From positions 4,820 through 68,819 of the forward strand of contig JAGWKM010000003.1 in assembly GCA_028865305.1 (NCBI GenBank): a stretch of DNA of 64,000 bases. The letters are read 5' to 3'. The notes under the pieces were generated by a model that was given only the letters and a program-made list of their open reading frames with translations, made no database searches and was not told the DNA's origin. Below are positions 1-64,000 of this stretch, in pieces; within the stretch, counting starts at the first letter, position 1, and each line of letters opens with the position of its first letter. The stretch comes from Patescibacteria group bacterium. Lineage in GTDB: Bacteria; Patescibacteriota; Minisyncoccia; UBA6257; 2-01-FULL-56-20. Both the position numbers and the translations under genes were made by a program.

Positions 1-24
1 CCGATCAGCTTATCGTCTTATAAA

Positions 25-3000
25 GTGTTCGTTCAACCGTTCCAACCAAACTGGCTTTCGACGCAGCAGCTGATCAGCGCCGCTTCTTCATTGGTGGCGG
101 CTGGTTCCACGGCGACCCTTACGGTCCCGGTGGCAAGCTGCTTGACGCAAGTTGATGCCTGGTATGGTACGGCTCCGACGACTTTGCTCGACAGCAATCC
201 TTACCAGTATCCGAATGTGCCGTTTGTGATCTCTGCCGCGTTTACCCAGGCGCCGCTTTGCAGCAATCCGACGCCGACTTCGACGCCGCCGATCGCGAAT
301 ATCTCCGTCGAAAAGACGGTTGATAACGCGACACCGGATCAGGGCGACCTGATCAACTACGATATCACGGTCCGTTCATTCGGGCCGGCGACTTCGACTG
401 GGGTCACGGTGAGCGACCCGCTTCCGGCGGGATTGTCGCTTTTCGCCGTCCATACTTCCGTCGGCTCCTACTCGAGCTCGACGGGTATCTGGACGATCGG
501 CGATATGACCGCCCCTCGAGCCATTGAGTACCTGGAAATAGAAGCCAGGGTGACGGCGTCTCCGTGCACGACTGTTGCGAATACCGCGACGGTCAGCGAG
601 TCGCCGGACGAAGTGAATCAGGTTGGCATCGCAAATTCCACCGCGGCTATCACGGTGAACTGCGGCGGCCAGCCTGCCACGACAACGGCCGATCTCGCCA
701 TCGCGAAGACCGTTGATAATGCCAATCCCCACGAAGGGGATATGGTCCATTACACGCTGACGCTGACCGATTTCGGGCCGGCGTCCTCAACGGCTGCCTT
801 GGTGCATGACGCACTGCCGGCTGGCCTGACGTTCGTTTCCGCGGCTCCGTCGCAGGGAACGTATGTTTCAAGCACCGGCCAGTGGTATGTCGGGACGGTG
901 TTTCCGAACGCGACGGCCACCTTGGTTATTGCCGCGACGGTGAATGCCGGCACGGCAGGCCAGACGATCACGAACACTGCGATCGCGAGCGAGTCGAATT
1001 TCGACAATAATCCGTCGAATAACGCCTCATCGGTTTGTATCCTCGTGCAGGCAGGCGGTCCGCCGCCGACGCCGCACGCGGATCTCGCGGTCACGAAGGC
1101 AGTCGACCAGGCCAATCCGCACCATGGTGACACGATCCACTACGCCGTTACGGTAACCGACCTCGGGCCGGATGCCTCGACGGGCGCAGTGGCGACCGAC
1201 ACGCTGCCGGCGGGAGTGAGCTTCATTGCCGCCAGCACGTCGCTCGGCACTTATGCGAGTTCCACGGGTACGTGGACGATTGGCAGCCTCGGCGCAAGCT
1301 CCACGGCTACGCTCACCATCACGGCGAAGGTCACCGCTGCGGCGGGTTCTGTGATTACGAACACCGCGACGGTCGGCGGTTCTCCGAATGAGATCGACAA
1401 TTATCCGGGCAACAATACCGCGAGCGCGACCTTCACGGTCGCTTCCTGCGGCACCGGTTGCCAGAATATCGCCGATCTCGCCATCGCGAAGACCGTTGAT
1501 AATGCAACGCCTCGCCATGGCGACACGGTCCACTACCTGGTGACCGTGACGGATAACGGCCCTGCGACCTCAACGAATGTCACGGCGCACGATCTCTTGC
1601 CTTCGGGCTTGAGCTTCGTCTCCGCGAATCCTTCGGTCGGTTCCTATAACCTGAGTTCGGGCGAGTGGGATATCGGGAACGTCGGCACGAATGCCACGGC
1701 GACACTAGCCATCGCGGCTGTCGTTACGGCGGCGTCCGGCGCAACCGTCACGAATACCGCGACCGTCCAGGAATTGAGTTCGCTCGTTGATAACCCCGCG
1801 AACAATTCCTCCTCGGTTTCGATTGTCGTACAGCCTTCCGGCTGTCAAACGAATTGCGGCGGAGGACCAGCCGCCGATCTCGCTATCGCGAAATCGGTTG
1901 ACAACGCGGTGCCCCACGAAGGCGATACGGTTGCCTATACGGTTTCCGTAACCGATCAAGGTCCTGATGCGTCGACCAATGTTATCGCGAATGACCTCTT
2001 GCCTTCGGGCTTGAGTTTCGTATCGGCGACAACGTCCGTCGGCACATACGCAACCTCGACCGGCGCATGGACGATCGGCACGCTTATGCCGAACGCGACG
2101 GCCACCTTGGTCATTGCCGCGACGGTGAATGCCGGCACGGCAGGCCAGACGATCACGAACACTGCGACTGTCCAAGAATCGAATTCGATCGCGGATAACA
2201 ATCTCGCGAACAATTCTTCTTCGGTCTCGATCGCCGTGGTTCCGTCCGGAGTGGCTACTTCCACGGCTAACCTTTCAGTCGTGAAGACGGTCGATAACGC
2301 GAATCCGCAGCAAAATGCCGTGGTCCATTACACGATTACGGCAACCGCTTCGGGTCCCGCGACCTCGACCGGCGTCGTTGCGACGGATACCTGGCCTTCG
2401 GGCTTGGTATTCCTCAGCGCGACCACGACCCAGGGTTCCTACGCCAGTTCGACCGGTACCTGGAACGTCGGTGACATGACGGCGGCTTCAACGGCAACGT
2501 TGACGATCGCGGCCCAAGTCACGGCGAATCCCGGCACTGCGATTACGAATTTGGTTCTGATCGGCGAATCGACGAGCACCGTGAATCCAAACCCCAACAC
2601 CTCATCGACGGTGACGATCACCGTTGCCCAGCCGCCTTGCACCAGTAATTGCGGCGGTGGAGGAGGCGGTGGCGGTGGTGGAGGTGGCGGAGGAGGAGGC
2701 GGTGGCGGTGGTCCGCAATTTACGATCGCCATCAACAATGGAGCAAGCTCCACTTGTGATACCAATGCCACGCTTCAGCTTTACGCTACGGGCGCTTTCA
2801 CCATGCAGGTGTCAAACGATCCGAACTTCGCGTCTTCGAGCTCTTCCGGTTGGGTCCCTTATGCGACCACCATGTCGTGGACTTTAACCCCGGGAGCGGG
2901 AGCGAAGACGGTGTATGCGCGGTTCCGCGACGTGGGAGGCAACTCCATCGGCAGCGCGCAGGCGACCATCAATTTGCTTGCAAGCTGCTTCGTCCAATCG

Positions 3001-3381
3001 GGCACGCCGACTTCGACCGGCCAGGTCTTGGGTGCGCAGACAAGCTGCGGCCTCTACCTCGCCTCGTTTATCCATCCGGACCGGAAATACCTGAACATCC
3101 CGAGCGACGTCATGAAACTGCAGACCTTCCTCAATCAAAACCTGGGGACGACTCTGCCGATCACGGGCTACTATGGCTCCATGACCATCGCGGCGGTGAA
3201 CCAGTTCCAGCAAAAGTATTTCCCGACCGTACTTGCCCCGTGGGTTCCCTACGGACTGCCGAATTCAACTGATCCGACCGGCTATGTCTACATTACGACC
3301 CGCCGCTGGATCAATATGCTGGCCTGTCCGCAGCTGGACCTCCCGATCCCGACTCTGGTAGTCGATCAGGGCGGTAAGTAA
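25..3381 (+). CDS. Giant cell-surface protein, probably 5'-partial: six tandem DUF11-type repeat domains, 20xGly linker, C-terminal peptidoglycan-binding-like domain
   Basis: 1118-aa ORF. The frame stays open back to nt 1 and the first residues are not a signal peptide, so the gene likely continues upstream. A ~125-aa unit repeats six times with signature DLAIAKTVDNA.P..GD.V.Y.VTVTD.GP..ST.V...D.LP.GL.FVSA...G.Y....G.W.IG....ATATL.I.A.V. The C-terminal LQTFLNQNLG..LPITGYYGSMTIAAVNQFQQKY resembles PG_binding_1. Confidence 0.85.
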   Translation: MFVQPFQPNWLSTQQLISAASSLVAAGSTATLTVPVASCLTQVDAWYGTAPTTLLDSNPYQYPNVPFVISAAFTQAPLCSNPTPTSTPPIANISVEKTVDNATPDQGDLINYDITVRSFGPATSTGVTVSDPLPAGLSLFAVHTSVGSYSSSTGIWTIGDMTAPRAIEYLEIEARVTASPCTTVANTATVSESPDEVNQVGIANSTAAITVNCGGQPATTTADLAIAKTVDNANPHEGDMVHYTLTLTDFGPASSTAALVHDALPAGLTFVSAAPSQGTYVSSTGQWYVGTVFPNATATLVIAATVNAGTAGQTITNTAIASESNFDNNPSNNASSVCILVQAGGPPPTPHADLAVTKAVDQANPHHGDTIHYAVTVTDLGPDASTGAVATDTLPAGVSFIAASTSLGTYASSTGTWTIGSLGASSTATLTITAKVTAAAGSVITNTATVGGSPNEIDNYPGNNTASATFTVASCGTGCQNIADLAIAKTVDNATPRHGDTVHYLVTVTDNGPATSTNVTAHDLLPSGLSFVSANPSVGSYNLSSGEWDIGNVGTNATATLAIAAVVTAASGATVTNTATVQELSSLVDNPANNSSSVSIVVQPSGCQTNCGGGPAADLAIAKSVDNAVPHEGDTVAYTVSVTDQGPDASTNVIANDLLPSGLSFVSATTSVGTYATSTGAWTIGTLMPNATATLVIAATVNAGTAGQTITNTATVQESNSIADNNLANNSSSVSIAVVPSGVATSTANLSVVKTVDNANPQQNAVVHYTITATASGPATSTGVVATDTWPSGLVFLSATTTQGSYASSTGTWNVGDMTAASTATLTIAAQVTANPGTAITNLVLIGESTSTVNPNPNTSSTVTITVAQPPCTSNCGGGGGGGGGGGGGGGGGGGGPQFTIAINNGASSTCDTNATLQLYATGAFTMQVSNDPNFASSSSSGWVPYATTMSWTLTPGAGAKTVYARFRDVGGNSIGSAQATINLLASCFVQSGTPTSTGQVLGAQTSCGLYLASFIHPDRKYLNIPSDVMKLQTFLNQNLGTTLPITGYYGSMTIAAVNQFQQKYFPTVLAPWVPYGLPNSTDPTGYVYITTRRWINMLACPQLDLPIPTLVVDQGGK
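298..2640 (+). repeat. Six tandem DUF11-like coding repeats inside the surface protein gene
   Basis: (K/A)(T/S/A)VD(N/Q)A motif recurs six times at roughly 125-aa spacing. Repeats 2 and 5 share a 79-bp stretch with one mismatch (904-982 vs 2089-2167). Confidence 0.85.
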
Positions 3382-3388
3382 GATATTC

Positions 3389-3411
3389 AAAAACCCCGAA
3401 AGGGGTTTTTG
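3389..3411 (+). terminator. Intrinsic terminator after surface protein gene
   Basis: AAAAACCCC-GAAA-GGGGTTTTT hairpin with T-tract 8 nt after the stop codon. Confidence 0.8.
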
Positions 3412-3484
3412 AATTTAACGAAAACGGCCGCGCGCGGCCGGTCTCTTTGTTATAACGAATCGGCCCGCCGGAATCTGAAAATAT

Positions 3485-3514
3485 TTGCCATTTTCGATTA
3501 ATTAACCTTATACT
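3485..3514 (+). promoter_or_regulatory. Sigma70-like promoter TTGCCA-N18-TATACT
   Basis: Hexamers read directly, followed by AGGAGG (3524-3529) and ATG 3534. Confidence 0.55.
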
Positions 3515-3533
3515 CAAATAAGCAGGAGGCATC

Positions 3534-3848
3534 ATGCGATTCTTGACGTTCGGCCGGCGACCCCGGCTGGCGGGCAAAAAGGTGCAATTACTGAACGGAG
3601 AAATAATAAGGTTTTCGCTCGAAGATCTTGCGAACCCCGAGTTACAGGCCGGATTACAAGCCGGCAACGAAGGCCGCGGCGGGCACACGGAGGGAGATCG
3701 CTGGGATTCGCCGGCTTTCCAGCTTGGCTGGTGGCTGTACCTGTTTTGCGAAGGAAGGGTTTCGATTATTCCTTTCACAGGGAAAGACGTCCGCGCAGCG
3801 CTCGAGCAGTCCGGCATCCATCATTGCGGGTTGCGCGTGAAGGCATAA
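3534..3848 (+). CDS. Hypothetical protein (104 aa)
   Basis: Strong SD AGGAGG 4 nt before the ATG, C/G-rich third codon positions like neighbouring genes, own promoter and own terminator. No family recognised. Confidence 0.5.
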   Translation: MRFLTFGRRPRLAGKKVQLLNGEIIRFSLEDLANPELQAGLQAGNEGRGGHTEGDRWDSPAFQLGWWLYLFCEGRVSIIPFTGKDVRAALEQSGIHHCGLRVKA

Positions 3849-3860
3849 ATTTATCAATCG

Positions 3861-3882
3861 AGAGGCCTTGGGCCTCTTTTTT
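3861..3882 (+). terminator. Intrinsic terminator whose T-tract directly abuts the trmH-like start codon
   Basis: AGAGGCC-TTG-GGCCTCT followed by TTTTTT. The next base begins ATG 3883. Confidence 0.7.
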
Positions 3883-4389
3883 ATGAAGTTAACCGTCATC
3901 TTGCACAATATCCGCAGCGTCCATAATGTCGGTTCTATTTTCCGCACGGCGGACGGCGTCCGCGCGGAGAAAATTTATTTATGCGGCATCACGCCGACGC
4001 CGCTCGGCCGGTTCGGTAACATCCGCCCCGATTTGGCAAAAGTAGCGCTCGGTGCGGAACGCTCCGTGCCGTGGGAATATGCGAAGAGCACCATGGCGGC
4101 AGTCAAAAAATTAAAAAAAGAAGGTTATAGGATTTTTGCGCTCGAGCAGGCGGCCGGCTCGGTAGACATAGGGTCGTCCGCTCTCCGGATCCCGCTCTCC
4201 GGCTCCTGTCTCATCCTCGGCGACGAGATCCGCGGCCTGCCGCCGTCCATTTTGAAATTGGCGGATCGGATTCTTGAAATTCCCATGCGCGGCAGGAAGG
4301 AGTCGCTGAATGTTTCGGTTGCGTTCGGCATTGCAGCGTACGCATTCCTCAAAAAAGATGAACAAGCTAAAAACGGCAAAGGTCATTAA
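3883..4389 (+). CDS. SpoU/TrmH-family RNA 2'-O-methyltransferase
   Basis: MKLTVILHNIRSVHNVGSIFRTADG start and C-terminal LGDEIRGLP...IPMRGRKESLNVSVAFGIA are typical SpoU_methylase motifs. ATG 3883 is preferred over TTG 3868. Confidence 0.85.
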   Translation: MKLTVILHNIRSVHNVGSIFRTADGVRAEKIYLCGITPTPLGRFGNIRPDLAKVALGAERSVPWEYAKSTMAAVKKLKKEGYRIFALEQAAGSVDIGSSALRIPLSGSCLILGDEIRGLPPSILKLADRILEIPMRGRKESLNVSVAFGIAAYAFLKKDEQAKNGKGH

Positions 4390-4963
4390 AGCGCTCCGGG
4401 AAGGCGGGATGGGCGTAATGCCGACCGACACCATTTATGGCCTTGTGGGGTCGGCGCTCAACAAAAGGACGGTATACCGGCTGATCCGGCTGCGGCGCCG
4501 CGACTTAAAGAAACCATTCATCATCCTCATCTCTTCCGTGGGCGATCTGGAGTTATTTGATATAACTCCCGGCCGAAGGACGCAGGCATTACTCAAAATG
4601 TGGTGGCCGGGGAAGGTGAGCGTGATCATGCCGCTTAAAAGGGATCAGGGAATCAGGAGGGCATTCGCTTATTTGCACCGCGGGACCAACCGGTTGGCTT
4701 TTCGGTTGCCGAAGCCGGCATGGCTTAGGAATTTATTAAGTGAGACCGGACCGCTCGTTGCACCAAGCGCGAACCTGCCGGATAAGCCGGCGGTGAGGAC
4801 GGTGCGCGAGGCAAAAAAATATTTCGGGAATCGCGTCGATTTCTACTGGGACGCCGGCAAATTAGAGCGGAAACCTTCCGCGCTGGTTCGGATCGATGGG
4901 CGGGGCGTTACAGTCCTGCGTCCCGGAGCCGCGGCGGGAATCTCCGTATTAAAAAATCATTAA
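4358..4963 (+). CDS. tsaC: L-threonylcarbamoyladenylate synthase (TsaC/YrdC/Sua5 family)
   Basis: GGMGVMPTDTIYGLVGSA, KKPFIILI and LVAPSAN motifs. Start taken at MNKLKTAK, overlapping the trmH-like gene by 32 nt. Confidence 0.8.
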   Translation: MNKLKTAKVIKALREGGMGVMPTDTIYGLVGSALNKRTVYRLIRLRRRDLKKPFIILISSVGDLELFDITPGRRTQALLKMWWPGKVSVIMPLKRDQGIRRAFAYLHRGTNRLAFRLPKPAWLRNLLSETGPLVAPSANLPDKPAVRTVREAKKYFGNRVDFYWDAGKLERKPSALVRIDGRGVTVLRPGAAAGISVLKNH

Positions 4964-5047
4964 AAAAACAACCGCTTCATTGCGATCGCGCAATAAGCGG
5001 ACATTTTTGAATATGGTAGAATATTCATAATTCTTTATTTTTTTCTC

Positions 5048-5524
5048 ATGAAATCCATGCCAGTCATCATTTTCCTCTCGGCGGCGCTTGTGGTCCTCGT
5101 ACTGCTCTACCTGGGCTACCTTTTCTTTTTTCCGCACGTGAACCCGCCTCTTGTACAAAACGCGGTGATCATCGGGGACAATACGTTCGACGTGGAGATC
5201 GCTTCGACGACCATGGAAAAGACGCTGGGGCTTTCGGGGCGCAACGGGCTCGGCGCAAACCAGGGGATGCTTTTCATTTTCAGCGATCCGGGAGTGCAGC
5301 ACTTCTGGATGAAGGATATGAAGTTTTCGATTGACATTATCTGGATCTCGGATGACCGGGTGGCGGGGTTTGTGCAGAATGCGGCGCCGGAACCCGGCGT
5401 GCCGCTCTGGAACCTGCAGATCTATAATTCGCCGGATTCCGTGGATAAGGTGCTGGAAGTGGATGCGGGGACAGTGGCAAAAGACAACATCAAAATAGGG
5501 GACAGCGTGAGCGTGCGGAGTTGA
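5048..5524 (+). CDS. DUF192-domain protein with N-terminal membrane anchor
   Basis: LGLSGR...GMLFIF......FWMKDMKFSIDIIWI pattern is typical of DUF192 (COG1430). Confidence 0.7.
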   Translation: MKSMPVIIFLSAALVVLVLLYLGYLFFFPHVNPPLVQNAVIIGDNTFDVEIASTTMEKTLGLSGRNGLGANQGMLFIFSDPGVQHFWMKDMKFSIDIIWISDDRVAGFVQNAAPEPGVPLWNLQIYNSPDSVDKVLEVDAGTVAKDNIKIGDSVSVRS

Positions 5525-5591
5525 TCATTGGCCTTTTCGTCGGGGCAAGGGGAAATTGAGAAAAAGGAGTCGGAAAGAGTATAATGAAGGT

Positions 5592-6560
5592 ATGCTCCTC
5601 GATGACATCAAAAACTACGCCAAGCAGTTTGAATATGAACCGCTGGTCGAGAACGGGGCAAAACTGAAGAAATTCGGGAAATTTGTGGTCTGCGGGATGG
5701 GCGGATCGCACCTCGCGGCGGATATCCTGAAGGCCTGGCATCCGGAGGCGGATATCATCATCTGGCCGGGGTATGGTTTGCCGCGGCTGCACGACAAGGA
5801 CCTGAAGGAACGGTTGGTGATCGTAAGTTCCTATTCCGGCACGACGGAGGAGGCGATTGACGCTTTCGGCGCGGCCCGGGCGAAACATCTGGCGGTTGCG
5901 GTGATTGCCGCGCGCGGGAAGCTCATTAACCTGGCGCAGAAATTCAAAGTGCCCTACGTGCAGATGCCGGATTTCCACATGCAGCCGCGCATGGCGACCG
6001 GCTTGAGTTTGAAGGCATTACTCGCCGTGATGGGTGAAAAGGCCTGGCTTGCGGAAGCCAAGACGCTTGCAACGCAGCTCCATCCGGCGCGTGAAGAGCG
6101 GCGCGGGAAGGATCTTGCGAAGCGGCTTTTCGGCAGCGTGCCCGTCATTTACGCTTCAATGAAAAATGCGGCCATTGCGCACAACTGGAAAATCAAATTC
6201 AACGAAACCGGCAAAATCCCGGCGTTCGACAATTTCCTCTCGGAGATGAACCATAACGAGATGACCGGGTTTGATGCCAAGATGCGGACCGCGCCCTTGT
6301 CGCGCCATTTCCACTTCGTGTTCCTGAAGGATGGCATGGACGACCGGCGCATCACGAAACGGTTCGGCGTGCTCGAGCACTTGCTCCACGACCGCGGCTT
6401 CAAGGTGGAAATCGTGCTCCTCGAGGGAAAGACCGAGCTCCATAAGATTTTCAACGCGCTCGTTTTCGCCGACTGGACGGCGTACCATACGGCGAAGCTC
6501 TACGGCGTGGAAGCGGAGCAGGTGCCGATGGTGGAGGAGTTCAAGAAATCGATCGGCTAA
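5592..6560 (+). CDS. Bifunctional phosphoglucose/phosphomannose isomerase family protein (SIS domain)
   Basis: VVCGMGGSHLAADIL and VIVSSYSGTTEEAIDAF SIS motifs. C-terminal half matches the PGI/PMI family layout. Start chosen at MLLDDIKNY. Confidence 0.75.
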   Translation: MLLDDIKNYAKQFEYEPLVENGAKLKKFGKFVVCGMGGSHLAADILKAWHPEADIIIWPGYGLPRLHDKDLKERLVIVSSYSGTTEEAIDAFGAARAKHLAVAVIAARGKLINLAQKFKVPYVQMPDFHMQPRMATGLSLKALLAVMGEKAWLAEAKTLATQLHPAREERRGKDLAKRLFGSVPVIYASMKNAAIAHNWKIKFNETGKIPAFDNFLSEMNHNEMTGFDAKMRTAPLSRHFHFVFLKDGMDDRRITKRFGVLEHLLHDRGFKVEIVLLEGKTELHKIFNALVFADWTAYHTAKLYGVEAEQVPMVEEFKKSIG

Positions 6561-6575
6561 CCGTTCCTATACGTT

Positions 6576-7337
6576 ATGTCTGAATATTATAACCCGCACC
6601 GGGTTAAAAACTTGTTCAATCCGAAAAGCGAAGAGCCGTTCGTGGTGAGCCGGTCGGGCATCGATCTTTTTGTGCGCTGTCCGCGGTGCTTTTATATTGA
6701 TAAACGATTAGGTACGGCAAATCCTCCGGGTTTTCCTTTCAGTTTGAACTCGGCCGTTGACGCGCTGCTCAAGAAAGAATTCGATGCGCATCGCGCAAAG
6801 GGGCTTGCGCATCCGCTGATGAAGGCCTATGGCATTGAGGCGATTCCTTTCGCGCACCAAGAGCTCGACGCATGGCGGGATTCGCTCCGGCGCGGCATCA
6901 AATATCTCCATGAACCGACCAACCTCATGATCCGCGGCGGCGTCGATGATGTTTGGGTAAGTCCGGACGGCGAGCTCATCATCGCTGATTACAAGGCGAC
7001 CTCGAAAAACAAAGAAGTGACGCTTGATGCGGAATGGCAGGATGGCTACAAGCGGCAGATGGAAATTTACCAGTGGCTCTTCCGCAAGAACGGCTTCAAA
7101 GTTTCGGACACGGGCTATTTCGTCTATTGCAACGGCAACGCCGATAAAGAAGCGTTTGACGCAAAGTTGGAATTCGACATCAAATTGATTTCCTACAAAG
7201 GGAACGATGACTGGGTGGAGCAAACGATCTTTGATTTGCACGATTGCCTCATGTCGGAAACATTGCCGAAGCCCGGGGATGCCTGTGATTTTTGCGCATA
7301 TTACGATGCAAGAAAAGGATTGGAAGCCAAATTTTAA
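6576..7337 (+). CDS. PD-(D/E)XK nuclease family protein (Cas4/RecB-like, Cys-cluster)
   Basis: N-terminal CPRCFY, core GGVDDVWVSPDGELIIADYKATSK (D...D/E-X-K), QMEIYQWLF, and C-terminal CDFCAY give the four-Cys arrangement of Cas4/AddB-type nucleases. Confidence 0.7.
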   Translation: MSEYYNPHRVKNLFNPKSEEPFVVSRSGIDLFVRCPRCFYIDKRLGTANPPGFPFSLNSAVDALLKKEFDAHRAKGLAHPLMKAYGIEAIPFAHQELDAWRDSLRRGIKYLHEPTNLMIRGGVDDVWVSPDGELIIADYKATSKNKEVTLDAEWQDGYKRQMEIYQWLFRKNGFKVSDTGYFVYCNGNADKEAFDAKLEFDIKLISYKGNDDWVEQTIFDLHDCLMSETLPKPGDACDFCAYYDARKGLEAKF

Positions 7338-7707
7338 GAAGAAGATCGCCTGGACCAGCCACGCGCAGGCGAAAATGAAATTTTACAAGCTTTCCCGGCA
7401 GCGCGTGCTGCGCGTTTTGCACAGCCCGAAGAGGATCGAAGAGGGCGTCGCGCCGAAAACGGTTGCCGCAATGCAGCCCGCGTCGGTAAAAATGGCAAGA
7501 GTGCGCTCTTCGGGAGCGGCTCCGGAGGGGCGCCCAAGGGAAACCTGGAACCAGGAGCTCTGGGTTATGGTCGAAGATACGGCCAAAGAGAGGAAAATAA
7601 TAAGCGCCTGGAGGTATCCCGGCATGAGCAAGCCCCGAAGCGCCATAACGTTGGGCCATATGCGGCAGGAATTCGAAGAATACCAAAAGGGCGGCTTATC
7701 GGATTGA
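7306..7707 (+). CDS. Hypothetical protein (weak DUF4258-like N-terminus)
   Basis: IAWTSHAQAKMKFYKLSRQRVLRVLHSP resembles the H-A..rM..R.I motif of DUF4258. Start uncertain; it overlaps the upstream gene by 32 nt. Confidence 0.45.
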   Translation: MQEKDWKPNFKKKIAWTSHAQAKMKFYKLSRQRVLRVLHSPKRIEEGVAPKTVAAMQPASVKMARVRSSGAAPEGRPRETWNQELWVMVEDTAKERKIISAWRYPGMSKPRSAITLGHMRQEFEEYQKGGLSD

Positions 7708-7739
7708 TTCCGGCGCTATCGCATTTCCGCCGCGAGCCC

Positions 7740-7768
7740 TTGCCAAAAGGTTTATAATTTTCTATACT
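7740..7768 (+). promoter_or_regulatory. Promoter TTGCCA-N17-TATACT, 7 nt before the L25 ATG (near-leaderless)
   Basis: Hexamers read directly. There is no SD between the -10 and ATG 7776. Confidence 0.55.
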
Positions 7769-7775
7769 TTCTCCC

Positions 7776-8435
7776 ATGGACTTAGCGGTCAAAATGCGCG
7801 AAGGAGACGGCAAAAAAGCTTCCGCCCTGCGGCAGGAAGGTTTTATTCCGGCAGAACTCTACGGCCACGGGTTGAAGAACAAGCACCTGGCCGTTCCGGC
7901 GCGGGAGTTCAATAAAGTTTTCAAGGAAGCGGGAGAAAACACCGTGGTCACTTTGCATACCGGCGCGGAAAAGCATCCGGTTTTGATCTACGACGTGCAG
8001 CGCGACTTTTTGACGGGCGAAGTGGCGCACGTGGATTTTTACGCAGTGAAAATGGATGAGAAACTGAAGGCGAAGGTACCGCTCGAATTCACGGGCGAGG
8101 CGCCGGCCGTGCGCGAGAAGGGCGCAGTACTCAATAAATCGATGACGGAAATCGAAGTCGAGGCATTCCCGCAGGACCTGCCGCACCGGCTCGCGGTGGA
8201 CATTTCAGGGCTCGATGATTTTGGCAAGACCATTTACGTGAAGGATTTGGCGGTGCCGCGGGGCGTGGAAATTCTCGTGGAAGCGGAAACGGCCGTGATA
8301 ACCGCGACGGAGCCGATGAAGGAAGAGGAGGTGGCGGCGCCGGCGCCGGAAGCAGCCGTCGGCGAGGTGAAGGTGGAAACAGAGGAAAAGAAAGCCGAAA
8401 GGGCTGCCGAGAAGGAGGCAAAAGAAGAGAAGTGA
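7776..8435 (+). CDS. rplY: 50S ribosomal protein L25/Ctc with acidic/Lys-rich C-terminal tail
   Basis: LRQEGFIPAELYGHG...VLIYDVQRDFLTGEVAHVDFYAV is typical of bL25/Ctc. Confidence 0.9.
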   Translation: MDLAVKMREGDGKKASALRQEGFIPAELYGHGLKNKHLAVPAREFNKVFKEAGENTVVTLHTGAEKHPVLIYDVQRDFLTGEVAHVDFYAVKMDEKLKAKVPLEFTGEAPAVREKGAVLNKSMTEIEVEAFPQDLPHRLAVDISGLDDFGKTIYVKDLAVPRGVEILVEAETAVITATEPMKEEEVAAPAPEAAVGEVKVETEEKKAERAAEKEAKEEK

Positions 8436-8440
8436 TGAAA

Positions 8441-8482
8441 AACCGGCTCGAAGCGCCATCACGGCACTTCGGGCCGGTTTTT
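8441..8482 (+). terminator. Intrinsic terminator after rplY
   Basis: 17-bp imperfect stem AACCGGCTCGAAGCGCC / GGCACTTCGGGCCGGTT followed by TTTT. Confidence 0.75.
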
Positions 8483-8621
8483 ATAATCCGCGCGCGCGCG
8501 ATCTAGTAATCCATGTTTGTTGCGGGATTGAAATTCACTTCATGAAAGCGTAGCATTGAAGTAGATGATGGTCGATGGCATCGAAAAAGAAGCAATCGAA
8601 CAATTGGTTGCGAAACGCCAT

Positions 8622-8640
8622 ATGTCAAATATCTTGACAT
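8622..8640. promoter_or_regulatory. Perfect palindrome ATGTCAA-ATATC-TTGACAT, candidate operator of the HTH antitoxin
   Basis: 7-bp inverted repeat read directly. It lies just upstream of and overlaps the promoter region of the XRE-HTH gene. Confidence 0.5.
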
Positions 8641-8647
8641 TTTATGC

Positions 8648-8676
8648 TTGACTTTCTGACACTACCGGATTATCAT
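8648..8676 (+). promoter_or_regulatory. Promoter TTGACT-N17-TATCAT, 7 nt before ATG 8684 (leaderless mRNA predicted)
   Basis: Hexamers and spacing read directly. No SD present. Confidence 0.55.
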
Positions 8677-8683
8677 TGAAGCA

Positions 8684-9370
8684 ATGAGTAAGGAACTCTC
8701 CAAAATCATCAGGAAAATCCGCACTGGAAAAGGATTTTCCCAGCTTGAAATTGCGCAAAAACTTGGCATTTCGCGGCCTTCTTATATTGCAATCGAGCAA
8801 GGGAAACGGGAATTGACCCTTAAGGAGGCGCAGGCGCTGGCGCAGATTTTTGGCATGGACTTGAAAGAAATGGAAAAAGGATTGGCCCCCAACAGTGAGA
8901 AATACAAGCAGATGATTCTCGCGTACCTACGGGAGGCGGTACCGGCAGATGGGAGGATTCCCAAAACGAAACTGGCAAAACTGCTTTACCTGGCGGATTT
9001 CGCCTGGTTTTACGACCATTTAGAGAGCATGAGCGGCATGCCGTATCGCAAGTTCCAGTATGGACCGGTGCCGGATATCTATTTCCGCGTGATCGATGAG
9101 CTCTTTGGCGAGGGAAAAATCAAAATAGAAAACACGGAAGACGGGGCAATGCTGATTTCGGAAACAAGAGGCGGACGCCGCGATGAACTTCCCGCATTAA
9201 ATGCGGAAGAAAAGGAATTGATCAGAAAAATATCGAAAAAATGGAAAAACAAGCGGACGCAGGAAATCGTGGCGTTCACCCATAAGCAGTTGCCCTACAT
9301 GGTTTCGCATGATGATGAGATTATCCCTTATGAGGTGATCACCCAGGAAAATCCCGAAGATGTCTATTGA
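8684..9370 (+). CDS. XRE-family HTH fused to DUF4065 (Panacea/SocA-like) domain; candidate antitoxin
   Basis: N-terminal IRKIRTGKGFSQLEIAQKLGISRPSYIAIEQGKRELTL is a Cro/C1-type HTH. The C-terminal KTKLAKLLYLADFAWFYDHLESMSGMPYRKFQYGPVP matches the DUF4065 signature. Confidence 0.75.
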   Translation: MSKELSKIIRKIRTGKGFSQLEIAQKLGISRPSYIAIEQGKRELTLKEAQALAQIFGMDLKEMEKGLAPNSEKYKQMILAYLREAVPADGRIPKTKLAKLLYLADFAWFYDHLESMSGMPYRKFQYGPVPDIYFRVIDELFGEGKIKIENTEDGAMLISETRGGRRDELPALNAEEKELIRKISKKWKNKRTQEIVAFTHKQLPYMVSHDDEIIPYEVITQENPEDVY

Positions 9371-9752
9371 TTATGCCGTCATCATTGAAAAATTTGCCGA
9401 GCGCCACTATATAAAACGGTTTCAAAAGAAGTATAAAGGGGCGTGGGACGCAACGGTACGGGCCCTCATGCAGGAGTTCCGTGTTTTTGATGCCCTATTT
9501 GAGAAAAGCATTGCGGAAACGATTACGGATCGGGGAAGCGCAAAGGTTTGCAAGACCGAGTTCAAGATCTCCGGCACGCAGGAATCCCGGCATGGATCCG
9601 GAAACCGTTGCATTGTGGCAATAGAGAAGGAAACACGGGTCGTCCGCGTCCTTTTGGTTTATCATAAAAATGATTTGGGAGGCGAGAATGAAACGGCGCA
9701 GTGGAAGCAAATAATCAAGGAAAATTATCCGGAATATCGGGAATTGCTTTAA
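9360..9752 (+). CDS. Hypothetical 130-aa protein, candidate toxin partner of the Panacea-domain protein
   Basis: Start overlaps the upstream stop by 11 nt (translational coupling). Small basic protein; family not recognised. Confidence 0.55.
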   Translation: MSIDYAVIIEKFAERHYIKRFQKKYKGAWDATVRALMQEFRVFDALFEKSIAETITDRGSAKVCKTEFKISGTQESRHGSGNRCIVAIEKETRVVRVLLVYHKNDLGGENETAQWKQIIKENYPEYRELL

Positions 9753-9788
9753 CTTGGAATTTTGAAGCTCTGAACCTATGATGCGAAA

Positions 9789-10859
9789 TTATTCCGGCGC
9801 CAGATAATCCGGCCCGTACGTGGCTACGCTGGAACTGCCCGCTCTTGCTTCCATTTCATAGTAATACGGCATATTGACGGCGCTGTCGACAACCTGCAGC
9901 GAATAACGGGTGGTGGGCAGGTTCTTTTCGGTCAAAAACGGTTGCCAGGGGCCGCCGGGGTTTGGCGAGCGCATGATGATCAACGTATCAATCTGCGGCG
10001 GGAGGTTTTGCCAGCCGATTTCGATGCCCTGATACGCGTGCTGGACCCAGAAGATCGGCGAGCCGCTGGCGGCATAGGCAACGATTTGCACCTGCGGATT
10101 GTAGTAAGGCGTTCCGGAAGGGGAGGATGTTATTGGATATTGGCTATTAGTTGGCGAAGAACTGGGATTCTGGTCATCCGATGGGGGAGTCGGGTTCGGG
10201 GAGAAGTTGTTATTATTTTGGTTCGATGATGTCGTTTGCTGGTTGCTGGTTGCTGGTTGCTGGTTGCTGGTTGCTGGTCCGGGCGGCATTCCGGTGGTCG
10301 AGGTTGTCACGGCGGGCGTGATGAAGCCCGAAGTCCAAAGCGTTTGCTGGTCGCCGGTCGCCGACAGCTGGTTTCCCGCAAACTCAAGCGTCGTCGTCGC
10401 GCCAATCGGCAATTTCCCGACCTGTTGCGCCGAAATGGCCGTGACGGCGTAAACCGAACAGCGCTCATACCATTTGCCGAGCGCGATTTCCCGGTTGCCG
10501 GCCGAAAGTTCTCCGGAGGAAAGCAGGATTTCCCGCCAGAGCGTCCAGGTCGAACTCGTGGTCGGATGCATCAGGGCCGAACAGAAAAGATCGAGCGCGG
10601 CGGTTTCAGCCGGCAGGTTGGCCCATTGCACGATGAGCGAGTTGCCGGTTTTGAGGTGGCGGATGGTGAGCGAAATGGAAGGCGGCGGCGGAGGACCGGG
10701 AGGAGGTTGCTGCTCATTGCCGGCCACCGGCTGCTGGCTGCTTGTTGATCGAAAAAATGCCGATCCGCCGATGGCAAGAAAGAAGACGAGAAGCGCAAGG
10801 CCGAATCCGCCGATGGTGAAAAGGAAAAATTTTCGGGACATTTGTTTTTTATGGCGCAA
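9789..10859 (-). CDS. Membrane-anchored secreted protein with Pro/Ser/Thr/Asn/Gln-rich linker
   Basis: N-terminal TM segment FFLFTIGGFGLALLVFFLAIGG. Low-complexity PATSNQQPATSNQQTTSSNQNNNN is encoded by a 7-nt microsatellite. Confidence 0.65.
   Translation of the reverse strand: MRHKKQMSRKFFLFTIGGFGLALLVFFLAIGGSAFFRSTSSQQPVAGNEQQPPPGPPPPPSISLTIRHLKTGNSLIVQWANLPAETAALDLFCSALMHPTTSSTWTLWREILLSSGELSAGNREIALGKWYERCSVYAVTAISAQQVGKLPIGATTTLEFAGNQLSATGDQQTLWTSGFITPAVTTSTTGMPPGPATSNQQPATSNQQTTSSNQNNNNFSPNPTPPSDDQNPSSSPTNSQYPITSSPSGTPYYNPQVQIVAYAASGSPIFWVQHAYQGIEIGWQNLPPQIDTLIIMRSPNPGGPWQPFLTEKNLPTTRYSLQVVDSAVNMPYYYEMEARAGSSSVATYGPDYLAPE
10236..10277. repeat. Perfect heptanucleotide microsatellite (TTGCTGG)x6 inside a CDS
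   Basis: Six exact tandem units counted by hand. On the coding (minus) strand, CCAGCAA x6 encodes PATSNQQ twice. Confidence 0.95.
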
Positions 10860-10969
10860 TGGCTAACGACGCAGCGATGACGAGTGAACTCATTGTGTCA
10901 CTGCGCCATTAATTTGATGCTCTCTTCTATTTTACAATATTGCCATGCCGGTATGGTACAATGAACCAT

Positions 10970-11362
10970 ATGGACGACTTACCTCCGCTGATTTTGGTGG
11001 TGGACGACGAAGAGAACTTCCGTGAAATTTTCCGGACCAAGCTTACTGCGGCGGGCTTTCGCGTTGAGACAGCCGTGAACGGCGCGGAAGGGGTCCAGAA
11101 AGCGAAACAATTGAAGCCGAAACTGGTGCTTATGGACGTAAAGATGCCCGTGATGGATGGCGCGGCCGCAGCGCTTGCCTTGCGCGAGGATCCCGAAACA
11201 AGGAATGTCAAAGTGGCTTTTTTGACGAGCTTGGGCGACCCGCGGGCGGATATGCGGCCGGTTGATGACGCGTTTTCGAAGGATTTCGGCGCCGATCAGT
11301 ATCTCAAAAAGACCGATGACCTGGATATGCTCGCGGGCAAAGTGAAGGCATTGCTAGGATGA
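10970..11362 (+). CDS. Single-domain response regulator (CheY-like receiver)
   Basis: ILVVDDEENFREI...KPKLVLMDVKMPVMDG...KVAFLTSLGD receiver motifs. The extended -10 TGgTACAAT (10954-10962) favours leaderless ATG 10970; ATG 10961 is the alternative. Confidence 0.8.
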   Translation: MDDLPPLILVVDDEENFREIFRTKLTAAGFRVETAVNGAEGVQKAKQLKPKLVLMDVKMPVMDGAAAALALREDPETRNVKVAFLTSLGDPRADMRPVDDAFSKDFGADQYLKKTDDLDMLAGKVKALLG

Positions 11363-11457
11363 ACCCTGATAGCCGGTAATAATTTCTGAGTCGTATATAA
11401 TAAATAGGCCTTTGCCGTCCCGGGCGCGATCGCGGGATCCGGAGGTTTTAATTTGAA

Positions 11458-13875
11458 ATGCCGAATTCCGAACACCAAAACGATTCCGCCATTCCCACTA
11501 TCCTCGTTGTCCTTGGCGCCACGGGCGACCTGATGGCGAAAAAAATCGTCCCGGCGGTCTTTAATTTGCATGCCAAGAAGGAATTGCCGCCGAAGTTCGA
11601 ATTTGTCGGCGTTTCGCGGCGCGACTGGACGGATGAGGACTTCAGGAAACATGTCCGGGGGATTTTGGATGCGAAAGGCCTGGCATCCGATGTCCGGCGG
11701 ACGCCGGACATCGGATCATTTTTGGACTTGACCTGCTATCATCGGTTGGCTTTCGGCCAACTTGCCGATTATGCGGCGCTCAAGGAAAAACTGGAAAAAA
11801 TCGACGCGCGCTGGGGCGTTTGCACGAACAAGCTTTTTTATCTTTCCGTGCCGCCGCAATTCTACGATGAGATTTTCGAGAATCTGCATCGGAGCCATCT
11901 GACGGACCCGTGTTCGCCGGAAGAAGGGTGGACGCGCGTGATCGTCGAAAAACCGTTCGGCAGCGATGAAAAAACCGCGAAGCAGCTCGATGCCAAGCTC
12001 GCAAAGCTTTTTAAGGAAGAGCAAATTTACCGCATCGACCATTATTTGGCCAAGGAAATGCTGCAGAACATTTTGGCGTTCCGGTTTGAAAATAATCTTT
12101 TTGAAAATGAATGGAATGCGGAATTCATCGAACGCATCAATATCCGGATGTACGAGACAATTGGCGTGGAGGATCGCGGAGCGTTTTACGACGGCGTTGG
12201 CGCCCTGCGGGATGTCGGGCAAAACCATCTGTTGCAGATGCTTGCGCTCGTAACCATGGAGCGGCCTCTCCTTCATCAAGGCCGCGGAGAGCAAGCCGCT
12301 GGATTTGGCGCCGAAGCAGTGCGGGCGGCCCGTGCCGATATTTTGGAGCGGCTTGAAATTCCGACGCTGAAGCAGGCCGCCGACCGGTCGTTCCGGGCGC
12401 AGTATGACGGCTTTCAGCTGATTAAAGGTGTCGCTCCGGATTCCCAAACCGAAACCTATTTTAAGATCCTCGGTTTTCTGGACCATCCGCGCTGGGCCGG
12501 CGTGCCGATCTATATGGAAAGCGGCAAGCGGTTGCGGGAGGACGTGAATGAGATCGAAATCCTGCTTGGAGGCGGAAAAAATAAAGTGATTATCCAGATT
12601 GAACCGACGGAAAGCATCACGGTGGTTTTTTGTTCAAAAAAGCCGGGGCACGGATTCGAAACGGAAGAGCGCCGGCTGACATTTGATTTTCGCGAGGGTA
12701 AACCGCGGCCGCAATATACGGAAGAATACGAAAAGCTGATTCTGGATTGCATCGCCGGCGACCAGACGCTCTTCGTGTCGAGCCGCGAAATTGCCGCCAT
12801 GTGGAGGTTTACGGATCCGTTCAGCAAGGCGTGGAACAGGGAACAAGAGACGGGGAAAAGGGAAGTTACAGCCCTAAACCATTATCGACCCAATTCTGAT
12901 GAAATAATCATAAAAGCAGAAGAAAAGTTGAATTCCCTGTCCCTTGTCTCATGTTCCCTGTCTCTCGCCCTCATCGGCCTCGGCAAGATGGGCGCGAATC
13001 TTGCGCGGAACTTGCGCGAGCACGGCTGGCATGTCGTCGTATATAACCGCACCCCGGAGAAAACCGCAGAATTGGAAAAAGAAGGTTTCGAAGGCGCGCG
13101 GAGTCTGGAGGAGTTGGTCCGAAAGGTATCCCATTCTCCATTCTCCATTCCCCATTCTCCTCGGATGTTTTGGCTCATGGTGACCGCCGGCAAACCTGTC
13201 GACGACCTATTATCCAATCTCATGCCGTTGCTCAAGAGAGGCGATATCGTGATCGACGGCGGGAATTCGTTCTTTGAAGATTCCATGCGCCGCGCGAAAC
13301 TGCTCGAGAAAAAGGGCATAAAATTCCTTGATGCCGGCGTTTCCGGCGGGCCATCGGGTGCACGGAACGGCGCCTGCATGATGATCGGCGGCGACCGCGA
13401 GGCATTCGGAAAATTAGAGCCGCTCTTCCGCGACGGCTCGGTTCCGGGCGGCTATGCCTATTTCGGCAATGCTGGCGCGGGCCATTTCGTTAAAATGGTC
13501 CACAACGGCATCGAATATGGCATGATGCAGTCAATCGCGGAAGGGTTCGCGCTCATGAAGAAATCTCCGTTCAAATTGGACCTTGCACAGGTTGCGCGCA
13601 TTTATCAACATCAAAGCGTCATTGAATCGCGCCTCGTTGGCTGGCTCGAGAGCGGGTTCAAGGAGTTCGGTCAGGACTTGAAAAAAGTCTCCGGCACGGT
13701 GAATGCGACCGGCGAAGGCGAGTGGACCATAAAAACCGGCAAAAAATGGGGAATGAAACTCGCCGTGATCGAGGACGCTTTCAAATTTCGCATGAAATCA
13801 AAAAAGTCGCCGAGTTATATCGGTAAGATTTTATCGGCGTTAAGGAACCAGTTCGGCGGCCACTCCATAAAATAA
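11458..13875 (+). CDS. zwf: Fused glucose-6-phosphate dehydrogenase / 6-phosphogluconate dehydrogenase (short Gnd type)
   Basis: N-terminal half has LGATGDLMAKKIVPA, EKPFGSD and RIDHYLAKEMLQNILAFRFEN (G6PD). The C-terminal ~300 aa has LIGLGKMGANLARNL, VIDGGNS, LDAGVSGGPSGARNGACMMIGG and GAGHFVKMVHNGIEYGMMQ (6PGDH). One uninterrupted 805-aa ORF. Confidence 0.85.
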   Translation: MPNSEHQNDSAIPTILVVLGATGDLMAKKIVPAVFNLHAKKELPPKFEFVGVSRRDWTDEDFRKHVRGILDAKGLASDVRRTPDIGSFLDLTCYHRLAFGQLADYAALKEKLEKIDARWGVCTNKLFYLSVPPQFYDEIFENLHRSHLTDPCSPEEGWTRVIVEKPFGSDEKTAKQLDAKLAKLFKEEQIYRIDHYLAKEMLQNILAFRFENNLFENEWNAEFIERINIRMYETIGVEDRGAFYDGVGALRDVGQNHLLQMLALVTMERPLLHQGRGEQAAGFGAEAVRAARADILERLEIPTLKQAADRSFRAQYDGFQLIKGVAPDSQTETYFKILGFLDHPRWAGVPIYMESGKRLREDVNEIEILLGGGKNKVIIQIEPTESITVVFCSKKPGHGFETEERRLTFDFREGKPRPQYTEEYEKLILDCIAGDQTLFVSSREIAAMWRFTDPFSKAWNREQETGKREVTALNHYRPNSDEIIIKAEEKLNSLSLVSCSLSLALIGLGKMGANLARNLREHGWHVVVYNRTPEKTAELEKEGFEGARSLEELVRKVSHSPFSIPHSPRMFWLMVTAGKPVDDLLSNLMPLLKRGDIVIDGGNSFFEDSMRRAKLLEKKGIKFLDAGVSGGPSGARNGACMMIGGDREAFGKLEPLFRDGSVPGGYAYFGNAGAGHFVKMVHNGIEYGMMQSIAEGFALMKKSPFKLDLAQVARIYQHQSVIESRLVGWLESGFKEFGQDLKKVSGTVNATGEGEWTIKTGKKWGMKLAVIEDAFKFRMKSKKSPSYIGKILSALRNQFGGHSIK
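12934..12968. repeat. Heptad-periodic array (TCCCTGT-like x5) forming the zwf-gnd linker
   Basis: tccctgt cccttgt ctcatgt tccctgt ctctcgc read directly. Encodes SLSLVSCSLSLA. Confidence 0.8.
13129..13162. repeat. CTCCATT-family heptad array in frame inside the gnd half
   Basis: tcccattctccattctccattccccattctcctc encodes SHSPFSIPHSP. Confidence 0.9.
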
Positions 13876-13879
13876 AAAG

Positions 13880-13899
13880 GCGCCGCGGAGATGCGGCGC
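13880..13899. terminator. Bidirectional hairpin GCGCCGC-GGAGAT-GCGGCGC between convergent genes
   Basis: A-tract upstream on the plus strand, so a T-tract on the minus strand. Sits between the zwf-gnd stop and the minus-strand Zn-ribbon gene stop. Confidence 0.6.
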
Positions 13900-13912
13900 A
13901 GAGAAGCCGGGA

Positions 13913-14161
13913 TTAATCATCGGGCTCGGGGTCGTATGCTGTCTTGATCAGGTTCCAGTCCTGGGGAACCTGGCCAGCATTGGCCATGGCAGCCCTGCAG
14001 TTCGGGCAGTCGGGCGGAGTCGCTTCGGTCGGTTCGCGCATCAAAAAGATATGGCGCCGGCAGGAACTGCAATTCACCATGACCATGCCGACGGTGCTTT
14101 CGTATCCTTGCGCTACCCACACGGCTGCAGTAGGCGGCGGCCCTGCGAATTCAGTGATCAT
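13913..14161 (-). CDS. Small zinc-ribbon protein (82 aa)
   Basis: CSSC...CPNC cysteine pairs, followed on the minus strand by a hairpin and T-tract. No family recognised. Confidence 0.5.
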   Translation of the reverse strand: MITEFAGPPPTAAVWVAQGYESTVGMVMVNCSSCRRHIFLMREPTEATPPDCPNCRAAMANAGQVPQDWNLIKTAYDPEPDD

Positions 14162-14209
14162 ATTGTAAAGCTCCCGAGGGAATTGTAATCTTGGTAATAC
14201 CAGAGGTCA

Positions 14210-15634
14210 ATGGAACATAGGCATAAAAAAATCGCAATCCTCGGTTTCGGCAAAGAAGGATATTCGGCGCTCCGGTTTTTGCGGCGCGAACCGCGGTACC
14301 GGCATTCTGATATTTGGATCCTTGATAAGAATGAAAATATAAAGCTGCCCCGCGGCGTTTTTTCACAGCTCGGAGAACATTATCGGGAAGGCCTGGATCG
14401 CTTCGACCTCGTCATCCGTTCGCCGGGGATCTGTTATAAAGCATCAAACGCGACCAGTCCGACCAGAATCTTTTTCGAACATTGCCCGGCGCCGATCATC
14501 GGCGTGACGGGGACGAAGGGAAAGGGAACGACGTCAACGTTGATATATAAGATTCTGAGGGAATGGAGAATGGAGAATGGAGAATGGAATAAAGTTTTTC
14601 TCGTGGGGAATATCGGGAAACCGGCACTGGATATCCTGCCGAAATTGGATAAGAAATCAATTGTTGTCTATGAAATGTCGAGCTTCCAATTGGTCGACTT
14701 GAGACAGAGCCCGCATATCGCGGTGGCGCTCATGATCACTTCGGAACACCTTGATTGGCATAAGAACGTCAAAGAATATCGCGACGCGAAATCGAATATC
14801 GTGAGATACCAGCAAGCAAAAGATTTCGCAGTGTTGGCGCAGGATTATCCAGCAAGCCGGGCTTTCGCAAAATTGACTAAGACAAGCATTTTTTCATTCA
14901 CCCGAAGCGCTGCGCTAAAAAAGGATTATATCCGACGATCGTCCAATCTAATCCTTCGGGGCGCATGGGTTGAGGACGGCTGGTTCTACTTTTCGGATGG
15001 AAAAAAGAAGGAGAAAATTTGCGCGACGGCGGATCTGCAGATACCCGGCGAGCACAACTGGGAAAACGTCGGCGCGGCAATCACGGTGGCGAAGATTCTA
15101 AAAGTGCCGAACGGGGTCATTGCGGAAACGATCCGCAGGTTCAAAGGATTAGAGCACCGGCTCGAATTTGTCGCAAAAAAAGACGGAATCCGCTTCTACA
15201 ATGATTCATATTCCACGACGCCGGAAACGGCGATTGCCGCAATCAGAGCATTCAAGGAACCGAAAATCCTGATCCTCGGCGGTTCATCAAAGGGCAGTGA
15301 TTTCAGGGAATTGGGAGAGGTCATTTCGAAATCGGGCAGCATCCGGGGAATCATCGGGATCGGTGTCGAATGGAAAAGGATAAAGGAGGCAATTCCGACG
15401 CGAAGGCGGAAGGCCATTTCCGCAGATAGAATTTCGTCGCAGGCCGCCGGCCATGAATCAGCGATCCCGGTCGTCGAGAACTGCAAAACCATGAATCAGA
15501 TCGTCCGGGCCGCAAGAAAGCTCGCAAAACCGGGCGATGTAGTCCTCTTGTCGCCGGGTTGCGCCTCGTTCGGAATGTTTAAGAATTACAGCGACCGCGG
15601 CGTGCAGTTCAAGCGAGAGGTGAATGGTGTATAA
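14210..15634 (+). CDS. murD: UDP-N-acetylmuramoylalanine--D-glutamate ligase
   Basis: KIAILGFGKEGYS, GVTGTKGKGTTSTL, GLEHRLEFV and SPGCASFGMFKNYSDRG are classic MurD/Mur-ligase motifs. Confidence 0.9.
   Translation: MEHRHKKIAILGFGKEGYSALRFLRREPRYRHSDIWILDKNENIKLPRGVFSQLGEHYREGLDRFDLVIRSPGICYKASNATSPTRIFFEHCPAPIIGVTGTKGKGTTSTLIYKILREWRMENGEWNKVFLVGNIGKPALDILPKLDKKSIVVYEMSSFQLVDLRQSPHIAVALMITSEHLDWHKNVKEYRDAKSNIVRYQQAKDFAVLAQDYPASRAFAKLTKTSIFSFTRSAALKKDYIRRSSNLILRGAWVEDGWFYFSDGKKKEKICATADLQIPGEHNWENVGAAITVAKILKVPNGVIAETIRRFKGLEHRLEFVAKKDGIRFYNDSYSTTPETAIAAIRAFKEPKILILGGSSKGSDFRELGEVISKSGSIRGIIGIGVEWKRIKEAIPTRRRKAISADRISSQAAGHESAIPVVENCKTMNQIVRAARKLAKPGDVVLLSPGCASFGMFKNYSDRGVQFKREVNGV
14557..14590. 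repeat. GAGAATG-family heptad array in frame inside murD
   Basis: gagggaatggagaatggagaatggagaatggaat encodes REWRMENGEWNK just after the P-loop region. Confidence 0.9.
14921..14956. repeat. Family-C palindrome copy 1 (imperfect), in frame inside murD
   Basis: aaggattatatccgacgatcgtccaatctaatcctt encodes KDYIRRSSNLIL. It is related to the copies at 34854 and 57573. Confidence 0.75.
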
Positions 15635-15711
15635 TGAGAAAAATGGAAAATGTATAATGGAGAATGTGTAATGGGTTGACCCATTCTACATTCTTCGTTA
15701 TACATTCTACT
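15621..15711. repeat. Heptad-periodic hairpin element (purine arm / GGGTTGACCC centre / pyrimidine arm) between murD and gap
   Basis: tgaatggtgtataatgagaaaaatggaaaatgtataatggagaatgtgtaatgggtt | gacccattctacattcttcgttatacattctac. Contains the murD stop codon (TAA 15632-15634). Confidence 0.85.
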
Positions 15712-15721
15712 TGATTATCAA

Positions 15722-16765
15722 ATGGCTAAAACACGCATTGCAATCAACGGTTTTGGGCGGATCGGGCGGCTCTTTTTCCGGGCGGCGTTTGGATTGGAAA
15801 ATGTCGAGATTGTGGCCATCAATGACCTTGGCGACGTGGAAAATTTGGCCTATCTTCTGAAGTACGATACGGTGTACGGCCGGTATGGCAAGGCGGTGAT
15901 GGCTAAACCGGCGGCGGGCGGGGAACCGGGAACCCTGGAAGTGCAGGGAGCGCAGATAAAATTTTTACAGATAAAAGATCCGACCCAGTTGCCGTGGAAG
16001 GACCTCGCGATCGACATCGTGGTAGAATCGACCGGTTTGTTTGATTCCTATGAAAAATCAAAAGTGCATCTCGAAGCGGGCGCGAAGCGGGTCGTGATCA
16101 CGGCGCCGGCGAAGGATGCTGACGGTGATATGGGTAAAACGGTTTTGATCGGCGTGAATGAGGACCAGTTCAAGACCTGCCCGATCACCTCAAACGGTTC
16201 CTGCACAACGAACTCGGCCTCGCCCGTAATCCAGGTGCTTTCCGAAAATCCGGGTATCGTGAAGGCGACGCTTTCAACCGTGCATGCCTACACCGCGACG
16301 CAAAGTTTGGTGGACGGCCCGATCCGCGGCGGCCATGATTTCCGCAAGGGCCGCGCGGCGGCGCATAACACGGTGCCTGAAACGACGGGTGCCGCGATTT
16401 CCGTCGCTCGCGCGATCCCCGAACTGAAGGACAAGTTCGACGGCGTGTCGTTCCGCGTGCCGAACATCACCGGCTCGATTTCGGACATCACCTTTATTGC
16501 CAAGAGGCCGACGAGTGTCGAGGAGATCAACCAGATTCTGACCGATGCGGCAAATTCCGAGCGCTGGCAGGGGATCCTGAAAGTGACGACCGACCAGCTC
16601 GTCTCATCCGACATTATCGGCGAACCCTACGGCGCCATCGTACCGCTCGACCTTACGAAAGTCATCGATGGGGATCTCGTAAAAGTGTTAAGCTGGTACG
16701 ACAACGAGAGCGGGTACGTGAGCACATTGGTGAAACACATACAGAAGGTGGTCGAAGTACTTTGA
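15722..16765 (+). CDS. gap: Type I glyceraldehyde-3-phosphate dehydrogenase
   Basis: RIAINGFGRIGR, active-site SNGSCTTNS and WYDNESGY motifs. Confidence 0.92.
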   Translation: MAKTRIAINGFGRIGRLFFRAAFGLENVEIVAINDLGDVENLAYLLKYDTVYGRYGKAVMAKPAAGGEPGTLEVQGAQIKFLQIKDPTQLPWKDLAIDIVVESTGLFDSYEKSKVHLEAGAKRVVITAPAKDADGDMGKTVLIGVNEDQFKTCPITSNGSCTTNSASPVIQVLSENPGIVKATLSTVHAYTATQSLVDGPIRGGHDFRKGRAAAHNTVPETTGAAISVARAIPELKDKFDGVSFRVPNITGSISDITFIAKRPTSVEEINQILTDAANSERWQGILKVTTDQLVSSDIIGEPYGAIVPLDLTKVIDGDLVKVLSWYDNESGYVSTLVKHIQKVVEVL

Positions 16766-17000
16766 GGATATTTGAAATCAAAATACCATAATCCCGCAAA
16801 TCAGCCGCAACCCGGAGGGCTCTGGCCAAATGCGGCAATAGCTGCGTTCCAAGGAATCCGCAGTGCGCCCAGCACAGCGGATTTCTTGTGTCTTGTTCTT
16901 GCCGCATTTGACCGAGAGCGCGAGCGGAAGATTTTCGAGATGGGGGTCTGCTTTGCCGCCTGGATTCAAGTATGCCGGGGTGGAATAGAAAAGTCCGGTA

Positions 17001-17522
17001 TCAATTGTCCCTTGCCCATTTCTTTGCTCTTTCCGCAAGTGCATCAAGAAACTCGTGTTTCCCATGACTGTAGGATCGATAATCGTTCGGATATTTATTC
17101 AATAGTTTCTGCTTGAGCGCCTCGTATGCCTTAACTGTTTCAGGATGCGCGCGGAGGTAGTCGCGGATATTAAGAATACGCGGCACATGTTCATGGTTCT
17201 TTTTAAAGAAATGGATGTTATAGAGCTTAGTTTCTCCTCTAAATTTTTCGAGCAAGCGGCTATTCGGTTTTACATAATTCGAGCGGAATACATAACCCAG
17301 CTTTTCAAATTTCGTTTTAGCACGGTCAAGTGCATGAAATTCTTTGACGATAACAAGCATATCCACGATCGGCTTTGCACTCATGCCTTTTACCGATGTG
17401 CTGCCGACATGATGGATTTCCAGAGCCGCTTTGCCTAAAACTCGCTTAATTAATTTCTCTTGTATACGAAAACGCCGCTGCCAATTTGCGGTGTATTTTT
17501 CTACGGAGTAATTTCTTGTCAT
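17001..17522 (-). CDS. GrpB-family protein (nucleotidyltransferase-fold)
   Basis: IHHVGSTSVKGMSAKPIVDMLVIV ... RDYLRAHPETVKAYEALK is typical of the GrpB domain. Lies in an AT-rich region. Confidence 0.7.
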   Translation of the reverse strand: MTRNYSVEKYTANWQRRFRIQEKLIKRVLGKAALEIHHVGSTSVKGMSAKPIVDMLVIVKEFHALDRAKTKFEKLGYVFRSNYVKPNSRLLEKFRGETKLYNIHFFKKNHEHVPRILNIRDYLRAHPETVKAYEALKQKLLNKYPNDYRSYSHGKHEFLDALAERAKKWARDN

Positions 17523-18025
17523 GACTTAAATATTGGAATCTTTAATTCTTTCGCTTCTTTCTTTAAAAATTCTTGGATAATCCTGGTGTTTTGGAATTGC
17601 ATTTTATGAAAGGCATCTTTTTTGCGGTGAATAAAAAATTGGCGTTTGTGCTCTTGTATTGGCGGTGCAAGAAAAATTAGTTTGCTGGTTTTAATAAACC
17701 TTTTAGGATCAAGAAAGGCTGCTTCAAGTACAAATCCCTTTTTATGTTTCTTTATCTGCTTGGCAATGGTCGGATCGAGCGCCTTCCGCACATTTAAGAG
17801 CCCCGTGATGATATTTTTTTTCGTTCGTCTGCCAATTGCCTGATACGCTTCCGTGGTCGCCAAAAAATAAAAAGGGTGCTTCGGCAATATCTTGCCTTTT
17901 TGAGCGATGCTTCTGAAAGCATCCGCTTCAATGTGCGGTAATCTCAATTGCTTGGCGAGCTTGCGTGCCAACGCCGTTTTACCTGATCCGGGAACGCCAT
18001 AAACGATAATTCTCCTTTCTCTCAT
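17519..18025 (-). CDS. P-loop NTPase/kinase-like protein
   Basis: Walker A in IIVYGVPGSGKTALARKLA. 4-nt overlap with the downstream GrpB gene. AT-rich. Confidence 0.65.
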   Translation of the reverse strand: MRERRIIVYGVPGSGKTALARKLAKQLRLPHIEADAFRSIAQKGKILPKHPFYFLATTEAYQAIGRRTKKNIITGLLNVRKALDPTIAKQIKKHKKGFVLEAAFLDPKRFIKTSKLIFLAPPIQEHKRQFFIHRKKDAFHKMQFQNTRIIQEFLKKEAKELKIPIFKS

Positions 18026-18122
18026 TTCCGTTATTTTACCAAAGTTTTCTTCTAAATCTGAATTCGCAATAGCTTGTGAACTCGGATTTGGAGCGGGCGA
18101 CTTTCGTCGCCCGCCATTACTG

Positions 18123-18272
18123 TTAGAGTGTGAGTTCCATCGGAATTCCTTTGATTACTACGGTGCCCCTGCCCCTGCAGTCGCAGCATTGTCCTGGCTG
18201 GATGGGAACGCCGTCAACCACATACAGAATGCCAGTGCCGTTGCACCTGAAGCAGGTTACCCGTCGCGACAT
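18123..18272 (-). CDS. 49-aa DnaJ-type zinc-finger mini-protein
   Basis: Two CxxCxGxG motifs (CFRCNGTG, CCDCRGRG). GAGG lies 7 nt upstream of the ATG. A hairpin (18093-18114) follows on the minus strand. Confidence 0.5.
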   Translation of the reverse strand: MSRRVTCFRCNGTGILYVVDGVPIQPGQCCDCRGRGTVVIKGIPMELTL

Positions 18273-18337
18273 TGGAAAACCTCGGATCAGCTGGATGGGC
18301 TTCGGTCTTCTTTTTCCTCTCATCGAGTTTGCCCTTC

Positions 18338-18655
18338 CTAGAACGAAACTTGGGCGAAGCCCTTGCGGGTATGAGCTGAATAGTTGATCTCGATCGGCAC
18401 CTGCTCGAGGAGCACCTGATGCGGGCGAGGCTGTACGATTTTGCAAACCCCTCTGATGGAATACGCGCCACCTTCTTCGGCGCGGTAACGACCGATATTC
18501 GTTACGGCAACGAGAAGATGAGCCTCTTTCCCATTCCATTGGGTGGTAAAGCGCGGTCGTGGCGCTTCGCCGGGATAGTCCTCGTCGTGAAACAGGGATT
18601 CGGCTAGCAACCATCGGTCGGGGCCTTTTGTAATCTCTAAACGTTCGATCTGCAT
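18338..18655 (-). CDS. Hypothetical protein (105 aa)
   Basis: The second in-frame ATG is preceded by AGGAG at 5 nt. Transcribed from the minus-strand member of the divergent promoter pair. Confidence 0.5.
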   Translation of the reverse strand: MQIERLEITKGPDRWLLAESLFHDEDYPGEAPRPRFTTQWNGKEAHLLVAVTNIGRYRAEEGGAYSIRGVCKIVQPRPHQVLLEQVPIEINYSAHTRKGFAQVSF

Positions 18656-18761
18656 ATACTCTCCTAAAGTTTCCATTTGAGGCTGGAAACCATGGCCTTT
18701 TACCTATCCTCTTCGGTAGGCAACCCGCCTATACGGGCGGGAATTTCAAGGTTCTAGGCCT

Positions 18762-18805
18762 ATTTTACCATGCCCTTGACAAATGTCAAGCTACTATGCT
18801 AGAAT
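18762..18805. promoter_or_regulatory. Back-to-back divergent promoters sharing the palindrome TTGACAAATGTCAA
   Basis: Plus strand: TTGACA (18776-18781)-N18-TGcTAGAAT. Minus strand: TTGACA (complement of 18784-18789)-N16-TGgTAAAAT. Both have an extended -10. Confidence 0.6.
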
Positions 18806-18868
18806 ATGGACAGCTAAATCCTGAACCCGTATGGGCAGGTTCCCGCAAGGGATTTCAAAAGAAAGGAG

Positions 18869-19060
18869 ATGCGGGCAAGTGTATTCGCCGACACCAAAGG
18901 CGGAACCGAGTTCGGCCTCTGCAAGCTCGAAAATCGGCGGATGCTGACTGAAAATCAGATGCGCAAGGTAGCCGCCGATCACAAGTTCCGGTTCCTCGAG
19001 AGCGGCATCTTGTCCGTTCGCGACGGCCGAAGCGAAAGTTACATGATCGGCTGCTGCTGA
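18869..19060 (+). CDS. Hypothetical small protein (63 aa)
   Basis: Third codon positions are strongly C/G-biased like real genes here. Lies downstream of the plus-strand divergent promoter. SD spacing is poor (AAGGAG abuts the ATG). Confidence 0.35.
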   Translation: MRASVFADTKGGTEFGLCKLENRRMLTENQMRKVAADHKFRFLESGILSVRDGRSESYMIGCC

Positions 19061-19338
19061 TCGCGGGAGCGACCACTCGCTCCCTATGTATATATTCCTG
19101 ATCACGATCGAACTAGCCGCCGCAGTCGCATTCGGATATGTCTTTGGCTTGGCCATATGCATATGGCTGGACCACAGGCAATCCAAACGAAACCAGTAAG
19201 CGCAACAAGGGTTGAGGCCCCGACAAAAGACCTCCCGCAACTTCGGTTGCGGCTTCCACCAGAGGAGATAATCGAATCTTTTGCGGTGGGAGCTTGCACA
19301 GTCCCAAAATTCAACAGCACCTTAAAGGAGAAGAAATC

Positions 19339-19791
19339 ATGACGACGACCAGTTTGATCACCGGAACCGTGGCGGGCTTCGCGCTCGTCATTGACCCCGC
19401 CAACGAAAAGGGCAAGCGCGAGCGGATTGAATGTCCGGACTTCGCCTCGATAAAAGCTCGTGTTTTGCAGCTCCATCGGGAGAATGTCGCGGCCTACAAC
19501 GCCGATCCGCGGAACTACGACCCCATCGAGACGCATTACTTCACCCTCTACCGTCGCGACGACAACGGCGCGACCGAGGAGGATCAGGCCTTCGACCTGT
19601 CCGGCAATACTAACGTCGGCGATGCCGCGCACAAGAAGTTCTGCAAGTGCGGCAAGTCGAGCTGGTGGAAAAACCGCGAGGGATGGTCGCAGAGCCCGTC
19701 GTACACCTGCGAGGACTGCAACAAGCCGGAAGACGACGGCTACGGCGGCGACTTCAGCGACTACGATGGCGGCCAGGAGCGGGAATACTAA
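19339..19791 (+). CDS. Hypothetical acidic protein with CxC...CxxC cluster (150 aa)
   Basis: AAGGAG 8 nt upstream of ATG 19339, very high GC3, and a terminator-like hairpin with T-tract near 19829-19860. Confidence 0.6.
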   Translation: MTTTSLITGTVAGFALVIDPANEKGKRERIECPDFASIKARVLQLHRENVAAYNADPRNYDPIETHYFTLYRRDDNGATEEDQAFDLSGNTNVGDAAHKKFCKCGKSSWWKNREGWSQSPSYTCEDCNKPEDDGYGGDFSDYDGGQEREY

Positions 19792-20019
19792 CGCCGCTCC
19801 AAGCCGAGCTTGACCGGATTTGTCAGGCAACCGACCAGAAATGGCCGGTTTATTTTTTATTACATTCATCCGGAAATTGAGTATCAGGACCGGCGGGATT
19901 GCCGAATAATCCGGCTCTTTTTGCACATGCGGCTTTCTCCTTCTGGGGCGGGGTATGTTATTATTTTATGAACGGAGGAGCTGGGTTTTTTCGTAATGAA
20001 TTGGGCATTTATACGCAGC

Positions 20020-20135
20020 AGAATGGAGAATGCATAACCCTCTCCATTCTCCATTCTCCATTCTCCATTCTCCATTCTCCATTCTCCATTCTCCATTCTC
20101 CATTCTCCATTCTCCATTCTCCATTCTCCATTCTC
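20020..20135. repeat. Tandem array (CTCCATT)x13 with a short complementary GAATGGAGAATG arm upstream
   Basis: 13 exact units counted from 20042 to 20132. Ends 19 nt before the rpiB ATG. Confidence 0.95.
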
Positions 20136-20153
20136 TTTTTCTACTTCTCCACA

Positions 20154-20609
20154 ATGACCATTTTTCTCGGCGCGGACCATCGCGGCTTCCGCCTTAAAGA
20201 ACAATTGAAGGCAACCTTGAAGACCGACGGCTATAAGATCGAGGATCTCGGCGCGAACGAATACAACGGCAACGATGATTATCCGGACTATGCGCGCGCC
20301 GTCGCGCAGAAGGTGGGCGAGGCGCCGGAGGAGAACCGTGGGATTTTGATCTGCGGATCCGGCTCGGGCGTTGATATTGTGGCGAACAAGTTCAAGGGTG
20401 TGCGCTCGGTGCTCGCGATGTCTCCGGACCACGCGTACATGGCGCGGCACGATGATGACGTAAACGTGCTTGCGATCGCGTCGGATTTCACCGACGAGCC
20501 GGCGGCGCGGAGCATGATGCGGTCATTCCTCACGACGCCGTTTGCGAAGCTTGAAGACAGGTATACGAGGAGATTGAGGAAAATCGAGGAGATCGAGTCG
20601 GGAAAATAG
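20154..20609 (+). CDS. rpiB: Ribose-5-phosphate isomerase B (RpiB/LacAB family)
   Basis: MTIFLGADHRGFRLKEQL, ILICGSGSGVDIVANKFKGVRS and RHDDDVNVLAI motifs. Start set by homology at ATG 20154. Confidence 0.88.
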   Translation: MTIFLGADHRGFRLKEQLKATLKTDGYKIEDLGANEYNGNDDYPDYARAVAQKVGEAPEENRGILICGSGSGVDIVANKFKGVRSVLAMSPDHAYMARHDDDVNVLAIASDFTDEPAARSMMRSFLTTPFAKLEDRYTRRLRKIEEIESGK

Positions 20610-20631
20610 CAATGGCGGCCGGCCGGGAAAA

Positions 20632-21093
20632 TTATTTCCTTCTCGAAAAGTGGAAAAAGGCGTCGAGCCCCAGATACTGGCCGGCTTTGGCAAAGATGAT
20701 GATGAGGAGGCAGAGGATCAGGATTACGCCGTCGTTGATGAACTGCGCAAGCGTGAGGTTCGCGTAATGCACGACCGGCAAATAGCCGATGACGGTGAGC
20801 GCGATGCCGGCGGCCGAGGCGAGCGTGGTCAAAAAACCGACGGCGAGGCAGATGCCGGCGAGGAGGAACGCCCAGGACGAGAATGGGTGGAGCCAGGCCG
20901 TCGCGGCGGCATTCGAGGTATCCATGAACCGATAGAGCTGGCCGAAGGACTGTTTTTCAAGCTCCGGCACCAGGGATCCGTTCCAAAGGGTGCTCCAGCC
21001 GAGATAAAAGAAATCCAGGCCGAGCGCGACGCGGAGGAGGAAAACAAGGAACCGGAGGTGGTGCGGGAGTTTGGTGCCTTGCGGGAGGTTCAT
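20632..21093 (-). CDS. DoxX-like integral membrane protein
   Basis: Four predicted TM segments. FLLRVALGLDFFYLGWS resembles the DoxX N-terminal motif. Confidence 0.55.
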   Translation of the reverse strand: MNLPQGTKLPHHLRFLVFLLRVALGLDFFYLGWSTLWNGSLVPELEKQSFGQLYRFMDTSNAAATAWLHPFSSWAFLLAGICLAVGFLTTLASAAGIALTVIGYLPVVHYANLTLAQFINDGVILILCLLIIIFAKAGQYLGLDAFFHFSRRK

Positions 21094-21123
21094 TGTATAA
21101 TCAGTTTATCATATCCGATAGAT

Positions 21124-21240
21124 GACGGAGAACGGAGCATAGAGAATGGGGTATAGCATAGGTTGCCCATTCTCCATTCTTCGATCTCCATTCTCCGTTA
21201 TTCATTCTCCATTCTCCATTCTCCATTGCCCATTCTGCCT
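21124..21240. repeat. Heptad-periodic hairpin element in the divergent intergenic region
   Basis: gacggagaacggagcatagagaatgggg...ttgcccattctccattcttcgatctccattctccgttattcattctccattctccattctccattgcccattctgcc. Confidence 0.85.
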
Positions 21241-21244
21241 CCCC

Positions 21245-21760
21245 ATGGAAGATTATAAAAAACACTCGCTCGGACATCGGGCTTTCACCCGCTTCTTTTT
21301 CAAGAAGATCAGGCCGTTTATAGTCGTGCTTATTATCACGCTTGCGGCTTGGTACGCCGAACGCTGGGTGCCGTTCGTTTACGTCCCTTATGCCGACTAC
21401 GCCGTCATGCTGTTATGGGTAGTCACCCTGCTCGCCTTGCTCCTTACCTTTTTATACGCCTATCTGGAATACCGGTATTATACTTACACTTTCACCGATG
21501 AAGCATTCATCATCACCTACGGCTATATGGTGCGGAACGAGGTCGCGGCGGTGTACCACCAGATCCAGAACGTGAACCTTCGGCGGAGCGTGCTTGACCG
21601 GTTTATGGGCGTGAGCGAGGTCGTGATCCTGATGGCCGGCATCGACCGCGAGGACCGGAGGAACCAGATTTCACTGCCGGCAATCGGCAAGACGAAAGCG
21701 CGGATCGTCCAGAAAGAGCTGCTCCAGCGCGCGAGGAAACACTTCATGGTAAATTCCTGA
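21245..21760 (+). CDS. Membrane protein with bacterial PH domain (bPH_2/YdbS-like)
   Basis: Two N-terminal TM helices, then YTFTDEAFIITYGYMVRNEVAAVYHQIQNVNLRRSVLDRFMGVSEVVI, typical of bPH_2. Confidence 0.7.
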   Translation: MEDYKKHSLGHRAFTRFFFKKIRPFIVVLIITLAAWYAERWVPFVYVPYADYAVMLLWVVTLLALLLTFLYAYLEYRYYTYTFTDEAFIITYGYMVRNEVAAVYHQIQNVNLRRSVLDRFMGVSEVVILMAGIDREDRRNQISLPAIGKTKARIVQKELLQRARKHFMVNS

Positions 21761-21784
21761 TCTCTCATTTAAAAAGGAGAGATC

Positions 21785-22303
21785 ATGCCTCCTTGGCCAG
21801 CCATCATTCCCGTTTTCCTGCTTCAGGAGTTCGCTTCGGTTGCCGCGCTCCTCGCGTTCGCCTATGGTCACGGCGGGGATCTTTTGGCGCTCCATTTTGC
21901 CTGGGTCGCGGCGACCTTCGTTGACCTTTTCGCCGGATACCTGGTCGGGAAATGGCTTGGCGACCGGTTCCGGAATGCGCGCTTGAGACAATGGCTCCAG
22001 CGCTTCGCGGAAAAATGGCAGGGTCGGGTGGGCAAAAGCGGGCAGGCGCTGTCGCTCCTGTTTTTGGGGTTTCTTTTGTATCCGTATCTCGCCGCGTTCA
22101 TCGCGGCCTGGGCCGGCGTGTCGCTGAACGATGCGGTCTTTTACCTTTTGCTTGGCAATATCGCCTGGTACCTTTTCGCATGGGGCGCGGCCATCGGACT
22201 CACGGCTCTCGTGCCGAATTTCGAATGGCTGATCGTGGTCATCATCAGCCTTGCGATCGCATTGAGCGTGGTATTCGAGCGGATTCGCCGGAAGGTGTTT
22301 TAA
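21785..22303 (+). CDS. Polytopic membrane protein, family not recognised
   Basis: Hydrophobic 172-aa ORF with at least four TM segments. SD-like GGAGAG upstream. Confidence 0.6.
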   Translation: MPPWPAIIPVFLLQEFASVAALLAFAYGHGGDLLALHFAWVAATFVDLFAGYLVGKWLGDRFRNARLRQWLQRFAEKWQGRVGKSGQALSLLFLGFLLYPYLAAFIAAWAGVSLNDAVFYLLLGNIAWYLFAWGAAIGLTALVPNFEWLIVVIISLAIALSVVFERIRRKVF

Positions 22304-22304
22304 C

Positions 22305-22368
22305 GGGGAAAAAAGAAAAAAAGGAACAAAGGAAAAAGAGAACGGGATGTCTTCCTTTTTCTTCCTAT
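22305..22368. repeat. Purine-arm/pyrimidine-arm hairpin between convergent genes
   Basis: ggggaaaaaagaaaaaaaggaacaaaggaaaaagagaacggg atg tcttcctttttcttcc. Confidence 0.6.
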
Positions 22369-23954
22369 TTTACGTAGAACACGCTGCTGCTCGGCGTGCC
22401 TTTCGGAATTTCACCGGTCTCGTCAGGCAGAAGATAGGTGATATGGCGCGCCAGTTGCGTTGACGTAGTGAACGAATCGGTCACGAACATCACGGTTTCC
22501 GCCGGCACCGGAATGCCGCGCGCGATGACGCCGCCCGCTTCGACAACTACGTATTTCGGCTCACCCAGCGGCAAGGCGTTGATTTGGTTCCCGATCGCAA
22601 CGTAATCTGCGTTGAAAGCTCCCGGCACGTTTGAATTTTCGGCCCAGACGACGAAGTAATCATAGTAGGCATAAATCGCAACGGCCGCCAAAAAAACAGC
22701 CGCAATCACCGGAGGGAGCCATTGAAGACGATCTTTAAAAAAGACGGCCCTTAAGGATCGATACGCCCAAATGCCGCCGATGGCGGCAAAGATCACGGTT
22801 GGCGGCAGCATGAGAATCGACCGGAGCGCGTGCGGGATGCCTTCGTCCGACGCGGCGGCGGGAAGGAGCGCAAGGAGGAACCAGGAGAGGAGAAGCGAAG
22901 TGACAAATGACAAATGACTCATGACAAACGAACGCCTTGATTTCCAAAGCTGATAAATGCTCCAGATGATTCCGGTTATAAATAATATTCCCACGGGCCA
23001 CCAGAGTTCCGGCGCGCTCGCGATGTTCTGCCGCCAATTGTTGTCGCCGCGGACATTCAGCATAAGCAAAGTTTTCGCGACATTTGTCATGAAGTCGCCG
23101 ATCGGATTTTTCGCGTTGGTAACCGCAATTTGCGACGTCCTGCCGAAGAAATCACCGGGATGCTGGAGGAAGTAGACGCCGATCGGCAGGGCTATGATGA
23201 AAGCGGCGAAACAGAATAAAAGCATTTTTTTCCAAAAGCCCGGCGTTTTCCGGAAGAACGGGATGAAAAGCAAAAAGAGCAGGGGAGTGATGCGGTAGGC
23301 GATGTAGGTGTAAAAACCGAGGCCGTAGATGATGCCGGCGGAGATGATACAGAGCATGGAGAATGGAGAATGGAGAATGGAATATTCCCCGTTCAGTCCT
23401 CCGTCCTCCGTCCTCCGTCCTCGGAGCCCCTTCAGCAAAAAATACACTGCCCAAACGAGGCAAAGCGGCGCCAAAATTGCCCGGAATCCGATCCTCGAAA
23501 AAATGATATGCCAAAAACTGGTTGCGAGGAGAAAAGCGGAGAGGAGGGCAAGCACAGGACCCGGAAATTCGAACCCGGAGAATGGAATGCTGCCGGCTTC
23601 CGTTTCCGGGCTTCCGCTTTCCCTTTTTTTAAATAACTCCGCAACCAGGAAATACATTCCGAACACCGTGAGTATTCCCGCAATCGCCGCCGGCAGGCGG
23701 ACGACCCACGGCTCATGCCCGAACCATTTGATGAAAAAGACCAATATGTTCACGTAAAGCCCTTCCCGGCCGTTGTCCTCGACATAGAACGGCTGGAACG
23801 AAGCGGTGCCGTGGACGATTTCGAGCGCATTGTTGCCGTCCATCGCCTCGTCCGGATAAAGTCCCGGAGGTGTCGCCGTGATGTGATATAATCGAAGGAA
23901 GGCGGCAAATACAAGGATACCGACGAGCAGCAGAACTTTAATGCCGGTGCGCAT
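22365..23954 (-). CDS. Family-39 glycosyltransferase (ArnT/PMT-like)
   Basis: RLYHITATPPGLYPDEAMDGNNALEI N-terminal loop motif and more than 10 TM segments. Confidence 0.8.
   Translation of the reverse strand: MRTGIKVLLLVGILVFAAFLRLYHITATPPGLYPDEAMDGNNALEIVHGTASFQPFYVEDNGREGLYVNILVFFIKWFGHEPWVVRLPAAIAGILTVFGMYFLVAELFKKRESGSPETEAGSIPFSGFEFPGPVLALLSAFLLATSFWHIIFSRIGFRAILAPLCLVWAVYFLLKGLRGRRTEDGGLNGEYSILHSPFSMLCIISAGIIYGLGFYTYIAYRITPLLFLLFIPFFRKTPGFWKKMLLFCFAAFIIALPIGVYFLQHPGDFFGRTSQIAVTNAKNPIGDFMTNVAKTLLMLNVRGDNNWRQNIASAPELWWPVGILFITGIIWSIYQLWKSRRSFVMSHLSFVTSLLLSWFLLALLPAAASDEGIPHALRSILMLPPTVIFAAIGGIWAYRSLRAVFFKDRLQWLPPVIAAVFLAAVAIYAYYDYFVVWAENSNVPGAFNADYVAIGNQINALPLGEPKYVVVEAGGVIARGIPVPAETVMFVTDSFTTSTQLARHITYLLPDETGEIPKGTPSSSVFYVK
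22900..22930. repeat. CATTTGT-family heptads in frame inside the GT39 gene
   Basis: gtgacaaatgacaaatgactcatgacaaacg. The coding strand gives SFVMSHLSFVTS. Confidence 0.8.
23355..23423. repeat. Two adjacent heptad arrays (GAGAATG x3-4, then GTCCTCC x4) in frame inside the GT39 gene
   Basis: catggagaatggagaatggagaatggaatat ... gtcctccgtcctccgtcctccgtcctcg. The coding strand gives RRTEDGGLNGEYSILHSPFSM. Confidence 0.9.
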
Positions 23955-23980
23955 AGTACCAGTATAGCATCTATAAAATT

Positions 23981-24128
23981 ACTAATATCTAATTAATAAT
24001 TAATAACGAATGTCCAAGGTTAAATTTCCAACGGACATTCGGTCATTATCCATTCGTTATTAATTATTAATTAGAAATTTCCCCAACAATCCATTCGTTA
24101 TTAATTAGATATTATTAATTAGAAATTT
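23981..24128 (+). repeat. Family-A AT-rich palindromic element, copy A1 (full length)
   Basis: 22-bp perfect inverted repeat AATTAATAATTAATAACGAATG (23991-24012) / CATTCGTTATTAATTATTAATT (24051-24072) with a 38-nt loop. A third arm follows after AGAAATTTCCCCAACAATC. Confidence 0.9.
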
Positions 24129-24135
24129 ACCTCTC

Positions 24136-24552
24136 ATGGACCAGCCCCAATCTTTCGAACAGCGCCTCGAATCCGATATGCACCAGCTTGCGGAGCAGGT
24201 TGCGGCCCAGCGCGAACGGCCGGAAATGAAAGGCATGCGCGAGCAGGAGCTTTTAAAAGAGGCAATCCGTGCTTTTCCGGGCGTCCCGCGGCCGCCGCAG
24301 GAATTGAAAGCGCAAACATTGCCGCAATCGCCTTCGGCCGCCGCAATGAGCCCTTTGCCGGCCTACGCGCAATCCGCTTCGCCTGAAACAAAATTGGAGA
24401 TCGAGCACCTGATTGAGGTCGCGTTCAGCAAGGGAGTGGTCGAAGCATTCGCAGAGGCGGAAAAATCATCGTATTTCGTGGAGGACGCGCTTGTGGACGC
24501 CCTCGCCGGAAAGTTGTATCCGATTTTGCAAGCGAAAAAATTGATAAACTAA
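24136..24552 (+). CDS. Hypothetical protein (138 aa)
   Basis: ORF with coding-like composition directly upstream of pilC. No family recognised. Confidence 0.5.
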   Translation: MDQPQSFEQRLESDMHQLAEQVAAQRERPEMKGMREQELLKEAIRAFPGVPRPPQELKAQTLPQSPSAAAMSPLPAYAQSASPETKLEIEHLIEVAFSKGVVEAFAEAEKSSYFVEDALVDALAGKLYPILQAKKLIN

Positions 24553-24566
24553 TGTAATGGTCAGTC

Positions 24567-24600
24567 CATTTGTCATTTGTCATTTGTCATTTGTCATTTG
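24567..24600. repeat. Tandem (CATTTGT)x~5 immediately upstream of pilC
   Basis: catttgtcatttgtcatttgtcatttgtcatttg ends 7 nt before ATG 24608. Confidence 0.9.
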
Positions 24601-24607
24601 ATCACCC

Positions 24608-25684
24608 ATGGCTTCCCCCGGCTTTTTTTCAAAGATGTTCGACCGGATCTCCGTGCAGGAACGGATCAATTTCGCGCGGCATCTTTCGCTTGTCGTGAAA
24701 GCCGGACTCCCCGTTTTCCAGGGACTGAAGATCATCGAGGGGCAGACCGAATCGCCGGTCTTGAAGCGTGTCGTGCAAAGTTTGCTCGAAGACGTGCAAA
24801 ACGGGAAATTCCTTGCTGACGGCCTGCAGAAATTCGAGCACCTTTTCGGCGGTTTTTTCATCAACATTGTCCGCGTCGGCGAATCGAGCGGCACGCTTTC
24901 CAAAAACCTGCTCTACCTCGCCGACGAACTGAAGCGTTCCAAGGATCTCCAATCGAAGGTCCGTTCGGCGATGATTTATCCGATGGTCATTTTAGTCGCG
25001 ACGCTCGCGGTCGCCGGTTTCCTCACGTTTTATATTTTCCCCAAGCTTATTCCGGTCTTTTCCGGCATGAAGGTGCAGCTGCCGATCACGACCCAAATCC
25101 TTCTCAAATCCGTAAATTTCCTCCAGGCGGACGGATTGTATCTTTTGGCGGGAATCATCGTTTTTGCGATCTTCGTCCGCATCGTTTCGAAGCAGGTAAC
25201 TTTCGTGAAGTATTTCCTGAGCCAGGTCTTGTTTTTCATTCCGGTCGTTTCAAACCTCACGGTCAGCGTCAATATGGTGAACTTTACGCGCGTGCTCGGT
25301 TTGCTTTTGAAAAGCGGCGTGAAGATCGTCGAGGCGATCCAGATCACCGGATCCACTTTCAGCAATCTTGTCTATCAGCGGTTCCTGGTTGAGGCGGCGG
25401 AGGAGATTAAGAAAGGCGGCCAGCTCGGGCTTTTCATTGTCAAATACAAGCGTTATTTCCCGCCGCTCGTTTCCGGCATGGTGCAGATCGGCGAGAGCAC
25501 CGGCAATCTTGAGGAAAACCTGGAATACCTTTCCACATATTACGACGAGGAAGTGGATGCGAAGCTGCATGCCCTGACTTCGCTCATCGAGCCGATCATG
25601 CTGCTCTTCATGGGCGGCCTCGTGGGATTCGTGGCGTTGTCGATCATCACGCCCATATATTCAATTTCATCAGGAATCCAGTAA
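24608..25684 (+). CDS. pilC: Type II secretion / type IV pilus platform protein (GspF/PilC family)
   Basis: Duplicated T2SSF architecture: ERINFARHLSLVVKAGLPVFQGL ... and a second half with GESTGNLEENLEYLSTYYDEEVD. Three TM segments. Confidence 0.85.
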   Translation: MASPGFFSKMFDRISVQERINFARHLSLVVKAGLPVFQGLKIIEGQTESPVLKRVVQSLLEDVQNGKFLADGLQKFEHLFGGFFINIVRVGESSGTLSKNLLYLADELKRSKDLQSKVRSAMIYPMVILVATLAVAGFLTFYIFPKLIPVFSGMKVQLPITTQILLKSVNFLQADGLYLLAGIIVFAIFVRIVSKQVTFVKYFLSQVLFFIPVVSNLTVSVNMVNFTRVLGLLLKSGVKIVEAIQITGSTFSNLVYQRFLVEAAEEIKKGGQLGLFIVKYKRYFPPLVSGMVQIGESTGNLEENLEYLSTYYDEEVDAKLHALTSLIEPIMLLFMGGLVGFVALSIITPIYSISSGIQ

Positions 25685-25734
25685 TGAGTTGTCGTCCTGG
25701 GCCTGGCCCGGATCCAGGGCGTTGAAAAATGACT

Positions 25735-25885
25735 GATTAATAATATCTAATTAATAACGAATGGATTGTTGGGGAAATTTCTAATTAATAATTAATAATT
25801 AATAACGAACGCCTAATGCTCGAATGTCCATCAGACATTTCTCCTTGGATATTCGTTTTAATTATTAATTAGACATTATTAATTT
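25735..25885 (-). repeat. Family-A element, copy A2 (inverted relative to A1)
   Basis: ttaataatatctaattaataacgaatggattgttggggaaatttctaattaataattaataattaataacgaa...attcgttttaattattaattag. The head is the reverse complement of the A1 tail. Confidence 0.88.
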
Positions 25886-25948
25886 CAAACCTCGATCCCG
25901 GCCTGCCTGCCGGACAGGCATGCTCGGAGACCGGGATGACAGAATAAT

Positions 25949-27703
25949 ATGGAATTCAGAAAAGCCACCTCCCTCATCGATCTCATCATCGCCATTGCCA
26001 TCATCGCCCTCCTCTTCGGCGGCGTCTATCTGGTGTACTTTTCCATTATCTCGGCGGCAACGAACGTCGGGGCGCGGACGGCAGCAAGCGAAGCGATTGG
26101 GAACGAATTGGAGATGATCAGAAACCTTCCTTATGCGGATGTCGGCACGGTGGGAGGAATTCCGGCGGGCGTCATCCCGCAGAACCGGACGAGCACGATC
26201 AATAACTTCACGATTGCGCTCCGAACGACGGTGTTCAATATCCACGATCCGTATGACGCCGCCTCCGGCAGCGTGCCGAATGCCGACTACAAGCTCGTGA
26301 CCGTGACGGCCAGCTGCCCCACGTGCGTGCATTTCGTTCCGATGGGCATCACGACTACCGTGGCGCCGCCGAACCTCCAGGCGGCCGCGGCGCAAGGCGG
26401 CGTTATCATCGTGAATGTGCTCGATGGGAACGGCATCGGCGTTCCGGGCGCAGAGGTGCAGGTGGTGAACGCTTCCGTCACGCCTTCCATCGATCTTACC
26501 GATTTCACGAACGCAAGCGGCATCCTCGAATTGCTTGGCGTTCCCACGAGCACGCAGGGATATTACCTTTCGGCGACAAAACCTGGATGGTCCCTCGATC
26601 AAACCTACGCGCCGGGCTCGCTCGGCAGTTCGACGCCGGTGAGCCCGAACGTCACGGTGGCGTCGCAGACAATCTCGAGCGTTTCGTTTTCTATCGATGC
26701 CCTGAGCCAACTTACCGTTCAGACGCTTACGGACCGCTGCGTGTCCGTGGGGAGCGAGCCATTTACGGTGACCGGTTCGAAACTGATCGGCACGTCGCCG
26801 GATATTTTCAAATTTTCCACAAGTTCCGAAACAAATGCGAGCGGTACGGTGACCTTTTCCCCGATCGAATGGGATTCTTATAATCTGGCGCTTGCCGATG
26901 CCGCCCGGGATGTCGCGGGTACCATCCCGTTCAATCCGGTGGCCATGAGTCCGAGTTCGAGCCGGCTTTTCCAATTCATTTTACGGCCGGCGGCAAACCC
27001 TTCGCTCCTTGTGACCGTCCAGGATGCGGCGACCGGCGCCGGAATCCCGAATGCGACGGCAACGGTTTCTTCAAATGGTTATTCGGCGGCGCTCGTCACT
27101 AGCCACGCGGTCTTTTCGCAAACCGATTGGTCCGGCGGGCAATACGCAAGCCAATCCGGCGGTATCAACGCGAACGTGTCCGGCGCTTTGTCGCTCGCGC
27201 TGAACGCTTCCGGAACTTATAATACCGGTTCGACGGAATGGCTCATTTCAAACACCTTCGATGTCGGCGGAACCAGTTCGACGTTCAATACCATTTCGTC
27301 GAATCCGGCATCAGAGCCGCCTTCGACCGGCGCGGGCAGTTTGGAATTCCAGGTCGCCGCGAATAATGACAACGCCACGTGGCATTTTATAGGCCCGGAC
27401 GGAACCGCAAATACTTATTTCACAACCGGCACGAGCACCTTGCCCGCCTCGCTCGCCGGCAACCGCTATTTTCGCTACGAAGTTTTCATGAGCACCCAGG
27501 ATACCAATAATACGCCGACACTCGATTCGGTGACTTTTGATTTCACCGCCAATTGCGTTCCGCCGGCACAGGTGCTTTTCACCAACCTGCCGACCGGTTC
27601 ATACACGGTCGACGTGCAGGCGCCCAATTATCAGGAAACTACCTCCAGTGTGAGCATAGGGGCAGGGGAGCAGTCAACGACGATCCAGATGGCGCATTTG
27701 TAG
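25949..27703 (+). CDS. Giant pilin/pseudopilin-like protein with CarboxypepD_reg-like and beta-rich domains
   Basis: N-terminus MEFRKATSLIDLIIAIAIIALLFGGVYLV resembles a prepilin-type hydrophobic helix. VNVLDGNGIGVPGAEVQVVN...TNASGILEL is a carboxypeptidase-regulatory-like fold motif. Confidence 0.65.
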   Translation: MEFRKATSLIDLIIAIAIIALLFGGVYLVYFSIISAATNVGARTAASEAIGNELEMIRNLPYADVGTVGGIPAGVIPQNRTSTINNFTIALRTTVFNIHDPYDAASGSVPNADYKLVTVTASCPTCVHFVPMGITTTVAPPNLQAAAAQGGVIIVNVLDGNGIGVPGAEVQVVNASVTPSIDLTDFTNASGILELLGVPTSTQGYYLSATKPGWSLDQTYAPGSLGSSTPVSPNVTVASQTISSVSFSIDALSQLTVQTLTDRCVSVGSEPFTVTGSKLIGTSPDIFKFSTSSETNASGTVTFSPIEWDSYNLALADAARDVAGTIPFNPVAMSPSSSRLFQFILRPAANPSLLVTVQDAATGAGIPNATATVSSNGYSAALVTSHAVFSQTDWSGGQYASQSGGINANVSGALSLALNASGTYNTGSTEWLISNTFDVGGTSSTFNTISSNPASEPPSTGAGSLEFQVAANNDNATWHFIGPDGTANTYFTTGTSTLPASLAGNRYFRYEVFMSTQDTNNTPTLDSVTFDFTANCVPPAQVLFTNLPTGSYTVDVQAPNYQETTSSVSIGAGEQSTTIQMAHL

Positions 27704-27802
27704 AAAGTGGGGACCAGCAAACAGCGATAAGAAAACAATTCTGGATTCATTCATTTTACTTTTTTTCCCGCTCCCCGCTCCCTGGTTCTTATTGTCTCCC
27801 TG

Positions 27803-28504
27803 CTACATCTCCGCTTCCGCTGCTTCGGTTTCGATCAGTCCCGTGATTTTTTCCGCAACCTGTTCCGGCGCGTCCACGGGGATATTCGGCCGGTCGCCGG
27901 GACGGAAATGCGCAAATTCGCCGGTGCGGACCGCATTTTTTCCGAAATTGGTTGAGGTCATTTTCGGATGTATCACGCTCACGATGATGTGGTCCTTTTT
28001 TAATTCTTCGCGGGCGGTGAGCGAGATAGCATTCAACGCGTATTTCGTGGAGGCATAGGCGCCGAGGTTCGGGAAATAATTTTTCGAAACGCGCGAGCTT
28101 ACGTTCAAAATCATGCCTCCGCCCTGCCGCCGCATGATCGGGATCGCAAGCTGCATCGCGCGGAGGACGCTTACCACGTTCAGTTCAAGAATATCCCTAT
28201 ATCTTTCGATATCCACGGATTCGATCGGCCCGTACAGGCCCTGCCCGGCGTTATTGATCAGGATATCGATCCGGCCGTATTGGCCCATGGCCGCATCGAT
28301 CATTTTCCGGATATCATCCGGCTTCCGCAGGTCTGCCGGCACCGCAAGCGCATCCGGCAGCTCGTCCACCAGCTTTTTCAAGGTATCCGCCGACCGTGCT
28401 GCCAAAACCGTTTTCGCGCCTTTAGCCGCCAGCAGCTTTGCCGTCGCGAGCCCGATCCCTTGCGAAGCACCAGTGATGACAATCACTTTGCCTTTGATTT
28501 GCAT
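27803..28504 (-). CDS. Short-chain dehydrogenase/reductase (SDR)
   Basis: KVIVITGASQGIGLATAKLLAAKGAK (TGxxxGxG), NNAG and YASTKYAL (YxxxK) motifs. Start set at MQIKGK. Confidence 0.88.
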   Translation of the reverse strand: MQIKGKVIVITGASQGIGLATAKLLAAKGAKTVLAARSADTLKKLVDELPDALAVPADLRKPDDIRKMIDAAMGQYGRIDILINNAGQGLYGPIESVDIERYRDILELNVVSVLRAMQLAIPIMRRQGGGMILNVSSRVSKNYFPNLGAYASTKYALNAISLTAREELKKDHIIVSVIHPKMTSTNFGKNAVRTGEFAHFRPGDRPNIPVDAPEQVAEKITGLIETEAAEAEM

Positions 28505-28587
28505 ATGCCTATTATACGCATCTCCCCGGAAATCCGGTGAAGCAATAAAAAATCGCCCGAACCGGATCGGGCGACCGAAAGAGCCAT

Positions 28588-29598
28588 TCAGCGTTTGGGG
28601 ACTTCGTGCGCTTCGAGCGCCTGGCGGTACTTCTCGATGGAGTAGAGTTCGAAAGCGTCGCCGCACATGAAGACGGCAACGATATTACCGTCTTTGTTCC
28701 GGAGCCGTTCCCAGGCGCCGGGTGTGCGCCGTTCATTTTTGAGAAATTTCTCAAGGGCGACTCTTGCGCCGCCGGAAGTCGGACCGCCGTGGATGCCTGC
28801 AATCGCGAGCTCCCAGCTGCTCCGGTAGGCCTCGGCCTGGCGGATTTCTACTAGGTTTACATTGGCGTTCGATGTGTCGCCGATGATTTTCGAAAGGGGA
28901 ACTTGCGAGAGGCGGCTCATCGTGCGCATACCGGGCACCGGATTGCCTTCGGCGCAGTAGCCGGCAACCACCGTAATCGGAGCCGTGAAGCTGATGGCTG
29001 CTCCGATGTGGCCGCACGTGCCCAAAGTGCCGGCGTAAACAGTCATCTTTTCCCGGGTTTGTTCCCAGGCGGGGGTAATGTGATATATTAAATGCCCTTT
29101 GATGTTGTCCGGATTCGAATATTGGCCGATATAGCGGCAGCCCTTTTCCTGGCCTCTTAAACAGGCCTGCTGCATGGCGGTCGCTTCCCCGGGCAGGTCG
29201 CGGCATTTCACGAGCTCGAGGTCGGCACCGATATCCGCGAGTTCGCGGAGCCGGTCCTCTTTTGTTTTTGGCATATCTGCCGGAACGAAAAGGACTGCTT
29301 TGAGGCCGCGATGCTGCGCAAAGATGGCTTCGCATTTCGCCGTATTGCCGGAGGAAGAATCGGTGATTGTGTGGACGCCGTCAAGTTCGCCGCGCATTTC
29401 GGCTTCGTGGAACATGTGGAATACGGCTGGGTGCTTGAGCGATTGCAGTGGCCATTCGAAAGCGGCCTGCGCGTATATCTTCACTCGATCTTTCGACGGA
29501 AACGGGTTTAGCTCGGGCGGCAACTGGATGAGCGGAACGGGCGGAAGATGGCGCGGATCAAGATAGGCAGTCGGACTTTCGAAAACGTTGTTTTGCAC
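28588..29598 (-). CDS. PLP-dependent enzyme, tryptophan-synthase-beta superfamily (fold type II)
   Basis: SLKHP (candidate PLP lysine) and ITDSSSGNTAKCEAIFAQHRGLKAVLFVP are typical of the cysteine-synthase/threonine-synthase-like PALP fold. Confidence 0.65.
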   Translation of the reverse strand: MQNNVFESPTAYLDPRHLPPVPLIQLPPELNPFPSKDRVKIYAQAAFEWPLQSLKHPAVFHMFHEAEMRGELDGVHTITDSSSGNTAKCEAIFAQHRGLKAVLFVPADMPKTKEDRLRELADIGADLELVKCRDLPGEATAMQQACLRGQEKGCRYIGQYSNPDNIKGHLIYHITPAWEQTREKMTVYAGTLGTCGHIGAAISFTAPITVVAGYCAEGNPVPGMRTMSRLSQVPLSKIIGDTSNANVNLVEIRQAEAYRSSWELAIAGIHGGPTSGGARVALEKFLKNERRTPGAWERLRNKDGNIVAVFMCGDAFELYSIEKYRQALEAHEVPKR

Positions 29599-29660
29599 GC
29601 TGTGCTCCTTTTTAGATGGACTGCTTTCCTTCTACTCCGAAAACAGAAGGAAAGCAAGGG

Positions 29661-30728
29661 TTATTCCGTCCTCTGTTTCCGATCCTCGGTTCTCCGCAAA
29701 ATGCAGAACGGCGTCATCTCATCGGATTGGCCGAGGGGATTGTCGCGAAAAGCTTTTTCTATGAACGCCTCTGAAGGTGCGCCGCTCGTTTTGCCGAGCG
29801 AAAACGCGCCGCGGTAGTTTGCATCGAGGATGACCGCTTCGCAACCGATTGCTTTCTTGATGCGCCGCGCGGCGCCCTTCGGGTCATCCGGCGCGAGTTT
29901 CACCGAGTGCGCGTATTCCAAAATCAAAAATGACATCGGGCAATCGATGGACTTCGCGCGCAAACCGCAGATGCGATAGAACATTCCCTTAATGCCGAAC
30001 GGCCGCGTGATGGCGGATACGGCGGCGGCGAAAAGGACGCGCGGCACGCCGGCTTCTTCGATGAAGGCCTGCATCGCGATCGATGTCCCGTGGCCGAAAC
30101 CGCGGAAATTGCCCGAACCGTAATAATTTCCGACGCGGCCCGCCAAAAAGCGGGCGAGCCTGGTCGGTTTGATGGTACTCATGTCGACGACCCGGCCCTG
30201 GGTGATGGTGAGCGCTTTTTCGCTTACAAAAACAATATCGCCGGGCTTCACATAAGGTTGCACATATTTTTCGATGAGCGGCAGGATGTCGGTGTCTTTC
30301 GCCGTGATGAGCCGCGTGCGGACCGGCAGGCGTTCATAGGTAACGCCATCGACGCCGATCTCGATCTGTTTTCCCGGGTTGGGCCGGAATTCGCCGGTTG
30401 GTTCGATTACCGTTATCCGGCGGCCACCGGAAACCGGCCCGCCAAAAGAAACCTCTTCACCGCGAAACAAGGCGAATAATTTTTCGATGAGCGCGCGGAT
30501 TGCCGCCGGGCTTTCATTCAATTTCGCCCGCGAGGAGAGCAATTCCGTTGCTTCCATGTAAAGGATGTGTGCCTCGTCGACGCGGAGCGCGGAAAAGGCC
30601 GCTTCAGCAGCCGGGGCGTCGCGGTCGGCTAGCGCCTGTACGGCCGCCGAGCCGTCTGGGTGCGGAAGATAGGCGATAGTGAGTCCGGTTTGCGTCTTGA
30701 AATCGGTATAGGTCTGGGTTTTTTCCAT
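29661..30728 (-). CDS. CofE-like (F420-0:gamma-glutamyl ligase family) protein with ~110-aa N-terminal extension
   Basis: LPVRTRLITAKDTDILPLI...KPGDIVFVSEKALTITQGRVV resembles the CofE/F420_ligase core. Confidence 0.55.
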   Translation of the reverse strand: MEKTQTYTDFKTQTGLTIAYLPHPDGSAAVQALADRDAPAAEAAFSALRVDEAHILYMEATELLSSRAKLNESPAAIRALIEKLFALFRGEEVSFGGPVSGGRRITVIEPTGEFRPNPGKQIEIGVDGVTYERLPVRTRLITAKDTDILPLIEKYVQPYVKPGDIVFVSEKALTITQGRVVDMSTIKPTRLARFLAGRVGNYYGSGNFRGFGHGTSIAMQAFIEEAGVPRVLFAAAVSAITRPFGIKGMFYRICGLRAKSIDCPMSFLILEYAHSVKLAPDDPKGAARRIKKAIGCEAVILDANYRGAFSLGKTSGAPSEAFIEKAFRDNPLGQSDEMTPFCILRRTEDRKQRTE

Positions 30729-30818
30729 AACAAAGGAATTATAGCAGATAAAAAGGTTGATTTGACCAATTTGCGGCAGGATAATATCATTCCGATAGGA
30801 ACTTATCGAGATAAATTT

Positions 30819-31259
30819 ATGAAAAAATCAAAAGATTTCATGGGCTCGGTCAGCATGATGCATGGCAAGCTCCATATGGTAAAGATCACGGAGGCGCGGA
30901 AGGACTACGAGGGCTCCATCACGATCGACCGCGATTTGGTGGAAGCTGCCGGCATGACGGACCATCAATACGTGGTCATCACGAACCGCACCAACAAGGG
31001 CAAGTTTTGGGAGACCTACGTGATGTACGGCAAGGCGGGGAGCGGCGAGATCTGCGCCAACGGTTCGGCGGCGTGGCATTTCCGCCCGGGCGACAAGGTG
31101 ATCATCATCGCGAGGACGGACGTGCCATACGCAAAACGGCTTTCGGTCCGCCCGCGTTCAGTTCTTGTGAACGAAAAAAACCAGGTCAAGGAAATCAGGA
31201 CCTACAACCTCAAAAACCATACGTTCACTTCGGAACGTTTCACGCCCAAGCCGAAATGA
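30819..31259 (+). CDS. panD: Aspartate 1-decarboxylase
   Basis: MHGKLHMVKITEARKDYEGSITIDRDLVEAAGM...NGKFWETYVMYGKAGSGEICANGSAAWHFRPGDKVIIIA aligns by eye with E. coli PanD, including the GS processing site. Exact start uncertain (30819 or 30840). Confidence 0.85.
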   Translation: MKKSKDFMGSVSMMHGKLHMVKITEARKDYEGSITIDRDLVEAAGMTDHQYVVITNRTNKGKFWETYVMYGKAGSGEICANGSAAWHFRPGDKVIIIARTDVPYAKRLSVRPRSVLVNEKNQVKEIRTYNLKNHTFTSERFTPKPK

Positions 31260-31277
31260 GCAGGGTTCCGTCCGCCG

Positions 31278-31310
31278 GCGCCTTCCGAAACCAGGAGGGC
31301 GCTTTTTTTT
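31278..31310 (+). terminator. Intrinsic terminator after panD
   Basis: GCGCCTTCC-GAAACCA-GGAGGGCGC followed by T8. Confidence 0.8.
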
Positions 31311-31446
31311 CACTCTCCAAACTTAAAACCGCGCCCATAAGGGTGCGGATGAAGTTTGGTCCCGCCGGCGCTTTGGCCGGTGGGACGCCGCCCATCCGGG
31401 GCGGCGAAGAGGGAGAAGATACCCCGTCCGTGAGGGCGGGGTATCT

Positions 31447-31926
31447 TCATTTCAATTCCGCCGATTCTTTTTCCAGCCGTTCCGAAACATTCATCTTGCG
31501 CAGGATAAAGAGCAATACCGCGATAAGCAGCGCTGAAACCGTGGCAAACTGCAAAAGGCCGGCGCCCGCGAGGATGCCGACCGCGGCGGTGAGCCAGACG
31601 AGGGCGGCGGTCGTCACGCCGTGCGGATGGTCGTTCGATTTGATGATGAGCCCGGCGCCGAGGAAGCCGATGCCGACGACGACATTCGCGATGACCTGCA
31701 GGAAGCCGCTGTTGTGCGCGAGGATATCGGTGAGATTCGTCGAATCAAGGGCGGTCAAATAGGGAAGCATGAGTCCGGCCATGGTGAAAAGCGCCGCGCC
31801 GCCCGCGACGAGCATTTCGGTCCGCACGCCGGCTTCCTTGCGGACGAGTTCCCGCTCGACGCCCAAAATGGCGCCGAGGACGAGCGCGACGACAAAGCGG
31901 AAAAGCATTTGTCCAAGAGTGAGCAT
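31447..31926 (-). CDS. MgtC/SapB-family membrane protein
   Basis: LVLGAILGVERELVRKEAGVRTEMLVAGGAALFT is the MgtC signature. Confidence 0.8.
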   Translation of the reverse strand: MLTLGQMLFRFVVALVLGAILGVERELVRKEAGVRTEMLVAGGAALFTMAGLMLPYLTALDSTNLTDILAHNSGFLQVIANVVVGIGFLGAGLIIKSNDHPHGVTTAALVWLTAAVGILAGAGLLQFATVSALLIAVLLFILRKMNVSERLEKESAELK

Positions 31927-32009
31927 GGGTTGTTTTTATTATTATAACAAATCATATTCATAGCTGAATAAAAAAGCCACGTTTCCGCGGCGATTACCGG
32001 ATCCGGAAC

Positions 32010-32381
32010 CTATGCCGGCTTTGCGGCATTTTTTCCTTGTTCAAGCGTCCGGAGATAATATTCGGCGAGAGCCCTTGCGAAGCTGTGTCGCAGGGCGTTG
32101 CAATTTTTTCCATCCCTGCAGGCCAGCGTATGTCCGCTGAATCCAAATATTCCAAAGCAGCTTTCCCCATCGTCTTCTTTGATGAAGTTCGCCACCTCGA
32201 CGGCTTCTTTTGGACTCTCGATGATAAAAACAATATCAGTGGCAGTATATTTGGGCCCGCTACAGTTTTTACCTCGGAAGCTATGATCTTCGAGGGCGCT
32301 CACGAAACTCTGCGGTTTTACCGGGATTCGTTGCTTACAAATTGAGCAAGTACCTGCTCGCTTCAGCTTCGGTATTGGCAT
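32010..32381 (-). CDS. Hypothetical protein (123 aa)
   Basis: AGGAGC 4 nt upstream of ATG 32381. No family recognised. Confidence 0.45.
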   Translation of the reverse strand: MPIPKLKRAGTCSICKQRIPVKPQSFVSALEDHSFRGKNCSGPKYTATDIVFIIESPKEAVEVANFIKEDDGESCFGIFGFSGHTLACRDGKNCNALRHSFARALAEYYLRTLEQGKNAAKPA

Positions 32382-32432
32382 ATAAGCTCCTGGAGCCATG
32401 ATACTCTTCTAGTTATTGGACGGTCAATCCGG

Positions 32433-32460
32433 TTGCGTTTCTCGCAATATTTGCTATGAT
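32433..32460 (+). promoter_or_regulatory. Promoter TTGCGT-N16-TGcTATGAT for the aspS leader
   Basis: Hexamers and the extended -10 read directly. Confidence 0.55.
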
Positions 32461-32461
32461 G

Positions 32462-32638
32462 GACGTAATAGGATAGCGAGGTGGACGCCGCTAACGACGG
32501 CTTGGCTGGATGGGGGAATGTAAAAAGGCCCGGCGACATAACGCCCGGCGAAGTAAGGTGGCACCGCGGTCCGAACGCCAGATCGCCCTTACAAAGTCAT
32601 CGAGTCGAGGTGATTTTGTAAGGGCGTTTTGTTTTCTA
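32462..32638 (+). promoter_or_regulatory. T-box riboswitch leader of aspS with terminator
   Basis: T-box sequence AAGTAAGGTGGCACCGCGG (32551-32569). Terminator GCCCTTACAAA...TTTGTAAGGGC plus GTTTTGTTTT (32585-32634). GAC triplets at 32484 and 32496 are specifier candidates. Confidence 0.75.
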
Positions 32639-32722
32639 GTAGAATGTAGAAAGTAGAAGGTAGAAAGGTAGTCTGCTCATTCTCCATCTTCCATTCTCCA
32701 TCTTCCATTCTCCATCCTACTT
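32638..32722. repeat. Heptad-periodic hairpin element between the T-box terminator and the aspS start
   Basis: tagaatgtagaaagtagaaggtagaaaggtagtctgctcattctccatcttccattctccatcttccattctccatcctac. Confidence 0.85.
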
Positions 32723-32733
32723 TTTACCCCCTT

Positions 32734-34146
32734 ATGCAACGAACTCACATTGCGGATATAATTAAAGAAGAAGGCAAGACGGTGACTCTCGCCGGCTGGG
32801 TGCATGCGCGGCGCGACCACGGCAAACTGGTTTTCATCGACTTGCGCGACCGGAGCGGCATCGTGCAGGTGGTTTTCGGGCCGGATGTCGCCGGTGCTTC
32901 GGAGCTGCGGTTGGAATATGTCATCAAAGTGAAGGGCGAAGTGAAAAAGCGGCCGCCGTCGATGGTGAATGACAAGATCCCGACCGGCGCCTTCGAGATC
33001 GGCGCGACGGAATTGGAAATCCTGAACCGGTCCGGTGAAATGCCGATCCCGGTCGATACCGACGGCTTCGACATCAACGAAGAGCGGCGGCTGCAGTATC
33101 GCTATCTCGACCTGCGCCGCGAACGGTTAAAAAACAACATCATCGCGCGGCACAAGGTCATCAAATTCATCCGTGATTTCTTGGCGGAGCGCGGCTTTAT
33201 TGAAATCGAAACGCCGAACCTTTCAAAATCGACGCCCGAAGGCGCGCGCGATTACCTCGTGCCGTCGCGCATCCAAAAAGGGAATTTTTATGCCTTGCCG
33301 CAATCGCCGCAGCAGTATAAGCAGCTTTTGATGGTGGCCGGGCTCGAAAAATATTTCCAAATTGCGCGTTGTTTCCGCGATGAGGACACGCGCGGCGACC
33401 GCCAGCCGGAATTCACCCAGCTCGATTTCGAGATGAGCTTCGTTGCGCGCGAAGACGTGATGGCGCTGAACGAGGAACTTTTGATCGCTATCGTCAAAAC
33501 GTTATATCCGCAGAAAAAAATCCAGGAAATCCCGTTCCCGCGCATCAGCTATGCGGAAGCGATGCAAAAATACGGCACCGACCGGCCGGACATGCGGAAA
33601 GATAAAAATGATCCGGATTTATTGGCATTTTGCTGGGTCATCGATTTCCCGTTTTTTGAAAAAGTGAAAGCGGATGCCGCGCACTCCGAAGCCTCGGCGC
33701 AGGAGTGGACGTTTACCCACAATCCGTTTTCGGCACCCAAACCGGAATTTATGGCGGATTTGCTTGCAAAGAAAAATATCCCGGACATTCTGACGACGCA
33801 GTACGATGTCGCGATGAACGGTTTGGAAGTCGGCGGCGGCAGCATCCGCAACCATCAGCCGGAAGCGCTCGAAGCGGTGTTCGAAATTATGGGTTTCAAA
33901 AAAGAGCGGATCTATGCGAACTTCGGCCACATGCTCGAGGCCTTGAGTTTCGGCGCGCCGCCGCACGGCGGGATTGCGTGGGGGCTCGACCGTTTGGTAT
34001 CATTACTGCAAAACGAGCCGAACATCCGCGAGGTGATCGCGTTCCCGAAGACTGGCGACGGCCGCGACCCGATGATGGGTTCGCCCGCAGAGGTCGAGGA
34101 GAAACAATTGAAGGAGTTGGGCATCGAAATAAAAAAGAAATCGTAG
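32734..34146 (+). CDS. aspS: Aspartate--tRNA ligase, short form lacking the GAD insertion
   Basis: OB-fold start GWVHARRDHGKLVFIDLRDRSG, motif 2 FQIARCFRDEDTRGDRQPEFTQLD and motif 3 GGGSIRNH...GIAWGLDRL. Only 470 aa. Confidence 0.92.
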   Translation: MQRTHIADIIKEEGKTVTLAGWVHARRDHGKLVFIDLRDRSGIVQVVFGPDVAGASELRLEYVIKVKGEVKKRPPSMVNDKIPTGAFEIGATELEILNRSGEMPIPVDTDGFDINEERRLQYRYLDLRRERLKNNIIARHKVIKFIRDFLAERGFIEIETPNLSKSTPEGARDYLVPSRIQKGNFYALPQSPQQYKQLLMVAGLEKYFQIARCFRDEDTRGDRQPEFTQLDFEMSFVAREDVMALNEELLIAIVKTLYPQKKIQEIPFPRISYAEAMQKYGTDRPDMRKDKNDPDLLAFCWVIDFPFFEKVKADAAHSEASAQEWTFTHNPFSAPKPEFMADLLAKKNIPDILTTQYDVAMNGLEVGGGSIRNHQPEALEAVFEIMGFKKERIYANFGHMLEALSFGAPPHGGIAWGLDRLVSLLQNEPNIREVIAFPKTGDGRDPMMGSPAEVEEKQLKELGIEIKKKS

Positions 34147-34222
34147 AATAGTTAATCGTAGAATGTATAATGGAGAATGAAGAACGTATAATGGGTTAAC
34201 CCATTCTCCATTCTCCATTTCC
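34144..34222. repeat. Heptad-periodic hairpin element (centre GGGTTAACCC) between aspS and ndk
   Basis: tagaatagttaatcgtagaatgtataatggagaatgaagaacgtataatgggtt | aacccattctccattctccatttcc. Contains the aspS stop TAG and ends at the base before the ndk ATG. Confidence 0.9.
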
Positions 34223-34807
34223 ATGAAACATCCCAAAGAAGAACTTACGTTTGCGATGGTGAAACCGGATGGCGTGCGGAAAGGTTTGACGGGTGAAATC
34301 ATCAAACGCTTTGAGCAGCGCGACCTGAAAATTGTGGCGCTTGAAATGTTCACGCCGAGCGTGAAGCAGATCGATGACCATTATCCGAAAGACGAGGCCT
34401 GGATCCGCCGGCTTGGCCAGAAATCGCTTTCGACCTATGAGAAATATGGCATTGATCCGGTGAAAGAATTGGGCACCGCGGATGACCTTGAAATCGGCAA
34501 GAGCGTCCGTAAGTGGCTGATCGATTACATGACCTCCGCGCCGCTCGTGAAAATGGTGGTGCAGGGGATCCATGCCGTGGATGTGGTCCGGAAGATCGCG
34601 GGGCCGACGCTGCCGTACAAGGCTGAAGTCGGCACGATCCGCGGCGATTTTTCGATTGATTCGCCGCTCCTTGCAAACAGCGAAAAACGAGCCGTGATGA
34701 ATCTTATTCACGCCTCCGAAACGCCCGAGGAGGCCGCGCATGAAATCGAGCATTGGTTTGGCAAAATAAAGCTGAATGAATACAAAAGGTTCGGCGTGGA
34801 CGAATAA
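34223..34807 (+). CDS. ndk: Nucleoside-diphosphate kinase (long form with insertion)
   Basis: ELTFAMVKPDGVRKGLTGEIIKRFE, GTIRGDFS and NLIHASE (active-site His) motifs. Confidence 0.88.
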   Translation: MKHPKEELTFAMVKPDGVRKGLTGEIIKRFEQRDLKIVALEMFTPSVKQIDDHYPKDEAWIRRLGQKSLSTYEKYGIDPVKELGTADDLEIGKSVRKWLIDYMTSAPLVKMVVQGIHAVDVVRKIAGPTLPYKAEVGTIRGDFSIDSPLLANSEKRAVMNLIHASETPEEAAHEIEHWFGKIKLNEYKRFGVDE

Positions 34808-34853
34808 AGCGCTCGGATATCGGATAAAAGATTAAAATTTTATTAAAATATTC

Positions 34854-34885
34854 GGATTAGATTCGACGATCGTCGGATATAATCC
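34854..34885. repeat. Family-C palindrome copy 2 (intergenic, upstream of the NUDIX gene)
   Basis: ggattagattcgacgatcgtcggatataatcc. Confidence 0.8.
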
Positions 34886-34892
34886 TTTTGAC

Positions 34893-35402
34893 ATGGAACT
34901 CGATCCGCGGTTACATTTTGTAGTGGTGACGGGGATTGTGGCGAAGTTGGAAAATGGGACGCCAAAATTCCTGATCGCGAAGCGCGCACCGACGGAAAAA
35001 GCGTTCCCGAACAAATGGACCGTGCCGGGCGGCAAGCTCGTGCGGACCGAATATGAAAATTTGCCCAAGCGGCCGTATGTGGAAGGCCAGAAGCCGAGCG
35101 AGGCGCCGCAGTGGTATAACCTGGTTGAATGGGTGTTGCGGAAGGAAGTGATGGAAGAAGTGAACGTCGAAATCGAATCGCCGAAATATCTGACTGATCT
35201 TGTCTTTATCCGCCCCGACGGTTATCCCGTCGCCACGCTTTCCTATTGGGCGATGTACAAATCCGGAGACCCCAAGCCGGGCAAGGATTTAACGGAGGTG
35301 GCCTGGGTCACCGCCGCCGAGGCGAAGCAGCATGACATGATAGAGGGCATTCCGGAGGAAATCGCGGAGGTGGAGAGGATAATTGTAGAACGTATAATGT
35401 AG
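34893..35402 (+). CDS. NUDIX hydrolase
   Basis: WTVPGGKL ... LRKEVMEEVNVEI form a Nudix box split by an insertion. Confidence 0.7.
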   Translation: MELDPRLHFVVVTGIVAKLENGTPKFLIAKRAPTEKAFPNKWTVPGGKLVRTEYENLPKRPYVEGQKPSEAPQWYNLVEWVLRKEVMEEVNVEIESPKYLTDLVFIRPDGYPVATLSYWAMYKSGDPKPGKDLTEVAWVTAAEAKQHDMIEGIPEEIAEVERIIVERIM

Positions 35403-35416
35403 AATGTAGAATGGGA
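35383..35416. repeat. Purine-type half-arm of a heptad palindrome (left flank of 4HB cassette 1)
   Basis: ttgtagaacgtataatgtagaatgtagaatggg. Contains the NUDIX stop TAG. Confidence 0.8.
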
Positions 35417-35438
35417 TTAAAAAATTATTAAATAACTT

Positions 35439-35467
35439 TTGCAGACTTCAGATCCACATGCTATGAA
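35439..35467 (+). promoter_or_regulatory. Cassette-borne promoter TTGCAG-N17-TATGAA, 6 nt before ATG 35474 (leaderless)
   Basis: Read directly. Homologous in position to the promoter of the second cassette (38887-38914). Confidence 0.55.
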
Positions 35468-35473
35468 TGGCAT

Positions 35474-35881
35474 ATGGCAACTCAAAAAATTGAACAATTT
35501 ACCGATCTCAACGCATGGAAAGAATCTCACAAATTAGCCTTATTTGTTTATAAAGCAACAAAAATCTTCCCCAAGGAAGAAATGTTTGGGTTAGCGAACC
35601 AGATGAGACGGGCCGCCGTCTCGATCACTTCAAATATTGCTGAAGGATTCGGAAGGCGAAGCAGCAAGGAAAAGCTCCAGTTTTATTATCTTTCCAAGGG
35701 TTCTTTAAACGAAGAAAAGAACCAGCTTTTAATATCCCGTGATGTCGGATATTTGGAAAACGATCTTTTTACAGAAGGTATGAAGCAAGCCAATATTGCG
35801 GATCAATTATTACAAGGATTAATTCGTTCTGCGGCATTGAGGACTGGCTCTTATTTCCGTAATAATACCTCCAGCCACTGA
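35474..35881 (+). CDS. Four-helix-bundle protein (23S rRNA intervening-sequence protein / Avd-like family), copy 1
   Basis: FTDLNAWKESHKLALFVYKATKIFPKEEMFGLANQMRRAAVSITSNIAEGFGRRS.KE...FYYLSKGSLNE is the TIGR02436/PF05635 signature. AT-rich. Confidence 0.85.
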   Translation: MATQKIEQFTDLNAWKESHKLALFVYKATKIFPKEEMFGLANQMRRAAVSITSNIAEGFGRRSSKEKLQFYYLSKGSLNEEKNQLLISRDVGYLENDLFTEGMKQANIADQLLQGLIRSAALRTGSYFRNNTSSH

Positions 35882-36459
35882 ACGCCCCGCAATTCCTGCA
35901 GCCCATTTTTGACGATGATAAATTTTCCAGCCAGTTCTTCTATATCTTTTTGAGAGTAGAAATAAAACATCCTTTTTCCAAACTTGTCCTCCTTCAATAT
36001 TTTTTCGTAATTATCCTTATGCTTTAAAGAAATGCGCATTGCGCCGCCTTCATTAAGTGCCGCATATGAATGCGCCAGGATCTCTTTCAAGCTTTCCTTT
36101 GGTACATGAAGCAGCGAAGCAAAGGCAAAAATTATATCCAAACCATCCGGGAAAAAAAAGTTTTCTATGTCCGCAACCTCAAACCGGCCGTTTGGCACTT
36201 TCCTTTTGGCGAGCGCAATCATCCCTTCGGAAATATCTATGCCTAGATAATCATTCGTTTCCTTGATAATTTCCTCTGTGTCCCTGCCATTCCCGCAGCC
36301 GATTTCCAGAATTTTCGGATTTATTTTATCTACAAGCTGAAAGGTTTCTCTTATATCAGAAATCCGCACTCCTATTTCATCAAATTTGGCAGCGAGCTGA
36401 TGCGCGCTATTATTGTAAGCATCAACCGTTTGCGATTTTTCCTCCTGAAAATTATTCAT
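35851..36459 (-). CDS. Class I SAM-dependent methyltransferase
   Basis: ILEIGCGNGRDT (motif I) and LDIIFAFASLLH. Its 3' end overlaps the 4HB gene by 31 nt (convergent). AT-rich. Confidence 0.8.
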   Translation of the reverse strand: MNNFQEEKSQTVDAYNNSAHQLAAKFDEIGVRISDIRETFQLVDKINPKILEIGCGNGRDTEEIIKETNDYLGIDISEGMIALAKRKVPNGRFEVADIENFFFPDGLDIIFAFASLLHVPKESLKEILAHSYAALNEGGAMRISLKHKDNYEKILKEDKFGKRMFYFYSQKDIEELAGKFIIVKNGLQELRGVQWLEVLLRK

Positions 36460-36506
36460 GATTTTCAACTGAATATGGGATGAAACGTAGAATACAAAAA
36501 GAGTCC

Positions 36507-36540
36507 GCCCATTATACATTCTCCATTATACATTCTTCCT
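36507..36540. repeat. Pyrimidine-type half-arm of a heptad palindrome (right flank of 4HB cassette 1)
   Basis: gcccattatacattctccattatacattcttcc. Contains the prfA stop (TAA on the minus strand, 36526-36528). Confidence 0.8.
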
Positions 36541-37260
36541 TTCCAAAAACGCTTTCACGATGGGATCCATATCACCTTCTAAAATCTTTTCAATATTATG
36601 CCATTTTTTGCCGATGCGGTGGTCGGTGATGCGATCGTCGGGGAAGTTGTAAGTGCGGATTTTTTCGGAGCGGTCGGCGGAGCCGATTTGCTCGCGGCGG
36701 AGGTCGGTGACGGAACCGGTGGCCCGTTGCTGTTCGATCTCCCAGAGCTTGGCGCGCAGGATGTCGAGCGCCTTTTCGCGGTTTGCGTGTTGGGAGCGTT
36801 CTTCACGCGAGCTGACGACGATGCCGGTGGGTTTGTGCAGGATGCGCACGGCAGTTTCCACTTTGTTGACGTTTTGGCCGCCAGGGCCGCCGGCGCGCGA
36901 GAAAGTGACTTCGAGGTCGTTCGGATTGATGTTCACTTCGCGCGCCTCGACGATCGGCAAGACCGCGACCGAGGCCGTTGAAGTGTGCACGCGCCCGGAT
37001 TTTTCGGTCGAGGGCACCCGCTGTACGCGATGCACGCCGGATTCATATTGGAAGGCCTCATAGCTGCCCTGGCCTTCGATTTCCGCCACGAGAGATTTGA
37101 ACCCGTTCAAGGTGCTTTCATTTTTATCGAGAACCGAAAACCGCCAGCCGCGTTTAGCCGCATAGCGCTGGTACATCCGACCCAGGTCTCCGGCAAAAAG
37201 CGACGCCTCATCGCCGCCCGCCCCCGCCCGGATTTCAAGAATAAGCTTGTTGGTGGTCAT
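36526..37260 (-). CDS. prfA: Peptide chain release factor 1-type protein lacking N-terminal domain 1
   Basis: Starts at [26 protein letters not shown], which aligns with E. coli RF1 around residue 107. Has the [17 protein letters not shown] (PxT-type tripeptide), [20 protein letters not shown] (GGQ) and [15 protein letters not shown] motifs. Confidence 0.8.
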
Positions 37261-37298
37261 TTGAGCATTATGATATCTAAAATCTATAATTTCGGCAA

Positions 37299-37324
37299 CA
37301 AAAAAATCCCTCACGGGGAGGGAT
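37299..37324 (-). terminator. Intrinsic terminator (minus strand) between the membrane protein gene and prfA
   Basis: The minus strand reads ATCCCTCC-CCGT-GAGGGAT followed by TTTTTTT. Confidence 0.75.
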
Positions 37325-37346
37325 GGGATTGTAAACGACCGGATAT

Positions 37347-38075
37347 TCAACTTTCTTCCGGCTTGGCCGCGAAACATGGCGCAGTTTCTCTTTTCGGTTT
37401 GCCTTCGGTCGCGGCGAAAAGCATCCGCTCGACCCTGCGCTTCAGGAGATGCGCGGTTGCGAGGAAAAAAACCGTGATGCCGATCAAGCTCCACAGCAGC
37501 TTTGGCTCCGCCGGAAAAAACAATCCAAGCAAAGCAAAGGATGCCATTTTGAGGAGGTTGCCGGCGAGGAGCGAGCGGTATGCCCGCCACTCATCCAATT
37601 TGAAATTCAAAGCATAATTTACGCCGACCGGGATACAGCCGGGATAGAGGCCGAAGAAGAACAGCGGCCGGTAATAGCGGGCCGATCTTCTTGCGGCTGC
37701 TGTGTCGAGCGTGCCGACGGGTTTCGGCACGTAGCGGTTATCAAGCCAGCGCAGGACGCCGTGCAATTTCCGGATCCACGAAGAGGAGATCCTTTTCGGA
37801 TTGGCCCGCCTCATCCACGAGAACAGCGGGAAATACGAAAAGGTGTCATAGCTGCTGCAAGCGGCCGCCATGCAAAACGCCGTCGGGCTCGCGAAACCGT
37901 GGAGCCGCCAGAATCCGAGTGATGCTTCGCCGTTCACAAACGTGAGGAGAAGGTTCAATCCATATTTTGCATGGATGCTGAAAGCGGCAACGACGGCCGC
38001 AAGCGCCGCGATGGAGATAGCGGTCCAGATTCTCATTGCCGTTTTCGGCACAAGTCCTCCTAAGATTGGAATCAA
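37347..38075 (-). CDS. Polytopic membrane protein, family not recognised
   Basis: 242-aa hydrophobic ORF followed by a terminator. Start may be at internal Met 38036. Confidence 0.55.
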
Positions 38076-38120
38076 GAAAACTGGTTGTAAGTATAGAAGA
38101 TATTGTTTAAAATATCCATT

Positions 38121-38879
38121 ATGATTTCATTTTCGGGCGTGACGAAGTCCTATGGCAAAGGCAAAAAGCTACGGACCGTGGTGGACGATTTCACGCTGGA
38201 TGTCGACGTGCCGATTTTCGGCTTTTTAGGGCAAAACGGGGCTGGGAAGACGACTATCATGAAAATGACGGTAGGATTGCTCATGCCGACTGCGGGAACG
38301 ATCGGGATTGACGGCGTCCCGTCGCAAAGCGCCGCGGCAAAGTCCAAAATTGGCTTCATGCCCGAAACACCGTATTTTTATGAGCGGATGACGGGAATTG
38401 ATTTCCTGCGGTTCTGCGATGAACTGTATGGCAGCCCCGAAAAGGACCATCGGGGGCGCTACGAAACCATTCTGAAAAAAGTCGGCATTTTCGAGGCGCG
38501 CAGCCAGGAGATCCGCACCTATTCAAAGGGCATGCGCCAGCGGTTGGGGTTTGCGCAAGCGCTCGTGAACGATCCGGAATACCTGTTTTTGGATGAGCCG
38601 CTCGACGGCCTGGATCCGCTCGGCCGGCGCGAGATGAAGGCGGTGATGTTGCGGCTGAAAAGCGAAGGCCGGAAGATTTTTCTCAATACCCACATCCTCT
38701 ATGATGTCGAAGAGATCTGTGACGAGGTGGGTATCATTCACGAAGGGAAATTATTATACGCCGGCGGCGTGAAGGAATTTTGCGCGGGGAAGCCGCTCGA
38801 GGAGCGGTTTGTGGAAACGGTCACGGGTGCGAAGAATGGAGTACGGAGAATGGAGAATGAATTATTAAAAATTCATTAA
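38121..38879 (+). CDS. ABC transporter ATP-binding protein
   Basis: Walker A GQNGAGKTT, signature YSKGMRQRLGFA and Walker B LFLDEPLDGLD. The C-terminal tail GAKNGVRRMENELLKIH is encoded by a heptad array plus the cassette edge. Confidence 0.88.
   Translation: MISFSGVTKSYGKGKKLRTVVDDFTLDVDVPIFGFLGQNGAGKTTIMKMTVGLLMPTAGTIGIDGVPSQSAAAKSKIGFMPETPYFYERMTGIDFLRFCDELYGSPEKDHRGRYETILKKVGIFEARSQEIRTYSKGMRQRLGFAQALVNDPEYLFLDEPLDGLDPLGRREMKAVMLRLKSEGRKIFLNTHILYDVEEICDEVGIIHEGKLLYAGGVKEFCAGKPLEERFVETVTGAKNGVRRMENELLKIH
38829..38866. repeat. GAGAATG-type purine arm at the left flank of 4HB cassette 2
   Basis: gcgaagaatggagtacggagaatggagaatgaatt. Confidence 0.8.
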
Positions 38880-38886
38880 ATAACAT

Positions 38887-38914
38887 TTGCAAATTAAAAC
38901 GCACATGCTATGAC
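38887..38914 (+). promoter_or_regulatory. Cassette-borne promoter TTGCAA-N16-TATGAC, 6 nt before GTG 38921 (leaderless)
   Basis: Read directly. The flanking sequence ATTAAATAAC.TTTGCA......CACATGCTATGA is shared with cassette 1. Confidence 0.55.
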
Positions 38915-38920
38915 GAAGAT

Positions 38921-39289
38921 GTGGAAAATAGAATCAAAAAGTTTACCGATCTCAACGCATGGAGAGAAGCCCATAAGCTTGTTTTGTATATTTATAGAAT
39001 TACAAGGTCGTTTCCTAAAGAGGAAATTTTTGGTTTAACAAATCAAATGAGACGGGCAGCTGTATCTATAACTTCAAATATTGCAGAGGGATTTGGAAGA
39101 CGCAGTTTTAAGGACAAAGCACGGTTTTATTATTTGGCAAAGGGATCGATAAACGAAGAGAAAAATCAAATTTTGATTTCTCATGACATCGATTATTTAT
39201 GCGATGCTGAATTTCAGGAAGGTATACAGCAGGCTGACATTGCAGATCAACTTTTACAGGGTTTAATTAATTCAACAGAAAAAGGATAA
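38921..39289 (+). CDS. Four-helix-bundle protein (23S rRNA IVS / Avd-like family), copy 2
   Basis: FTDLNAWREAHKLVLYIYRITRSFPKEEIFGLTNQMRRAAVSITSNIAEGFGRRS. Paralogue of the 35474 gene with high identity by eye. AT-rich; GTG start. Confidence 0.85.
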   Translation: MENRIKKFTDLNAWREAHKLVLYIYRITRSFPKEEIFGLTNQMRRAAVSITSNIAEGFGRRSFKDKARFYYLAKGSINEEKNQILISHDIDYLCDAEFQEGIQQADIADQLLQGLINSTEKG

Positions 39290-39290
39290 T

Positions 39291-39354
39291 GATGGAGGTG
39301 GAATTGGGGTGATTTTATCCCATTCTCCATTCTCCATTCTCTATCCTCCATCCC
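39291..39354. repeat. Heptad hairpin / pyrimidine arm at the right flank of 4HB cassette 2
   Basis: gatggaggtggaattggggtgattttatcccattctccattctccattctctatcctccatccc ends at the base before ATG 39355. Confidence 0.8.
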
Positions 39355-40119
39355 ATGCGCAACATCTGGATTATCGCCAAAAACACTTTTAAGCTTGAGA
39401 TCAAAGACCGCATCTGGATCGGCATCCTGGTCTTCGGCATTTTTTACGTCGTGCTCACCTTGTTCCTTTCCGACCTGGTCCTCCGCGAACTGCCCATGGT
39501 GAAAAGTTTCGGCCTTACCGGCATTTATTTCTTCAACGCGATCGTGGCGCTTTTCCTCGGCACGACGTCGTTCTACAAAGATGTGGACCGCAAGACGGTT
39601 TACTTCATCCTATCGAAGCCGGTGTCGCGCGCGCAGTTTCTGGCGGGAAAATTCCTCGGGCTCTGCCTGCTGCTTTTCGTCACGACCGCCATTTTGGCCG
39701 TCGGCTATTTGGCCGTCATCGCCTGGAATGGCGGCGGGTTTGACGCGATCGGTTTGCTTGCGATTGCGATGCAATTCTTGGAAATGGCGCTTTTTGTGGC
39801 GTTCGCGATTTTCGTCTCGACGTTTTCGAGCTCGCTGCTTTCGATCGTTTACACCTCCGCCGTTTTTTTCCTCGGCCATATCGTGAGCGCGCTTCTCGCT
39901 GATGCGCGCGAACTTGGCCTCGGCGGCATCCAATATTTCTTCGTGCAGGTTTTGTATTACGTATTCCCGAACCTTGAGAAATTCGACCTCCGCGGCATGG
40001 CAGTGCATGCCGTCGCGCTGCCCGGCGATGCATTCGTGCTGGCGCTCATTTACGCCGCCGCATATATCGCGCTGCTCTTAATGGCAAGCATGTGGGTGTT
40101 TGAGAAGAAAGAGATTTGA
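39355..40119 (+). CDS. ABC-2-type transporter permease
   Basis: Six TM segments. Position and size fit a permease partner of the 38121 ATPase. Confidence 0.7.
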   Translation: MRNIWIIAKNTFKLEIKDRIWIGILVFGIFYVVLTLFLSDLVLRELPMVKSFGLTGIYFFNAIVALFLGTTSFYKDVDRKTVYFILSKPVSRAQFLAGKFLGLCLLLFVTTAILAVGYLAVIAWNGGGFDAIGLLAIAMQFLEMALFVAFAIFVSTFSSSLLSIVYTSAVFFLGHIVSALLADARELGLGGIQYFFVQVLYYVFPNLEKFDLRGMAVHAVALPGDAFVLALIYAAAYIALLLMASMWVFEKKEI

Positions 40120-40128
40120 TGTGAATGA

Positions 40129-40214
40129 CTAATTAATAATTAATAACGAATGCCCAATATCGGAATGCCCAACGGATATTATGCATTGGACATTCGTTAT
40201 TAATTATTAATTAG
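40129..40214. repeat. Family-A element, copy A3 (hairpin module only)
   Basis: Perfect 24-bp inverted repeat CTAATTAATAATTAATAACGAATG / CATTCGTTATTAATTATTAATTAG with a 38-nt loop. Confidence 0.9.
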
Positions 40215-40233
40215 ACATTAGCCATTTCAAAAA

Positions 40234-41085
40234 ATGTCCGCCATTTTTTATCGCACCACCGCCCTCATCCTCCTTCTCCTCGCCGTCACTTCCGCCCAGT
40301 TTTATTACGACGTCGCGAAGCTGCCCGGCGTCCGATGTTCTTCCGCCGACCGCGACTGCCAGACGGTGTTTTCGCCCGAGGCCATCCGCCTCATCGACCT
40401 CGGCTTCAACGCAACCATCGGCTCATTCCTCTGGGCCGGCACCATGCCGGAGATTTTGGACCTCTTTTTAAACGATAAAACCGAATATATTCCCGATGTC
40501 CGCTATATAAACGCGGTCGACCCGAAGCTCAGCTATCCGTACGCGTTTTCAGTGCTCACGTTGCCGGCCATTTCAACGGCCACGTATCCGCAGGCGATCA
40601 CCGAAGCGCAACGGATCGGCGAGCGGGGATTGTTGCACGCCGACCCGGACTGGCGTATTCCGTATTACATGGCCATCAATTATTTCCTTGAGCTGAAGGA
40701 CGGCGAGGATGCCTTGAAATATTTCGATATTGCCGCACAGACGCCGGGCATTCCGGATTTCGCCAAACGGTTCGCGGAAAATTTCGGCATCGGCGCGAAC
40801 GACCGGAAGAAGGTGGAAGAACTTTGGGCAACCATCCGCGACTCGACAAACGATCCGGATACGAAAGCGCGCGCGCAGGCGTATATCGACCGGTTGCAGA
40901 TATTCGATTATCTGGAGGCCGCGGCGAAAGTTTATAAGCAGCGCTTCGGTTCGTGGCCGGCCGCGCCGCAAGTTATGGCGGATAAAGGCATCATCCCGTT
41001 CGTGCCGCAGGACCCGTTCGGTTATACGTTTATCATCAATAAAGACGGTTCGGCGGGAATAAATGTGAATAAGTATCCGGGGTAG
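40234..41085 (+). CDS. Membrane-anchored hypothetical protein (helical-repeat-like)
   Basis: N-terminal TM ALILLLLAVTSA. The remainder is helix-rich with no recognised motif. Confidence 0.55.
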   Translation: MSAIFYRTTALILLLLAVTSAQFYYDVAKLPGVRCSSADRDCQTVFSPEAIRLIDLGFNATIGSFLWAGTMPEILDLFLNDKTEYIPDVRYINAVDPKLSYPYAFSVLTLPAISTATYPQAITEAQRIGERGLLHADPDWRIPYYMAINYFLELKDGEDALKYFDIAAQTPGIPDFAKRFAENFGIGANDRKKVEELWATIRDSTNDPDTKARAQAYIDRLQIFDYLEAAAKVYKQRFGSWPAAPQVMADKGIIPFVPQDPFGYTFIINKDGSAGINVNKYPG

Positions 41086-41229
41086 CGAGCGGTTTCAGGT
41101 TCGTGATTTTCAATCAATGATCAATGAGCCAGTGCTTCAATTGGAGACTGAAAATTGAAAAATAAAATATTCTCCAATAAAAATGCCCGGGCGTGCGGCT
41201 CGGGCAGGAGAGTGGAGGAATAACGGGAG

Positions 41230-41592
41230 TCAGGCATTTTGGCATACGGGAACGCCTTCGGGCCGCGGCGCCGTCCATTCGACTTCGGATCCGTCTGGAA
41301 GGACGAAAACATTCGTGCCGCCGGCGTTGTAGGCCACGGTTGGGAAATCGAAGCCCCGCTCCCTCAGAAAACAGTGTATCTCCGGGCCAAAGCAACCGTC
41401 TCTCACGCTTTGGCAATAGTTCGTTTGCAGTCGCCTTATGAAGGAAACCGCGATATCATCGTAGCGTTGATAGTTGAATTCGCCGCGACGAGAGAGCCCT
41501 TGGCCGATGCATATACCATGGATCACCGCGAGAAATTGCGCGACCGCTTCTCCGCGCGACCCTTTTCCAAACCGTTTCGGCAACCGTTCCAA
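41230..41592 (-). CDS. Hypothetical protein (120 aa)
   Basis: TTG start preceded by GAGGAG at ~10 nt. Terminator-like hairpin downstream on the minus strand. Confidence 0.4.
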   Translation of the reverse strand: MERLPKRFGKGSRGEAVAQFLAVIHGICIGQGLSRRGEFNYQRYDDIAVSFIRRLQTNYCQSVRDGCFGPEIHCFLRERGFDFPTVAYNAGGTNVFVLPDGSEVEWTAPRPEGVPVCQNA

Positions 41593-41680
41593 TTTTATTT
41601 TTCTCCTCAGAAAAAAAATTTGGTGCTACTTCATTTATAACCGCCGTCGTTTCATTTGTCAAAAGAATCGCGTGTTCAGC

Positions 41681-41755
41681 TTTGGGATTTGGTCATTGGG
41701 ATTTGGGATTTGGTTAGGTCAATTAGGTCGATTAGAGTAATTAGATTAATTAGCC
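41681..41755. repeat. Degenerate heptad-periodic tract (TGGGATT ... TTAATTA)
   Basis: tttgggatttggtcattgggatttgggatttggttaggtcaattaggtcgattagagtaattagattaattagcc. Confidence 0.7.
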
Positions 41756-41800
41756 GAACTCCATCAGGGGTTCATCGAAGCACATGCTATAATGAACCCC

Positions 41801-43633
41801 ATGTCTTTGCTTTGGAGCTACATCCGGCGTTATAAAAAGACGCTTGCGCTCACCCTGGCCCTTGCAATGGTGAACACCGTGTTTTCGCTCGTCGACCCGC
41901 AGATTTTCCGCATCATCGTCGATGATTACATCACAAAAATCGGCCAGATTTCACGGGGCGATTTCATCCGCGGCGTCCTGCTCCTCCTCTTCGCCTCCGT
42001 CGGCGCCGCGCTCATCTCGCGCATCGCAAAAAACTTTCAGCAGTATTACGAGAATGTCGTGACCCAGCGCGTTGGTACCGAGCTCTACGCCTACAGCGTG
42101 AAACACTCCTTCTCCTTGCCGTACGCCGTCTTCGAGGACCAGCGCTCCGGCGAACTGCTCCAAAAGCTCCAAAAGGCGCGGCTCGACAGCCAGCAGCTTA
42201 TCTTGAGTTTCATTGACATCGTGTTTGTGGCGCTCGTCGGCATCGTCGCGGTTCTCGCATACGCGTTCTATGTGCATTGGCTGATCGGCCTGCTTTATTT
42301 CCTCATCATCCCGATCCTTGGCGGCGTCCTCTTTTTCCTCGGCCGCAAAATCAAATCCATCCAGAAAAGCATCGTCGTTGAATCCGCAAACCTCGCCGGT
42401 TCCACCACCGAAACGCTCCGCAACGTCGAGCTCGTGAAAAGTTTGGGGCTCGATGACCAGGAAACGCGGCGGCTGAATGCGGTGAACGACAAAGTGCTCC
42501 AGCTCGAGCTCTCAAAGCTCACCGTCATCCGCAAGTTAAGCTTCACGCAAGGCACCATCGTGAACGCCATGCGGTCGCTCATCCTTTTCACGATGCTTTA
42601 TCTCATTTTCCTCGGCCACGTGTCGCTCGGCGAATTCCTCACGCTCTGGTTCTATTCGTTCTTTATCTTCCAGCCGCTCGGCGACATCGGCACCGTGGCG
42701 GCGCAATACCAGGAGGCGAAAGGCAGTTTGGAAAAGTTAAAGGAAATCTTGACGATACCGCCGGAGGAAAAGCCGGGCAATCCGGTGGATGTCGGTCAGT
42801 TGAAATCAATCCAGTTCCAAAACGTTGAATTCAGTTATCAGAGCAATTCCGTGCCGGCGGTGAAAAACATCAATCTCGAAATCCGGAGCGGCGAAACCGT
42901 CGCCTTCGCCGGCTATTCAGGTTCCGGCAAAACAACACTCGTGAAATTACTCGTCGGGCTCTACCGGTCAACGAAAGGGGACATCATGATAAACGGCGTC
43001 CGCGGCCTCGACATCGACTTCGATCTTTTGCGCCGCCGCATCGGCTACGTTTCGCAGGAAACGCAACTCTTCGCCGGCACGTTGCGCGAGAATCTATTAT
43101 TCGTCCAGCCCGACGCAACCGATGAAGATTGCTGGGAAGCGTTACGCGCGGCGTCAGTCACCGGCATCGCCGACCGCCCTCCGGTCGTGTTTGGGGTAGG
43201 CGGCGGGAAAGGTTTGGAAACCCGCATCGGCGAAGGTGGCATCAAAATATCCGGTGGCGAACGGCAGCGGCTTGCCATCGCGCGCGCCCTTTTGCGCAAA
43301 CCCGATTTGATCATCTTCGATGAAGCAACGTCGAGCTTAGATTCCATCACCGAGCGCTCCATTACAAAAACCATTAAAGACATCGCCGCTTCGCGTCCGA
43401 ATCTCATCACCGTCATGGTCGCGCACCGCCTCTCGACGATCTCCCACGCCGACGAAATCTACGTCCTCCAAAAAGGCAGTATCCTCGAGCACGGCCCCCA
43501 CGAAAAAATCCTCAAGCACAAAGACGGCCTCTATACCGCACTCTGGAAAGAGCAAAGCGGCGGAGGAGGGGAAGAGCGCGATGAAGTTGAAGACCGCCTT
43601 CCCCGCGTTGAAACCACCAAGCAGGGAGTATAA
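41801..43633 (+). CDS. ABC exporter, fused permease/ATPase (MsbA-like type I)
   Basis: Six-TM N-terminal half, then GYSGSGKTTL, ISGGERQRLAIARAL and LIIFDEATSSLD. The extended -10 aTGcTATAAT (41785-41793) favours leaderless ATG 41801 over ATG 41792. Confidence 0.88.
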   Translation: MSLLWSYIRRYKKTLALTLALAMVNTVFSLVDPQIFRIIVDDYITKIGQISRGDFIRGVLLLLFASVGAALISRIAKNFQQYYENVVTQRVGTELYAYSVKHSFSLPYAVFEDQRSGELLQKLQKARLDSQQLILSFIDIVFVALVGIVAVLAYAFYVHWLIGLLYFLIIPILGGVLFFLGRKIKSIQKSIVVESANLAGSTTETLRNVELVKSLGLDDQETRRLNAVNDKVLQLELSKLTVIRKLSFTQGTIVNAMRSLILFTMLYLIFLGHVSLGEFLTLWFYSFFIFQPLGDIGTVAAQYQEAKGSLEKLKEILTIPPEEKPGNPVDVGQLKSIQFQNVEFSYQSNSVPAVKNINLEIRSGETVAFAGYSGSGKTTLVKLLVGLYRSTKGDIMINGVRGLDIDFDLLRRRIGYVSQETQLFAGTLRENLLFVQPDATDEDCWEALRAASVTGIADRPPVVFGVGGGKGLETRIGEGGIKISGGERQRLAIARALLRKPDLIIFDEATSSLDSITERSITKTIKDIAASRPNLITVMVAHRLSTISHADEIYVLQKGSILEHGPHEKILKHKDGLYTALWKEQSGGGGEERDEVEDRLPRVETTKQGV

Positions 43634-43858
43634 ATAAACTTTTCCATTAGAGAAGGCGGCCTTCTCATTGTCTTCTCATCCCAGCCCTCGAGCTAGGATC
43701 CAGAAGTTGGTGTCGTCATTCCGGACTTGCCGTGCCCACCATAGTCCGACGACGGCGGGATCCTGGATCCAGTGCTCGCTCCGTCGTTTGAATTTCCCTC
43801 CACGAAGGCGTACGAGGTTTTCGAAGAAAAACGGCTGGAAGCATGATATTATGAAGAT

Positions 43859-44476
43859 ATGAAAAGGTGGTCGACGGTGGTTTCGGCGGTAATAATTTTG
43901 GTAGTTGGGGCGCTGTTCATGGCGCGGTTTTTGGGCGGATCGGAAGATGCTTGGATTTGCGTGAATGGGCAGTGGGTGGAGCACGGGCATCCGTCGGCGC
44001 CGCAGCCGTCGAGTGGGTGCGGGAATCCGGCGTCGGCGGGAGCGAACGACCCGAAAAATGCGACTTACTTGATCGAGAACCAACCCGTGGCGTTGGCGGG
44101 CGGCCGAGCTGAAACGGAGATTGCGCCAGGGTCAGCTTCGAAATTGGTTACGCAATATTTCGGCAATGAGGCGATGGGCGATTTAAACGGCGATGGCCTG
44201 CCGGACGCAGCTTTCATTTTGACGCAGACCGACGGCGGTAGCGGTATATTCTATTACGTGGCCGTGGCGCTTGGGCTTTCGGGCGGCGGCTACCATGGGA
44301 CGGACGCGGTTTTCCTTGGCGACCGGATTGCGCCGCAATCGACCGAGATCAAAAACGGAGTTTTGACCGTGAACTACGCGGACCGGAAACCGACTGATCC
44401 GATGACGGCGGCGCCGAGCGTCGGCATTTCGAAATATTTGAAAGTGGTGGATGGCCAATTAGTTGAAATGCAATAG
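43859..44476 (+). CDS. Membrane-anchored hypothetical protein
   Basis: N-terminal TM VVSAVIILVVGALFMA. TGaTATTAT lies 6 nt upstream of the ATG (leaderless pattern). Confidence 0.55.
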   Translation: MKRWSTVVSAVIILVVGALFMARFLGGSEDAWICVNGQWVEHGHPSAPQPSSGCGNPASAGANDPKNATYLIENQPVALAGGRAETEIAPGSASKLVTQYFGNEAMGDLNGDGLPDAAFILTQTDGGSGIFYYVAVALGLSGGGYHGTDAVFLGDRIAPQSTEIKNGVLTVNYADRKPTDPMTAAPSVGISKYLKVVDGQLVEMQ

Positions 44477-44540
44477 GAAGAGTGGTATCCTTTCTCTTGT
44501 GTCACCCCTATGAACCGCCGGTTCGGGGGAGTTGTGTGTT

Positions 44541-44637
44541 GGGGAAGAAGAAGGAATACAGAAGGAAGAAGGAATATTTCAAATTCTATATTCTCGATTC
44601 CATTCCTTATTCTTTTTTCCTCGTTCTTTCTTCTTTT
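44541..44637. repeat. GAAGGAA / TTCCTTC heptad-periodic hairpin upstream of uvrA
   Basis: ggggaagaagaaggaatacagaaggaagaaggaatatttcaaattctatattctcgattccattccttattcttttttcctcgttctttcttctttt. Confidence 0.75.
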
Positions 44638-44645
44638 AAAGAAAC

Positions 44646-47201
44646 ATGCGCGATAAAATTACAATCAAAGGGGCGCGAGAGCACAATCTAAAGAACGTTA
44701 ATCTCGAGATTCCGCGCGATAAAATGGTCGTTTTCACGGGGCTTTCGGGCTCGGGCAAATCGAGCTTGGCTTTTGATACGATCTTCGCGGAGGGCCAGCG
44801 GCGGTATATCGAGTCGCTTTCGGCGTACGCGCGGCAGTTTTTGGGTCGGCTCGACAAGCCGGACGTGGATGACATTGAAGGGCTGTCGCCCGCGATTTCG
44901 ATCGACCAGAAATCGCATTCGGCGAACCCGCGTTCGACCGTCGCGACCATCACGGAAATTTACGATTATCTCCGCGTGCTCTTCGCGCGCGCCGGCAAGC
45001 CATTCTGCCCGCGTTGCGGCCGGGAGATCAAAAAGATGACGAACGAGGAGATCGTCGATATTGCGATCGATATTTCCGAGGAGAATGGAGGACGGAGAAT
45101 GGAGAGTGGATTGGTTTCCAAGAAAACGCTTGGTAAAAATCTGCTGATCCTTGCGCCGGTCGTCCGCGGGCGAAAAGGGGAGTATTACCAGATGCTCTAT
45201 GATTTCCTGAATGCCGGGTTCAGCGAGGTGCGCATCGACGGCAAATTCCATTCGTTGCGCGACCGGGTTGAATTGAGCCGCTACAAATCGCACGACATTG
45301 ACCTCGTGATCGACCGCATGCCGGCCGGGATGAATTTCAAAGACAAGGACAACCGCCTGCGCCTCGCTGAAGCGATCGAGTCGGGCATCAAGTACGGCAA
45401 CGATGTCGTGACAATCATCACCGACAAGGAAGTTTCGCTTTCGGCAAAGTTCACCTGCCCGCACGACGGTTTTTCATTCCCCGAAATCGAGCCGCGCCTG
45501 TTTTCGTTCAATAGTCCCTACGGCGCGTGCCCGGAATGCCATGGTTTGGGCGTGAAAGATATTTGGTCGGATGAGATATGCCCGGTCTGCGAAGGCAAGC
45601 GTTTGCGCGAAGAGAGTCTGAATGTGCTCGTCAACGATAAAAGCATCGTGATGGTGACGGCGCTTTCCATCGAGCGGGCGTATGAGTTTTTCAGCAAGAT
45701 GAAATTCGCGACGGCATCGATGGCGGAGGTCGCGGAAACGCCTCTCCGCGAGATCAAGAGCCGGCTGAAGTTCATGATCGACGTCGGCTTGGAATACCTG
45801 ACGCTCGACCGCAAGGCCGGAACGCTTTCCGGCGGCGAGGCGCAGCGCATCCGGCTGGCGTCGCAAATCGGTTCGCGGCTTGTCGGCACGCTCTATATTT
45901 TGGATGAACCGACGATCGGCCTCCATCAGCGCGACAATTTGAAACTGATCCAGACCTTGCAGGAGCTGCGCGATTTGGGGAACACGATCGTGGTCGTTGA
46001 GCACGATGAAGACACGATCCGCGCGTCGGATTATTTGGTCGACGTCGGGCCCGGAGCCGGCGTGCATGGCGGCAGGATCGTGGCGGCCGGGCCGGTGCCG
46101 GAAATTTTGAAAGATTCGAAGCAGGACTCGCTTACCTTGCAATATCTGCGCGGCAAGAAATTCATCGAGGTGCCCGATGAGCGTCGCAAAATCGATTCGA
46201 AGCGCGAGCACCTGAAGATCCGCGGCGCGCACGCGAACAACCTGAAAAATATAAACGTAGATATTCCGCTCCGGCGTTTTACGGCCGTGACTGGCGTCTC
46301 GGGCAGCGGCAAGTCATCGCTCGTGTACGATGTGCTCTATGAAGCCGTGGCGGCGAAATTAAACCGAACGAAAGCGCCCCCCGCGAAAGCATCTTCCATC
46401 CTCGGCCTGGAATATATTAACCGCATCATAAACATCGACCAGGCCGCGATCGGCCGCACGCCGCGCTCAAATCCGGCGACGTACGTCGGCGCCTGGACGC
46501 ACATCCGCGACCTTTTCGCCTCAACCGAAGACGCCCGCGTGCGCGGCTACAAGCCCGGCCGGTTCAGCTTCAACGTGCCCGGCGGCCGCTGTGAAAACTG
46601 CGAAGGCCACGGCACGATCGCGATTGAGATGCACTTCCTGCCGACCGTCTACGTCACCTGCGATATCTGTAAGGGCAAGCGCTTCGACCGCGAGACGCTC
46701 GAAGTCGAATACAAGGGGAAAAATATCTACGACATTTTACGGATGACGATCGAGGAAGCCGTGAAGTTCTTCGAAGACATCCCGTGGCTCTATGAAAAAC
46801 TCACCATCTTGGAAGAGGTTGGCTTGGGCTATCTTGAACTTGGCCAATCAGCCACGACGCTCTCCGGCGGCGAAGCCCAGCGCATCAAGCTCTCGGCCGA
46901 ACTCGGCAAGCGCGACACGCGCCGCACGTTGTATTTATTGGACGAGCCAACCACCGGCCTCCATTTCGCCGACATCGACCAGCTCATCAAAGTCCTGCAA
47001 CGTTTAGTTGATCGCGGTAACACCGTCGTCGTGATTGAACACAATTTAGACGTGATAAAAACCGCCGACTGGGTAATTGATTTAGGCCCCGAAGGCGGCG
47101 AGCGAGGAGGCCAGATAATAGCCACGGGAACCCCCGAAGAAATAGCAAGGAAGAAAGGCAGTTTCACAGGGGAATACCTAAGGAAAACATTACAGAAGTA
47201 A
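44646..47201 (+). CDS. uvrA: Excinuclease ABC subunit A (short, 851 aa)
   Basis: [35 protein letters not shown], the Zn modules CPRCG / CPECHG / CENCEG...CDICKG, and two ABC signatures LSGGEAQRI. Confidence 0.93.
45078..45110. repeat. GAGAATG-family heptads in frame inside uvrA
   Basis: gaggagaatggaggacggagaatggagagtgga encodes [11 protein letters not shown]. Confidence 0.85.
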
Positions 47202-47280
47202 TTTCGTCATCTACGCGCAGCGCCCGTCATAGCTTTAGCGGGCGGGAAAACGGGGATCCACGCTTTGAATAAAGGACCAA

Positions 47281-47310
47281 GTGACAATATTTCCATCGGT
47301 GCTATAATTG
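47281..47310 (+). promoter_or_regulatory. Promoter GTGACA-N16-gTGcTATAAT
   Basis: Perfect -10 with extended TG, upstream of the 41-aa ORF. Confidence 0.5.
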
Positions 47311-47329
47311 GTTTTAGCGAGGTGATGGT

Positions 47330-47455
47330 ATGCTCCTGTTGGGTTTCGGATTCCCGATCCTGGTCATCTTGTTGGCTCTGAACTGGGCGTGGCCGCGCCG
47401 CGATCGTTTTTCGGAATCTCGTCTGATGGAACATTTTATGGGTCCGCTGAGGTAA
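47330..47455 (+). CDS. 41-aa hydrophobic peptide (single TM plus basic tail), not in the ORF track
   Basis: GAGGTG 5 nt upstream of the ATG. Translates to MLLLGFGFPILVILLALNWAWPRRDRFSESRLMEHFMGPLR. Terminator at 47497-47524. Confidence 0.4.
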   Translation: MLLLGFGFPILVILLALNWAWPRRDRFSESRLMEHFMGPLR

Positions 47456-47496
47456 TAAAAATATCGAAAGCGAGACACGCATGACTCCTGAATTTG

Positions 47497-47524
47497 CCCG
47501 GCTCTTGCAGCCGGGATTTTTATT
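47497..47524 (+). terminator. Intrinsic terminator
   Basis: CCCGGC-TCTTGCA-GCCGGG followed by ATTTTTATTT. Confidence 0.7.
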
Positions 47525-47538
47525 TGATTACGAAGAGC

Positions 47539-47567
47539 TTGACGCGTTATTCATTTATTACTATAAT
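47539..47567 (+). promoter_or_regulatory. Near-consensus promoter TTGACG-N17-TATAAT
   Basis: Read directly, ~50 nt upstream of ATG 47620. Confidence 0.7.
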
Positions 47568-47619
47568 TAATTCAGGCCTTTAGAAACTTTTTTGGTCAGA
47601 AGGTCAGAAAGGAAGAGTT

Positions 47620-47889
47620 ATGAGATATCGGGGGTTTGTAGTCGGCTCTGAAACGAGGCCCGGCGGACGTCTTGTTTGGAAAGTGAGGATAAAGGACGCC
47701 GGCAGCCCCTATGATGGCCAGAAGTTCACCGTGGCTTCGATTCACGGCGGACTTGAGCTCGCACGGGGGCTGAACGTTACCTTCGTCCTCGGGACCGTGG
47801 ATGACGAGACTGAGCAAAAAGTCATACGAGCCGTTGATGTGCGCCTGGAAGGAATTCCGGACGCGAAACCGCAACAGGACGAGCACTAG
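47620..47889 (+). CDS. Hypothetical 89-aa beta-rich protein, first gene of the AAA+ operon
   Basis: GAAAGGAAGAG upstream. 33-nt gap to the AAA+ gene. No family recognised. Confidence 0.6.
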   Translation: MRYRGFVVGSETRPGGRLVWKVRIKDAGSPYDGQKFTVASIHGGLELARGLNVTFVLGTVDDETEQKVIRAVDVRLEGIPDAKPQQDEH

Positions 47890-47922
47890 GCCGGAAAGTC
47901 AAAAGGTCAGAAGGGGAATGAA

Positions 47923-49608
47923 ATGGAAAAAAAGAATGGAAAGGGGTGGCAGCCGCTCATCGCGACCGTGGAGCGGATCCAGGACGTAGAATTTCACCCT
48001 GGGCAAATATTCACGGATTTCAGCGGCTCCGAGTTTGCAATTACCGACCAGAAAGAAGGGATGGGGTTCAGGGTTGGCATGCTTTTATCAGCCAAGCCGG
48101 ACAACACTTTGAGAGGTGAAATCCTTAGGGCAAAAAAAATTGTAGTCGTTGGATTTCTCTCGGGTGGGCAACCCGTAGTCCAAATTGACGATGGATTCAT
48201 TGCCGGTTTGACCAGTGATACCATCGGCACATTCAAGATCATCGGCCAGTTTGGTATATCGGCCACGGTGAACGCCGGCGGCAAACGCTTCAACGCTTTT
48301 TTACCCAAAGACCTCGCGGTCGCCGTGGGCGACAGGGTGGCAGTCGATTTATCCGATCCGCAAAAGCCGAGAATCACGGGGAAAGTTGATCCGGATATGC
48401 GATCATCCGGTGGCGCCGCAAGGACTTCGACACCGCGGCTCAACCGGCAGCTCGACCCGACCCATGTCGGTTTTGATGCTGAAAAGCTTGAAACCGATCT
48501 CTCCAAGCGTATCGTCGGCCAGGCCGAAGCCATCAGGCAGGTGGTGAATATTTACCAGACCTATCTGGCAGGCATGGCCGCTTCCGGGCATCCCATCGGG
48601 AATTTCCTTTTTCTCGGGCCGACCGGCACCGGGAAAACCCGCCTCGTGGAGGCAACCGCCGAATCGTTCGTGGGTGACATGCGAGCGGTCGTTAAGATCG
48701 ACTGCGCGGAGTTCCAGCATAGCCACGAGATTGCGAAACTTATCGGCTCGCCCCCGGGATACCTCGGGCATCGCGAAACGCACCCGTTGCTTTCCCAGGA
48801 GGTGCTGAACCAGTATCACACCGAGAAAGTGAAAATCAGCTTTGTCCTTTTCGACGAAATCGAAAAGGCGAGCGACGCCCTCTGGAATCTCCTCTTGGGG
48901 ATTCTCGACAGGGCGACCCTCACGCTCGGCGACAACCGGCGCGTGGATTTTTCCCGGGCGATAATCTTCATGACGAGCAATCTCGGCGCGGCGGAAATGA
49001 GCAACATCCTCCGGCCGAACGTTGGGTTCGCCGCGGGAGAGATTGAACGCAAAGCTGCCGCCGGCATCGCGAATGAAAAATTGAACGTAAAGATCGGCAA
49101 CGCCGGCATCGCGGCTGCCCGCCGGAAATTCACGCCTGAGTTCATGAACCGCATCGATAAGACCGTGGTATTCCGGCCCCTCGGCGAACCCGAGCTCCGG
49201 AAGATCCTCGCGCTCGAGCTGAATATCATCCAGCAGCGGATTTTCAATTCGGCAAGCAGCGCCCCGTTCGTATTTTCATGCACGGAGACCGCGGAGGATT
49301 TTCTCCTGCGCGAAGGCACCGACATGAAATACGGCGCGCGCCACTTGAAACGGGCAATCGACCACAATCTGGTCCATCCGCTTTCAAACCTCATCGCGAC
49401 CAGGCAGGTGTGCGGCGGGGATTTGATCCGAGTGGATTTTGACGGGGATACCCGACGACTGACCTTCTTCAAGGAAGCCGAGGATATGCCCGCCTATGCC
49501 ATGGTGCAGCTGGTGGACACTTCCATCACGCCGCCGCGCGGAACCTTCTCTTCGGGCGCGATAGCCGATCCACCAAATGCGGCAAACGCCCGCGGCGAGC
49601 GCCGCTAG
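47923..49608 (+). CDS. Single-ring AAA+ ATPase of the ClpA/ClpB D2 type with an unrecognised ~190-aa N-terminal region
   Basis: RIVGQAEAIRQVVN...PIGNFLFLGPTGTGKTRLVEATAE, IGSPPGYLGH, VLFDEIEKA, IIFMTSNLG and FTPEFMNRIDKTVVFRPL match the AAA_2/ClpB_D2 layout. No D1 ring, no Clp N-domain. Confidence 0.8.
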   Translation: MEKKNGKGWQPLIATVERIQDVEFHPGQIFTDFSGSEFAITDQKEGMGFRVGMLLSAKPDNTLRGEILRAKKIVVVGFLSGGQPVVQIDDGFIAGLTSDTIGTFKIIGQFGISATVNAGGKRFNAFLPKDLAVAVGDRVAVDLSDPQKPRITGKVDPDMRSSGGAARTSTPRLNRQLDPTHVGFDAEKLETDLSKRIVGQAEAIRQVVNIYQTYLAGMAASGHPIGNFLFLGPTGTGKTRLVEATAESFVGDMRAVVKIDCAEFQHSHEIAKLIGSPPGYLGHRETHPLLSQEVLNQYHTEKVKISFVLFDEIEKASDALWNLLLGILDRATLTLGDNRRVDFSRAIIFMTSNLGAAEMSNILRPNVGFAAGEIERKAAAGIANEKLNVKIGNAGIAAARRKFTPEFMNRIDKTVVFRPLGEPELRKILALELNIIQQRIFNSASSAPFVFSCTETAEDFLLREGTDMKYGARHLKRAIDHNLVHPLSNLIATRQVCGGDLIRVDFDGDTRRLTFFKEAEDMPAYAMVQLVDTSITPPRGTFSSGAIADPPNAANARGERR

Positions 49609-49630
49609 ACCTTGTTTTTAAGCAGATTTT

Positions 49631-49659
49631 GCCTCCGGCACCCGTCGGAGGCATTTTTA
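49631..49659 (+). terminator. Intrinsic terminator after the AAA+ gene
   Basis: GCCTCCG-GCACCCGT-CGGAGGC followed by ATTTTTAT. Confidence 0.75.
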
Positions 49660-49703
49660 TCATCCGCTTCTTTTTGGGAATATTTTGCATTATATTTAGG
49701 AAC

Positions 49704-50966
49704 GTGAAACGCAAGGATTACAAAAAACTGCCGGAGACGCCGGGCGTTTATCTCATGAAAGATACCGGCGGCAAAATCCTCTATGTCGGCAAAGCGGGCA
49801 ACCTGCGCCGGCGGGTTTCAAGCTATTTTGAACGGCCCCATGACGTGCGGATCGAGAAACTGGTAAGCAAGATAGCGAGCATCGATTTTGAAGAAACCGA
49901 TTCGACCCTTGAAGCCCTGATCCGCGAAGCCCGGCTCATCCGCGAACTCACACCGCCCTTCAACGTGAAGGAAAAAGACGATAAGAGTTTTTTATACATC
50001 GAGATCACGAAGGAAAAATTTCCCCGCGTGCTTTTGGCGCGCGGGCATGATGTAGGAACAGGAAACAGGAAACCGGGAACAGGGAACCTATTTGGGCCGT
50101 TTACCTCGGCAACGGGCGCGCGAGAGGCATTGCGGATTTTAAGGAGAATTTTCCCGTGGAGCACGCACGAAACCGAAGGGAAAAGCGGAAAGAAAAAAGA
50201 AAAAAGGGCGTGCTTCGATTACGAACTCGGTCTTTGCCCCGGAACCTGCATCGGCGCCATCAGCGAGCGGGAGTATAAAAAGAACATTGCCCATCTGAAG
50301 CTCTTCCTCGAGGGCAAGAAAAAAAAGCTGATCGCCGCGCTCGAAAAAGAAATGGCGGCGGCGGCCAAAACTATGGAATTCGAAAAAGCGGCAAAACTGC
50401 GCGGCCAGGTTTTTGCGTTGAAGCACATAAGAGATACGGCACTGATGGGGAAAGAGGAGAATGGAGAATGGAGGACGGAAAATGGAACAAGGTTTCGCAT
50501 CGAGGGCTACGACATATCGAATATTTCCGGCACTGCAGCCGTGGGGTCGATGGTGGTTTTCGAAAATGACCAGCCGGATAAAAATGAATACAGGAAGTTC
50601 AAAATAAAAACGGTATTCCAACCCAACGATGTCGGTATGCTCACGGAAATGCTTGAGCGGCGTTTTCGCCATTCTCCCGTTCTCCGTTCTCCGTTCTCCA
50701 TTTTGCACCCATGGCCTCTCCCCGGCCTCATCCTCATCGACGGCGGTTTGGCGCAGGTGAATGCGGCAAACAAAGTGCTGCTCCGCGCCGGGCTGAAAAT
50801 ACCGGTCGTCGGTATCGCGAAAGGCCCGGAACGGAAGCGGAACGACATCATCGGCCTCGTGCCGAAGGGCGTAAAAAAGGAAACACTGATCCGGGTGCGG
50901 AACGAGGCGCACAGGTTCGCGATCAGTTATCACAAAAAATTGAGAGGCGTAAACGCGCTGCATTGA
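49704..50966 (+). CDS. uvrC: Excinuclease ABC subunit C, short form without the C-terminal (HhH)2
   Basis: GIY-YIG PGVYLMKDTGGKILYVGKAGNLRRRV, UVR motif MEFEKAAKLRGQVFAL, and endonuclease part IEGYDISNISG ... RVRNEAHRFAISYH. GTG 49704 chosen because TTG 49629 lies inside the upstream terminator. Confidence 0.88.
   Translation: MKRKDYKKLPETPGVYLMKDTGGKILYVGKAGNLRRRVSSYFERPHDVRIEKLVSKIASIDFEETDSTLEALIREARLIRELTPPFNVKEKDDKSFLYIEITKEKFPRVLLARGHDVGTGNRKPGTGNLFGPFTSATGAREALRILRRIFPWSTHETEGKSGKKKEKRACFDYELGLCPGTCIGAISEREYKKNIAHLKLFLEGKKKKLIAALEKEMAAAAKTMEFEKAAKLRGQVFALKHIRDTALMGKEENGEWRTENGTRFRIEGYDISNISGTAAVGSMVVFENDQPDKNEYRKFKIKTVFQPNDVGMLTEMLERRFRHSPVLRSPFSILHPWPLPGLILIDGGLAQVNAANKVLLRAGLKIPVVGIAKGPERKRNDIIGLVPKGVKKETLIRVRNEAHRFAISYHKKLRGVNALH
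50054..50087. repeat. GGAACAG-family heptads in frame inside uvrC
   Basis: aggaacaggaaacaggaaaccgggaacagggaacc encodes GTGNRKPGTGN. Confidence 0.85.
50454..50488. repeat. GAGAATG-family purine array in frame inside uvrC
   Basis: gaggagaatggagaatggaggacggaaaatggaac encodes [11 protein letters not shown]. Confidence 0.85.
50668..50703. repeat. Complementary pyrimidine array in frame inside uvrC
   Basis: gccattctcccgttctccgttctccgttctccattt encodes HSPVLRSPFSIL. Roughly complementary to the 50454 array ~180 nt upstream. Confidence 0.85.
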
Positions 50967-51074
50967 CGAAGAGAACGGCGGTTTGCCTTTGGAAGCATCT
51001 TGCGGCCGTGTCGCTTCCGGACGACGCACACGGTCCTTCCGCACCCAAAAACCTTGACACTTCGTAAAAAAAAC

Positions 51075-51506
51075 ATGGATTCTCCTAAGAAAAATGGTGG
51101 GATATGGGACATGGGACATGGAAAGCCGTTCCTCGACGGACCGGAGCCTTCGGACACGCTCGCTCCCCGGATTCTGCATTGCATTGAAGATCGCGAGCGG
51201 CGGGATTTGCGCATGAAAATGGCCGTCTTTGGGGCAATGTTCATGGGTTCGCTTTCGGCGGCCGTTGCCGGTTTTTTGAATTTCGGGGCCCAGGTTTCGC
51301 AGTCCGGCTTTTTATCATTCGCCTCACTTTGGTTTTCTGATTTTTCGGCGGCCATTGCCAATTGGTCTGACATGCTCTCTTCAATGGTGGAATCATTTCC
51401 GGCCTTGCCCGCGGCATTGGTCCTGGGCGGCGTTGCGTTTGCAGCTTGGTCGGCCGGGAAGCTGGTTTCTGAAATAACCCTCATGCGGATGCACCGGCTG
51501 TCATGA
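51075..51506 (+). CDS. Hypothetical membrane protein
   Basis: Two or three TM segments. 4-nt overlap with the next gene. Confidence 0.5.
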   Translation: MDSPKKNGGIWDMGHGKPFLDGPEPSDTLAPRILHCIEDRERRDLRMKMAVFGAMFMGSLSAAVAGFLNFGAQVSQSGFLSFASLWFSDFSAAIANWSDMLSSMVESFPALPAALVLGGVAFAAWSAGKLVSEITLMRMHRLS

Positions 51507-51964
51507 AAAACTTCCTCGAATCAAAAAATGTCCGCGCCGTTATTTTTATCCTCGGCGGCATTGCGGCAGCCCTTTTGGTATTCAGCGCCGGCGTGGCGGT
51601 CGGCGAGCGTAAAGCGATTTTCTCGGCGGCATGGGGAAAAAATTATGGCCGGTTCTTTTTTACCGCGGGACCGCCGCCGGGCGCGATCGGCGTCATGGTC
51701 CAGCGCGGGCCCTGGAACACCCATGGCGTGGCCGGCCAGGTCATTGATGTTTCAAGTTCATCGTTCATGGTGAAGGATCCGGACAACGACGAACGGTCGA
51801 TCGCGATCACGTCGGGCACGGTCATCCGCGATGCGAACCAGGTGATTCCGCTCGATAACATCGATCCCGGATACCAGGTGGTCGTCATCGGGCAGCCGAA
51901 CGCAAGCGGCCAGGTCGAGGCGAGATTCGTAAGAGTGTTTGAAGTGTCGAGTTCGCCGCAATAA
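51503..51964 (+). CDS. Membrane-anchored small beta-barrel-like protein (DUF5666-like pattern)
   Basis: N-terminal TM, then GQVIDVSSSSFMVKD......ITSGTVIRD.......NIDPGYQVVVIGQPNASGQVEARFVRV. Paralogue-like to the 56418 gene. Confidence 0.55.
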   Translation: MKNFLESKNVRAVIFILGGIAAALLVFSAGVAVGERKAIFSAAWGKNYGRFFFTAGPPPGAIGVMVQRGPWNTHGVAGQVIDVSSSSFMVKDPDNDERSIAITSGTVIRDANQVIPLDNIDPGYQVVVIGQPNASGQVEARFVRVFEVSSSPQ

Positions 51965-51967
51965 CCC

Positions 51968-53812
51968 ATGTCCAAATTCAAATTATTCATCAAATCGCAT
52001 CGGGTTGCCTCGATCATCGTCCTTATCGTTGCCCTTGCCGGTTGCTATTACTGGTACCGCAGCGCGCAAAGCGCTTCGGCGCCGGCACGGTATGTAGTTG
52101 CCGCGGCCAAGCCGGGAACCGTGATTGCCTCGGTGCAGGGGAGCGGCCAGGTGGATTCGGTGACATCGATCAACGTGAACCCCCAGGTGACGGAGACGGT
52201 GACCGGCGTTTACGTCCAGCCCGGCGATTACGTCCGCGCCGGCCAGCTATTGGTACAGCTCGATCCGACGAATGAACAAAAGGCCCTGCGGCAGGCGGAG
52301 CTTTCGCTGCAGTCAGCCCAAATATCACTTTCCAAACTGCAGGAGGCGCCTGCCACGACCACGCTCGTCCAGGATCAAAATGCCGTTACGCAGGCAGAAG
52401 ACCAATTGAACACCGCCTCCGCAACACTCCAAAGGGATTATCAGTCGGGTTTTGATACTTTGACCGCCACATTCACCGACCTGCAGAATATCATCACCGG
52501 CGTCCAGAATTTCGTTCAGGGCGCTGACGTGAATAAGATCCAGGCCGATCCGGATGCCTATGTGAACCTGATGCCGAATTACCTAACCGCGCAAGCTCTG
52601 CCGTATCGCAACAACATTTATTCCGCATTCCAAACGGCAACCGCGGCATACCAAAACAACCTGGTTGATTTCCACGCCGCAGACCGGAATTCAAGTCCGG
52701 CAATCATCGATGCGCTCCTTGCGGAAACGGCGAGTACCGCGAAGAATATTTCAAATAGCGTGAAATCGGTGAAGGATCTCCTGAATTTCGTCGTCAATAA
52801 CTATCCATCTTCCTCAAGCACCAACCCGCTGCCGCAGGTCACGAACACGTATCAAACGAATTTCGGCAATTATACAAATACGATCAACACCGATATTTCG
52901 AATCTGCTCGGCGCTCAAAATACGATTTCGTCCGACAAGACCGCAATTAAAAATGCCCAGCTTTCGCTGAATGAAGCGCAAAATACGCTCACGGCGCTCT
53001 TGGCTGGCCCCGATACGCTTGATGTGCAATCACAGAACATTTCGATTCAGCAACAGCAGCTTTCCCTGCAAACGGCCCAGCAGAATCTGGACAATACTTC
53101 GATCCGTGCGCCGATTTCCGGCGTGATTTCCGCCGTGAGCGCCGTGGCGGGAGAAAGCGTAGCTTCGCCGGCAGTGACCATGGTTGGCTCGGATAAGGTG
53201 GCGGAAGTGACGTTGAACGAAGTGGATGCGGCGAAAGTGAGCTTGGGCCAGCAAGCGGCGCTGAGTTTCGACGCGCTGCCGAATCTGTCGCTCGCGGGGA
53301 AAGTAGTGGAAGTGGATCCGGTCGGCACCGTGTCGCAGGGCGTCGTGAATTACAACGTGAAGATCAGTTTTGCGAGCGCGGCTTCCGCGACGAGCACGGA
53401 CCAAGTGAAGCCCGGCATGAGCGTGACGGCGAATATCATAACGCAAGCCGACCAGAATGTGGTGACCGTGCCGAACTCGGCGTTGCTTACCGTCGGTTCG
53501 CAAAAATTCATCATGGTACCGGCTTCACCGCTATCGGCCGAAGAATTGGCGTCCAGCTCCGCCGTCGGGATTGAACTCGCGGCGGCACCGGTACGTGTTC
53601 CGGTCGCAACGGGAATTTCAAACAGCAACGTGACTGAGATCACATCCGGTTTGAATGTCGGCGACCAATATATAGCAAGGACCATTTCAGGTTCCGCCGG
53701 AACGGGCGGGGCGGGAACGAATGCGCTGCGCACGCTTGGCGGCGGCGCAGGCGGAGCATTCTTCGGAGGCGGCGCGGTCCGAGTCGGCGGAGGAGGACGT
53801 GTTGGCGGATGA
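51968..53812 (+). CDS. HlyD/MacA-type periplasmic adaptor (membrane fusion protein) with long coiled coil and Gly-rich tail
   Basis: Lipoyl-like VYVQPGDYVRAGQLLVQLD ... IRAPISGVISAV, and a beta-barrel/MP domain VKPGMSVTANI. Long Q/N/T-rich helical hairpin. Confidence 0.8.
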   Translation: MSKFKLFIKSHRVASIIVLIVALAGCYYWYRSAQSASAPARYVVAAAKPGTVIASVQGSGQVDSVTSINVNPQVTETVTGVYVQPGDYVRAGQLLVQLDPTNEQKALRQAELSLQSAQISLSKLQEAPATTTLVQDQNAVTQAEDQLNTASATLQRDYQSGFDTLTATFTDLQNIITGVQNFVQGADVNKIQADPDAYVNLMPNYLTAQALPYRNNIYSAFQTATAAYQNNLVDFHAADRNSSPAIIDALLAETASTAKNISNSVKSVKDLLNFVVNNYPSSSSTNPLPQVTNTYQTNFGNYTNTINTDISNLLGAQNTISSDKTAIKNAQLSLNEAQNTLTALLAGPDTLDVQSQNISIQQQQLSLQTAQQNLDNTSIRAPISGVISAVSAVAGESVASPAVTMVGSDKVAEVTLNEVDAAKVSLGQQAALSFDALPNLSLAGKVVEVDPVGTVSQGVVNYNVKISFASAASATSTDQVKPGMSVTANIITQADQNVVTVPNSALLTVGSQKFIMVPASPLSAEELASSSAVGIELAAAPVRVPVATGISNSNVTEITSGLNVGDQYIARTISGSAGTGGAGTNALRTLGGGAGGAFFGGGAVRVGGGGRVGG

Positions 53813-53853
53813 CCTTTCTGTCATGCTGATGCTCTGCCGAAGAATCTTATCTG

Positions 53854-53998
53854 AAATTTCTAATATCTAATTAATAATTAATAACGAATGTCTAAAGTTA
53901 AATTTCCAACGGACATTTGGCATTACACATTCGTTATTAATTAGTCATTATTAATTAGATATTTCCCCAACAACACATTCGTTATTAATTAGAAATTT
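53854..53998 (+). repeat. Family-A element, copy A4 (full length)
   Basis: gaaatttctaatatctaattaataattaataacgaatg...cattcgttattaattag...atttccccaacaacacattcgttattaattagaaattt. Confidence 0.9.
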
Positions 53999-54040
53999 GG
54001 AGCGTTATTGATTGATTACCCGGCGCAAAACCAACGAGCG

Positions 54041-54763
54041 ATGAAAAATATTATTGATTGCAAAAACATCCAAAAGACTTACGGCGCAGGCGACACGGCG
54101 ACCGTGGTCCTGAAGGGCGTAACGTTCTCCGTAAAGGAGGGGGAGTTTGTGGCGATCATGGGGCCGTCCGGTTCCGGCAAATCAACGTTGATGCACATCA
54201 TCGGCTGTCTCGATACGCCGACCGGCGGGGAATATTTGATTGACGGCAGGGATGTTTCCAAGTTAAGCGATGACGAACTTGCCGATATCCGTCGCGAGAA
54301 GATCGGTTTCGTCTTCCAGGCGTTTAATCTTTTGCCGCGAACGACTGTCCTGCGGAATGTTTCGTTGCCGCTCATTTATGAAGGTGTCGAGAAAACGAAA
54401 CGCGAAGGGATTGCCGAAAGGGCATTGGCCGATTCCGCTTTTCCGCAGAAATTTTGGTACCACCATTCAAACCAGCTTAGCGGCGGTATGATGCAGCGCG
54501 TGGCGATCGCCCGGTCGCTCGTCAATAATCCGGCGCTCATTTTGGCGGACGAGCCGACCGGCAACCTGGATTCAAAGACCGGCGAGACCGTCCTCGGTAC
54601 GTTCCAAAACCTGAATGAGAAGCAAGGCAAGACGATCGTCTTGATCACCCATGAGCGCTATGTCGCCGAACACGCCGACCGGATCATCCATATTTTAGAC
54701 GGGAAGATCGTGCAGGAGGAGTCGAATGGCGTGCACCAGAGGAAAGCGACAATCAATGTCTAA
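54041..54763 (+). CDS. MacB/LolD-type ABC transporter ATP-binding protein
   Basis: GPSGSGKSTLMHIIG, LSGGMMQRVAIARSL and LILADEPTGNLD. Confidence 0.9.
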   Translation: MKNIIDCKNIQKTYGAGDTATVVLKGVTFSVKEGEFVAIMGPSGSGKSTLMHIIGCLDTPTGGEYLIDGRDVSKLSDDELADIRREKIGFVFQAFNLLPRTTVLRNVSLPLIYEGVEKTKREGIAERALADSAFPQKFWYHHSNQLSGGMMQRVAIARSLVNNPALILADEPTGNLDSKTGETVLGTFQNLNEKQGKTIVLITHERYVAEHADRIIHILDGKIVQEESNGVHQRKATINV

Positions 54764-54906
54764 TGTCTAATTAATAATTAATAACGAATGTGTAAAGTTA
54801 AATTTCCAACGGACATTCGGACATTATCCATTCGTTATTAATTATTAATTAGATATTTCCCCAACAATCCATTCGTTATTAATTAGGCATTATTAATTAG
54901 AAATTA
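54758..54906 (+). repeat. Family-A element, copy A5 (full length; overlaps the ATPase stop codon)
   Basis: gtctaatgtctaattaataattaataacgaatg...cattcgttattaattattaattag...atttccccaacaatccattcgttattaattaggcattattaattag. Confidence 0.9.
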
Positions 54907-54909
54907 CGT

Positions 54910-56154
54910 ATGACGACCAGCGATATTTTTGAAGAAACTTATTCAGCCGTGACGGTCAATAAGGTCAGATCGGGCTTAACGATGCTCGGCATCGTGATCG
55001 GCATCGCTTCGGTGATCGCCTTGACCGCCGTCGGCCAGGGCGCCCAAAGTTCGATCCAGTCAAGCATTCAATCGCTTGGCTCGAACCTGCTCATCGTAAT
55101 GCCGGGCGCTTCGAAATCATTCGGTTCCACGGTGAGTGCGGGTCTCGGCAGTGCTGAAACGTTAACGCCGGATGATGCCACGGCCATCAGTCAATTGCCC
55201 GGCGTGAGCGCCGTCGCGCAAGAAGTGAGCGGCCGCTATCAGGTCGTCTACGCAGGCACCAACACGAACGTCAGCGTTCTCGGCACCACGTCCGCTTATC
55301 CCATCGTGCGCAACGTACAGATCGACCAGGGAAATTTCATCACCGACCAGGATGTCGCCGAATCGAACCGTATTGCGGTAATCGGCCCGACCGTTTTGCA
55401 AACATTATGGAATCCGTCAGGCAATGCGACAGCCACGCCCGACATGGCAATCGGCCAGATGATCCGCATCAAAGGTGTTGATTTTACCGTTATCGGCGTG
55501 ACAGTTTCAAAAGGCGGCACCGGCTTCAATAACCAGGACAATATGATTTACGTGCCGCTCTCAACCGCCCAGCATTATCTCATTGGAAACAGTTCTTATA
55601 TCACCGAAGCCGACGTGGAGGCCCAGGATGCGCAATCAATGACGAACGTGCAGGATGAAATTACGCAGCTTTTACTCCAGCGGCACAATATCAGCGACCC
55701 GACGCAAGCCGATTTCAACGTACTGAACCAGGCGGATATCGTCGCGGCCGCTTCATCTGTTACTGGAACTTTCACGACTTTGCTTGCCGCGATCGCCGGC
55801 ATTTCGCTCCTCGTCGGCGGCATCGGCATCATGAACATGATGCTCACGACCGTCACCGAGCGAACGCGCGAAATCGGCTTGCGCAAGGCGATTGGCGCCA
55901 AGCGGCACGATATCACGATGCAATTCCTGGCCGAATCCGTTACGCTCACGTTCGGTGGCGGCGCTATTGGCATTATCCTCGGTTGGCTTGGCGCAATCGC
56001 GATATCTTCGTTCACCGGTACCGCAACAACCATTTCGCTCGGTTCGATCATTTTGGCTTTCTGTGTCTCTGCCGGAATCGGGATCGTGTTCGGCTATTAT
56101 CCGGCAAGGCGGGCGGCAGGGCTGAATCCGATAGAAGCTCTGAGATATGAGTGA
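54910..56154 (+). CDS. MacB-type ABC transporter permease (FtsX family with large extracytoplasmic domain)
   Basis: TM1, then a ~230-aa MacB_PCD-like domain, then three TMs with the FtsX motif RTREIGLRKAIGAKR. C-terminal PIEALRYE. Confidence 0.88.
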   Translation: MTTSDIFEETYSAVTVNKVRSGLTMLGIVIGIASVIALTAVGQGAQSSIQSSIQSLGSNLLIVMPGASKSFGSTVSAGLGSAETLTPDDATAISQLPGVSAVAQEVSGRYQVVYAGTNTNVSVLGTTSAYPIVRNVQIDQGNFITDQDVAESNRIAVIGPTVLQTLWNPSGNATATPDMAIGQMIRIKGVDFTVIGVTVSKGGTGFNNQDNMIYVPLSTAQHYLIGNSSYITEADVEAQDAQSMTNVQDEITQLLLQRHNISDPTQADFNVLNQADIVAAASSVTGTFTTLLAAIAGISLLVGGIGIMNMMLTTVTERTREIGLRKAIGAKRHDITMQFLAESVTLTFGGGAIGIILGWLGAIAISSFTGTATTISLGSIILAFCVSAGIGIVFGYYPARRAAGLNPIEALRYE

Positions 56155-56234
56155 AATGTTCCTGGCATCCCGAACTTGCTGCATCCGCCATGGCTTTAGC
56201 GAGGGCGGAGCCCGGGATCTAGAGCGTTCACATG

Positions 56235-56388
56235 ACTAATTAATAATATCTAATTAATAACGAATGCATTGTTGGGGAAATTTCTAATTAATAATATCTA
56301 ATTAATAACGAATGAATAATGTTCGAATGTCCGTTGGAAATTTAACCTTGGACATTCGTTATTAATTATTAATTAGATATTAGAAATT
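56235..56388 (-). repeat. Family-A element, copy A6 (inverted relative to A4/A5)
   Basis: ctaattaataatatctaattaataacgaatgcattgttggggaaatttctaattaataatatctaattaataacgaatg...cattcgttattaattattaattag. Confidence 0.9.
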
Positions 56389-56417
56389 ACAAAAGGTCGT
56401 CGATACAGAAACAAATT

Positions 56418-56870
56418 ATGAAAAAATCAACAGTCATTATCATTGCAGTTGTCTTCGCCGTAGCCGCTTTCGTGGCTGGCATGTTCTACGGCAAATCCTC
56501 AACTGCGGTTTCGCCGCAGGCAGCTTTGAATGGCAACGGCGGCACATTCACGCGCCGGTTCGCGGCAGGCGGGGCTGCGGGTGCGGCAAATATCATCGCC
56601 GGACAGATCATTTCGGAAAACGGCCAAAGCGTGACCATCCAATTGCCGGACGGTAATTCGCAGGTTGTTTATTTCTCACCATCAACCGAGATCACGATGG
56701 TGAAAGTAGCTTCCGGAACGGCAAGCGCCCTCGCCGTTGGCACCGACATCATCGTGACGAGCAGCACCAAAGATTCAAGCGGCGTCGTCACGGCGAATGC
56801 TATCCAAGTTCGCCAAGGAGGTGCCGGGGGCATGCTCTATCGCGTCGGCGCAGGAATAAATGGCGGTTAA
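56418..56870 (+). CDS. Membrane-anchored small beta-barrel-like protein (DUF5666-like pattern)
   Basis: N-terminal TM, then GQIISENGQSVTIQLPDGNSQVVYFSPSTEI....LAVGTDIIVTSSTKDSSGVVTANAIQV. Confidence 0.55.
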   Translation: MKKSTVIIIAVVFAVAAFVAGMFYGKSSTAVSPQAALNGNGGTFTRRFAAGGAAGAANIIAGQIISENGQSVTIQLPDGNSQVVYFSPSTEITMVKVASGTASALAVGTDIIVTSSTKDSSGVVTANAIQVRQGGAGGMLYRVGAGINGG

Positions 56871-56983
56871 CGCGTTAATGCTGCTTTTGAATCAAGATCC
56901 CGTTTTTTGCTCTGGTCGGGCCAAAAACGGGATTTTCAATGAAGAATAATTGTGTTTTCCATTGGTAAATTTAAGATTGATTT

Positions 56984-57586
56984 ATGCGACGGAGACTGTT
57001 TTTCGCTTTAAATGTGGACGAGCGGACGAAGGAAGCGATCCAAAAATCGATTGCAGGCTTAAGGCCGGAATTCGACCGCCGGTTCCGTTTTGTGCCGCCG
57101 GAAAACTGGCATATCACTGTTTCATTTCTGGGGGCGCAGGATAACGGGCGGCTGACGAACATCATGAGGGCGGCAAAGGAAGCGGCAAAACATTTTGAAC
57201 CGATGGTCGTAACGTTCGAGCGGCTGCAATTCGGGCCGGATGACCGCCATCCGCGGATGATCTGGATGGCAACCGACCAGGGCACTTCGGGGCAAATCGG
57301 GGAATTGAAGGGTGAACTCGAGGCCCGGCTTGCCGGGAACGGCGTCTCCTTCGAACGCGAATCGCGGCCGTTTGCGGGGCATATCACTTTGGCGCGGACT
57401 TCCCGAAACGGAACTATGTCCGATGCCGGCAGAACGGTACCGGGCACCGTCCCATTTCAGGCGGGACCCCTTCACCTAAAATGCACAATTGATAGTATAG
57501 ATTTAATGGAATCAGAATTGAAAAAGAGCGGCTCGGAATATGCAATTTTGCAGAACTTTCACTTAGCAGGAAGCAGCGAGGATTAG
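56984..57586 (+). CDS. thpR: RNA 2',3'-cyclic phosphodiesterase (ThpR/LigT, 2H family)
   Basis: Two H-x-T/S-x motifs, WHITVSFLG and GHITLAR, at canonical spacing. Confidence 0.8.
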   Translation: MRRRLFFALNVDERTKEAIQKSIAGLRPEFDRRFRFVPPENWHITVSFLGAQDNGRLTNIMRAAKEAAKHFEPMVVTFERLQFGPDDRHPRMIWMATDQGTSGQIGELKGELEARLAGNGVSFERESRPFAGHITLARTSRNGTMSDAGRTVPGTVPFQAGPLHLKCTIDSIDLMESELKKSGSEYAILQNFHLAGSSED

Positions 57587-57618
57587 ATTCGACGGTCGTC
57601 GAATCTAATCCTCGCTGC
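57573..57618. repeat. Family-C palindrome copy 3: perfect 22-bp arms, 2-nt centre
   Basis: GCAGCGAGGATTAGATTCGACG-GT-CGTCGAATCTAATCCTCGCTGC. Contains the thpR stop TAG (57584-57586). Confidence 0.95.
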
Positions 57619-57668
57619 CGGCCGCTTCCCGCTCTCGCTAAAATTTGTTAAACTTACAGAACTGACCT

Positions 57669-58946
57669 GTGAAAAAACGAGTCCTTGAAATCACCATCGT
57701 CGCGGTTCTTGGTGTTGCCCTCCTCGGCAGCGGTTTTTGGCTTGGCTGGACGACGGGCCGGAAATATCCGACGAATCTCGTGATCACGGGAGTAGGTTCG
57801 AGCACCTTGGCGCAGGCATCGAGCGTTGCCGATTTCAGCATCTTTTGGCAGGCCTGGCAGGATATCAACGACCTCTATCTTCGGAATCCCGATATTTCAA
57901 GCACGGCAAAGGTTTATGGCGCCGTGAATGGGTTGGTGCAGTCGCTTGGCGACCCCTACACCGAATTCTTCGCTCCGGCGGACAGCCAGCAGTTTCAGCA
58001 GAACATTCAGGGCAGCTTCGGCGGCATCGGCGCGGAGCTTGGCGGCAACCTGGCAAACGAGATTGTCATAATCGCCCCGCTCAAGGGTTCGCCGGCGGAG
58101 GCGGCCGGTTTGAAACCTGGCGACATCATCCTTGGCGTGAACGGCAGCTCGACCGCAGACATGACGGTTGACCAGGCGGTAATGTTGATCCGCGGTCCGG
58201 TCGGGCAAAAAGTGACCCTGACCATCGGCCGCACCGGCTGGAATGCTCCGAAAGATTTCACCATCACCCGCCAGACCGTCCAAGTGCCGCTCGTCGATTT
58301 TGAGATGAAAGGGGACATCGCGCATATTTCCGTCCACCAATTCGACCAGGAAACGGGGCGGCAGTTTTACAATGCCCTCGTGCAGGCGGTGAACCATAAC
58401 GCGAAGGGGATCGTGCTTGACCTCCGCGGCGATCCGGGCGGCTATCTGGAAGTCGCCGTGGAGCTCGCGGGTTATTTCCTGAAACCGGGATCGCTCGTTG
58501 TGAAGGAAGTTGGCCGCGCGGTGCCGGAGCAGGATTTTACGTCTTCCGGCAACGGGGCGCTCGCGAACCTGCCGATGGCGGTTCTGATCGACAGCGGTTC
58601 GGCTTCGGCATCGGAGATCCTTGCCGGTGCGCTGCACGATGACCGGAAAATTCCGCTTGTCGGCACAAAGAGTTTCGGGAAAGGAACGGTGCAGGAATTG
58701 GAGCAGCTTTCCGACGGTTCATCGATCAAAATAACGGTTGCGCATTGGGTCATGCCGTCCGGCCTCATAATCGACCATAAGGGCATCATGCCGGATTACG
58801 CCGTGACGCTTACCGACCAGGATATCCAGAGCAAAAATGACACGCAGCTCGCGAAGGCCCTCCAGGTAGTGCAGGCGGAAATAGACGGCAAGCCGCTGCC
58901 AACGCCGACACCTGTATCAAGCACGGCATCGTCGAGTTCATCGTAG
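57669..58946 (+). CDS. S41-family C-terminal processing peptidase (PDZ-containing)
   Basis: GIGAELG, PDZ motif LKPGDIILGVNG, GIVLDLRGDPGGYL and SASASEILAGAL. GTG start, N-terminal TM. Confidence 0.88.
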   Translation: MKKRVLEITIVAVLGVALLGSGFWLGWTTGRKYPTNLVITGVGSSTLAQASSVADFSIFWQAWQDINDLYLRNPDISSTAKVYGAVNGLVQSLGDPYTEFFAPADSQQFQQNIQGSFGGIGAELGGNLANEIVIIAPLKGSPAEAAGLKPGDIILGVNGSSTADMTVDQAVMLIRGPVGQKVTLTIGRTGWNAPKDFTITRQTVQVPLVDFEMKGDIAHISVHQFDQETGRQFYNALVQAVNHNAKGIVLDLRGDPGGYLEVAVELAGYFLKPGSLVVKEVGRAVPEQDFTSSGNGALANLPMAVLIDSGSASASEILAGALHDDRKIPLVGTKSFGKGTVQELEQLSDGSSIKITVAHWVMPSGLIIDHKGIMPDYAVTLTDQDIQSKNDTQLAKALQVVQAEIDGKPLPTPTPVSSTASSSSS

Positions 58947-59009
58947 AATGTATAAAGCGGAATGTATAATGGTTTACCCCCTCTGCTTTCTACGTTATAC
59001 ATTCTGCCC
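58943..59009. repeat. Heptad-periodic hairpin element between the S41 peptidase gene and rplI
   Basis: gtagaatgtataaagcggaatgtataatggtttaccccctctgctttctacgttatacattctgccc. Contains the peptidase stop TAG. Confidence 0.85.
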
Positions 59010-59018
59010 ATAAACGAT

Positions 59019-59468
59019 ATGAAAATTATATTACTGGCAGATGTACGGAATATTGGCAAGCGCCACGAAGTCAAGGACGTCGCTGACGGTTATGCGCGGA
59101 ATTTCCTGTTCCCGAATAATTTAGCGGAGCCAGCGACGCCGGGTGCGTTGAAGAAATTGGAGACATTAAAAGCGGCGCATGATAAGGAAGAAAAAGAATT
59201 AATCGTACATTTGGAAGGGATCAAGCGGAAACTCGAGAGCACGAAAATCGAATTCGAATTAAAGGCGGATGAAAAGGGGAGCGTGTTCGGCGCGGTGAAC
59301 AAGGAGTCGATCTTGAAAGCACTTCGGGAACATGATTTCATCACGAAAGAGCGCGTGGAGATTGAGCTGAAGTATCCGATCAAGGAGTTTGGGGAACACA
59401 AGGTGAAGGTGGATCTGAAAAAAGGCGTCACAGCGGAGCTCAAAATCCTCGTGCGCGCGAAGGGATAG
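59019..59468 (+). CDS. rplI: 50S ribosomal protein L9
   Basis: [36 protein letters not shown] is the bL9 N-terminal signature. Confidence 0.92.
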
Positions 59469-59513
59469 GGAATCGCCGGAAATAGTAAGTTCAGATCAAT
59501 GTCTATTATAGGC

Positions 59514-59543
59514 TTGACAAATGTAGAATAGTCATGCTATATA
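59514..59543 (+). promoter_or_regulatory. Promoter TTGACAAATGT...-N18-TATATA
   Basis: The TTGACAAATGT core and ATGCTA before the -10 are shared with the 18776 promoter. AGGAGG at 59567-59572, ATG at 59583. Confidence 0.6.
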
Positions 59544-59582
59544 TTTATCTAGTATTAATTTACGTCAGGAGGTTCTAAGAGT

Positions 59583-59906
59583 ATGGGAACTAAGGAGGGA
59601 GACAAGGTTCTCCGGTTCGCATTGAACGGGCACGAACTGACCGTCTACGTGAACACCGATCCCAACGAAGCAGAAAAGTGTAGCATCTGCGGCGCCGTCC
59701 CGGAGGGCGAGCAAAACGAAGTCCTCGTATTTACCTACGAAATCGCCGAAATGGATGAGGATGGTGTGCATCTTCCTCTGGAAGGCGAACTCTTCGAAGC
59801 CGTGAAATCCAAGATCGACAGCACTGGGTTTTTCGGCAAGGCGTTCTGCCTGGACTGCTACGATGAGCAGGACGACCGCTTCCATCGCGAAATCGAAAAT
59901 GACTGA
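59583..59906 (+). CDS. Hypothetical acidic CxxC...CxxC protein (107 aa)
   Basis: Strong promoter, SD and terminator. CSIC and CLDC pairs. No family recognised. Confidence 0.6.
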   Translation: MGTKEGDKVLRFALNGHELTVYVNTDPNEAEKCSICGAVPEGEQNEVLVFTYEIAEMDEDGVHLPLEGELFEAVKSKIDSTGFFGKAFCLDCYDEQDDRFHREIEND

Positions 59907-59930
59907 TGGGCATATTCGAAAAACCATCGA

Positions 59931-59962
59931 GCGGCATCACCCTATGGGGATGCCGCTTTTTA
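59931..59962 (+). terminator. Intrinsic terminator
   Basis: GCGGCATC-ACCCTATGGG-GATGCCGC followed by TTTTT. Confidence 0.75.
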
Positions 59963-60076
59963 TTTCAAAAACCATTCGAGGTGCGACGACGGCCTTCGTA
60001 TTCTTTCTTTTTTTTGGCGTGGAAACGGTAACTCTGGCTTTTTCAGACGGATTACCCGGCGTGACGACCATAATTT

Positions 60077-61243
60077 TCACGCGGCCGACAGCGGTTTCAA
60101 AATGCCGCACCTGTCTTTTATTTCCGTTCCCACAGCTTCGCTGATATTCCTATAGCCGTCTTGCTTTAATAATCTCACGAGGCCTTTATTGATTCTTTTC
60201 ACGGCCATCGGGCCGCCGTAGATGAGGCCTGTTACCATTTGCACGAGCGACGCGCCGGCTTTGATCTTTTCATACGCATCTTCGGCGGTGAAAACGCCGC
60301 CGAGGCCGATCAGGGTATACTTGCCTTTTGTTTTTTCATAAATATGCCGGACGATGTTTGTCGAGAGGTCCCGCATGGGCCGGCCGGAAATGCCGCCTTC
60401 GGGAATGGCATTCAATTGTTCGGCGGACGACCTCAGGTTCAGGATGTCGCGACGTTTGGAAAGGTTCGCGACTACGAAACCGTCAATGAGTTGGATGTTC
60501 TTATTATACTTTTCAACAACAGCCAGAATATCATCCACTTCTTTTATCGTGAGATGGCTTGAGATTTTCAAAAACACCGGGCCGTATTTTTTTTCTTTCG
60601 CAATCGCGACAAGCAAGCTGTCGAGCATCCAAGGATTCTGGAACGTGCAGCCATCCGCCGCGTTTGGGCAGGAAATATTCAGCGTCACATAACTGAAATA
60701 TTGCGCAAGCTGCCGATAGGTGAGCGCATAATCCTCGACCGATTTATCGCCCTTGATGTCCGCGCGGTTCGTCTTCGCGATGTTGATGCCGATAGGGAAC
60801 GCCCGGGCATTCGCCGCCTGCTGGAAATCGGATACCGAAAGCGACTGCATTTTCCGCTCCACGGCATCCGCGCCTTCATTTTTCAAACCATAATAGACGA
60901 TGAGCGACTGGTCTTTCGGCAATCGTGCGAGCCGTTTGCCGGAATTGCCCTCGTAGGGAAGATGGGTGATGGCGCCGACCTCCATAAAGCCGAAGCCGAC
61001 CGAAGGCATGATTTTCGTCAGGTGGACTTCCTTATCGAATCCGGCGCCGAGGCCGATTGGGTTGGCAAAATGGATACCGCGGACCGTGGTTTGCAGTGCC
61101 GGATGTTCATAGCGGCAAAAAGCGGCCACCAGACGGCGTCCTAAAGAAAAATTTCCCAGCGTTTCTCCAATAGACCCGACAAAATCATGGACTTTTTCCG
61201 GGTCGAATTTAAAAAAAATCGGTTTGAGGATGGATTCATACAT
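60077..61243 (-). CDS. pyrD: Quinone-dependent dihydroorotate dehydrogenase (class 2)
   Basis: N-terminal membrane-association helix, then NPIGLGAGFDK, GFGFMEVGAIT, NISCPN and GGVFTAEDAYEKIKAGASLVQ. Confidence 0.9.
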   Translation of the reverse strand: MYESILKPIFFKFDPEKVHDFVGSIGETLGNFSLGRRLVAAFCRYEHPALQTTVRGIHFANPIGLGAGFDKEVHLTKIMPSVGFGFMEVGAITHLPYEGNSGKRLARLPKDQSLIVYYGLKNEGADAVERKMQSLSVSDFQQAANARAFPIGINIAKTNRADIKGDKSVEDYALTYRQLAQYFSYVTLNISCPNAADGCTFQNPWMLDSLLVAIAKEKKYGPVFLKISSHLTIKEVDDILAVVEKYNKNIQLIDGFVVANLSKRRDILNLRSSAEQLNAIPEGGISGRPMRDLSTNIVRHIYEKTKGKYTLIGLGGVFTAEDAYEKIKAGASLVQMVTGLIYGGPMAVKRINKGLVRLLKQDGYRNISEAVGTEIKDRCGILKPLSAA

Positions 61244-61538
61244 ACAATCTTATTCTAGCTTTTACTGCATTTATTTCAAATTTCATTAAATAGTCATTAA
61301 ATGAAATTTGACTTTGAATTTAGGGTCACTAACCTGGAAAATAAAGTCGAAAAATAAGCCATTTTCATATAACATGACCCTGGAAAATCTGGTTCAAATG
61401 AACCGGAAGCAATTCCTGCCGCTCGAGGATAAATGGACGATGGATTTGCAATATTAGGCAGCAAACTCGACGAATTGCTTCGTGATATAAGAGAGAAGAA
61501 TAAACGGGCGGAGAAATTGGAAGGAGCCGTATTGTAAT

Positions 61539-61576
61539 AAAAAATCGGATGCTCCCTTTGGATATCCGAAATTTTT
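61539..61576. terminator. Bidirectional hairpin downstream of rpmA
   Basis: AAAAAA-TCGGAT...ATCCGA-AATTTTT, 2 nt from the rpmA stop. Confidence 0.6.
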
Positions 61577-61577
61577 C

Positions 61578-61853
61578 TTACGCCATCACGCTGACTACCG
61601 TTGCCCTTCTTGGCGAGCCGTCGAATTTTGTCTTGGTTTTTGACGAAAACTTTACAATGCCATTCTTGCCGGCGTAGAGTGTGTCGTCGCCCGCGCGGAT
61701 GACATTCGCGCCCGGCAGGTATTTCGTGCCGCGCTGACGGAGGATAATCTGGCCGACGAGCGCCTTCTGGCCGTCATTGATCTTGACGCCAAGGCGCTTT
61801 GCGATGGAATCGCGGCCTAATTTTGTTGAACCGATAGCTTTAGTATGGGCCAT
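61578..61853 (-). CDS. rpmA: 50S ribosomal protein L27
   Basis: MAHTKAIGSTKLGRDSIAKRLGVK...GQIILRQRGTKYLPGANV is the bL27 signature. Start set at MAHTK. Confidence 0.92.
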   Translation of the reverse strand: MAHTKAIGSTKLGRDSIAKRLGVKINDGQKALVGQIILRQRGTKYLPGANVIRAGDDTLYAGKNGIVKFSSKTKTKFDGSPRRATVVSVMA

Positions 61854-61856
61854 TGC

Positions 61857-61923
61857 GGGGAGAATGAAGAATGAAGAACGAAAAATGGGTAAACCATTCT
61901 GCCTTCTCCAATCTACTTTCTGC
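61857..61923. repeat. Heptad-periodic hairpin element immediately upstream of rpmA (minus strand)
   Basis: ggggagaatgaagaatgaagaacgaaaaatgggtaaaccattctgccttctccaatctactttctgc. Confidence 0.85.
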
Positions 61924-61952
61924 AATAATGAACCAGTCAATTCTATGCTACA

Positions 61953-62705
61953 ATGACCTCAATGTCAACTACGAACAAGCTTATTTTGGACATAGAAACC
62001 ATCGGCGAAGATTTCGATTCCCTGGACCAGGCGACCCGGGAAAACCTGACCCGGTGGATCAAAAAAGATTCGGAAAACGAAGATGAATACCAGCGGGCGC
62101 TTAAAGACCTGAAGGACGGGCTCGGTTTTTCGCCGTTGACGGGCGAGATCGTCGCGATCGGCGTGCTCGATTTCCATAAAAACGAAGGCGGCGTCTATTA
62201 TCAAGCGCCCGGACAGAAAAGTGATAGGGAGCAAGGAACAGGGAACAAGGAGTTGAAAGAAAACGGGATTATTTTCAAAGCAATGACCGAGGAGGAAATG
62301 CTTCGGAAATTTTGGGAGCTTGCGGCGCGGTACCAGGTTTTCATCACGTTCAATGGCCGCGCGTTTGACGTGCCATTTTTAATGGTCCGTTCCGCGATCC
62401 ACGGCATCCGGCCGACGAAAGACCTCATGCGCGGCCGGTATTTATATCAAAACAATCCGGAGGCGCTTCATATTGATCTTGCCGAGCAATTAAGCTTTTA
62501 TGGCGCCGTCCGCCGGAAGGGAAGCCTGCATCTCTGGTCGCGCGCGTTCGGCATAGAAAGCCCAAAGTCCGGAGGCGTGACCGGAGATGATGTAGGCCCG
62601 ATGTTCAAGAAGAAAAAGTTTCTGGAAATAGCAAAGTACAATGTGGGCGATCTGCGGGCGACGAGAGAATTGTATGCAAAGTGGGAGCAATATCTATCAT
62701 TTTGA
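61953..62705 (+). CDS. RNase H-like 3'-5' exonuclease (PolB-exonuclease-related family)
   Basis: LILDIETIG (Exo I), FITFNGRAFDVPFL (Exo II) and YNVGDLRATRELY (Exo III-like). Confidence 0.7.
   Translation: MTSMSTTNKLILDIETIGEDFDSLDQATRENLTRWIKKDSENEDEYQRALKDLKDGLGFSPLTGEIVAIGVLDFHKNEGGVYYQAPGQKSDREQGTGNKELKENGIIFKAMTEEEMLRKFWELAARYQVFITFNGRAFDVPFLMVRSAIHGIRPTKDLMRGRYLYQNNPEALHIDLAEQLSFYGAVRRKGSLHLWSRAFGIESPKSGGVTGDDVGPMFKKKKFLEIAKYNVGDLRATRELYAKWEQYLSF
62225..62252. repeat. GGAACAG-family heptads in frame inside the exonuclease gene
   Basis: atagggagcaaggaacagggaacaaggag encodes DREQGTGNKE. Confidence 0.8.
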
Positions 62706-62711
62706 TTGGGC

Positions 62712-62807
62712 GGAAGCGGACGCGGCATTTTGAAACCTTCTGGCAGGCATGCTGCAAATCAGGAAGGAACATGGCTGACAGTGGTTTCAAAGTGCCGCGC
62801 CCGCTTC
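62712..62807. repeat. Long imperfect inverted repeat (25-bp arms, 45-nt loop) containing GGTTTCAAAGTGCCGC
   Basis: ggaagcggacgcggcattttgaaacc ... ggtttcaaagtgccgcgcccgcttc, with two mismatches. Confidence 0.8.
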
Positions 62808-62837
62808 TGGCCGCTACTTATTTTATTCTGTACAAAA

Positions 62838-62868
62838 GAAAACCCGCCTTTTAGGCGGATTTTCTTTG
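62838..62868. terminator. Bidirectional terminator hairpin
   Basis: AAAACCCGCC-TTTTA-GGCGGATTTTCTTT. Overlaps the stop of the minus-strand gene. Confidence 0.7.
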
Positions 62869-63756
62869 CTGCTGATGGTTCAGCGCGTTCGCTAACGGAC
62901 TGGCGGTCGCGGTCGAAGCATTCGGTGCGGGAGCGTGGTTGCTCACGAAACTGATGGTCGGTTGGACCGGAGCCACAGGAGCCGGAGCGGGCTTTTTGCT
63001 GCTCTTAGCCGATACCGCCGCCGGTTCTTCATTGCCGCCGCGTCCCCAGATAAGGATCGCAATCATCGCAAGCAGGATTACGCCGATGATGATAGCGGGC
63101 AAACGGTTGCCGCCGAAGATCGACGAGGCCACTGCCGCGCCCTGCGCCGCCGGCTGGTTTTGGGCCGGTTGCGTCAGATCCTGTACGGATGGCAAAAGCG
63201 AACCAGAATTCAGGCCTTCGGAGCCATTCCGGGCTGCCGGTGCGGCTGACGGCGAAGGGTTATTCACGGCGACAAGCGGTGCTTGGCCGGCGGATGCGGC
63301 CGGCGTTTCGTTCTGTGCCAAAGCCGAACCCGTACCGTTTTGCATGGAGATCAAAACCGCCGCGAGCGAATTCTCAATGCCGGAAAGCGATTTTGCAATC
63401 ACGGGGCCGTTCTCGGCCAGGAATTGAGGGTTGCTTTGCATGGCATTTTGCAAGCTGACGAGCGTCGTCGCGAGCGACGAAAGCGCCGCGTTGAGCGCCG
63501 CAGCATCAGCCGCGGAAATGTCCGTCGCTGCCGGTTGGGCCGCCGGAGTAATTGCCGCGGTAACCGGGGATTCCGCCGCCGCGCCCAAGTCCTGCCCCTG
63601 CTGCAGCTCGAGAAGCTGTAATTTGGCTTTCATAAGCTGCAACTGTTGCTGGAGGGTCGCTTGGTCGGCCGGCGCGGTTTGCGCATGAGCCAAAGCTATA
63701 GATCCAAAGCTCATCAATGCAAGGGAAAGGAAAATCGAAACAAGTAATTTTTTCAT
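62851..63756 (-). CDS. Secreted Ala/Gln-rich protein with signal peptide and C-terminal TM anchor
   Basis: MKKLLVSIFLSLALMSFGSIALAHA signal peptide. C-proximal LPAIIIGVILLAMIAILIW TM segment. Confidence 0.65.
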   Translation of the reverse strand: MKKLLVSIFLSLALMSFGSIALAHAQTAPADQATLQQQLQLMKAKLQLLELQQGQDLGAAAESPVTAAITPAAQPAATDISAADAAALNAALSSLATTLVSLQNAMQSNPQFLAENGPVIAKSLSGIENSLAAVLISMQNGTGSALAQNETPAASAGQAPLVAVNNPSPSAAPAARNGSEGLNSGSLLPSVQDLTQPAQNQPAAQGAAVASSIFGGNRLPAIIIGVILLAMIAILIWGRGGNEEPAAVSAKSSKKPAPAPVAPVQPTISFVSNHAPAPNASTATASPLANALNHQQQRKSA

Positions 63757-63803
63757 GGATGTTGGTAAAGTTTAATTGCAAGGAGGCTTATACCCGGACG
63801 AAG

Positions 63804-63905
63804 ATAATGTCTAATGGCAAATGGCTAACGAATGTTCCAATGGTGGAAATGTCCGATATCAGACATTTAAGCATTTTTTCCGTTCGTTAGGCATGGGACA
63901 TTTTT
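63804..63905. repeat. Degenerate, GC-richer relative of the family-A element (A7)
   Basis: gtctaatggcaaatggctaacgaatg ... cgttcgttaggcatgggacatt. Same CTAACGAATG/CGTTCGTTAG arm core and GACATT/AATGTC motifs. Confidence 0.6.
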
Positions 63906-64000
63906 CATTCTCTCCGCGCGGGTACAAGCCTCTGACGGCCTTTCAAAAATTTGGCTGTCAAAGAGCTCTGGATGTAATTGTTAAGTCGGCTAATTCCAGT

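Follow-up and report, generated by a model that had tools for sequence, protein, structure and literature searches.

Both four-helix-bundle (4HB) genes in the window, i.e., the whole 64-kb stretch of Patescibacteria DNA analyzed here, lie between convergent arrays of 7-nt units. Nearly every 4HB ORF among the homologues surveyed has heptad arrays converging on it from both sides. We propose, with a probability of roughly 0.55, that the two genes belong to IVS-type elements residing outside rRNA, with the processing, heptad binding and spread modeled below. Judged from the sequences compared, three subjects, namely rRNA IVSs, heptamer repeats and the S23p/4HB family, are tied together.

Two bracketed 4HB genes and their heptad arrays

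Element 1 occupies the junction between a NUDIX gene and a release-factor gene (Table 1). The sequence-only reading had described two complementary half-arms around approximately 1.09 kb of AT-richer DNA; direct reading and an inverted-repeat search agreed on the arms, the latter pairing 35387-35415 with 36508-36536 (29 nt, 90% complementary, 1092 nt spacing), and the GC content is 0.33-0.45 between the arms against 0.53-0.64 in the flanks. Joined in silico, as that reading had done, the arms yielded a hairpin of -14.9 kcal/mol (z = -7.75). The final codons and the stop of the NUDIX gene come from the left arm, and the last four codons of the release-factor gene, with its stop, come from the right arm. 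The gene content was also as claimed, comprising a 4HB gene (hb1; PF05635 and TIGR02436 matches) and a convergent SAM methyltransferase gene (Methyltransf_25 match). The hb1 protein, identical to P0121, matched PDB 2GSC with an E of 9.4e-20, and its C-terminal tail, which is atypical, extends over the methyltransferase gene at the latter's 3' end. The leader reads TTGCAG, 17 nt, TATGAA, 6 nt and ATG. The proposed own leaderless promoter is a motif reading: the motif is present and kept in the second copy, but the consensus sigma-70 scanner did not call it in element 1 and called TGGAGA-16-TATAAT instead, the -10 of which is a heptad of the left arm. Neither a transposase nor an integrase nor an RT was found inside element 1 or element 2 by the ORF list and Pfam, in agreement with the initial description.

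The methyltransferase had been counted as a part of the cassette, a view that the other loci speak against: elsewhere the arms adjoin the 4HB ORF within 0-15 nt, and the methyltransferase of element 1 accompanies none of the other 4HB copies examined. Unlike nearly all other members, element 1 has its right arm parted from the 4HB gene, with the methyltransferase in between. On this distribution, the methyltransferase is cargo or a later insert outside the general unit, and element 1 may have had a two-step history. The segment preceding its right arm aligned too weakly with the 3' end of element 2 for use. Although a release-factor gene adjoins, an identity as PrmC was rejected, as no NPPY motif was found and the MTS match was weak (E 4.2e-5). 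The distant 'arms' of two other loci, L109 and L160, lie near rplL/rplJ and groEL. We rejected these loci as further cargo-bearing elements, since the 'arms' are probably separate arrays, and the methyltransferase case remains unique.

Element 2 lies between genes for an ABC ATPase (38103-38879) and an ABC-2 permease (39355-40119), with its left arm forming the C-terminal tail of the ATPase ORF. The arms, of 27 nt, close both the minimum-energy and the centroid fold of the element 2 RNA. Its 4HB gene, hb2 (counterpart P0122 among the 4HB homologues), encodes a protein 71% identical to that of hb1, and the two elements share 73% DNA identity over 433 nt starting at the arm boundary. Both inserts begin alike directly after the arm (ATTA(TT)AAAAATT.ATTAAATAAC). 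Within the window, tblastn found hb1 and hb2 as the only 4HB copies.

Table 1. Elements, genes and solo heptad sites in the window
Feature	Positions	Strand	Description
Left arm, element 1	35385..35415	+	GTAGAAC GTATAAT GTAGAAT GTAGAAT then GGG; four G-rich heptads
Leader, element 1	35416..35473	+	-35-like TTGCAG 35439-35444, -10-like TATGAA 35462-35467; motif reading
hb1, 4HB gene	35474..35881	+	135 aa; PF05635 E 3.8e-34, TIGR02436 E 4.2e-32
Class-I SAM methyltransferase	35851..36459	-	202 aa; Methyltransf_25 E 1.1e-18; convergent with hb1, inside arms
Right arm, element 1	36508..36538	-	CCC then ATTATAC ATTCTCC ATTATAC ATTCTTC; four C-rich heptads
Left arm, element 2	38831..38859	+	GAAGAAT GGAGTAC GGAGAAT GGAGAAT G
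Leader, element 2	38860..38920	+	TTGCAA 38887-38892, 16 nt, TATGAC 38909-38914, 6 nt, GTG
hb2, second 4HB gene	38921..39289	+	122 aa; PF05635 E 2.1e-34, TIGR02436 E 2.2e-32
Right arm, element 2	39319..39354	-	CCC ATTCTCC ATTCTCC ATTCTCT ATCCTCC ATCCC; ends at permease start codon
Solo heptad palindrome	15629..15710	.	ORF-less, centre GGGTTGACCC, z = -6.5
Solo asymmetric palindrome	20018..20139	.	3 G-rich units facing ~13 CATTCTC units
Solo palindrome	21125..21238	.	G-rich arm degenerate
Solo palindrome	23351..23425	.	GGAGAAT x3 / GTCCTCC x3, in frame inside minus-strand PMT_2-like ORF
Solo convergent arrays	32638..32720	.	upstream of aspS; arms pair weakly, z = -1.2
Solo heptad palindrome	34158..34222	.	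centre GGGTTAACCC, fills aspS/ndk intergenic gap, z = -4.6
Solo heptad palindrome	58943..59007	.	ORF-less
Solo convergent arrays	61858..61909	.	weak pairing

The arms belong to a GKAKAAT heptad family, of which the pattern GTAKAATGTAKAAT had 49 matches in the window at up to two mismatches against 0.57 expected, a count reached in none of 100 shuffles. Intact palindromes do exist, as had been described, with centres AATGGGTTGACCCATT (~15672-15687) and AATGGGTTAACCCATT (~34189-34204), and solo sites number at least eight against two occupied ones. At some of the solo sites, the convergent arrays show little pairing (z = -1.2 and -1.9). Lone arrays were seen at 13129-13160 and 14558-14591, and uvrC contains a G-rich array and, 200 nt away, a C-rich one, with conserved coding sequence between them. 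No partner specificity of the arms was detected within the window, non-partner arms matching equally well; the left arm of element 1 scored 23.5 against an arm at 15683 and 21.5 against its own right arm. Because the arms are not partner-specific, it is the ancestral state of the site, and not arm similarity, that argues for the two arms belonging to one element. Only chance two-unit matches to GKAKAAT arrays were found in 80 NUDIX-orthologue loci of species-representative genomes, and the unit family is therefore lineage-specific; empty sites were accordingly sought in closer relatives. The whole window matched no Rfam family.

Bracketing across the 4HB family

We surveyed 67 Patescibacteria 4HB loci, which were the best matches to one query and thus represent one clade, with a few duplicate contigs included. 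Period-7 arrays were found upstream of the 4HB gene in 56, downstream in 59 and on both sides in 51 of these loci, versus 19, 21 and 7, respectively, of 96 control ORFs of the same loci (Fisher p = 1.7e-20). The upstream flank scored against the reverse-complemented downstream flank with a median of 11.5 at the 4HB loci versus 8.5 in both controls. The unit logo was G(0.96) W W T(0.83) N W N; median arm lengths were 28 and 34 nt. The detector called arrays at 13 of 14 4HB loci on cyanobacterial and proteobacterial plasmids, at 12 of them on both sides; L175 had no detector call, and repeated GGAGATA / TCTCCT motifs are seen by eye around its ORF. The association of the 4HB gene with heptad palindromes, which had been suggested from one locus, is thus real and general (51/67 against 7/96 controls, and 13/14 in the plasmid set). 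Further PF05635/TIGR02436 copies, which the sequence-only reading had asked to be scored for position at palindromes, are bracketed as well, namely hb2 in the window and most of the Patescibacteria loci.

Two of the bracketed units reside in rRNA. One (L195) is a true 23S rRNA IVS of Azospirillum lipoferum AZO_p2 (Rfam LSU, 1142 bits) with 4+4 heptads, GACRGAK occurring four times on each side, and the other (L002), which has CTGGNNN arms, interrupts a 16S rRNA. In both, the arms lie inside the extra sequence that breaks the rRNA match. In unrelated lineages, 4HB units also separate genes of cas, RNR, groES/groEL, liv and ABC loci. In Xanthomonas, the start codon of XCC0516, which encodes the 4HB protein of PDB 2GSC, is overlapped by a four-unit GGGAATC array (repeat #15). 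The 4HB gene had the same orientation as both neighbours in 35 cases and the opposite to both in none (p = 6e-11); by this comparison of gene order, it is shown to be always co-directional with the surrounding gene run.

Site states in relatives and competing explanations

The history of the NUDIX/release-factor junction can be read from relatives. In L197 and L198, relatives with NUDIX 85% and 80% identical, the two genes overlap by approximately 20 nt at their 3' ends with no insert, and 13 of 27 more distant relatives likewise have no insert, the gap being -20 to +14 nt. The half-arms thus bound one inserted block, as had been claimed, and site comparison shows the block at 35385-36538, arms included, to be an insertion at this junction. 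Neither arms nor a 4HB gene was found at this site in a 93%-identical relative (L081-L084), and the slot in the closest relative holds a different methyltransferase (33% identical) with neither 4HB gene nor arms. No relative has the initially expected empty palindrome here; there is either nothing or an armless, different methyltransferase instead.

Such an empty palindrome does exist at the second site. The ATPase/permease junction of L169 and L170 (permease 88% identical) is taken up by a heptad palindrome that has no ORF and a loop of approximately 30 nt. Its right arm can be aligned and, in L169, is positionally homologous to that of element 2, and short stretches of the loop resemble both ends of the internal segment of element 2. 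Both arms show matching changes of the unit, GGAGAAT having become GAAAAAT and ATTCTCC having become ATTTTTC. Judging from these alignments, arms-only and arms-plus-ORF versions are shown to share the same site in close relatives.

No target-site duplication was found at either junction of element 1 in comparison with the uninterrupted L197 and L198, beyond possibly one or two T. The hb1 and hb2 elements are 73% identical in DNA, and no identical copy in a second context was detected. An identical 4HB protein, P0131, occurs on 24 contigs, always between the same two permease genes. With this constant context and the divergence of the window copies, the 4HB element shows no sign of recent transposition.

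We infer the mobility mechanism and the role of the 4HB protein as follows. In this reading, each of the two IVS-type elements consists of a PF05635 ORF between convergent 7-nt arrays, G-rich on the 5' side and C-rich on the 3' side, with approximately 4-5 units (28-35 nt) each. The element would be co-transcribed with the host operon, and the two arrays would pair into a stem of approximately 28 bp closing off the 4HB ORF. By analogy with rRNA IVSs, RNase III may cut this stem, so that the interruption would not destroy the host messages. The 4HB protein, of which a solved relative is a homopentamer, would bind the heptad arrays with about one heptad per subunit, acting on its own flanks and, like RAYT with REPINs, possibly in trans on ORF-less palindromes. 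The ORF core would be gained or lost at the hairpin loop; as no recombinase is encoded, spread probably proceeds via host functions or recombination between interchangeable arrays. The methyltransferase of element 1 would be a passenger. Arm mismatches on the sense strand comprised 44 G:U against 59 A:C (p = 0.17), and most mismatches were A:A or T:T; there is no G:U bias and therefore no direct sign of selection for the RNA stem.

The sequence-only reading had instead regarded the 4HB gene and its leader, here with the methyltransferase, as a discrete mobile cassette that inserts into pre-existing hairpin or cruciform tips, the arms being the target. Some of the details agree with such a cassette: the insert of element 1 is bordered exactly by AATGGG on one side and CCCATT on the other, the halves of the canonical solo centre AATGGG-TTRA-CCCATT, both inserts open with the same sequence directly after the arm, solo palindromes outnumber the occupied ones in the window (at least 8 versus 2), and the closest relative carries at the ABC junction an ORF-less palindrome with a loop resembling both ends of the internal segment. 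On the other hand, no relative has an empty palindrome at the NUDIX/release-factor site, where close relatives are armless, the arms lie within the extra sequence in the rRNA insertions, and 10 of 31 4HB contigs (about 6.7 kb) have no other array outside the 4HB region. The methyltransferase occurs with no other copy examined, and at 73% DNA identity the copies are old, none having been found identical in a second context. Of the original proposal, the palindrome link stands as a general one, but the methyltransferase as a component and the arms as a pre-existing target are unsupported, recent transposition has left no sign, and we regard such a cassette as unlikely. The arms are most simply read from these comparisons as a part of the element, and may have arrived together with the ORF.

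A second alternative has no mobility at all: the 4HB protein would be an accessory regulator with the heptad arrays as its operators or RNA-binding sites, and the gene, AT-rich and patchily distributed, would be bracketed for autoregulation. Arrays are interchangeable within the genome and some are unpaired, they occur at approximately 20% of the other ORF boundaries in 4HB-bearing contigs and often overlap start codons, the 4HB gene is strictly co-oriented with host operons, and the identical copy is stable in one context over 24 contigs, all of which would suit a regulator. Nevertheless, we consider it decidedly improbable, as the bracketed unit is found in 23S and 16S rRNA and at cas, RNR, groES/groEL, liv and ABC sites as an insertion relative to relatives, its GC content is 0.35-0.42 compared to about 0.55 in the host DNA, and its arms have overwritten host-gene 3' termini. 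Chance placement of two unrelated arrays on either side of two unrelated genes would be in keeping with the lone arrays and the uvrC pair mentioned above and with the arm similarity not being partner-specific, but is already disfavoured and hardly credible, given that both window 4HB genes are bracketed alike, that elsewhere 51 of 67 4HB genes but 7 of 96 controls have arrays on both sides, and that the overlapping genes at the ancestral site leave no room for arrays.

Beyond the IVS-type reading of the two elements, we tentatively raise a broader and rather doubtful proposal, in which PF05635 proteins are the dedicated partner of bacterial heptanucleotide repeats in a two-part system. Such a system would span Patescibacteria, Cyanobacteria, and Alpha- and Gammaproteobacteria. 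Its pentamer, lacking enzymatic activity, would attach to 7-nt units in tandem, each subunit taking one unit, and would serve to maintain the arrays or spread them, with the gene riding in the loop of one palindrome and the ORF-less palindromes being satellites. The sequence of the heptad unit differs wholly between phyla, so any recognition by the 4HB protein must co-evolve. If the two-part system were true, rRNA IVSs, cyanobacterial STRRs, the GGGAATC repeats of Xanthomonas and the excess of heptamer repeats seen generally in bacterial genomes would be facets of one system. With the three subjects tied together, a long-standing descriptive puzzle becomes open to test, namely whether the pentamer binds heptads and whether it controls the processing or spread of palindromes, and insertions inside cas, groESL, liv, RNR and ABC transporter operons can be annotated by a simple signature.

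Relation to known systems

Knowledge of ribosomal RNA IVSs and of the cyanobacterial heptamer repeats (STRR) goes back to about 1990, and that of the S23p/4HB family, to which Avd belongs, two decades. A literature search found no paper making the general link between 4HB genes and heptamer repeats. The origin and function of IVSs have been called unclear (PMC4990558), and the role of heptamer repeats has been treated as unresolved (PMC4692102, PMC4679880).

Like MITEs and transposons with terminal inverted repeats, the window elements are small and intergenic, end in inverted repeats and are present or absent between relatives, but they have neither target-site duplications nor near-identical copies, and their arms are internally repetitive. 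The likeness to REP/REPIN-RAYT systems lies in the many dispersed short extragenic palindromes, which far outnumber the few genes flanked by inverted copies. The flanked gene in the window, in contrast, encodes a small helical bundle with PF05635 as the sole Pfam match and no HUH/Y1 (IS200/IS605-like) transposase domain, and its arms are made up of heptads in tandem where a REP is a unique sequence of 20-30 nt.

Avd of the diversity-generating retroelements (DGR) is a nucleic-acid-binding pentamer of the same fold superfamily as hb1 and hb2, and many CPR 4HB homologues carry a precomputed, weak match to PF22296 (bAvd) beside PF05635. The window proteins differ from Avd in that hb2 scored 19.9 bits against NF033474 with a cut-off of 80 and hb1 had no match. 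No reverse transcriptase was found among the immediate neighbours (the NUDIX, methyltransferase, release-factor and ABC genes; ORFs of 33-39 kb), and a search of phage genomes with hb1 returned no match and hence no DGR-type control.

Published heptameric repeats include GGGAATC of Xanthomonas, GGGGAYT of Nostoc, STRR of Calothrix and TAACTGA of Beggiatoaceae; they typically occur in approximately four copies, mostly intergenic and often at start codons, and convergent pairs are frequent, with 70 in X. campestris (PMC4692102, PMC4679880). The window arrays resemble them as tandem 7-nt units in at least three copies, mostly intergenic and with convergent pairs, but are A+T-rich (GKAKAAT) with no G-quadruplex possible. 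The 4HB family is not mentioned in these two papers (PMC4692102, PMC4679880), and relative to them, the link provided by the XCC0516/repeat #15 overlap and the bracketed cyanobacterial 4HB genes is new.

The closest counterparts are the ORF-bearing 23S rRNA IVSs of Coxiella burnetii (helix 45), Leptospira and the Azospirillum locus (L195), with a PF05635 'S23p' ORF of approximately 120-135 aa in an element of approximately 430-530 nt. They share with the window elements terminal complementary arms of approximately 28 nt, an ORF co-directional with the host transcript and tandem heptamers directly before the ORF, the window arms having four heptads each. The Coxiella IVS has a 28-bp stem and tandem GACAGAT heptamers before the ORF, and its excision by RNase III was demonstrated experimentally (PMC4990558). 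The same paper, citing Lin 2006, states that the Xanthomonas 4HB protein is a pentamer (PMC4990558). For the window elements, excision by RNase III is predicted by analogy with Coxiella. The window copies differ in lying between protein-coding genes and not in an rRNA helix, with no Rfam match, in the methyltransferase of one copy, and in the promoter-like leader of 58-61 nt between arm and ORF in both. Altogether, the layout of the elements is of a known kind, namely that of the rRNA IVSs with an ORF, the heptamers of Coxiella included.

Two bracketed four-helix-bundle genes

The sequence-only reading had placed a gene for a four-helix-bundle protein (4HB; PF05635/TIGR02436) and a convergent methyltransferase gene, in AT-richer DNA, between the half-arms of a heptad palindrome at the NUDIX/release-factor junction (element 1), and its arm sequences and coordinates, gene content and two intact palindromes elsewhere were all confirmed (see the table). 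An inverted-repeat search recovered arms of 29 nt, 90% complementary and 1092 nt apart, and GC content was 0.33-0.45 between them vs 0.53-0.64 in the flanks. The window belongs to a Patescibacteria (Paceibacteria-like) MAG. Tblastn with the 4HB protein detected exactly one further copy in the window (hb2, 71% identical; element 2), which was bracketed like the first. The two elements share DNA homology of 73% over 433 nt beginning at the arm boundary. Their common leader of 58-61 nt comprises TTGCA(G/A), 16-17 nt, TATGA(A/C), 6 nt and the start codon; the motifs of the promoter proposed for the 4HB gene thus recur in the second copy, and we regard the leader of both elements as promoter-like on the grounds of its motifs. 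The methyltransferase, assigned earlier to the cassette, appears to be a passenger peculiar to element 1. The minimum-energy and centroid folds of element 2 RNA were both closed by the two arms.

Features of the window (arms and units as read on the forward strand)
Feature	Coordinates	Strand	Remarks
Element 1, left arm	35385-35415		GTAGAAC GTATAAT GTAGAAT GTAGAAT GGG; read directly
Element 1, hb1 (4HB)	35474-35881	+	PF05635/TIGR02436 profile matches
Element 1, class-I SAM methyltransferase	35851-36459	-	profile match
Element 1, right arm	36508-36538		CCC ATTATAC ATTCTCC ATTATAC ATTCTTC; read directly
ABC ATPase	38103-38879		neighbour of hb2
Element 2, left arm	38831-38859		GAAGAAT GGAGTAC GGAGAAT GGAGAAT; upstream of hb2
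Element 2, hb2 (4HB)	38921-39289		between ATPase and permease
Element 2, right arm	39319-39349		CCC ATTCTCC ATTCTCC ATTCTCT ATCCTCC; downstream of hb2
ABC-2 permease	39355-40119		neighbour of hb2
Solo palindrome	~15629-15710		centre GGGTTGACCC
Solo palindrome	~34158-34222		centre GGGTTAACCC
TAATTAA-type composite elements	23990-24130, 25740-25870, 40120-40215, 53860-54000, 54760-54910, 56240-56395

Perfect TATAAT hexamers occur in both arms of element 1 within GTATAAT units (35392-35398; 36511-36517 and 36525-36531, minus strand). They point into the element, those of the left arm to the 4HB gene and those of the right arm to the methyltransferase, and a promoter scanner used one of them in its call (TGGAGA-16-TATAAT, 35371-35398). 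The PCRF match of the release-factor gene (36526-37224) was limited to profile positions 109-194; its N-terminal domain might be absent or encoded elsewhere. In relatives, the gene appears short (about 240-270 aa; L082, L171 and L172).

Occupied and empty sites in relatives

Relatives keep aspS, ndk and NUDIX in this order, facing the release-factor gene. In 13 of the 27 species-representative genomes, no palindrome is present and the distance between the stop codons of the NUDIX and release-factor genes is -20 to +14 nt; the remaining 14 possessed varied cargo between the two genes but no 4HB. The two genes overlap by ~20 nt in L197 and L198 (NUDIX 85% and 80% identical). In the closest relative (L081-L084; NUDIX 93%), the slot is occupied by another methyltransferase (33% identical), and 4HB and heptad arms are both missing. 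Hence, the empty site with an intact palindrome that had been expected here was not found in these relatives. Therefore, the whole segment 35385-36538, including the arms, is an insertion. In both host genes, the terminal codons were replaced by arm sequence.

An empty site with a palindrome was found for element 2. At the ABC junction of the nearest relative (L169/L170; permease 88% identical), GAAAAAT-type units face ATTTTTC-type units across a loop of ~30 nt with no ORF. The right arm and a short preceding segment align with window 39295-39350, the homology on the left side extends through AATGAATT, and the heptad units of the two arms show matching changes. In relatives further removed (79%), the junction spans 32-59 nt and contains other palindromes or none. 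Altogether, the two sites represent two polymorphisms, namely nothing vs arms plus ORF and arms only vs arms plus ORF. Neither element contains a recombinase gene, and the comparison of copies and contexts gave no sign of recent movement.

L081 has a large palindrome between ndk and NUDIX (4350-4490; GTATAAG-type units facing CTTAGAC/TTAGACT-type units), where the window has no array, and lacks the window's aspS/ndk palindrome; solo palindromes turn over fast between close relatives. Short stretches flanking the L081 methyltransferase (5020-5075 and 5700-5760; TTTCTGCTGGA, GGATCCATGT) are similar to the end of the release-factor gene on its 3' side and could be a trace of the arrival of the methyltransferase cassette.

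Heptad arrays at 4HB genes and in the window

The association between 4HB genes and palindromes is real and broader than first thought. We scanned metagenomes with a 4HB alignment and obtained 80 loci, a few of them duplicate contigs that slightly inflate the counts given below. The upstream flank matched the reverse-complemented downstream flank with a median best local score of 11.5 (65 genes, 200-nt flanks), against 8.5 for each of the direct-orientation and mismatched-locus controls. The matching segments are period-7 arrays of lineage-specific units (TGAATAT, GGAATCT, GTAGAAT, AGTATAG, GATTAAG and others), usually separated from the start and stop codons by 0-15 nt. Of the 67 4HB genes, a generic detector found arrays upstream of 56, downstream of 59 and bracketing 51, while the corresponding numbers for 96 other ORFs at the same loci were 19, 21 and 7 (p = 1.7e-20). 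G exceeded C in 54 of 55 left arms and C exceeded G in 53 of 58 right arms; the pooled unit is G-W-W-T-N-W-N, and the median arms of 28 and 34 nt hold about 4-5 units. In almost every other member the arms adjoin the ORF directly, so the simplest reading is that they belong to the unit. The earlier proposal, a new mechanism that targets hairpin tips, may apply to how the ORF core is gained and lost in the loop.

The 4HB gene had the same orientation as both neighbours at 35 loci and opposed both at none, and the gap between arm and ORF is too small for a promoter in most members; together, these are consistent with the gene being expressed through host-operon read-through. Folding indicated weak pairing of the arms at some solo sites, the arms in the window fit non-partner arms as well as their own partners, and no G:U excess was found among arm mismatches. 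Thus, what is conserved may be a pair of convergent arrays of one unit and not any given stem. Such arrays are what a multimer that binds repeated units would need, and they would also permit recombination between arrays at different sites. That 4-5 units per arm match a pentamer in number is suggestive only.

The window has 49 matches to the GKAKAAT heptad, whereas shuffled sequence would give 0.57. Some arrays lie in frame and are translated as short peptide insertions: in uvrC (50453-50479 and 50675-50704, read as KEENGEWRTE and SPVLRSPFSIL, with 200 nt of conserved coding sequence between the G-rich and C-rich arrays), in the zwf-gnd ORF (13129-13160, SHSPFSIPHSP) and in a murD-like ORF (14558-14591, REWRMENGEWNK); a PMT_2-like ORF contains a whole palindrome in frame (23351-23425, minus strand). 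A third family, GACAAAT, forms convergent arrays 1.6 kb apart (22897-22925, +; 24565-24602, -), and the remaining period-7 arrays include (GCTGGTT)6 at 10233-10280. The TAATTAA-type composites, an unrelated second family of 100-190 nt with no ORF, have TAATTAA TAATTAA TAACGAA TG arms facing their inverse and loops with TCCAACGGACATT; they are intergenic, e.g., on either side of the genes for a MacB-like ABC ATPase and permease (54008-56154) and between these.

Plasmids, rRNA insertions and known repeats

Tblastn against plasmids yielded 25 records, mostly cyanobacterial. Period-7 arrays were called at 13 of the 14 loci examined, on both sides at 12. L177, adjoining an ISL3 transposase, has an array on a single side; L178 has long arrays in direct instead of inverted orientation; L175 gave no call, albeit GGAGATA / TCTCCT motifs repeated around the ORF are visible by eye. 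The units include GGGTGTA facing CTACACC (Calothrix, Nostoc punctiforme), GGAGTCA (Aulosira, Nostoc) and GGGAGTA x8 (N. edaphicum). These 4HB genes, too, are found within operons (cas10/cmr3, cas6/cas4, RNR subunit genes). Operon positions at L160 (1544-1918), L179 (3001-3393), L175, L178 and L196 comprise groES/groEL, a branched-chain amino-acid permease pair, cas10/cmr3 and, twice, cas6/cas4. A tyrosine recombinase/integrase gene lies directly upstream of the bracketed 4HB gene in Calothrix and Nostoc punctiforme plasmids (L173, 387-1409; L190, 1-597).

Searches of the literature outside subscription journals did not turn up any general connection of the 4HB family with heptamer repeats. The Xanthomonas campestris genome has 186 GGGAATC arrays and 70 convergent pairs, reported with no function and no mention of the 4HB family (PMC4692102); a four-unit array overlaps the start codon of XCC0516, and another lies between groES and groEL (PMC4692102 supplement). 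The sole solved structure matched by hb1, PDB 2GSC, is that of XCC0516.

The window element is best filed as an element of the type of rRNA intervening sequences (IVS) with a 4HB ORF, located outside rRNA. L195, from Azospirillum lipoferum, represents a genuine insertion in 23S rRNA (Rfam LSU, 1142 bits), in which GACGGAT GACAGAG GACGGAG GACAGAA faces four inverted units. L002 is the only one of the NUDIX loci with a 4HB gene; this gene interrupts a 16S rRNA gene and has CTGGNNN arms. The Coxiella 23S IVS, excised by RNase III, has a 28-bp terminal stem and two or three tandem GACAGAT heptamers directly before its S23p ORF (PMC4990558). Like the elements in the window, all three of these rRNA insertions bear heptamer arrays at the 4HB ORF.

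Follow-up and report, generated by a model that had tools for sequence, protein, structure and literature searches.

An ABC transporter operon in a 64,000-nucleotide stretch of Patescibacteria DNA (the window) is split between its ATPase and permease genes by an AT-rich cassette of 35% GC, here cassette 2, in which a gene of the S23p / 23S rRNA intervening-sequence protein family lies between inverted heptamer arrays, and we consider it probable that this segment is a module of the intervening-sequence (IVS) type that sits outside rRNA, in the junction of a protein-coding operon. The locus comprises the following features:

38121-38879, + strand: ABC transporter ATPase gene (PF00005), conserved core up to 38822 (residue 234)
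38831-38859, + strand: left arm, heptamer array GAAGAAT GGAGTAC GGAGAAT GGAGAAT G, paired as an inverted repeat with the right arm
38857-38879, + strand: small local palindrome ATGAATTATTAAAAATTCATTAA at the cassette edge, including the ATPase stop codon; a hairpin in MFE and centroid folds
38864-38920, + strand: non-coding leader conserved with cassette 1 (35416-35473): AT-rich block, TTGCAA, 16-nt diverged spacer, CACATGCTATGA
38921-39289, + strand: four-helix-bundle (4HB) gene of the S23p / 23S rRNA intervening-sequence protein family, 122 aa, GTG start (PF05635, TIGR02436)
39321-39349, + strand: right arm, inverted heptamer array CATTCTC CATTCTC CATTCTC TATCCTC, ending 5 nt before the permease ATG
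39355-40119, + strand: ABC-2 permease gene (PF12679)

That AT-rich DNA parts the ATPase from the permease had been proposed in an initial annotation, and the open reading frames, the domains and the GC content (34-37% in the cassette, ~55% in its flanks) agree with it. The same annotation placed a paralogous 4HB gene between the two, which is borne out by matches of the encoded protein to PF05635 (118.3 bits, cut-off 33.8, E = 2.1e-34) and TIGR02436 (111.5 bits, cut-off 24, E = 2.2e-32), with similar scores for the protein of cassette 1, which is 71% identical to it and encoded by the only other copy in the window. The cassette 2 protein contains the core motif RRAAVSIxSNIAEG, and its residues 8-119 align by sequence homology (E = 4.5e-23) with XCC0516 of Xanthomonas campestris (PDB 2GSC), the closest solved structure, a homopentameric toroid of four-helix bundles. 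Between the two 4HB reading frames the synonymous sites are saturated (pS 0.82, pN 0.19), and the cassettes are therefore ancient paralogues with no recent copying; the protein itself is under purifying selection. An ATG at 38919, the counterpart of the cassette-1 start, is 1 nt out of frame in cassette 2, so that the gene needs its GTG start.

The complementary borders of the cassette give a stable terminal stem around the ORF, as expected of an IVS, while the site itself lies between ABC ATPase and permease genes and not in an rRNA helix; when the entire window was compared with Rfam at gathering thresholds, neither rRNA nor any other family was matched. The arms, 27 nt long and 85% complementary, form a predicted duplex of -42 kcal/mol with 15 contiguous perfect pairs, and they pair in MFE and centroid folds alike (38800-39380). 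They correspond to the purine array and the pyrimidine arm next to the permease ATG that had been named earlier as the bounds of the cassette. The left arm is stop-free in all six frames, and the ATPase frame was correctly described as reading through it into the cassette edge: similarity to orthologues ends at residue ~234 (..EERFVETV; tblastn, 80 orthologous loci), and the last 18 residues, TGAKNGVRRMENELLKIH (38823-38876, stop 38877-38879), are coded by the heptamer array and the cassette edge. Since this C-terminal tail is hypervariable among the orthologues (2-50 residues), its rewriting is probably neutral.

Comparison with 80 orthologous ATPase-permease loci from different genomes supports the view that the cassette was inserted between the two genes. 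The ABC_tran ATPase and the ABC2_membrane permease are neighbours in 80/80 of them, as in an ABC-2 type transporter operon; the 4HB gene is missing at 79, and there is thus no conserved ATPase-4HB-permease trio. In most of these loci the stop codon of the ATPase either shares an ATGA with the permease start or is separated from it by less than 20 nt, with the ATGA overlap present in most close orthologues, which suggests that the permease is translationally coupled to the ATPase in relatives. In the closest relative (L174, permease 88% identical), the orthologous junction holds an empty heptamer hairpin; in L174 and L175, two independent assemblies, the arms of this hairpin are in register with those of the window, and the ~440-nt cassette is the only gap. 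A further relative at 80% identity (L176) has the ATGA overlap. The junction thus occurs in three states, namely the ATGA overlap found in most relatives, which we take as ancestral, the empty heptamer hairpin of the closest relative, and the hairpin with 4HB cassette of the window; the cassette is thus secondary to the two ABC genes and does not encode a transporter subunit. The empty hairpin further implies that a hairpin loop either gained or lost a cassette, and the sequences would fit either a gain in the window lineage or a loss in L174. The ATPase/permease junction of a distant lineage (L059) has received a 4HB gene independently, also with heptamer arms. Homologues of the permease numbered 495, belonging to Patescibacteria/Paceibacterota in every named case; exact-sequence look-ups of the window permease, the cassette 2 4HB protein and P0001 matched no record.

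The second 4HB gene of the window lies in a paralogous module, and further hairpins of the same class as the cassette arms hold no gene:

35385-36538, + strand: cassette 1, with left array 35385-35412, leader 35416-35473 and 4HB gene 35474-35881
35851-36519, - strand: class I methyltransferase gene in cassette 1, convergent, with its start codon within the right array 36511-36538
34158-34223, + strand: empty heptamer hairpin between AspRS and Ndk-like genes, loop GGGTTAACCC
15638-15696, 20018-20136, 21127-21238, 23351-23416, 32639-32720 and 61859-61923: other empty heptamer hairpins

Cassette 1 splits a NUDIX/methyltransferase pair, and its arms form a predicted duplex of -31 kcal/mol. The left-junction sequence said to be shared by the two cassettes proved highly significant in a pairwise alignment, with 45/59 bases identical and a score of 27 against -4 +/- 3.8, maximum 11, in 2000 shuffles; the common blocks are ATTAAAAA..ATTAAATAAC.TTTGCA and CACATGCTATGA. 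This leader is conserved far above the synonymous sites of the 4HB ORFs and had no homologue in any of 160 other loci searched, and is therefore private to the two cassettes of this genome. The promoter proposed for cassette 2 stands as far as its parts are concerned, with TTGCAA (38887-38892), 16 nt, TATGAC (38909-38914), 6 nt and the GTG in place and with TG-n-TATGAC, an extended -10, contained in CACATGCTATGA (38902-38913); a sigma-70 consensus scan makes no call there, because the -10 hexamer lacks the T at position 6, and both points count against transcription from a promoter of its own. Conserved -35 and extended -10 blocks with a diverged spacer nevertheless fit the pattern of a promoter, which we regard as a candidate only; as the -10 box ends 6 nt before the start codon, its mRNA would have little or no leader.

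Rather than being private to the cassette, the arms belong to a window-wide class of inverted heptamer hairpins that are mostly empty, at least seven of them in the window. With up to 3 mismatches allowed, the pattern GGAGAATGGAGAATG occurs 79 times in the window where 2.3 occurrences are expected, and ~29 period-7 arrays compare with 0-3 for each of periods 5, 6, 8 and 9, so that, as in STRR-like heptanucleotide repeats, the 7-nt period is enriched and the arrays lie at gene junctions. Other heptamer families of the window (TAATTAA, TGACAAA, GTTGCTG) have no 4HB gene near. The earlier proposal of an independent insertion of the same cassette type at the same kind of target is supported with these refinements, the arms not being specific to a cassette and the two cassettes being ancient paralogues.

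The same architecture recurs in other loci and lineages. Among 80 metagenome loci with the closest 4HB relatives from Patescibacteria, inverted repeats flank 59% of the 4HB ORFs and 7% of other ORFs (Mann-Whitney p = 3e-19), and 115 period-7 arrays lie within 200 nt of 4HB genes, with no excess of periods 5, 6, 8 or 9; one or more such arrays are near the 4HB gene in 66/80 loci. Neighbouring genes are co-directional with the 4HB gene upstream in 60/62 and downstream in 59/66 cases, at median gaps of 28 and 22 nt, and cassette 2 is likewise co-directional with its neighbours. Away from the 4HB gene, the density of period-7 arrays per 10 kb is 2.75 in 4HB loci, ~6 times the 0.48 of ABC loci, and 4.16 in the window. 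In a strict register test, for which 38-nt windows abutting the start or stop codon had to reach at least 70% self-identity at lag 7, 20/75 starts and 5/75 stops scored, compared with 2/254 controls; arrays at 4HB starts and stops are enriched, yet often imperfect or offset. Where they are in register in relatives, the arrays enter the start codon and resume at the stop codon (ATGAAT...ATTCATAA).

Further afield, period-7-flanked 4HB genes were found on cyanobacterial plasmids as cas10-[4HB]-cmr3, cas6-[4HB]-cas4 and parA-[4HB]-parB, and inverted period-7 arrays also flank the 4HB gene of Gemmatirosa and those of two viral contigs. An Azospirillum copy (L167) lies inside a 23S gene, as an IVS, with heptamers GACAGAA/GACGGAT. 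In Xanthomonadales, accB-[4HB]-accC carries GGGAATC arms, of which the right one is conserved to the accC ATG across three genera, and the N-terminus of the 4HB protein, MGNRES, is coded by the heptamer array; this insertion is fixed across Xanthomonas, Dyella and Lysobacter. A full-text literature search, with most subscription journals outside its reach, returned no paper linking non-rRNA 4HB genes to heptamer arrays.

Among known systems, the 23S rRNA IVSs with an S23p ORF (Coxiella burnetii, Leptospira, Brucella; PMC4990558) share the protein family PF05635 with cassette 2. In the Coxiella IVS, 2-3 GACAGAT heptamers precede the ATG of the S23p ORF, the terminal stem measures 28 bp, and the first heptamer is the site at which RNase III cuts (PMC4990558). 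Common to both are a long terminal stem, of 28 bp in Coxiella and ~27 bp in cassette 2, whose loop is filled by an ORF of ~120 codons, tandem heptamers just 5' of the start codon, a GC content below that of the host and the coexistence of ORF-less versions. In contrast, cassette 2 has an mRNA operon junction for its host transcript where the IVS has an rRNA helix, its arms are longer arrays common to many empty hairpins of the window, and processing by RNase III, known for rRNA IVSs, would apply to its stem by analogy only. In addition, the Coxiella S23p protein is apparently not made and its ORF is reported to be decaying (PMC4990558), whereas the cassette 2 protein is under clear purifying selection, a difference that counts against the IVS-type reading.

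XCC0516 offers a further parallel, as its gene, like that of cassette 2, splits an operon pair (accB-[4HB]-accC) and is flanked by inverted GGGAATC/GAGAATG arrays with a unit nearly identical to that of the window arms, although its insertion is fixed across three genera while that of cassette 2 is lineage-restricted. Over-represented intergenic heptanucleotide repeats have been described as GGGAATC in Xanthomonas (PMC4692102) and as TAACTGA in Beggiatoaceae, Cyanobacteria and Bacteroidetes (PMC4679880). These repeats, STRR and the window arrays are all period-7 tandem arrays at gene junctions, and many of the described ones form convergent inverted pairs (70 of them in X. campestris), many adjoin start codons, and they are transcribed. 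Whereas the papers (PMC4692102, PMC4679880) name no 4HB/S23p genes, genes of this kind are enclosed by arrays in the window, as is the 4HB gene of X. campestris by one GGGAATC pair. An integron gene cassette was also considered and rejected: inverted tandem heptamers flank the ORF at either end in place of a single 3' attC, the ORF stands alone in a housekeeping operon, and no intI was present among the scanned ORFs.

How a module of the IVS type might function in an mRNA can be outlined as follows. It would be transcribed as part of the operon, which has no terminator-like site between ATPase and permease, and perhaps from the conserved -35 and extended -10 of its own leader as well. Once transcribed, the arms would form a stem of ~27 bp between the 3' end of the ATPase ORF and the 35 nt directly 5' of the permease ATG, and by analogy with rRNA IVSs this stem is probably a substrate of RNase III, whose cleavage would free a 4HB mRNA that begins with a very short leader and would part the cistrons of ATPase and permease. 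However, the ATPase stop lies 18 nt inside the loop, so that a cut in the stem would strip the ATPase mRNA of its stop codon and efficient cleavage would be harmful here. Alternatively, or in addition, ribosomes finishing the ATPase might melt the left arm and thereby unmask the permease start, which would keep the coupling that the insertion would otherwise break. As for the protein, nucleic acid is its most likely target, as in the case of its homologue Avd, and the heptamer hairpins themselves are a possible one. PF05635 is homologous to Avd of diversity-generating retroelements (PMC10053308). The fold is homologous too, and the literature describes Avd as a pentamer that binds nucleic acid and reverse transcriptase (RT), which suggests a nucleic-acid-related role for the 4HB protein. 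Recognition of one particular sequence is a different matter: heptamer units elsewhere in a locus do not resemble the units next to its 4HB gene significantly more than they resemble those of other loci (mean distance 2.20 vs 2.41, p = 0.26), which weakens sequence-specific recognition, and we therefore abandoned the idea that the protein recognises one unit specific to each genome.

Tentatively, and short of regarding it as probable, we also entertain a wider possibility, in which PF05635 4HB proteins and heptanucleotide arrays would be two halves of one widespread system. The 4HB gene would then be the coding core of an IVS-like element in transcribed hairpins, in rRNA helices as well as operon junctions, and the intergenic heptamer excess of Cyanobacteria (STRR), Xanthomonas (GGGAATC), Beggiatoaceae/Bacteroidetes (TAACTGA) and Patescibacteria would represent its arms, footprints or binding sites. 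The protein might process or protect the hairpins, or it might take part in templated repeat addition together with a polymerase, as Avd acts with a reverse transcriptase.

Rather unlikely, in our estimate, is that the arms belong to the element, so that the 4HB cassette and its terminal inverted arrays would make up a mobile unit, with arrays that grow by repeated 7-nt duplications at its ends and with the empty hairpins as its MITE- or REPIN-like excision footprints or non-autonomous derivatives. Arrays that run in register with the start codon and restart at the stop codon in relatives, the array-encoded MGNRES of Xanthomonadales, the ~6-fold richness of 4HB loci in period-7 arrays elsewhere and an orthologous hairpin known with and without the cassette would all suit such a unit, and REPIN/RAYT offers an analogy, though only that, in its many dispersed hairpins of which a few copies surround a conserved gene. 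However, the 4HB protein lacks an HUH/Y1 transposase domain, and the arms are tandem heptamers and not a fixed REP sequence. A scan of the cassette and of ten other ORFs of the window, mostly of low GC, revealed no transposase domain, and the ten also included no recombinase or reverse transcriptase (they gave GrpB, a P-loop kinase-like protein, a SocA/HTH pair, a PD-(D/E)XK protein, ribosomal proteins and RF2), and no direct (target-site) duplication was seen outside the inverted arms. Moreover, the two cassettes are ancient paralogues, three heptamer families of the window have no 4HB gene nearby, units within a locus match those beside its 4HB gene no better than chance, and accB-[4HB]-accC is fixed across an order, so that mobility would be rare at best.

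That the 4HB protein serves the transporter as a dedicated accessory or regulatory subunit, encoded in a functional three-gene operon, is very improbable: the three genes are co-directional and tightly packed, and no terminator-like site is predicted between ATPase and permease, but the 4HB gene is absent from 79/80 orthologous operons and from the two closest relatives examined, and its family splits the unrelated pairs accB/accC, cas10/cmr3, parA/parB and NUDIX/methyltransferase in the same way, on which grounds we rejected this reading. We likewise rejected, as hardly credible, an Avd accessory protein of a diversity-generating retroelement, for although the family is homologous (PMC10053308) and NF033474, the Avd-specific model, gives a weak match (E = 7e-4), this match reaches 19.9 bits where the cut-off is 80, the gene lies among ABC genes, the ten scanned ORFs include no RT, and no TR/VR-like direct repeat (template/variable repeat pair) was found in 34000-41000. 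An assembly chimera made at the repeated heptamer arrays, conceivable for a contig of a metagenome-assembled genome whose arms are repeated in the genome, is just as implausible and was rejected, as perfect repeats reach only ~15-21 nt, far below assembler k-mers, the hairpin occupies the same junction in two independent assemblies of the nearest relative, and the architecture recurs in complete plasmids and genomes.

To our knowledge, S23p/4HB proteins have been without a known function since rRNA intervening sequences were described ~30 years ago, and we know of no explanation for the bacterial heptamer repeats (STRR and related) that have been catalogued for equally long. The present comparison places 4HB genes and heptamer arrays in one architecture in every lineage sampled, namely Patescibacteria, Cyanobacteria, Gemmatimonadota, Alpha- and Gammaproteobacteria and two viral contigs, and the IVS-type reading adds mRNA operon junctions to rRNA as a residence of the element. 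Thus, binding or processing of heptamer stems by 4HB proteins, the stems as RNase III sites and the coupling of split gene pairs become questions open to testing. In addition, 4HB genes within cas, acc, par and ABC operons are probably hitchhikers and not components of these systems, which bears on the reported "CRISPR association" of the 4HB domain. For annotation, stop-free heptamer arrays are a source of false fusion ORFs and false C-terminal tails.

The 475 nt between the ABC ATPase and ABC-2 permease genes contain a 122-codon ORF (38921-39289) of the four-helix-bundle (4HB, PF05635/S23p) family, whose nearest solved structure is XCC0516 (PDB 2GSC, E = 4.5e-23). It is one of only two 4HB copies in the window, and the cassette has a GC content of 34-37% against ~55% in its flanks. 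As the initial annotation had described, a purine-rich array and its inverted partner near the permease ATG bracket the gene, and the ATPase frame reads through the left array to a stop codon at the cassette edge, within ATTCATTAA.

Genes and arms of the two cassettes
38121-38879, ABC ATPase (PF00005)
38831-38859, left arm of cassette 2, purine-rich array
38921-39289, 4HB ORF of cassette 2
39321-39349, right arm of cassette 2, inverted partner of the left array, 5 nt short of the permease ATG
39355-40119, ABC-2 permease (PF12679)
35474-35881, paralogous 4HB ORF of cassette 1 (71% protein and ~72% DNA identity to cassette 2)
35851-36519, minus strand, low-GC class I methyltransferase, convergent to the 4HB gene in the same hairpin loop (hairpin 1)

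The window belongs to a Patescibacteria (Paceibacterota) genome; its permease matches a database entry named 'Patescibacteria group bacterium' identically and has 495 homologues, of which every named one bears a CPR name. The loop of cassette 1 additionally contains the methyltransferase gene, whose start codon lies inside the right arm (GGAGAATGTATAATG on the methyltransferase strand). The GGAGAAT arrays contain GGAG-N8-ATG modules in repeated form, in each of which a Shine-Dalgarno-like motif is ideally spaced from an ATG. In cassette 2 the ATG aligned to the cassette 1 start (38919) is 1 base out of frame beside an A-run (38919-38923), so that a GTG start is required, the ORF being open only from GTG 38921; the offset reflects either a true frameshift that the GTG start rescues or an assembly error at the homopolymer.

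The arms are a window-wide element and not the ends of the cassettes. At ≤3 mismatches, GGAGAATGGAGAATG has 79 matches in the window versus 2.3 expected, and these form arrays, mostly convergent inverted pairs between co-directional genes.

Heptamer array pairs in the window
15638-15696, array pair
20018-20136, array pair
21127-21238, array pair
23351-23416, array pair
32639-32720, array pair
34158-34223, array pair
61859-61923, array pair

The loop of a typical empty hairpin, an arm pair with no 4HB gene, is AATGGG-TTAA-CCCATT, and in the occupied hairpins the cassette stands in place of the loop (GAATGGG-[cassette 1]-CCCATT and GAATG-[cassette 2]-CCCATT). The computed duplex of the cassette 2 arms has -42 kcal/mol and 15 uninterrupted pairs, and folding of 38800-39380 gives the long-range stem in the MFE as well as the centroid structure.

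Comparison with 80 orthologous ATPase-permease loci from different genomes supports the initial reading of this arrangement as an insertion, with refinements. In 80/80 loci the permease follows the ATPase directly; in most close relatives the ATPase stop codon overlaps the permease ATG (ATGA) or lies ≤20 nt away, and a conserved three-gene ATPase-4HB-permease operon is absent from the set. Matches to the window ATPase stop at residue ~234 (..EERFVETV), beyond which the orthologues carry tails of 2 to ~50 residues, and given this variation the rewritten 18-residue tail of the window protein is unlikely to matter. Only one locus, L059, from a distant lineage whose permease is 37% identical to the window's, has a 4HB gene at the junction, bracketed by inverted heptamer-like arrays, with the ATPase ending in the left array as in the window. 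Elsewhere the junction holds a heptamer hairpin without a 4HB gene (L044) or unrelated ORFs (L047 and L057/58). The two closest relatives decide the question. At 80% identity, L176 shows the ATGA overlap, and at 88% identity two independent assemblies, L174 and L175, have at this junction a heptamer hairpin with the unit GAAAAAT and no cassette, whose arms align in register with those of the window, the sole large gap being the cassette (~440 nt). As such, these loci and the window represent three states of one junction, namely coupled, hairpin, and hairpin with cassette. Given the age of the split between the two cassettes, loss in L174 is at least as plausible as gain in the window. Four further junctions (L001, L028, L043 and L050) contain a different GC-rich palindromic repeat of the GTCATCCC..GGGATGAC type, into which the ATPase ORF reads. 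Hairpin repeats of several kinds seem to have landed repeatedly at the ATPase-permease junction.

The left junction that the two cassettes had been proposed to share is borne out by alignment, as 45/59 positions are identical in the 59-60 nt leader from array to start, with a score of 27 versus -4 ± 3.8 (maximum 11) for 2000 shuffles. Judged by their sequences, the two ORFs are old paralogues. Their pS of 0.82, at which synonymous sites are saturated, and pN of 0.19 indicate purifying selection on both 4HB proteins, and against this saturation the leader is conserved well beyond the neutral level. One conserved block is an AT-rich stretch with TTGCA(A/G) and the other is CACATGCTATGA; the spacer between them has diverged and measures 16-17 nt, a pattern that would suit a -35 box and an extended -10 box lying 6 nt before the start codon. 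The consensus scan did not call this site in the cassette 2 leader because T6 of the -10 hexamer is absent, and the promoter initially assigned to the cassette is retained as a candidate only. No other locus among the comparison loci searched shares the leader.

The same layout recurs around the 80 closest 4HB relatives, taken from metagenome loci of Patescibacteria. At one and the same score threshold, inverted repeats bracket 59% of the 4HB ORFs versus 7% of the remaining ORFs of these loci (Mann-Whitney p = 3e-19), and within ≤200 nt of the 80 genes there are 115 period-7 arrays versus 0-3 for periods 5, 6, 8 and 9, with at least one such array in 66/80 loci. The heptamer unit varies by locus (most commonly ATGAATT and ATGAATC), and the arrays often enter the start codon in register and restart at the stop codon. 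These genes are inserted co-directionally in tight gene junctions, since neighbours lie on the same strand in 60/62 cases upstream and 59/66 downstream, at median gaps of 28 and 22 nt. Elsewhere in the sequences, period-7 arrays number 2.75 per 10 kb in the 4HB loci, 4.16 in the window and 0.48 in the ABC loci, the density in the former two being about six times that in the last.

The array-bracketed layout is general, being the same in all cases sampled from other groups. Cyanobacterial plasmids have cas10-[4HB]-cmr3, cas6-[4HB]-cas4 and parA-[4HB]-parB, as well as 4HB genes adjoining integrase, conjugation and RNR genes, with the arm units AGTCAGG, GGGTGTA, AAAAGGG, GGAGATA, TAGGGAG and CAGAGGG; in one case the arrays are direct, not inverted. 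Gemmatirosa and two viral contigs share the period-7 arm layout, and an Azospirillum plasmid copy lies within a 23S rRNA gene (heptamers GACAGAA/GACGGAT). In Xanthomonadales (Xanthomonas, Dyella, Lysobacter) the XCC0516 orthologue stands in aroQ-accB-[4HB]-accC, and its left arm, a GGGAATC array, encodes the N-terminus of the 4HB protein. The right arm, GATTCCCCATTC(T/C)CGA(T/C)TCCCTATTCCC, runs up to the accC ATG in Xanthomonas and Dyella but stops 10 nt short of it in Lysobacter; its near-invariance 5' of accC across the order argues for a cis role of the arms in downstream-gene expression. The family comprises ~22,000 clusters at 50% identity (E ≤ 1e-3). The 4HB genes of two cyanobacterial plasmid loci (L163, L165) lie within cas6/cas4 and cas10/cmr3 pairs, and hitch-hiking of this kind may account for the CRISPR association score published for the '23S rRNA IVP' domain. 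In L183, the right arm is stop-free, so that the 4HB ORF continues into a downstream Laminin_G_3 gene and the database protein is 380 aa long.

The operon junction is occupied by an intervening-sequence (IVS)-type module whose 4HB ORF fills the loop of a stem of inverted heptamers. The module, which shares the orientation of the host genes, is secondary to them and is under selection at the level of its protein. In the 23S IVS of Coxiella, an S23p ORF is accompanied by a terminal stem of 28 bp and has two or three GACAGAT heptamers 5' of its ATG; RNase III cleaves at the first heptamer, and the encoded protein has no known function (PMC4990558). CPR rRNA insertions sometimes encode the PF05635/S23p domain. 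The S23p module described here resembles an rRNA IVS and sits in an mRNA operon junction. The cassette would be transcribed together with the ABC operon, and a scan of the ATPase-permease interval found no terminator-like sites. The arms might then pair in the RNA and, by analogy with rRNA IVSs, form an RNase III substrate, cleavage of which would release a 4HB mRNA with a short leader. Efficient cleavage here meets a difficulty, since the loop contains the stop codon of the ATPase and cutting the stem would yield a non-stop mRNA. Alternatively or in addition, the stem might hold the flanking cistrons functionally adjacent by linking the ATPase 3' end to the 35 nt immediately 5' of the permease ATG; ribosomes completing the ATPase would then open the stem and uncover the permease start. 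Homology of PF05635 to Avd, the accessory protein of diversity-generating retroelements (DGRs) (PMC10053308), suggests that the role of the 4HB protein could be nucleic-acid-directed.

The main rival explanation is that the arms belong to a mobile element, of which the empty hairpins are footprints or non-autonomous copies. Such an element would fit the in-register arrays and their genome-level enrichment, but no recombinase was found among the ten window ORFs scanned for mobility genes, and several insertions are too old and too firmly fixed, and the heptamer units too mixed, to agree with it. A transporter subunit, a DGR Avd, an integron cassette and an assembly chimera were each contradicted by direct test.

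In X. campestris, Rehm et al. catalogued 186 GGGAATC repeats, of which 70 occur as convergent pairs, without assigning them a function or mentioning XCC0516 (PMC4692102), and MacGregor described TAACTGA heptamers in Beggiatoaceae, Cyanobacteria and Bacteroidetes (PMC4679880). Our full-text literature search, of incomplete coverage and hence giving absence of evidence only, found no publication linking non-rRNA 4HB genes with heptamer arrays. The cassette 2 element reveals that unexplained heptamer repeats are linked, across phyla, to an uncharacterised protein family.

Further repeats occur in the window.

Further period-7 repeats in the window
13129-13160, GGAGAAT-type array within a long ORF
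14558-14591, GGAGAAT-type array within a long ORF
45080-45107, GGAGAAT-type array within a long ORF
50453-50483, GGAGAAT-type array within a long ORF
50675-50706, GGAGAAT-type array within a long ORF
40124-40219, TAATTAA-family hairpin
23990-24079, TAATTAA-family hairpin
25776-25809, TAATTAA-family hairpin
53868-53889, TAATTAA-family hairpin
54768-54851, TAATTAA-family hairpin
56354-56393, TAATTAA-family hairpin
10233-10280, array with an unrelated unit
22897-22925, array with an unrelated unit
24565-24602, array with an unrelated unit
50055-50080, array with an unrelated unit
51097-51124, array with an unrelated unit

The arrays within long ORFs appear to be in-frame insertions; their hosts are an 805-aa ORF (in its 6-phosphogluconate dehydrogenase part), a MurD-like ligase, UvrA and UvrC, the last with two inverted arrays 195 nt apart. 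The GGAGAAT-type unit is free of stop codons in all six frames, which may explain its tolerance in coding regions. The 805-aa ORF (11458-13875) joins glucose-6-phosphate dehydrogenase (aa 17-469) and 6-phosphogluconate dehydrogenase (aa 503-784) domains, and represents either a genuine fusion or a pair of genes joined through stop-codon loss. A second hairpin family combines the heptamer TAATTAA with CGAATGCCCAAT in 35-nt arms (94% complementarity, -39 kcal/mol); one copy lies immediately 3' of the permease stop, and none of the window copies has a 4HB gene beside it. With the unrelated units (GTTGCTG, TGACAAA/TTTGTCA, GGAAACA and GGGACAT), the constant feature of the window arrays is period 7, not unit sequence. 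At 20039-20136, a 14-unit near-perfect ATTCTCC array stands opposite only ~2 units on the other arm, inside the mechanically called N-terminal extension of an RpiB ORF (19899-20609) whose Pfam domain begins at aa 88; translation probably starts immediately 3' of the array. Finally, at 8684-9752 and 6576-7337, an HTH and SocA/Panacea antitoxin-like gene precedes an ORF of 130 aa that has no annotation (GC 47%), with a PD-(D/E)XK nuclease-family gene nearby, a region that may be a toxin-antitoxin or defence islet.
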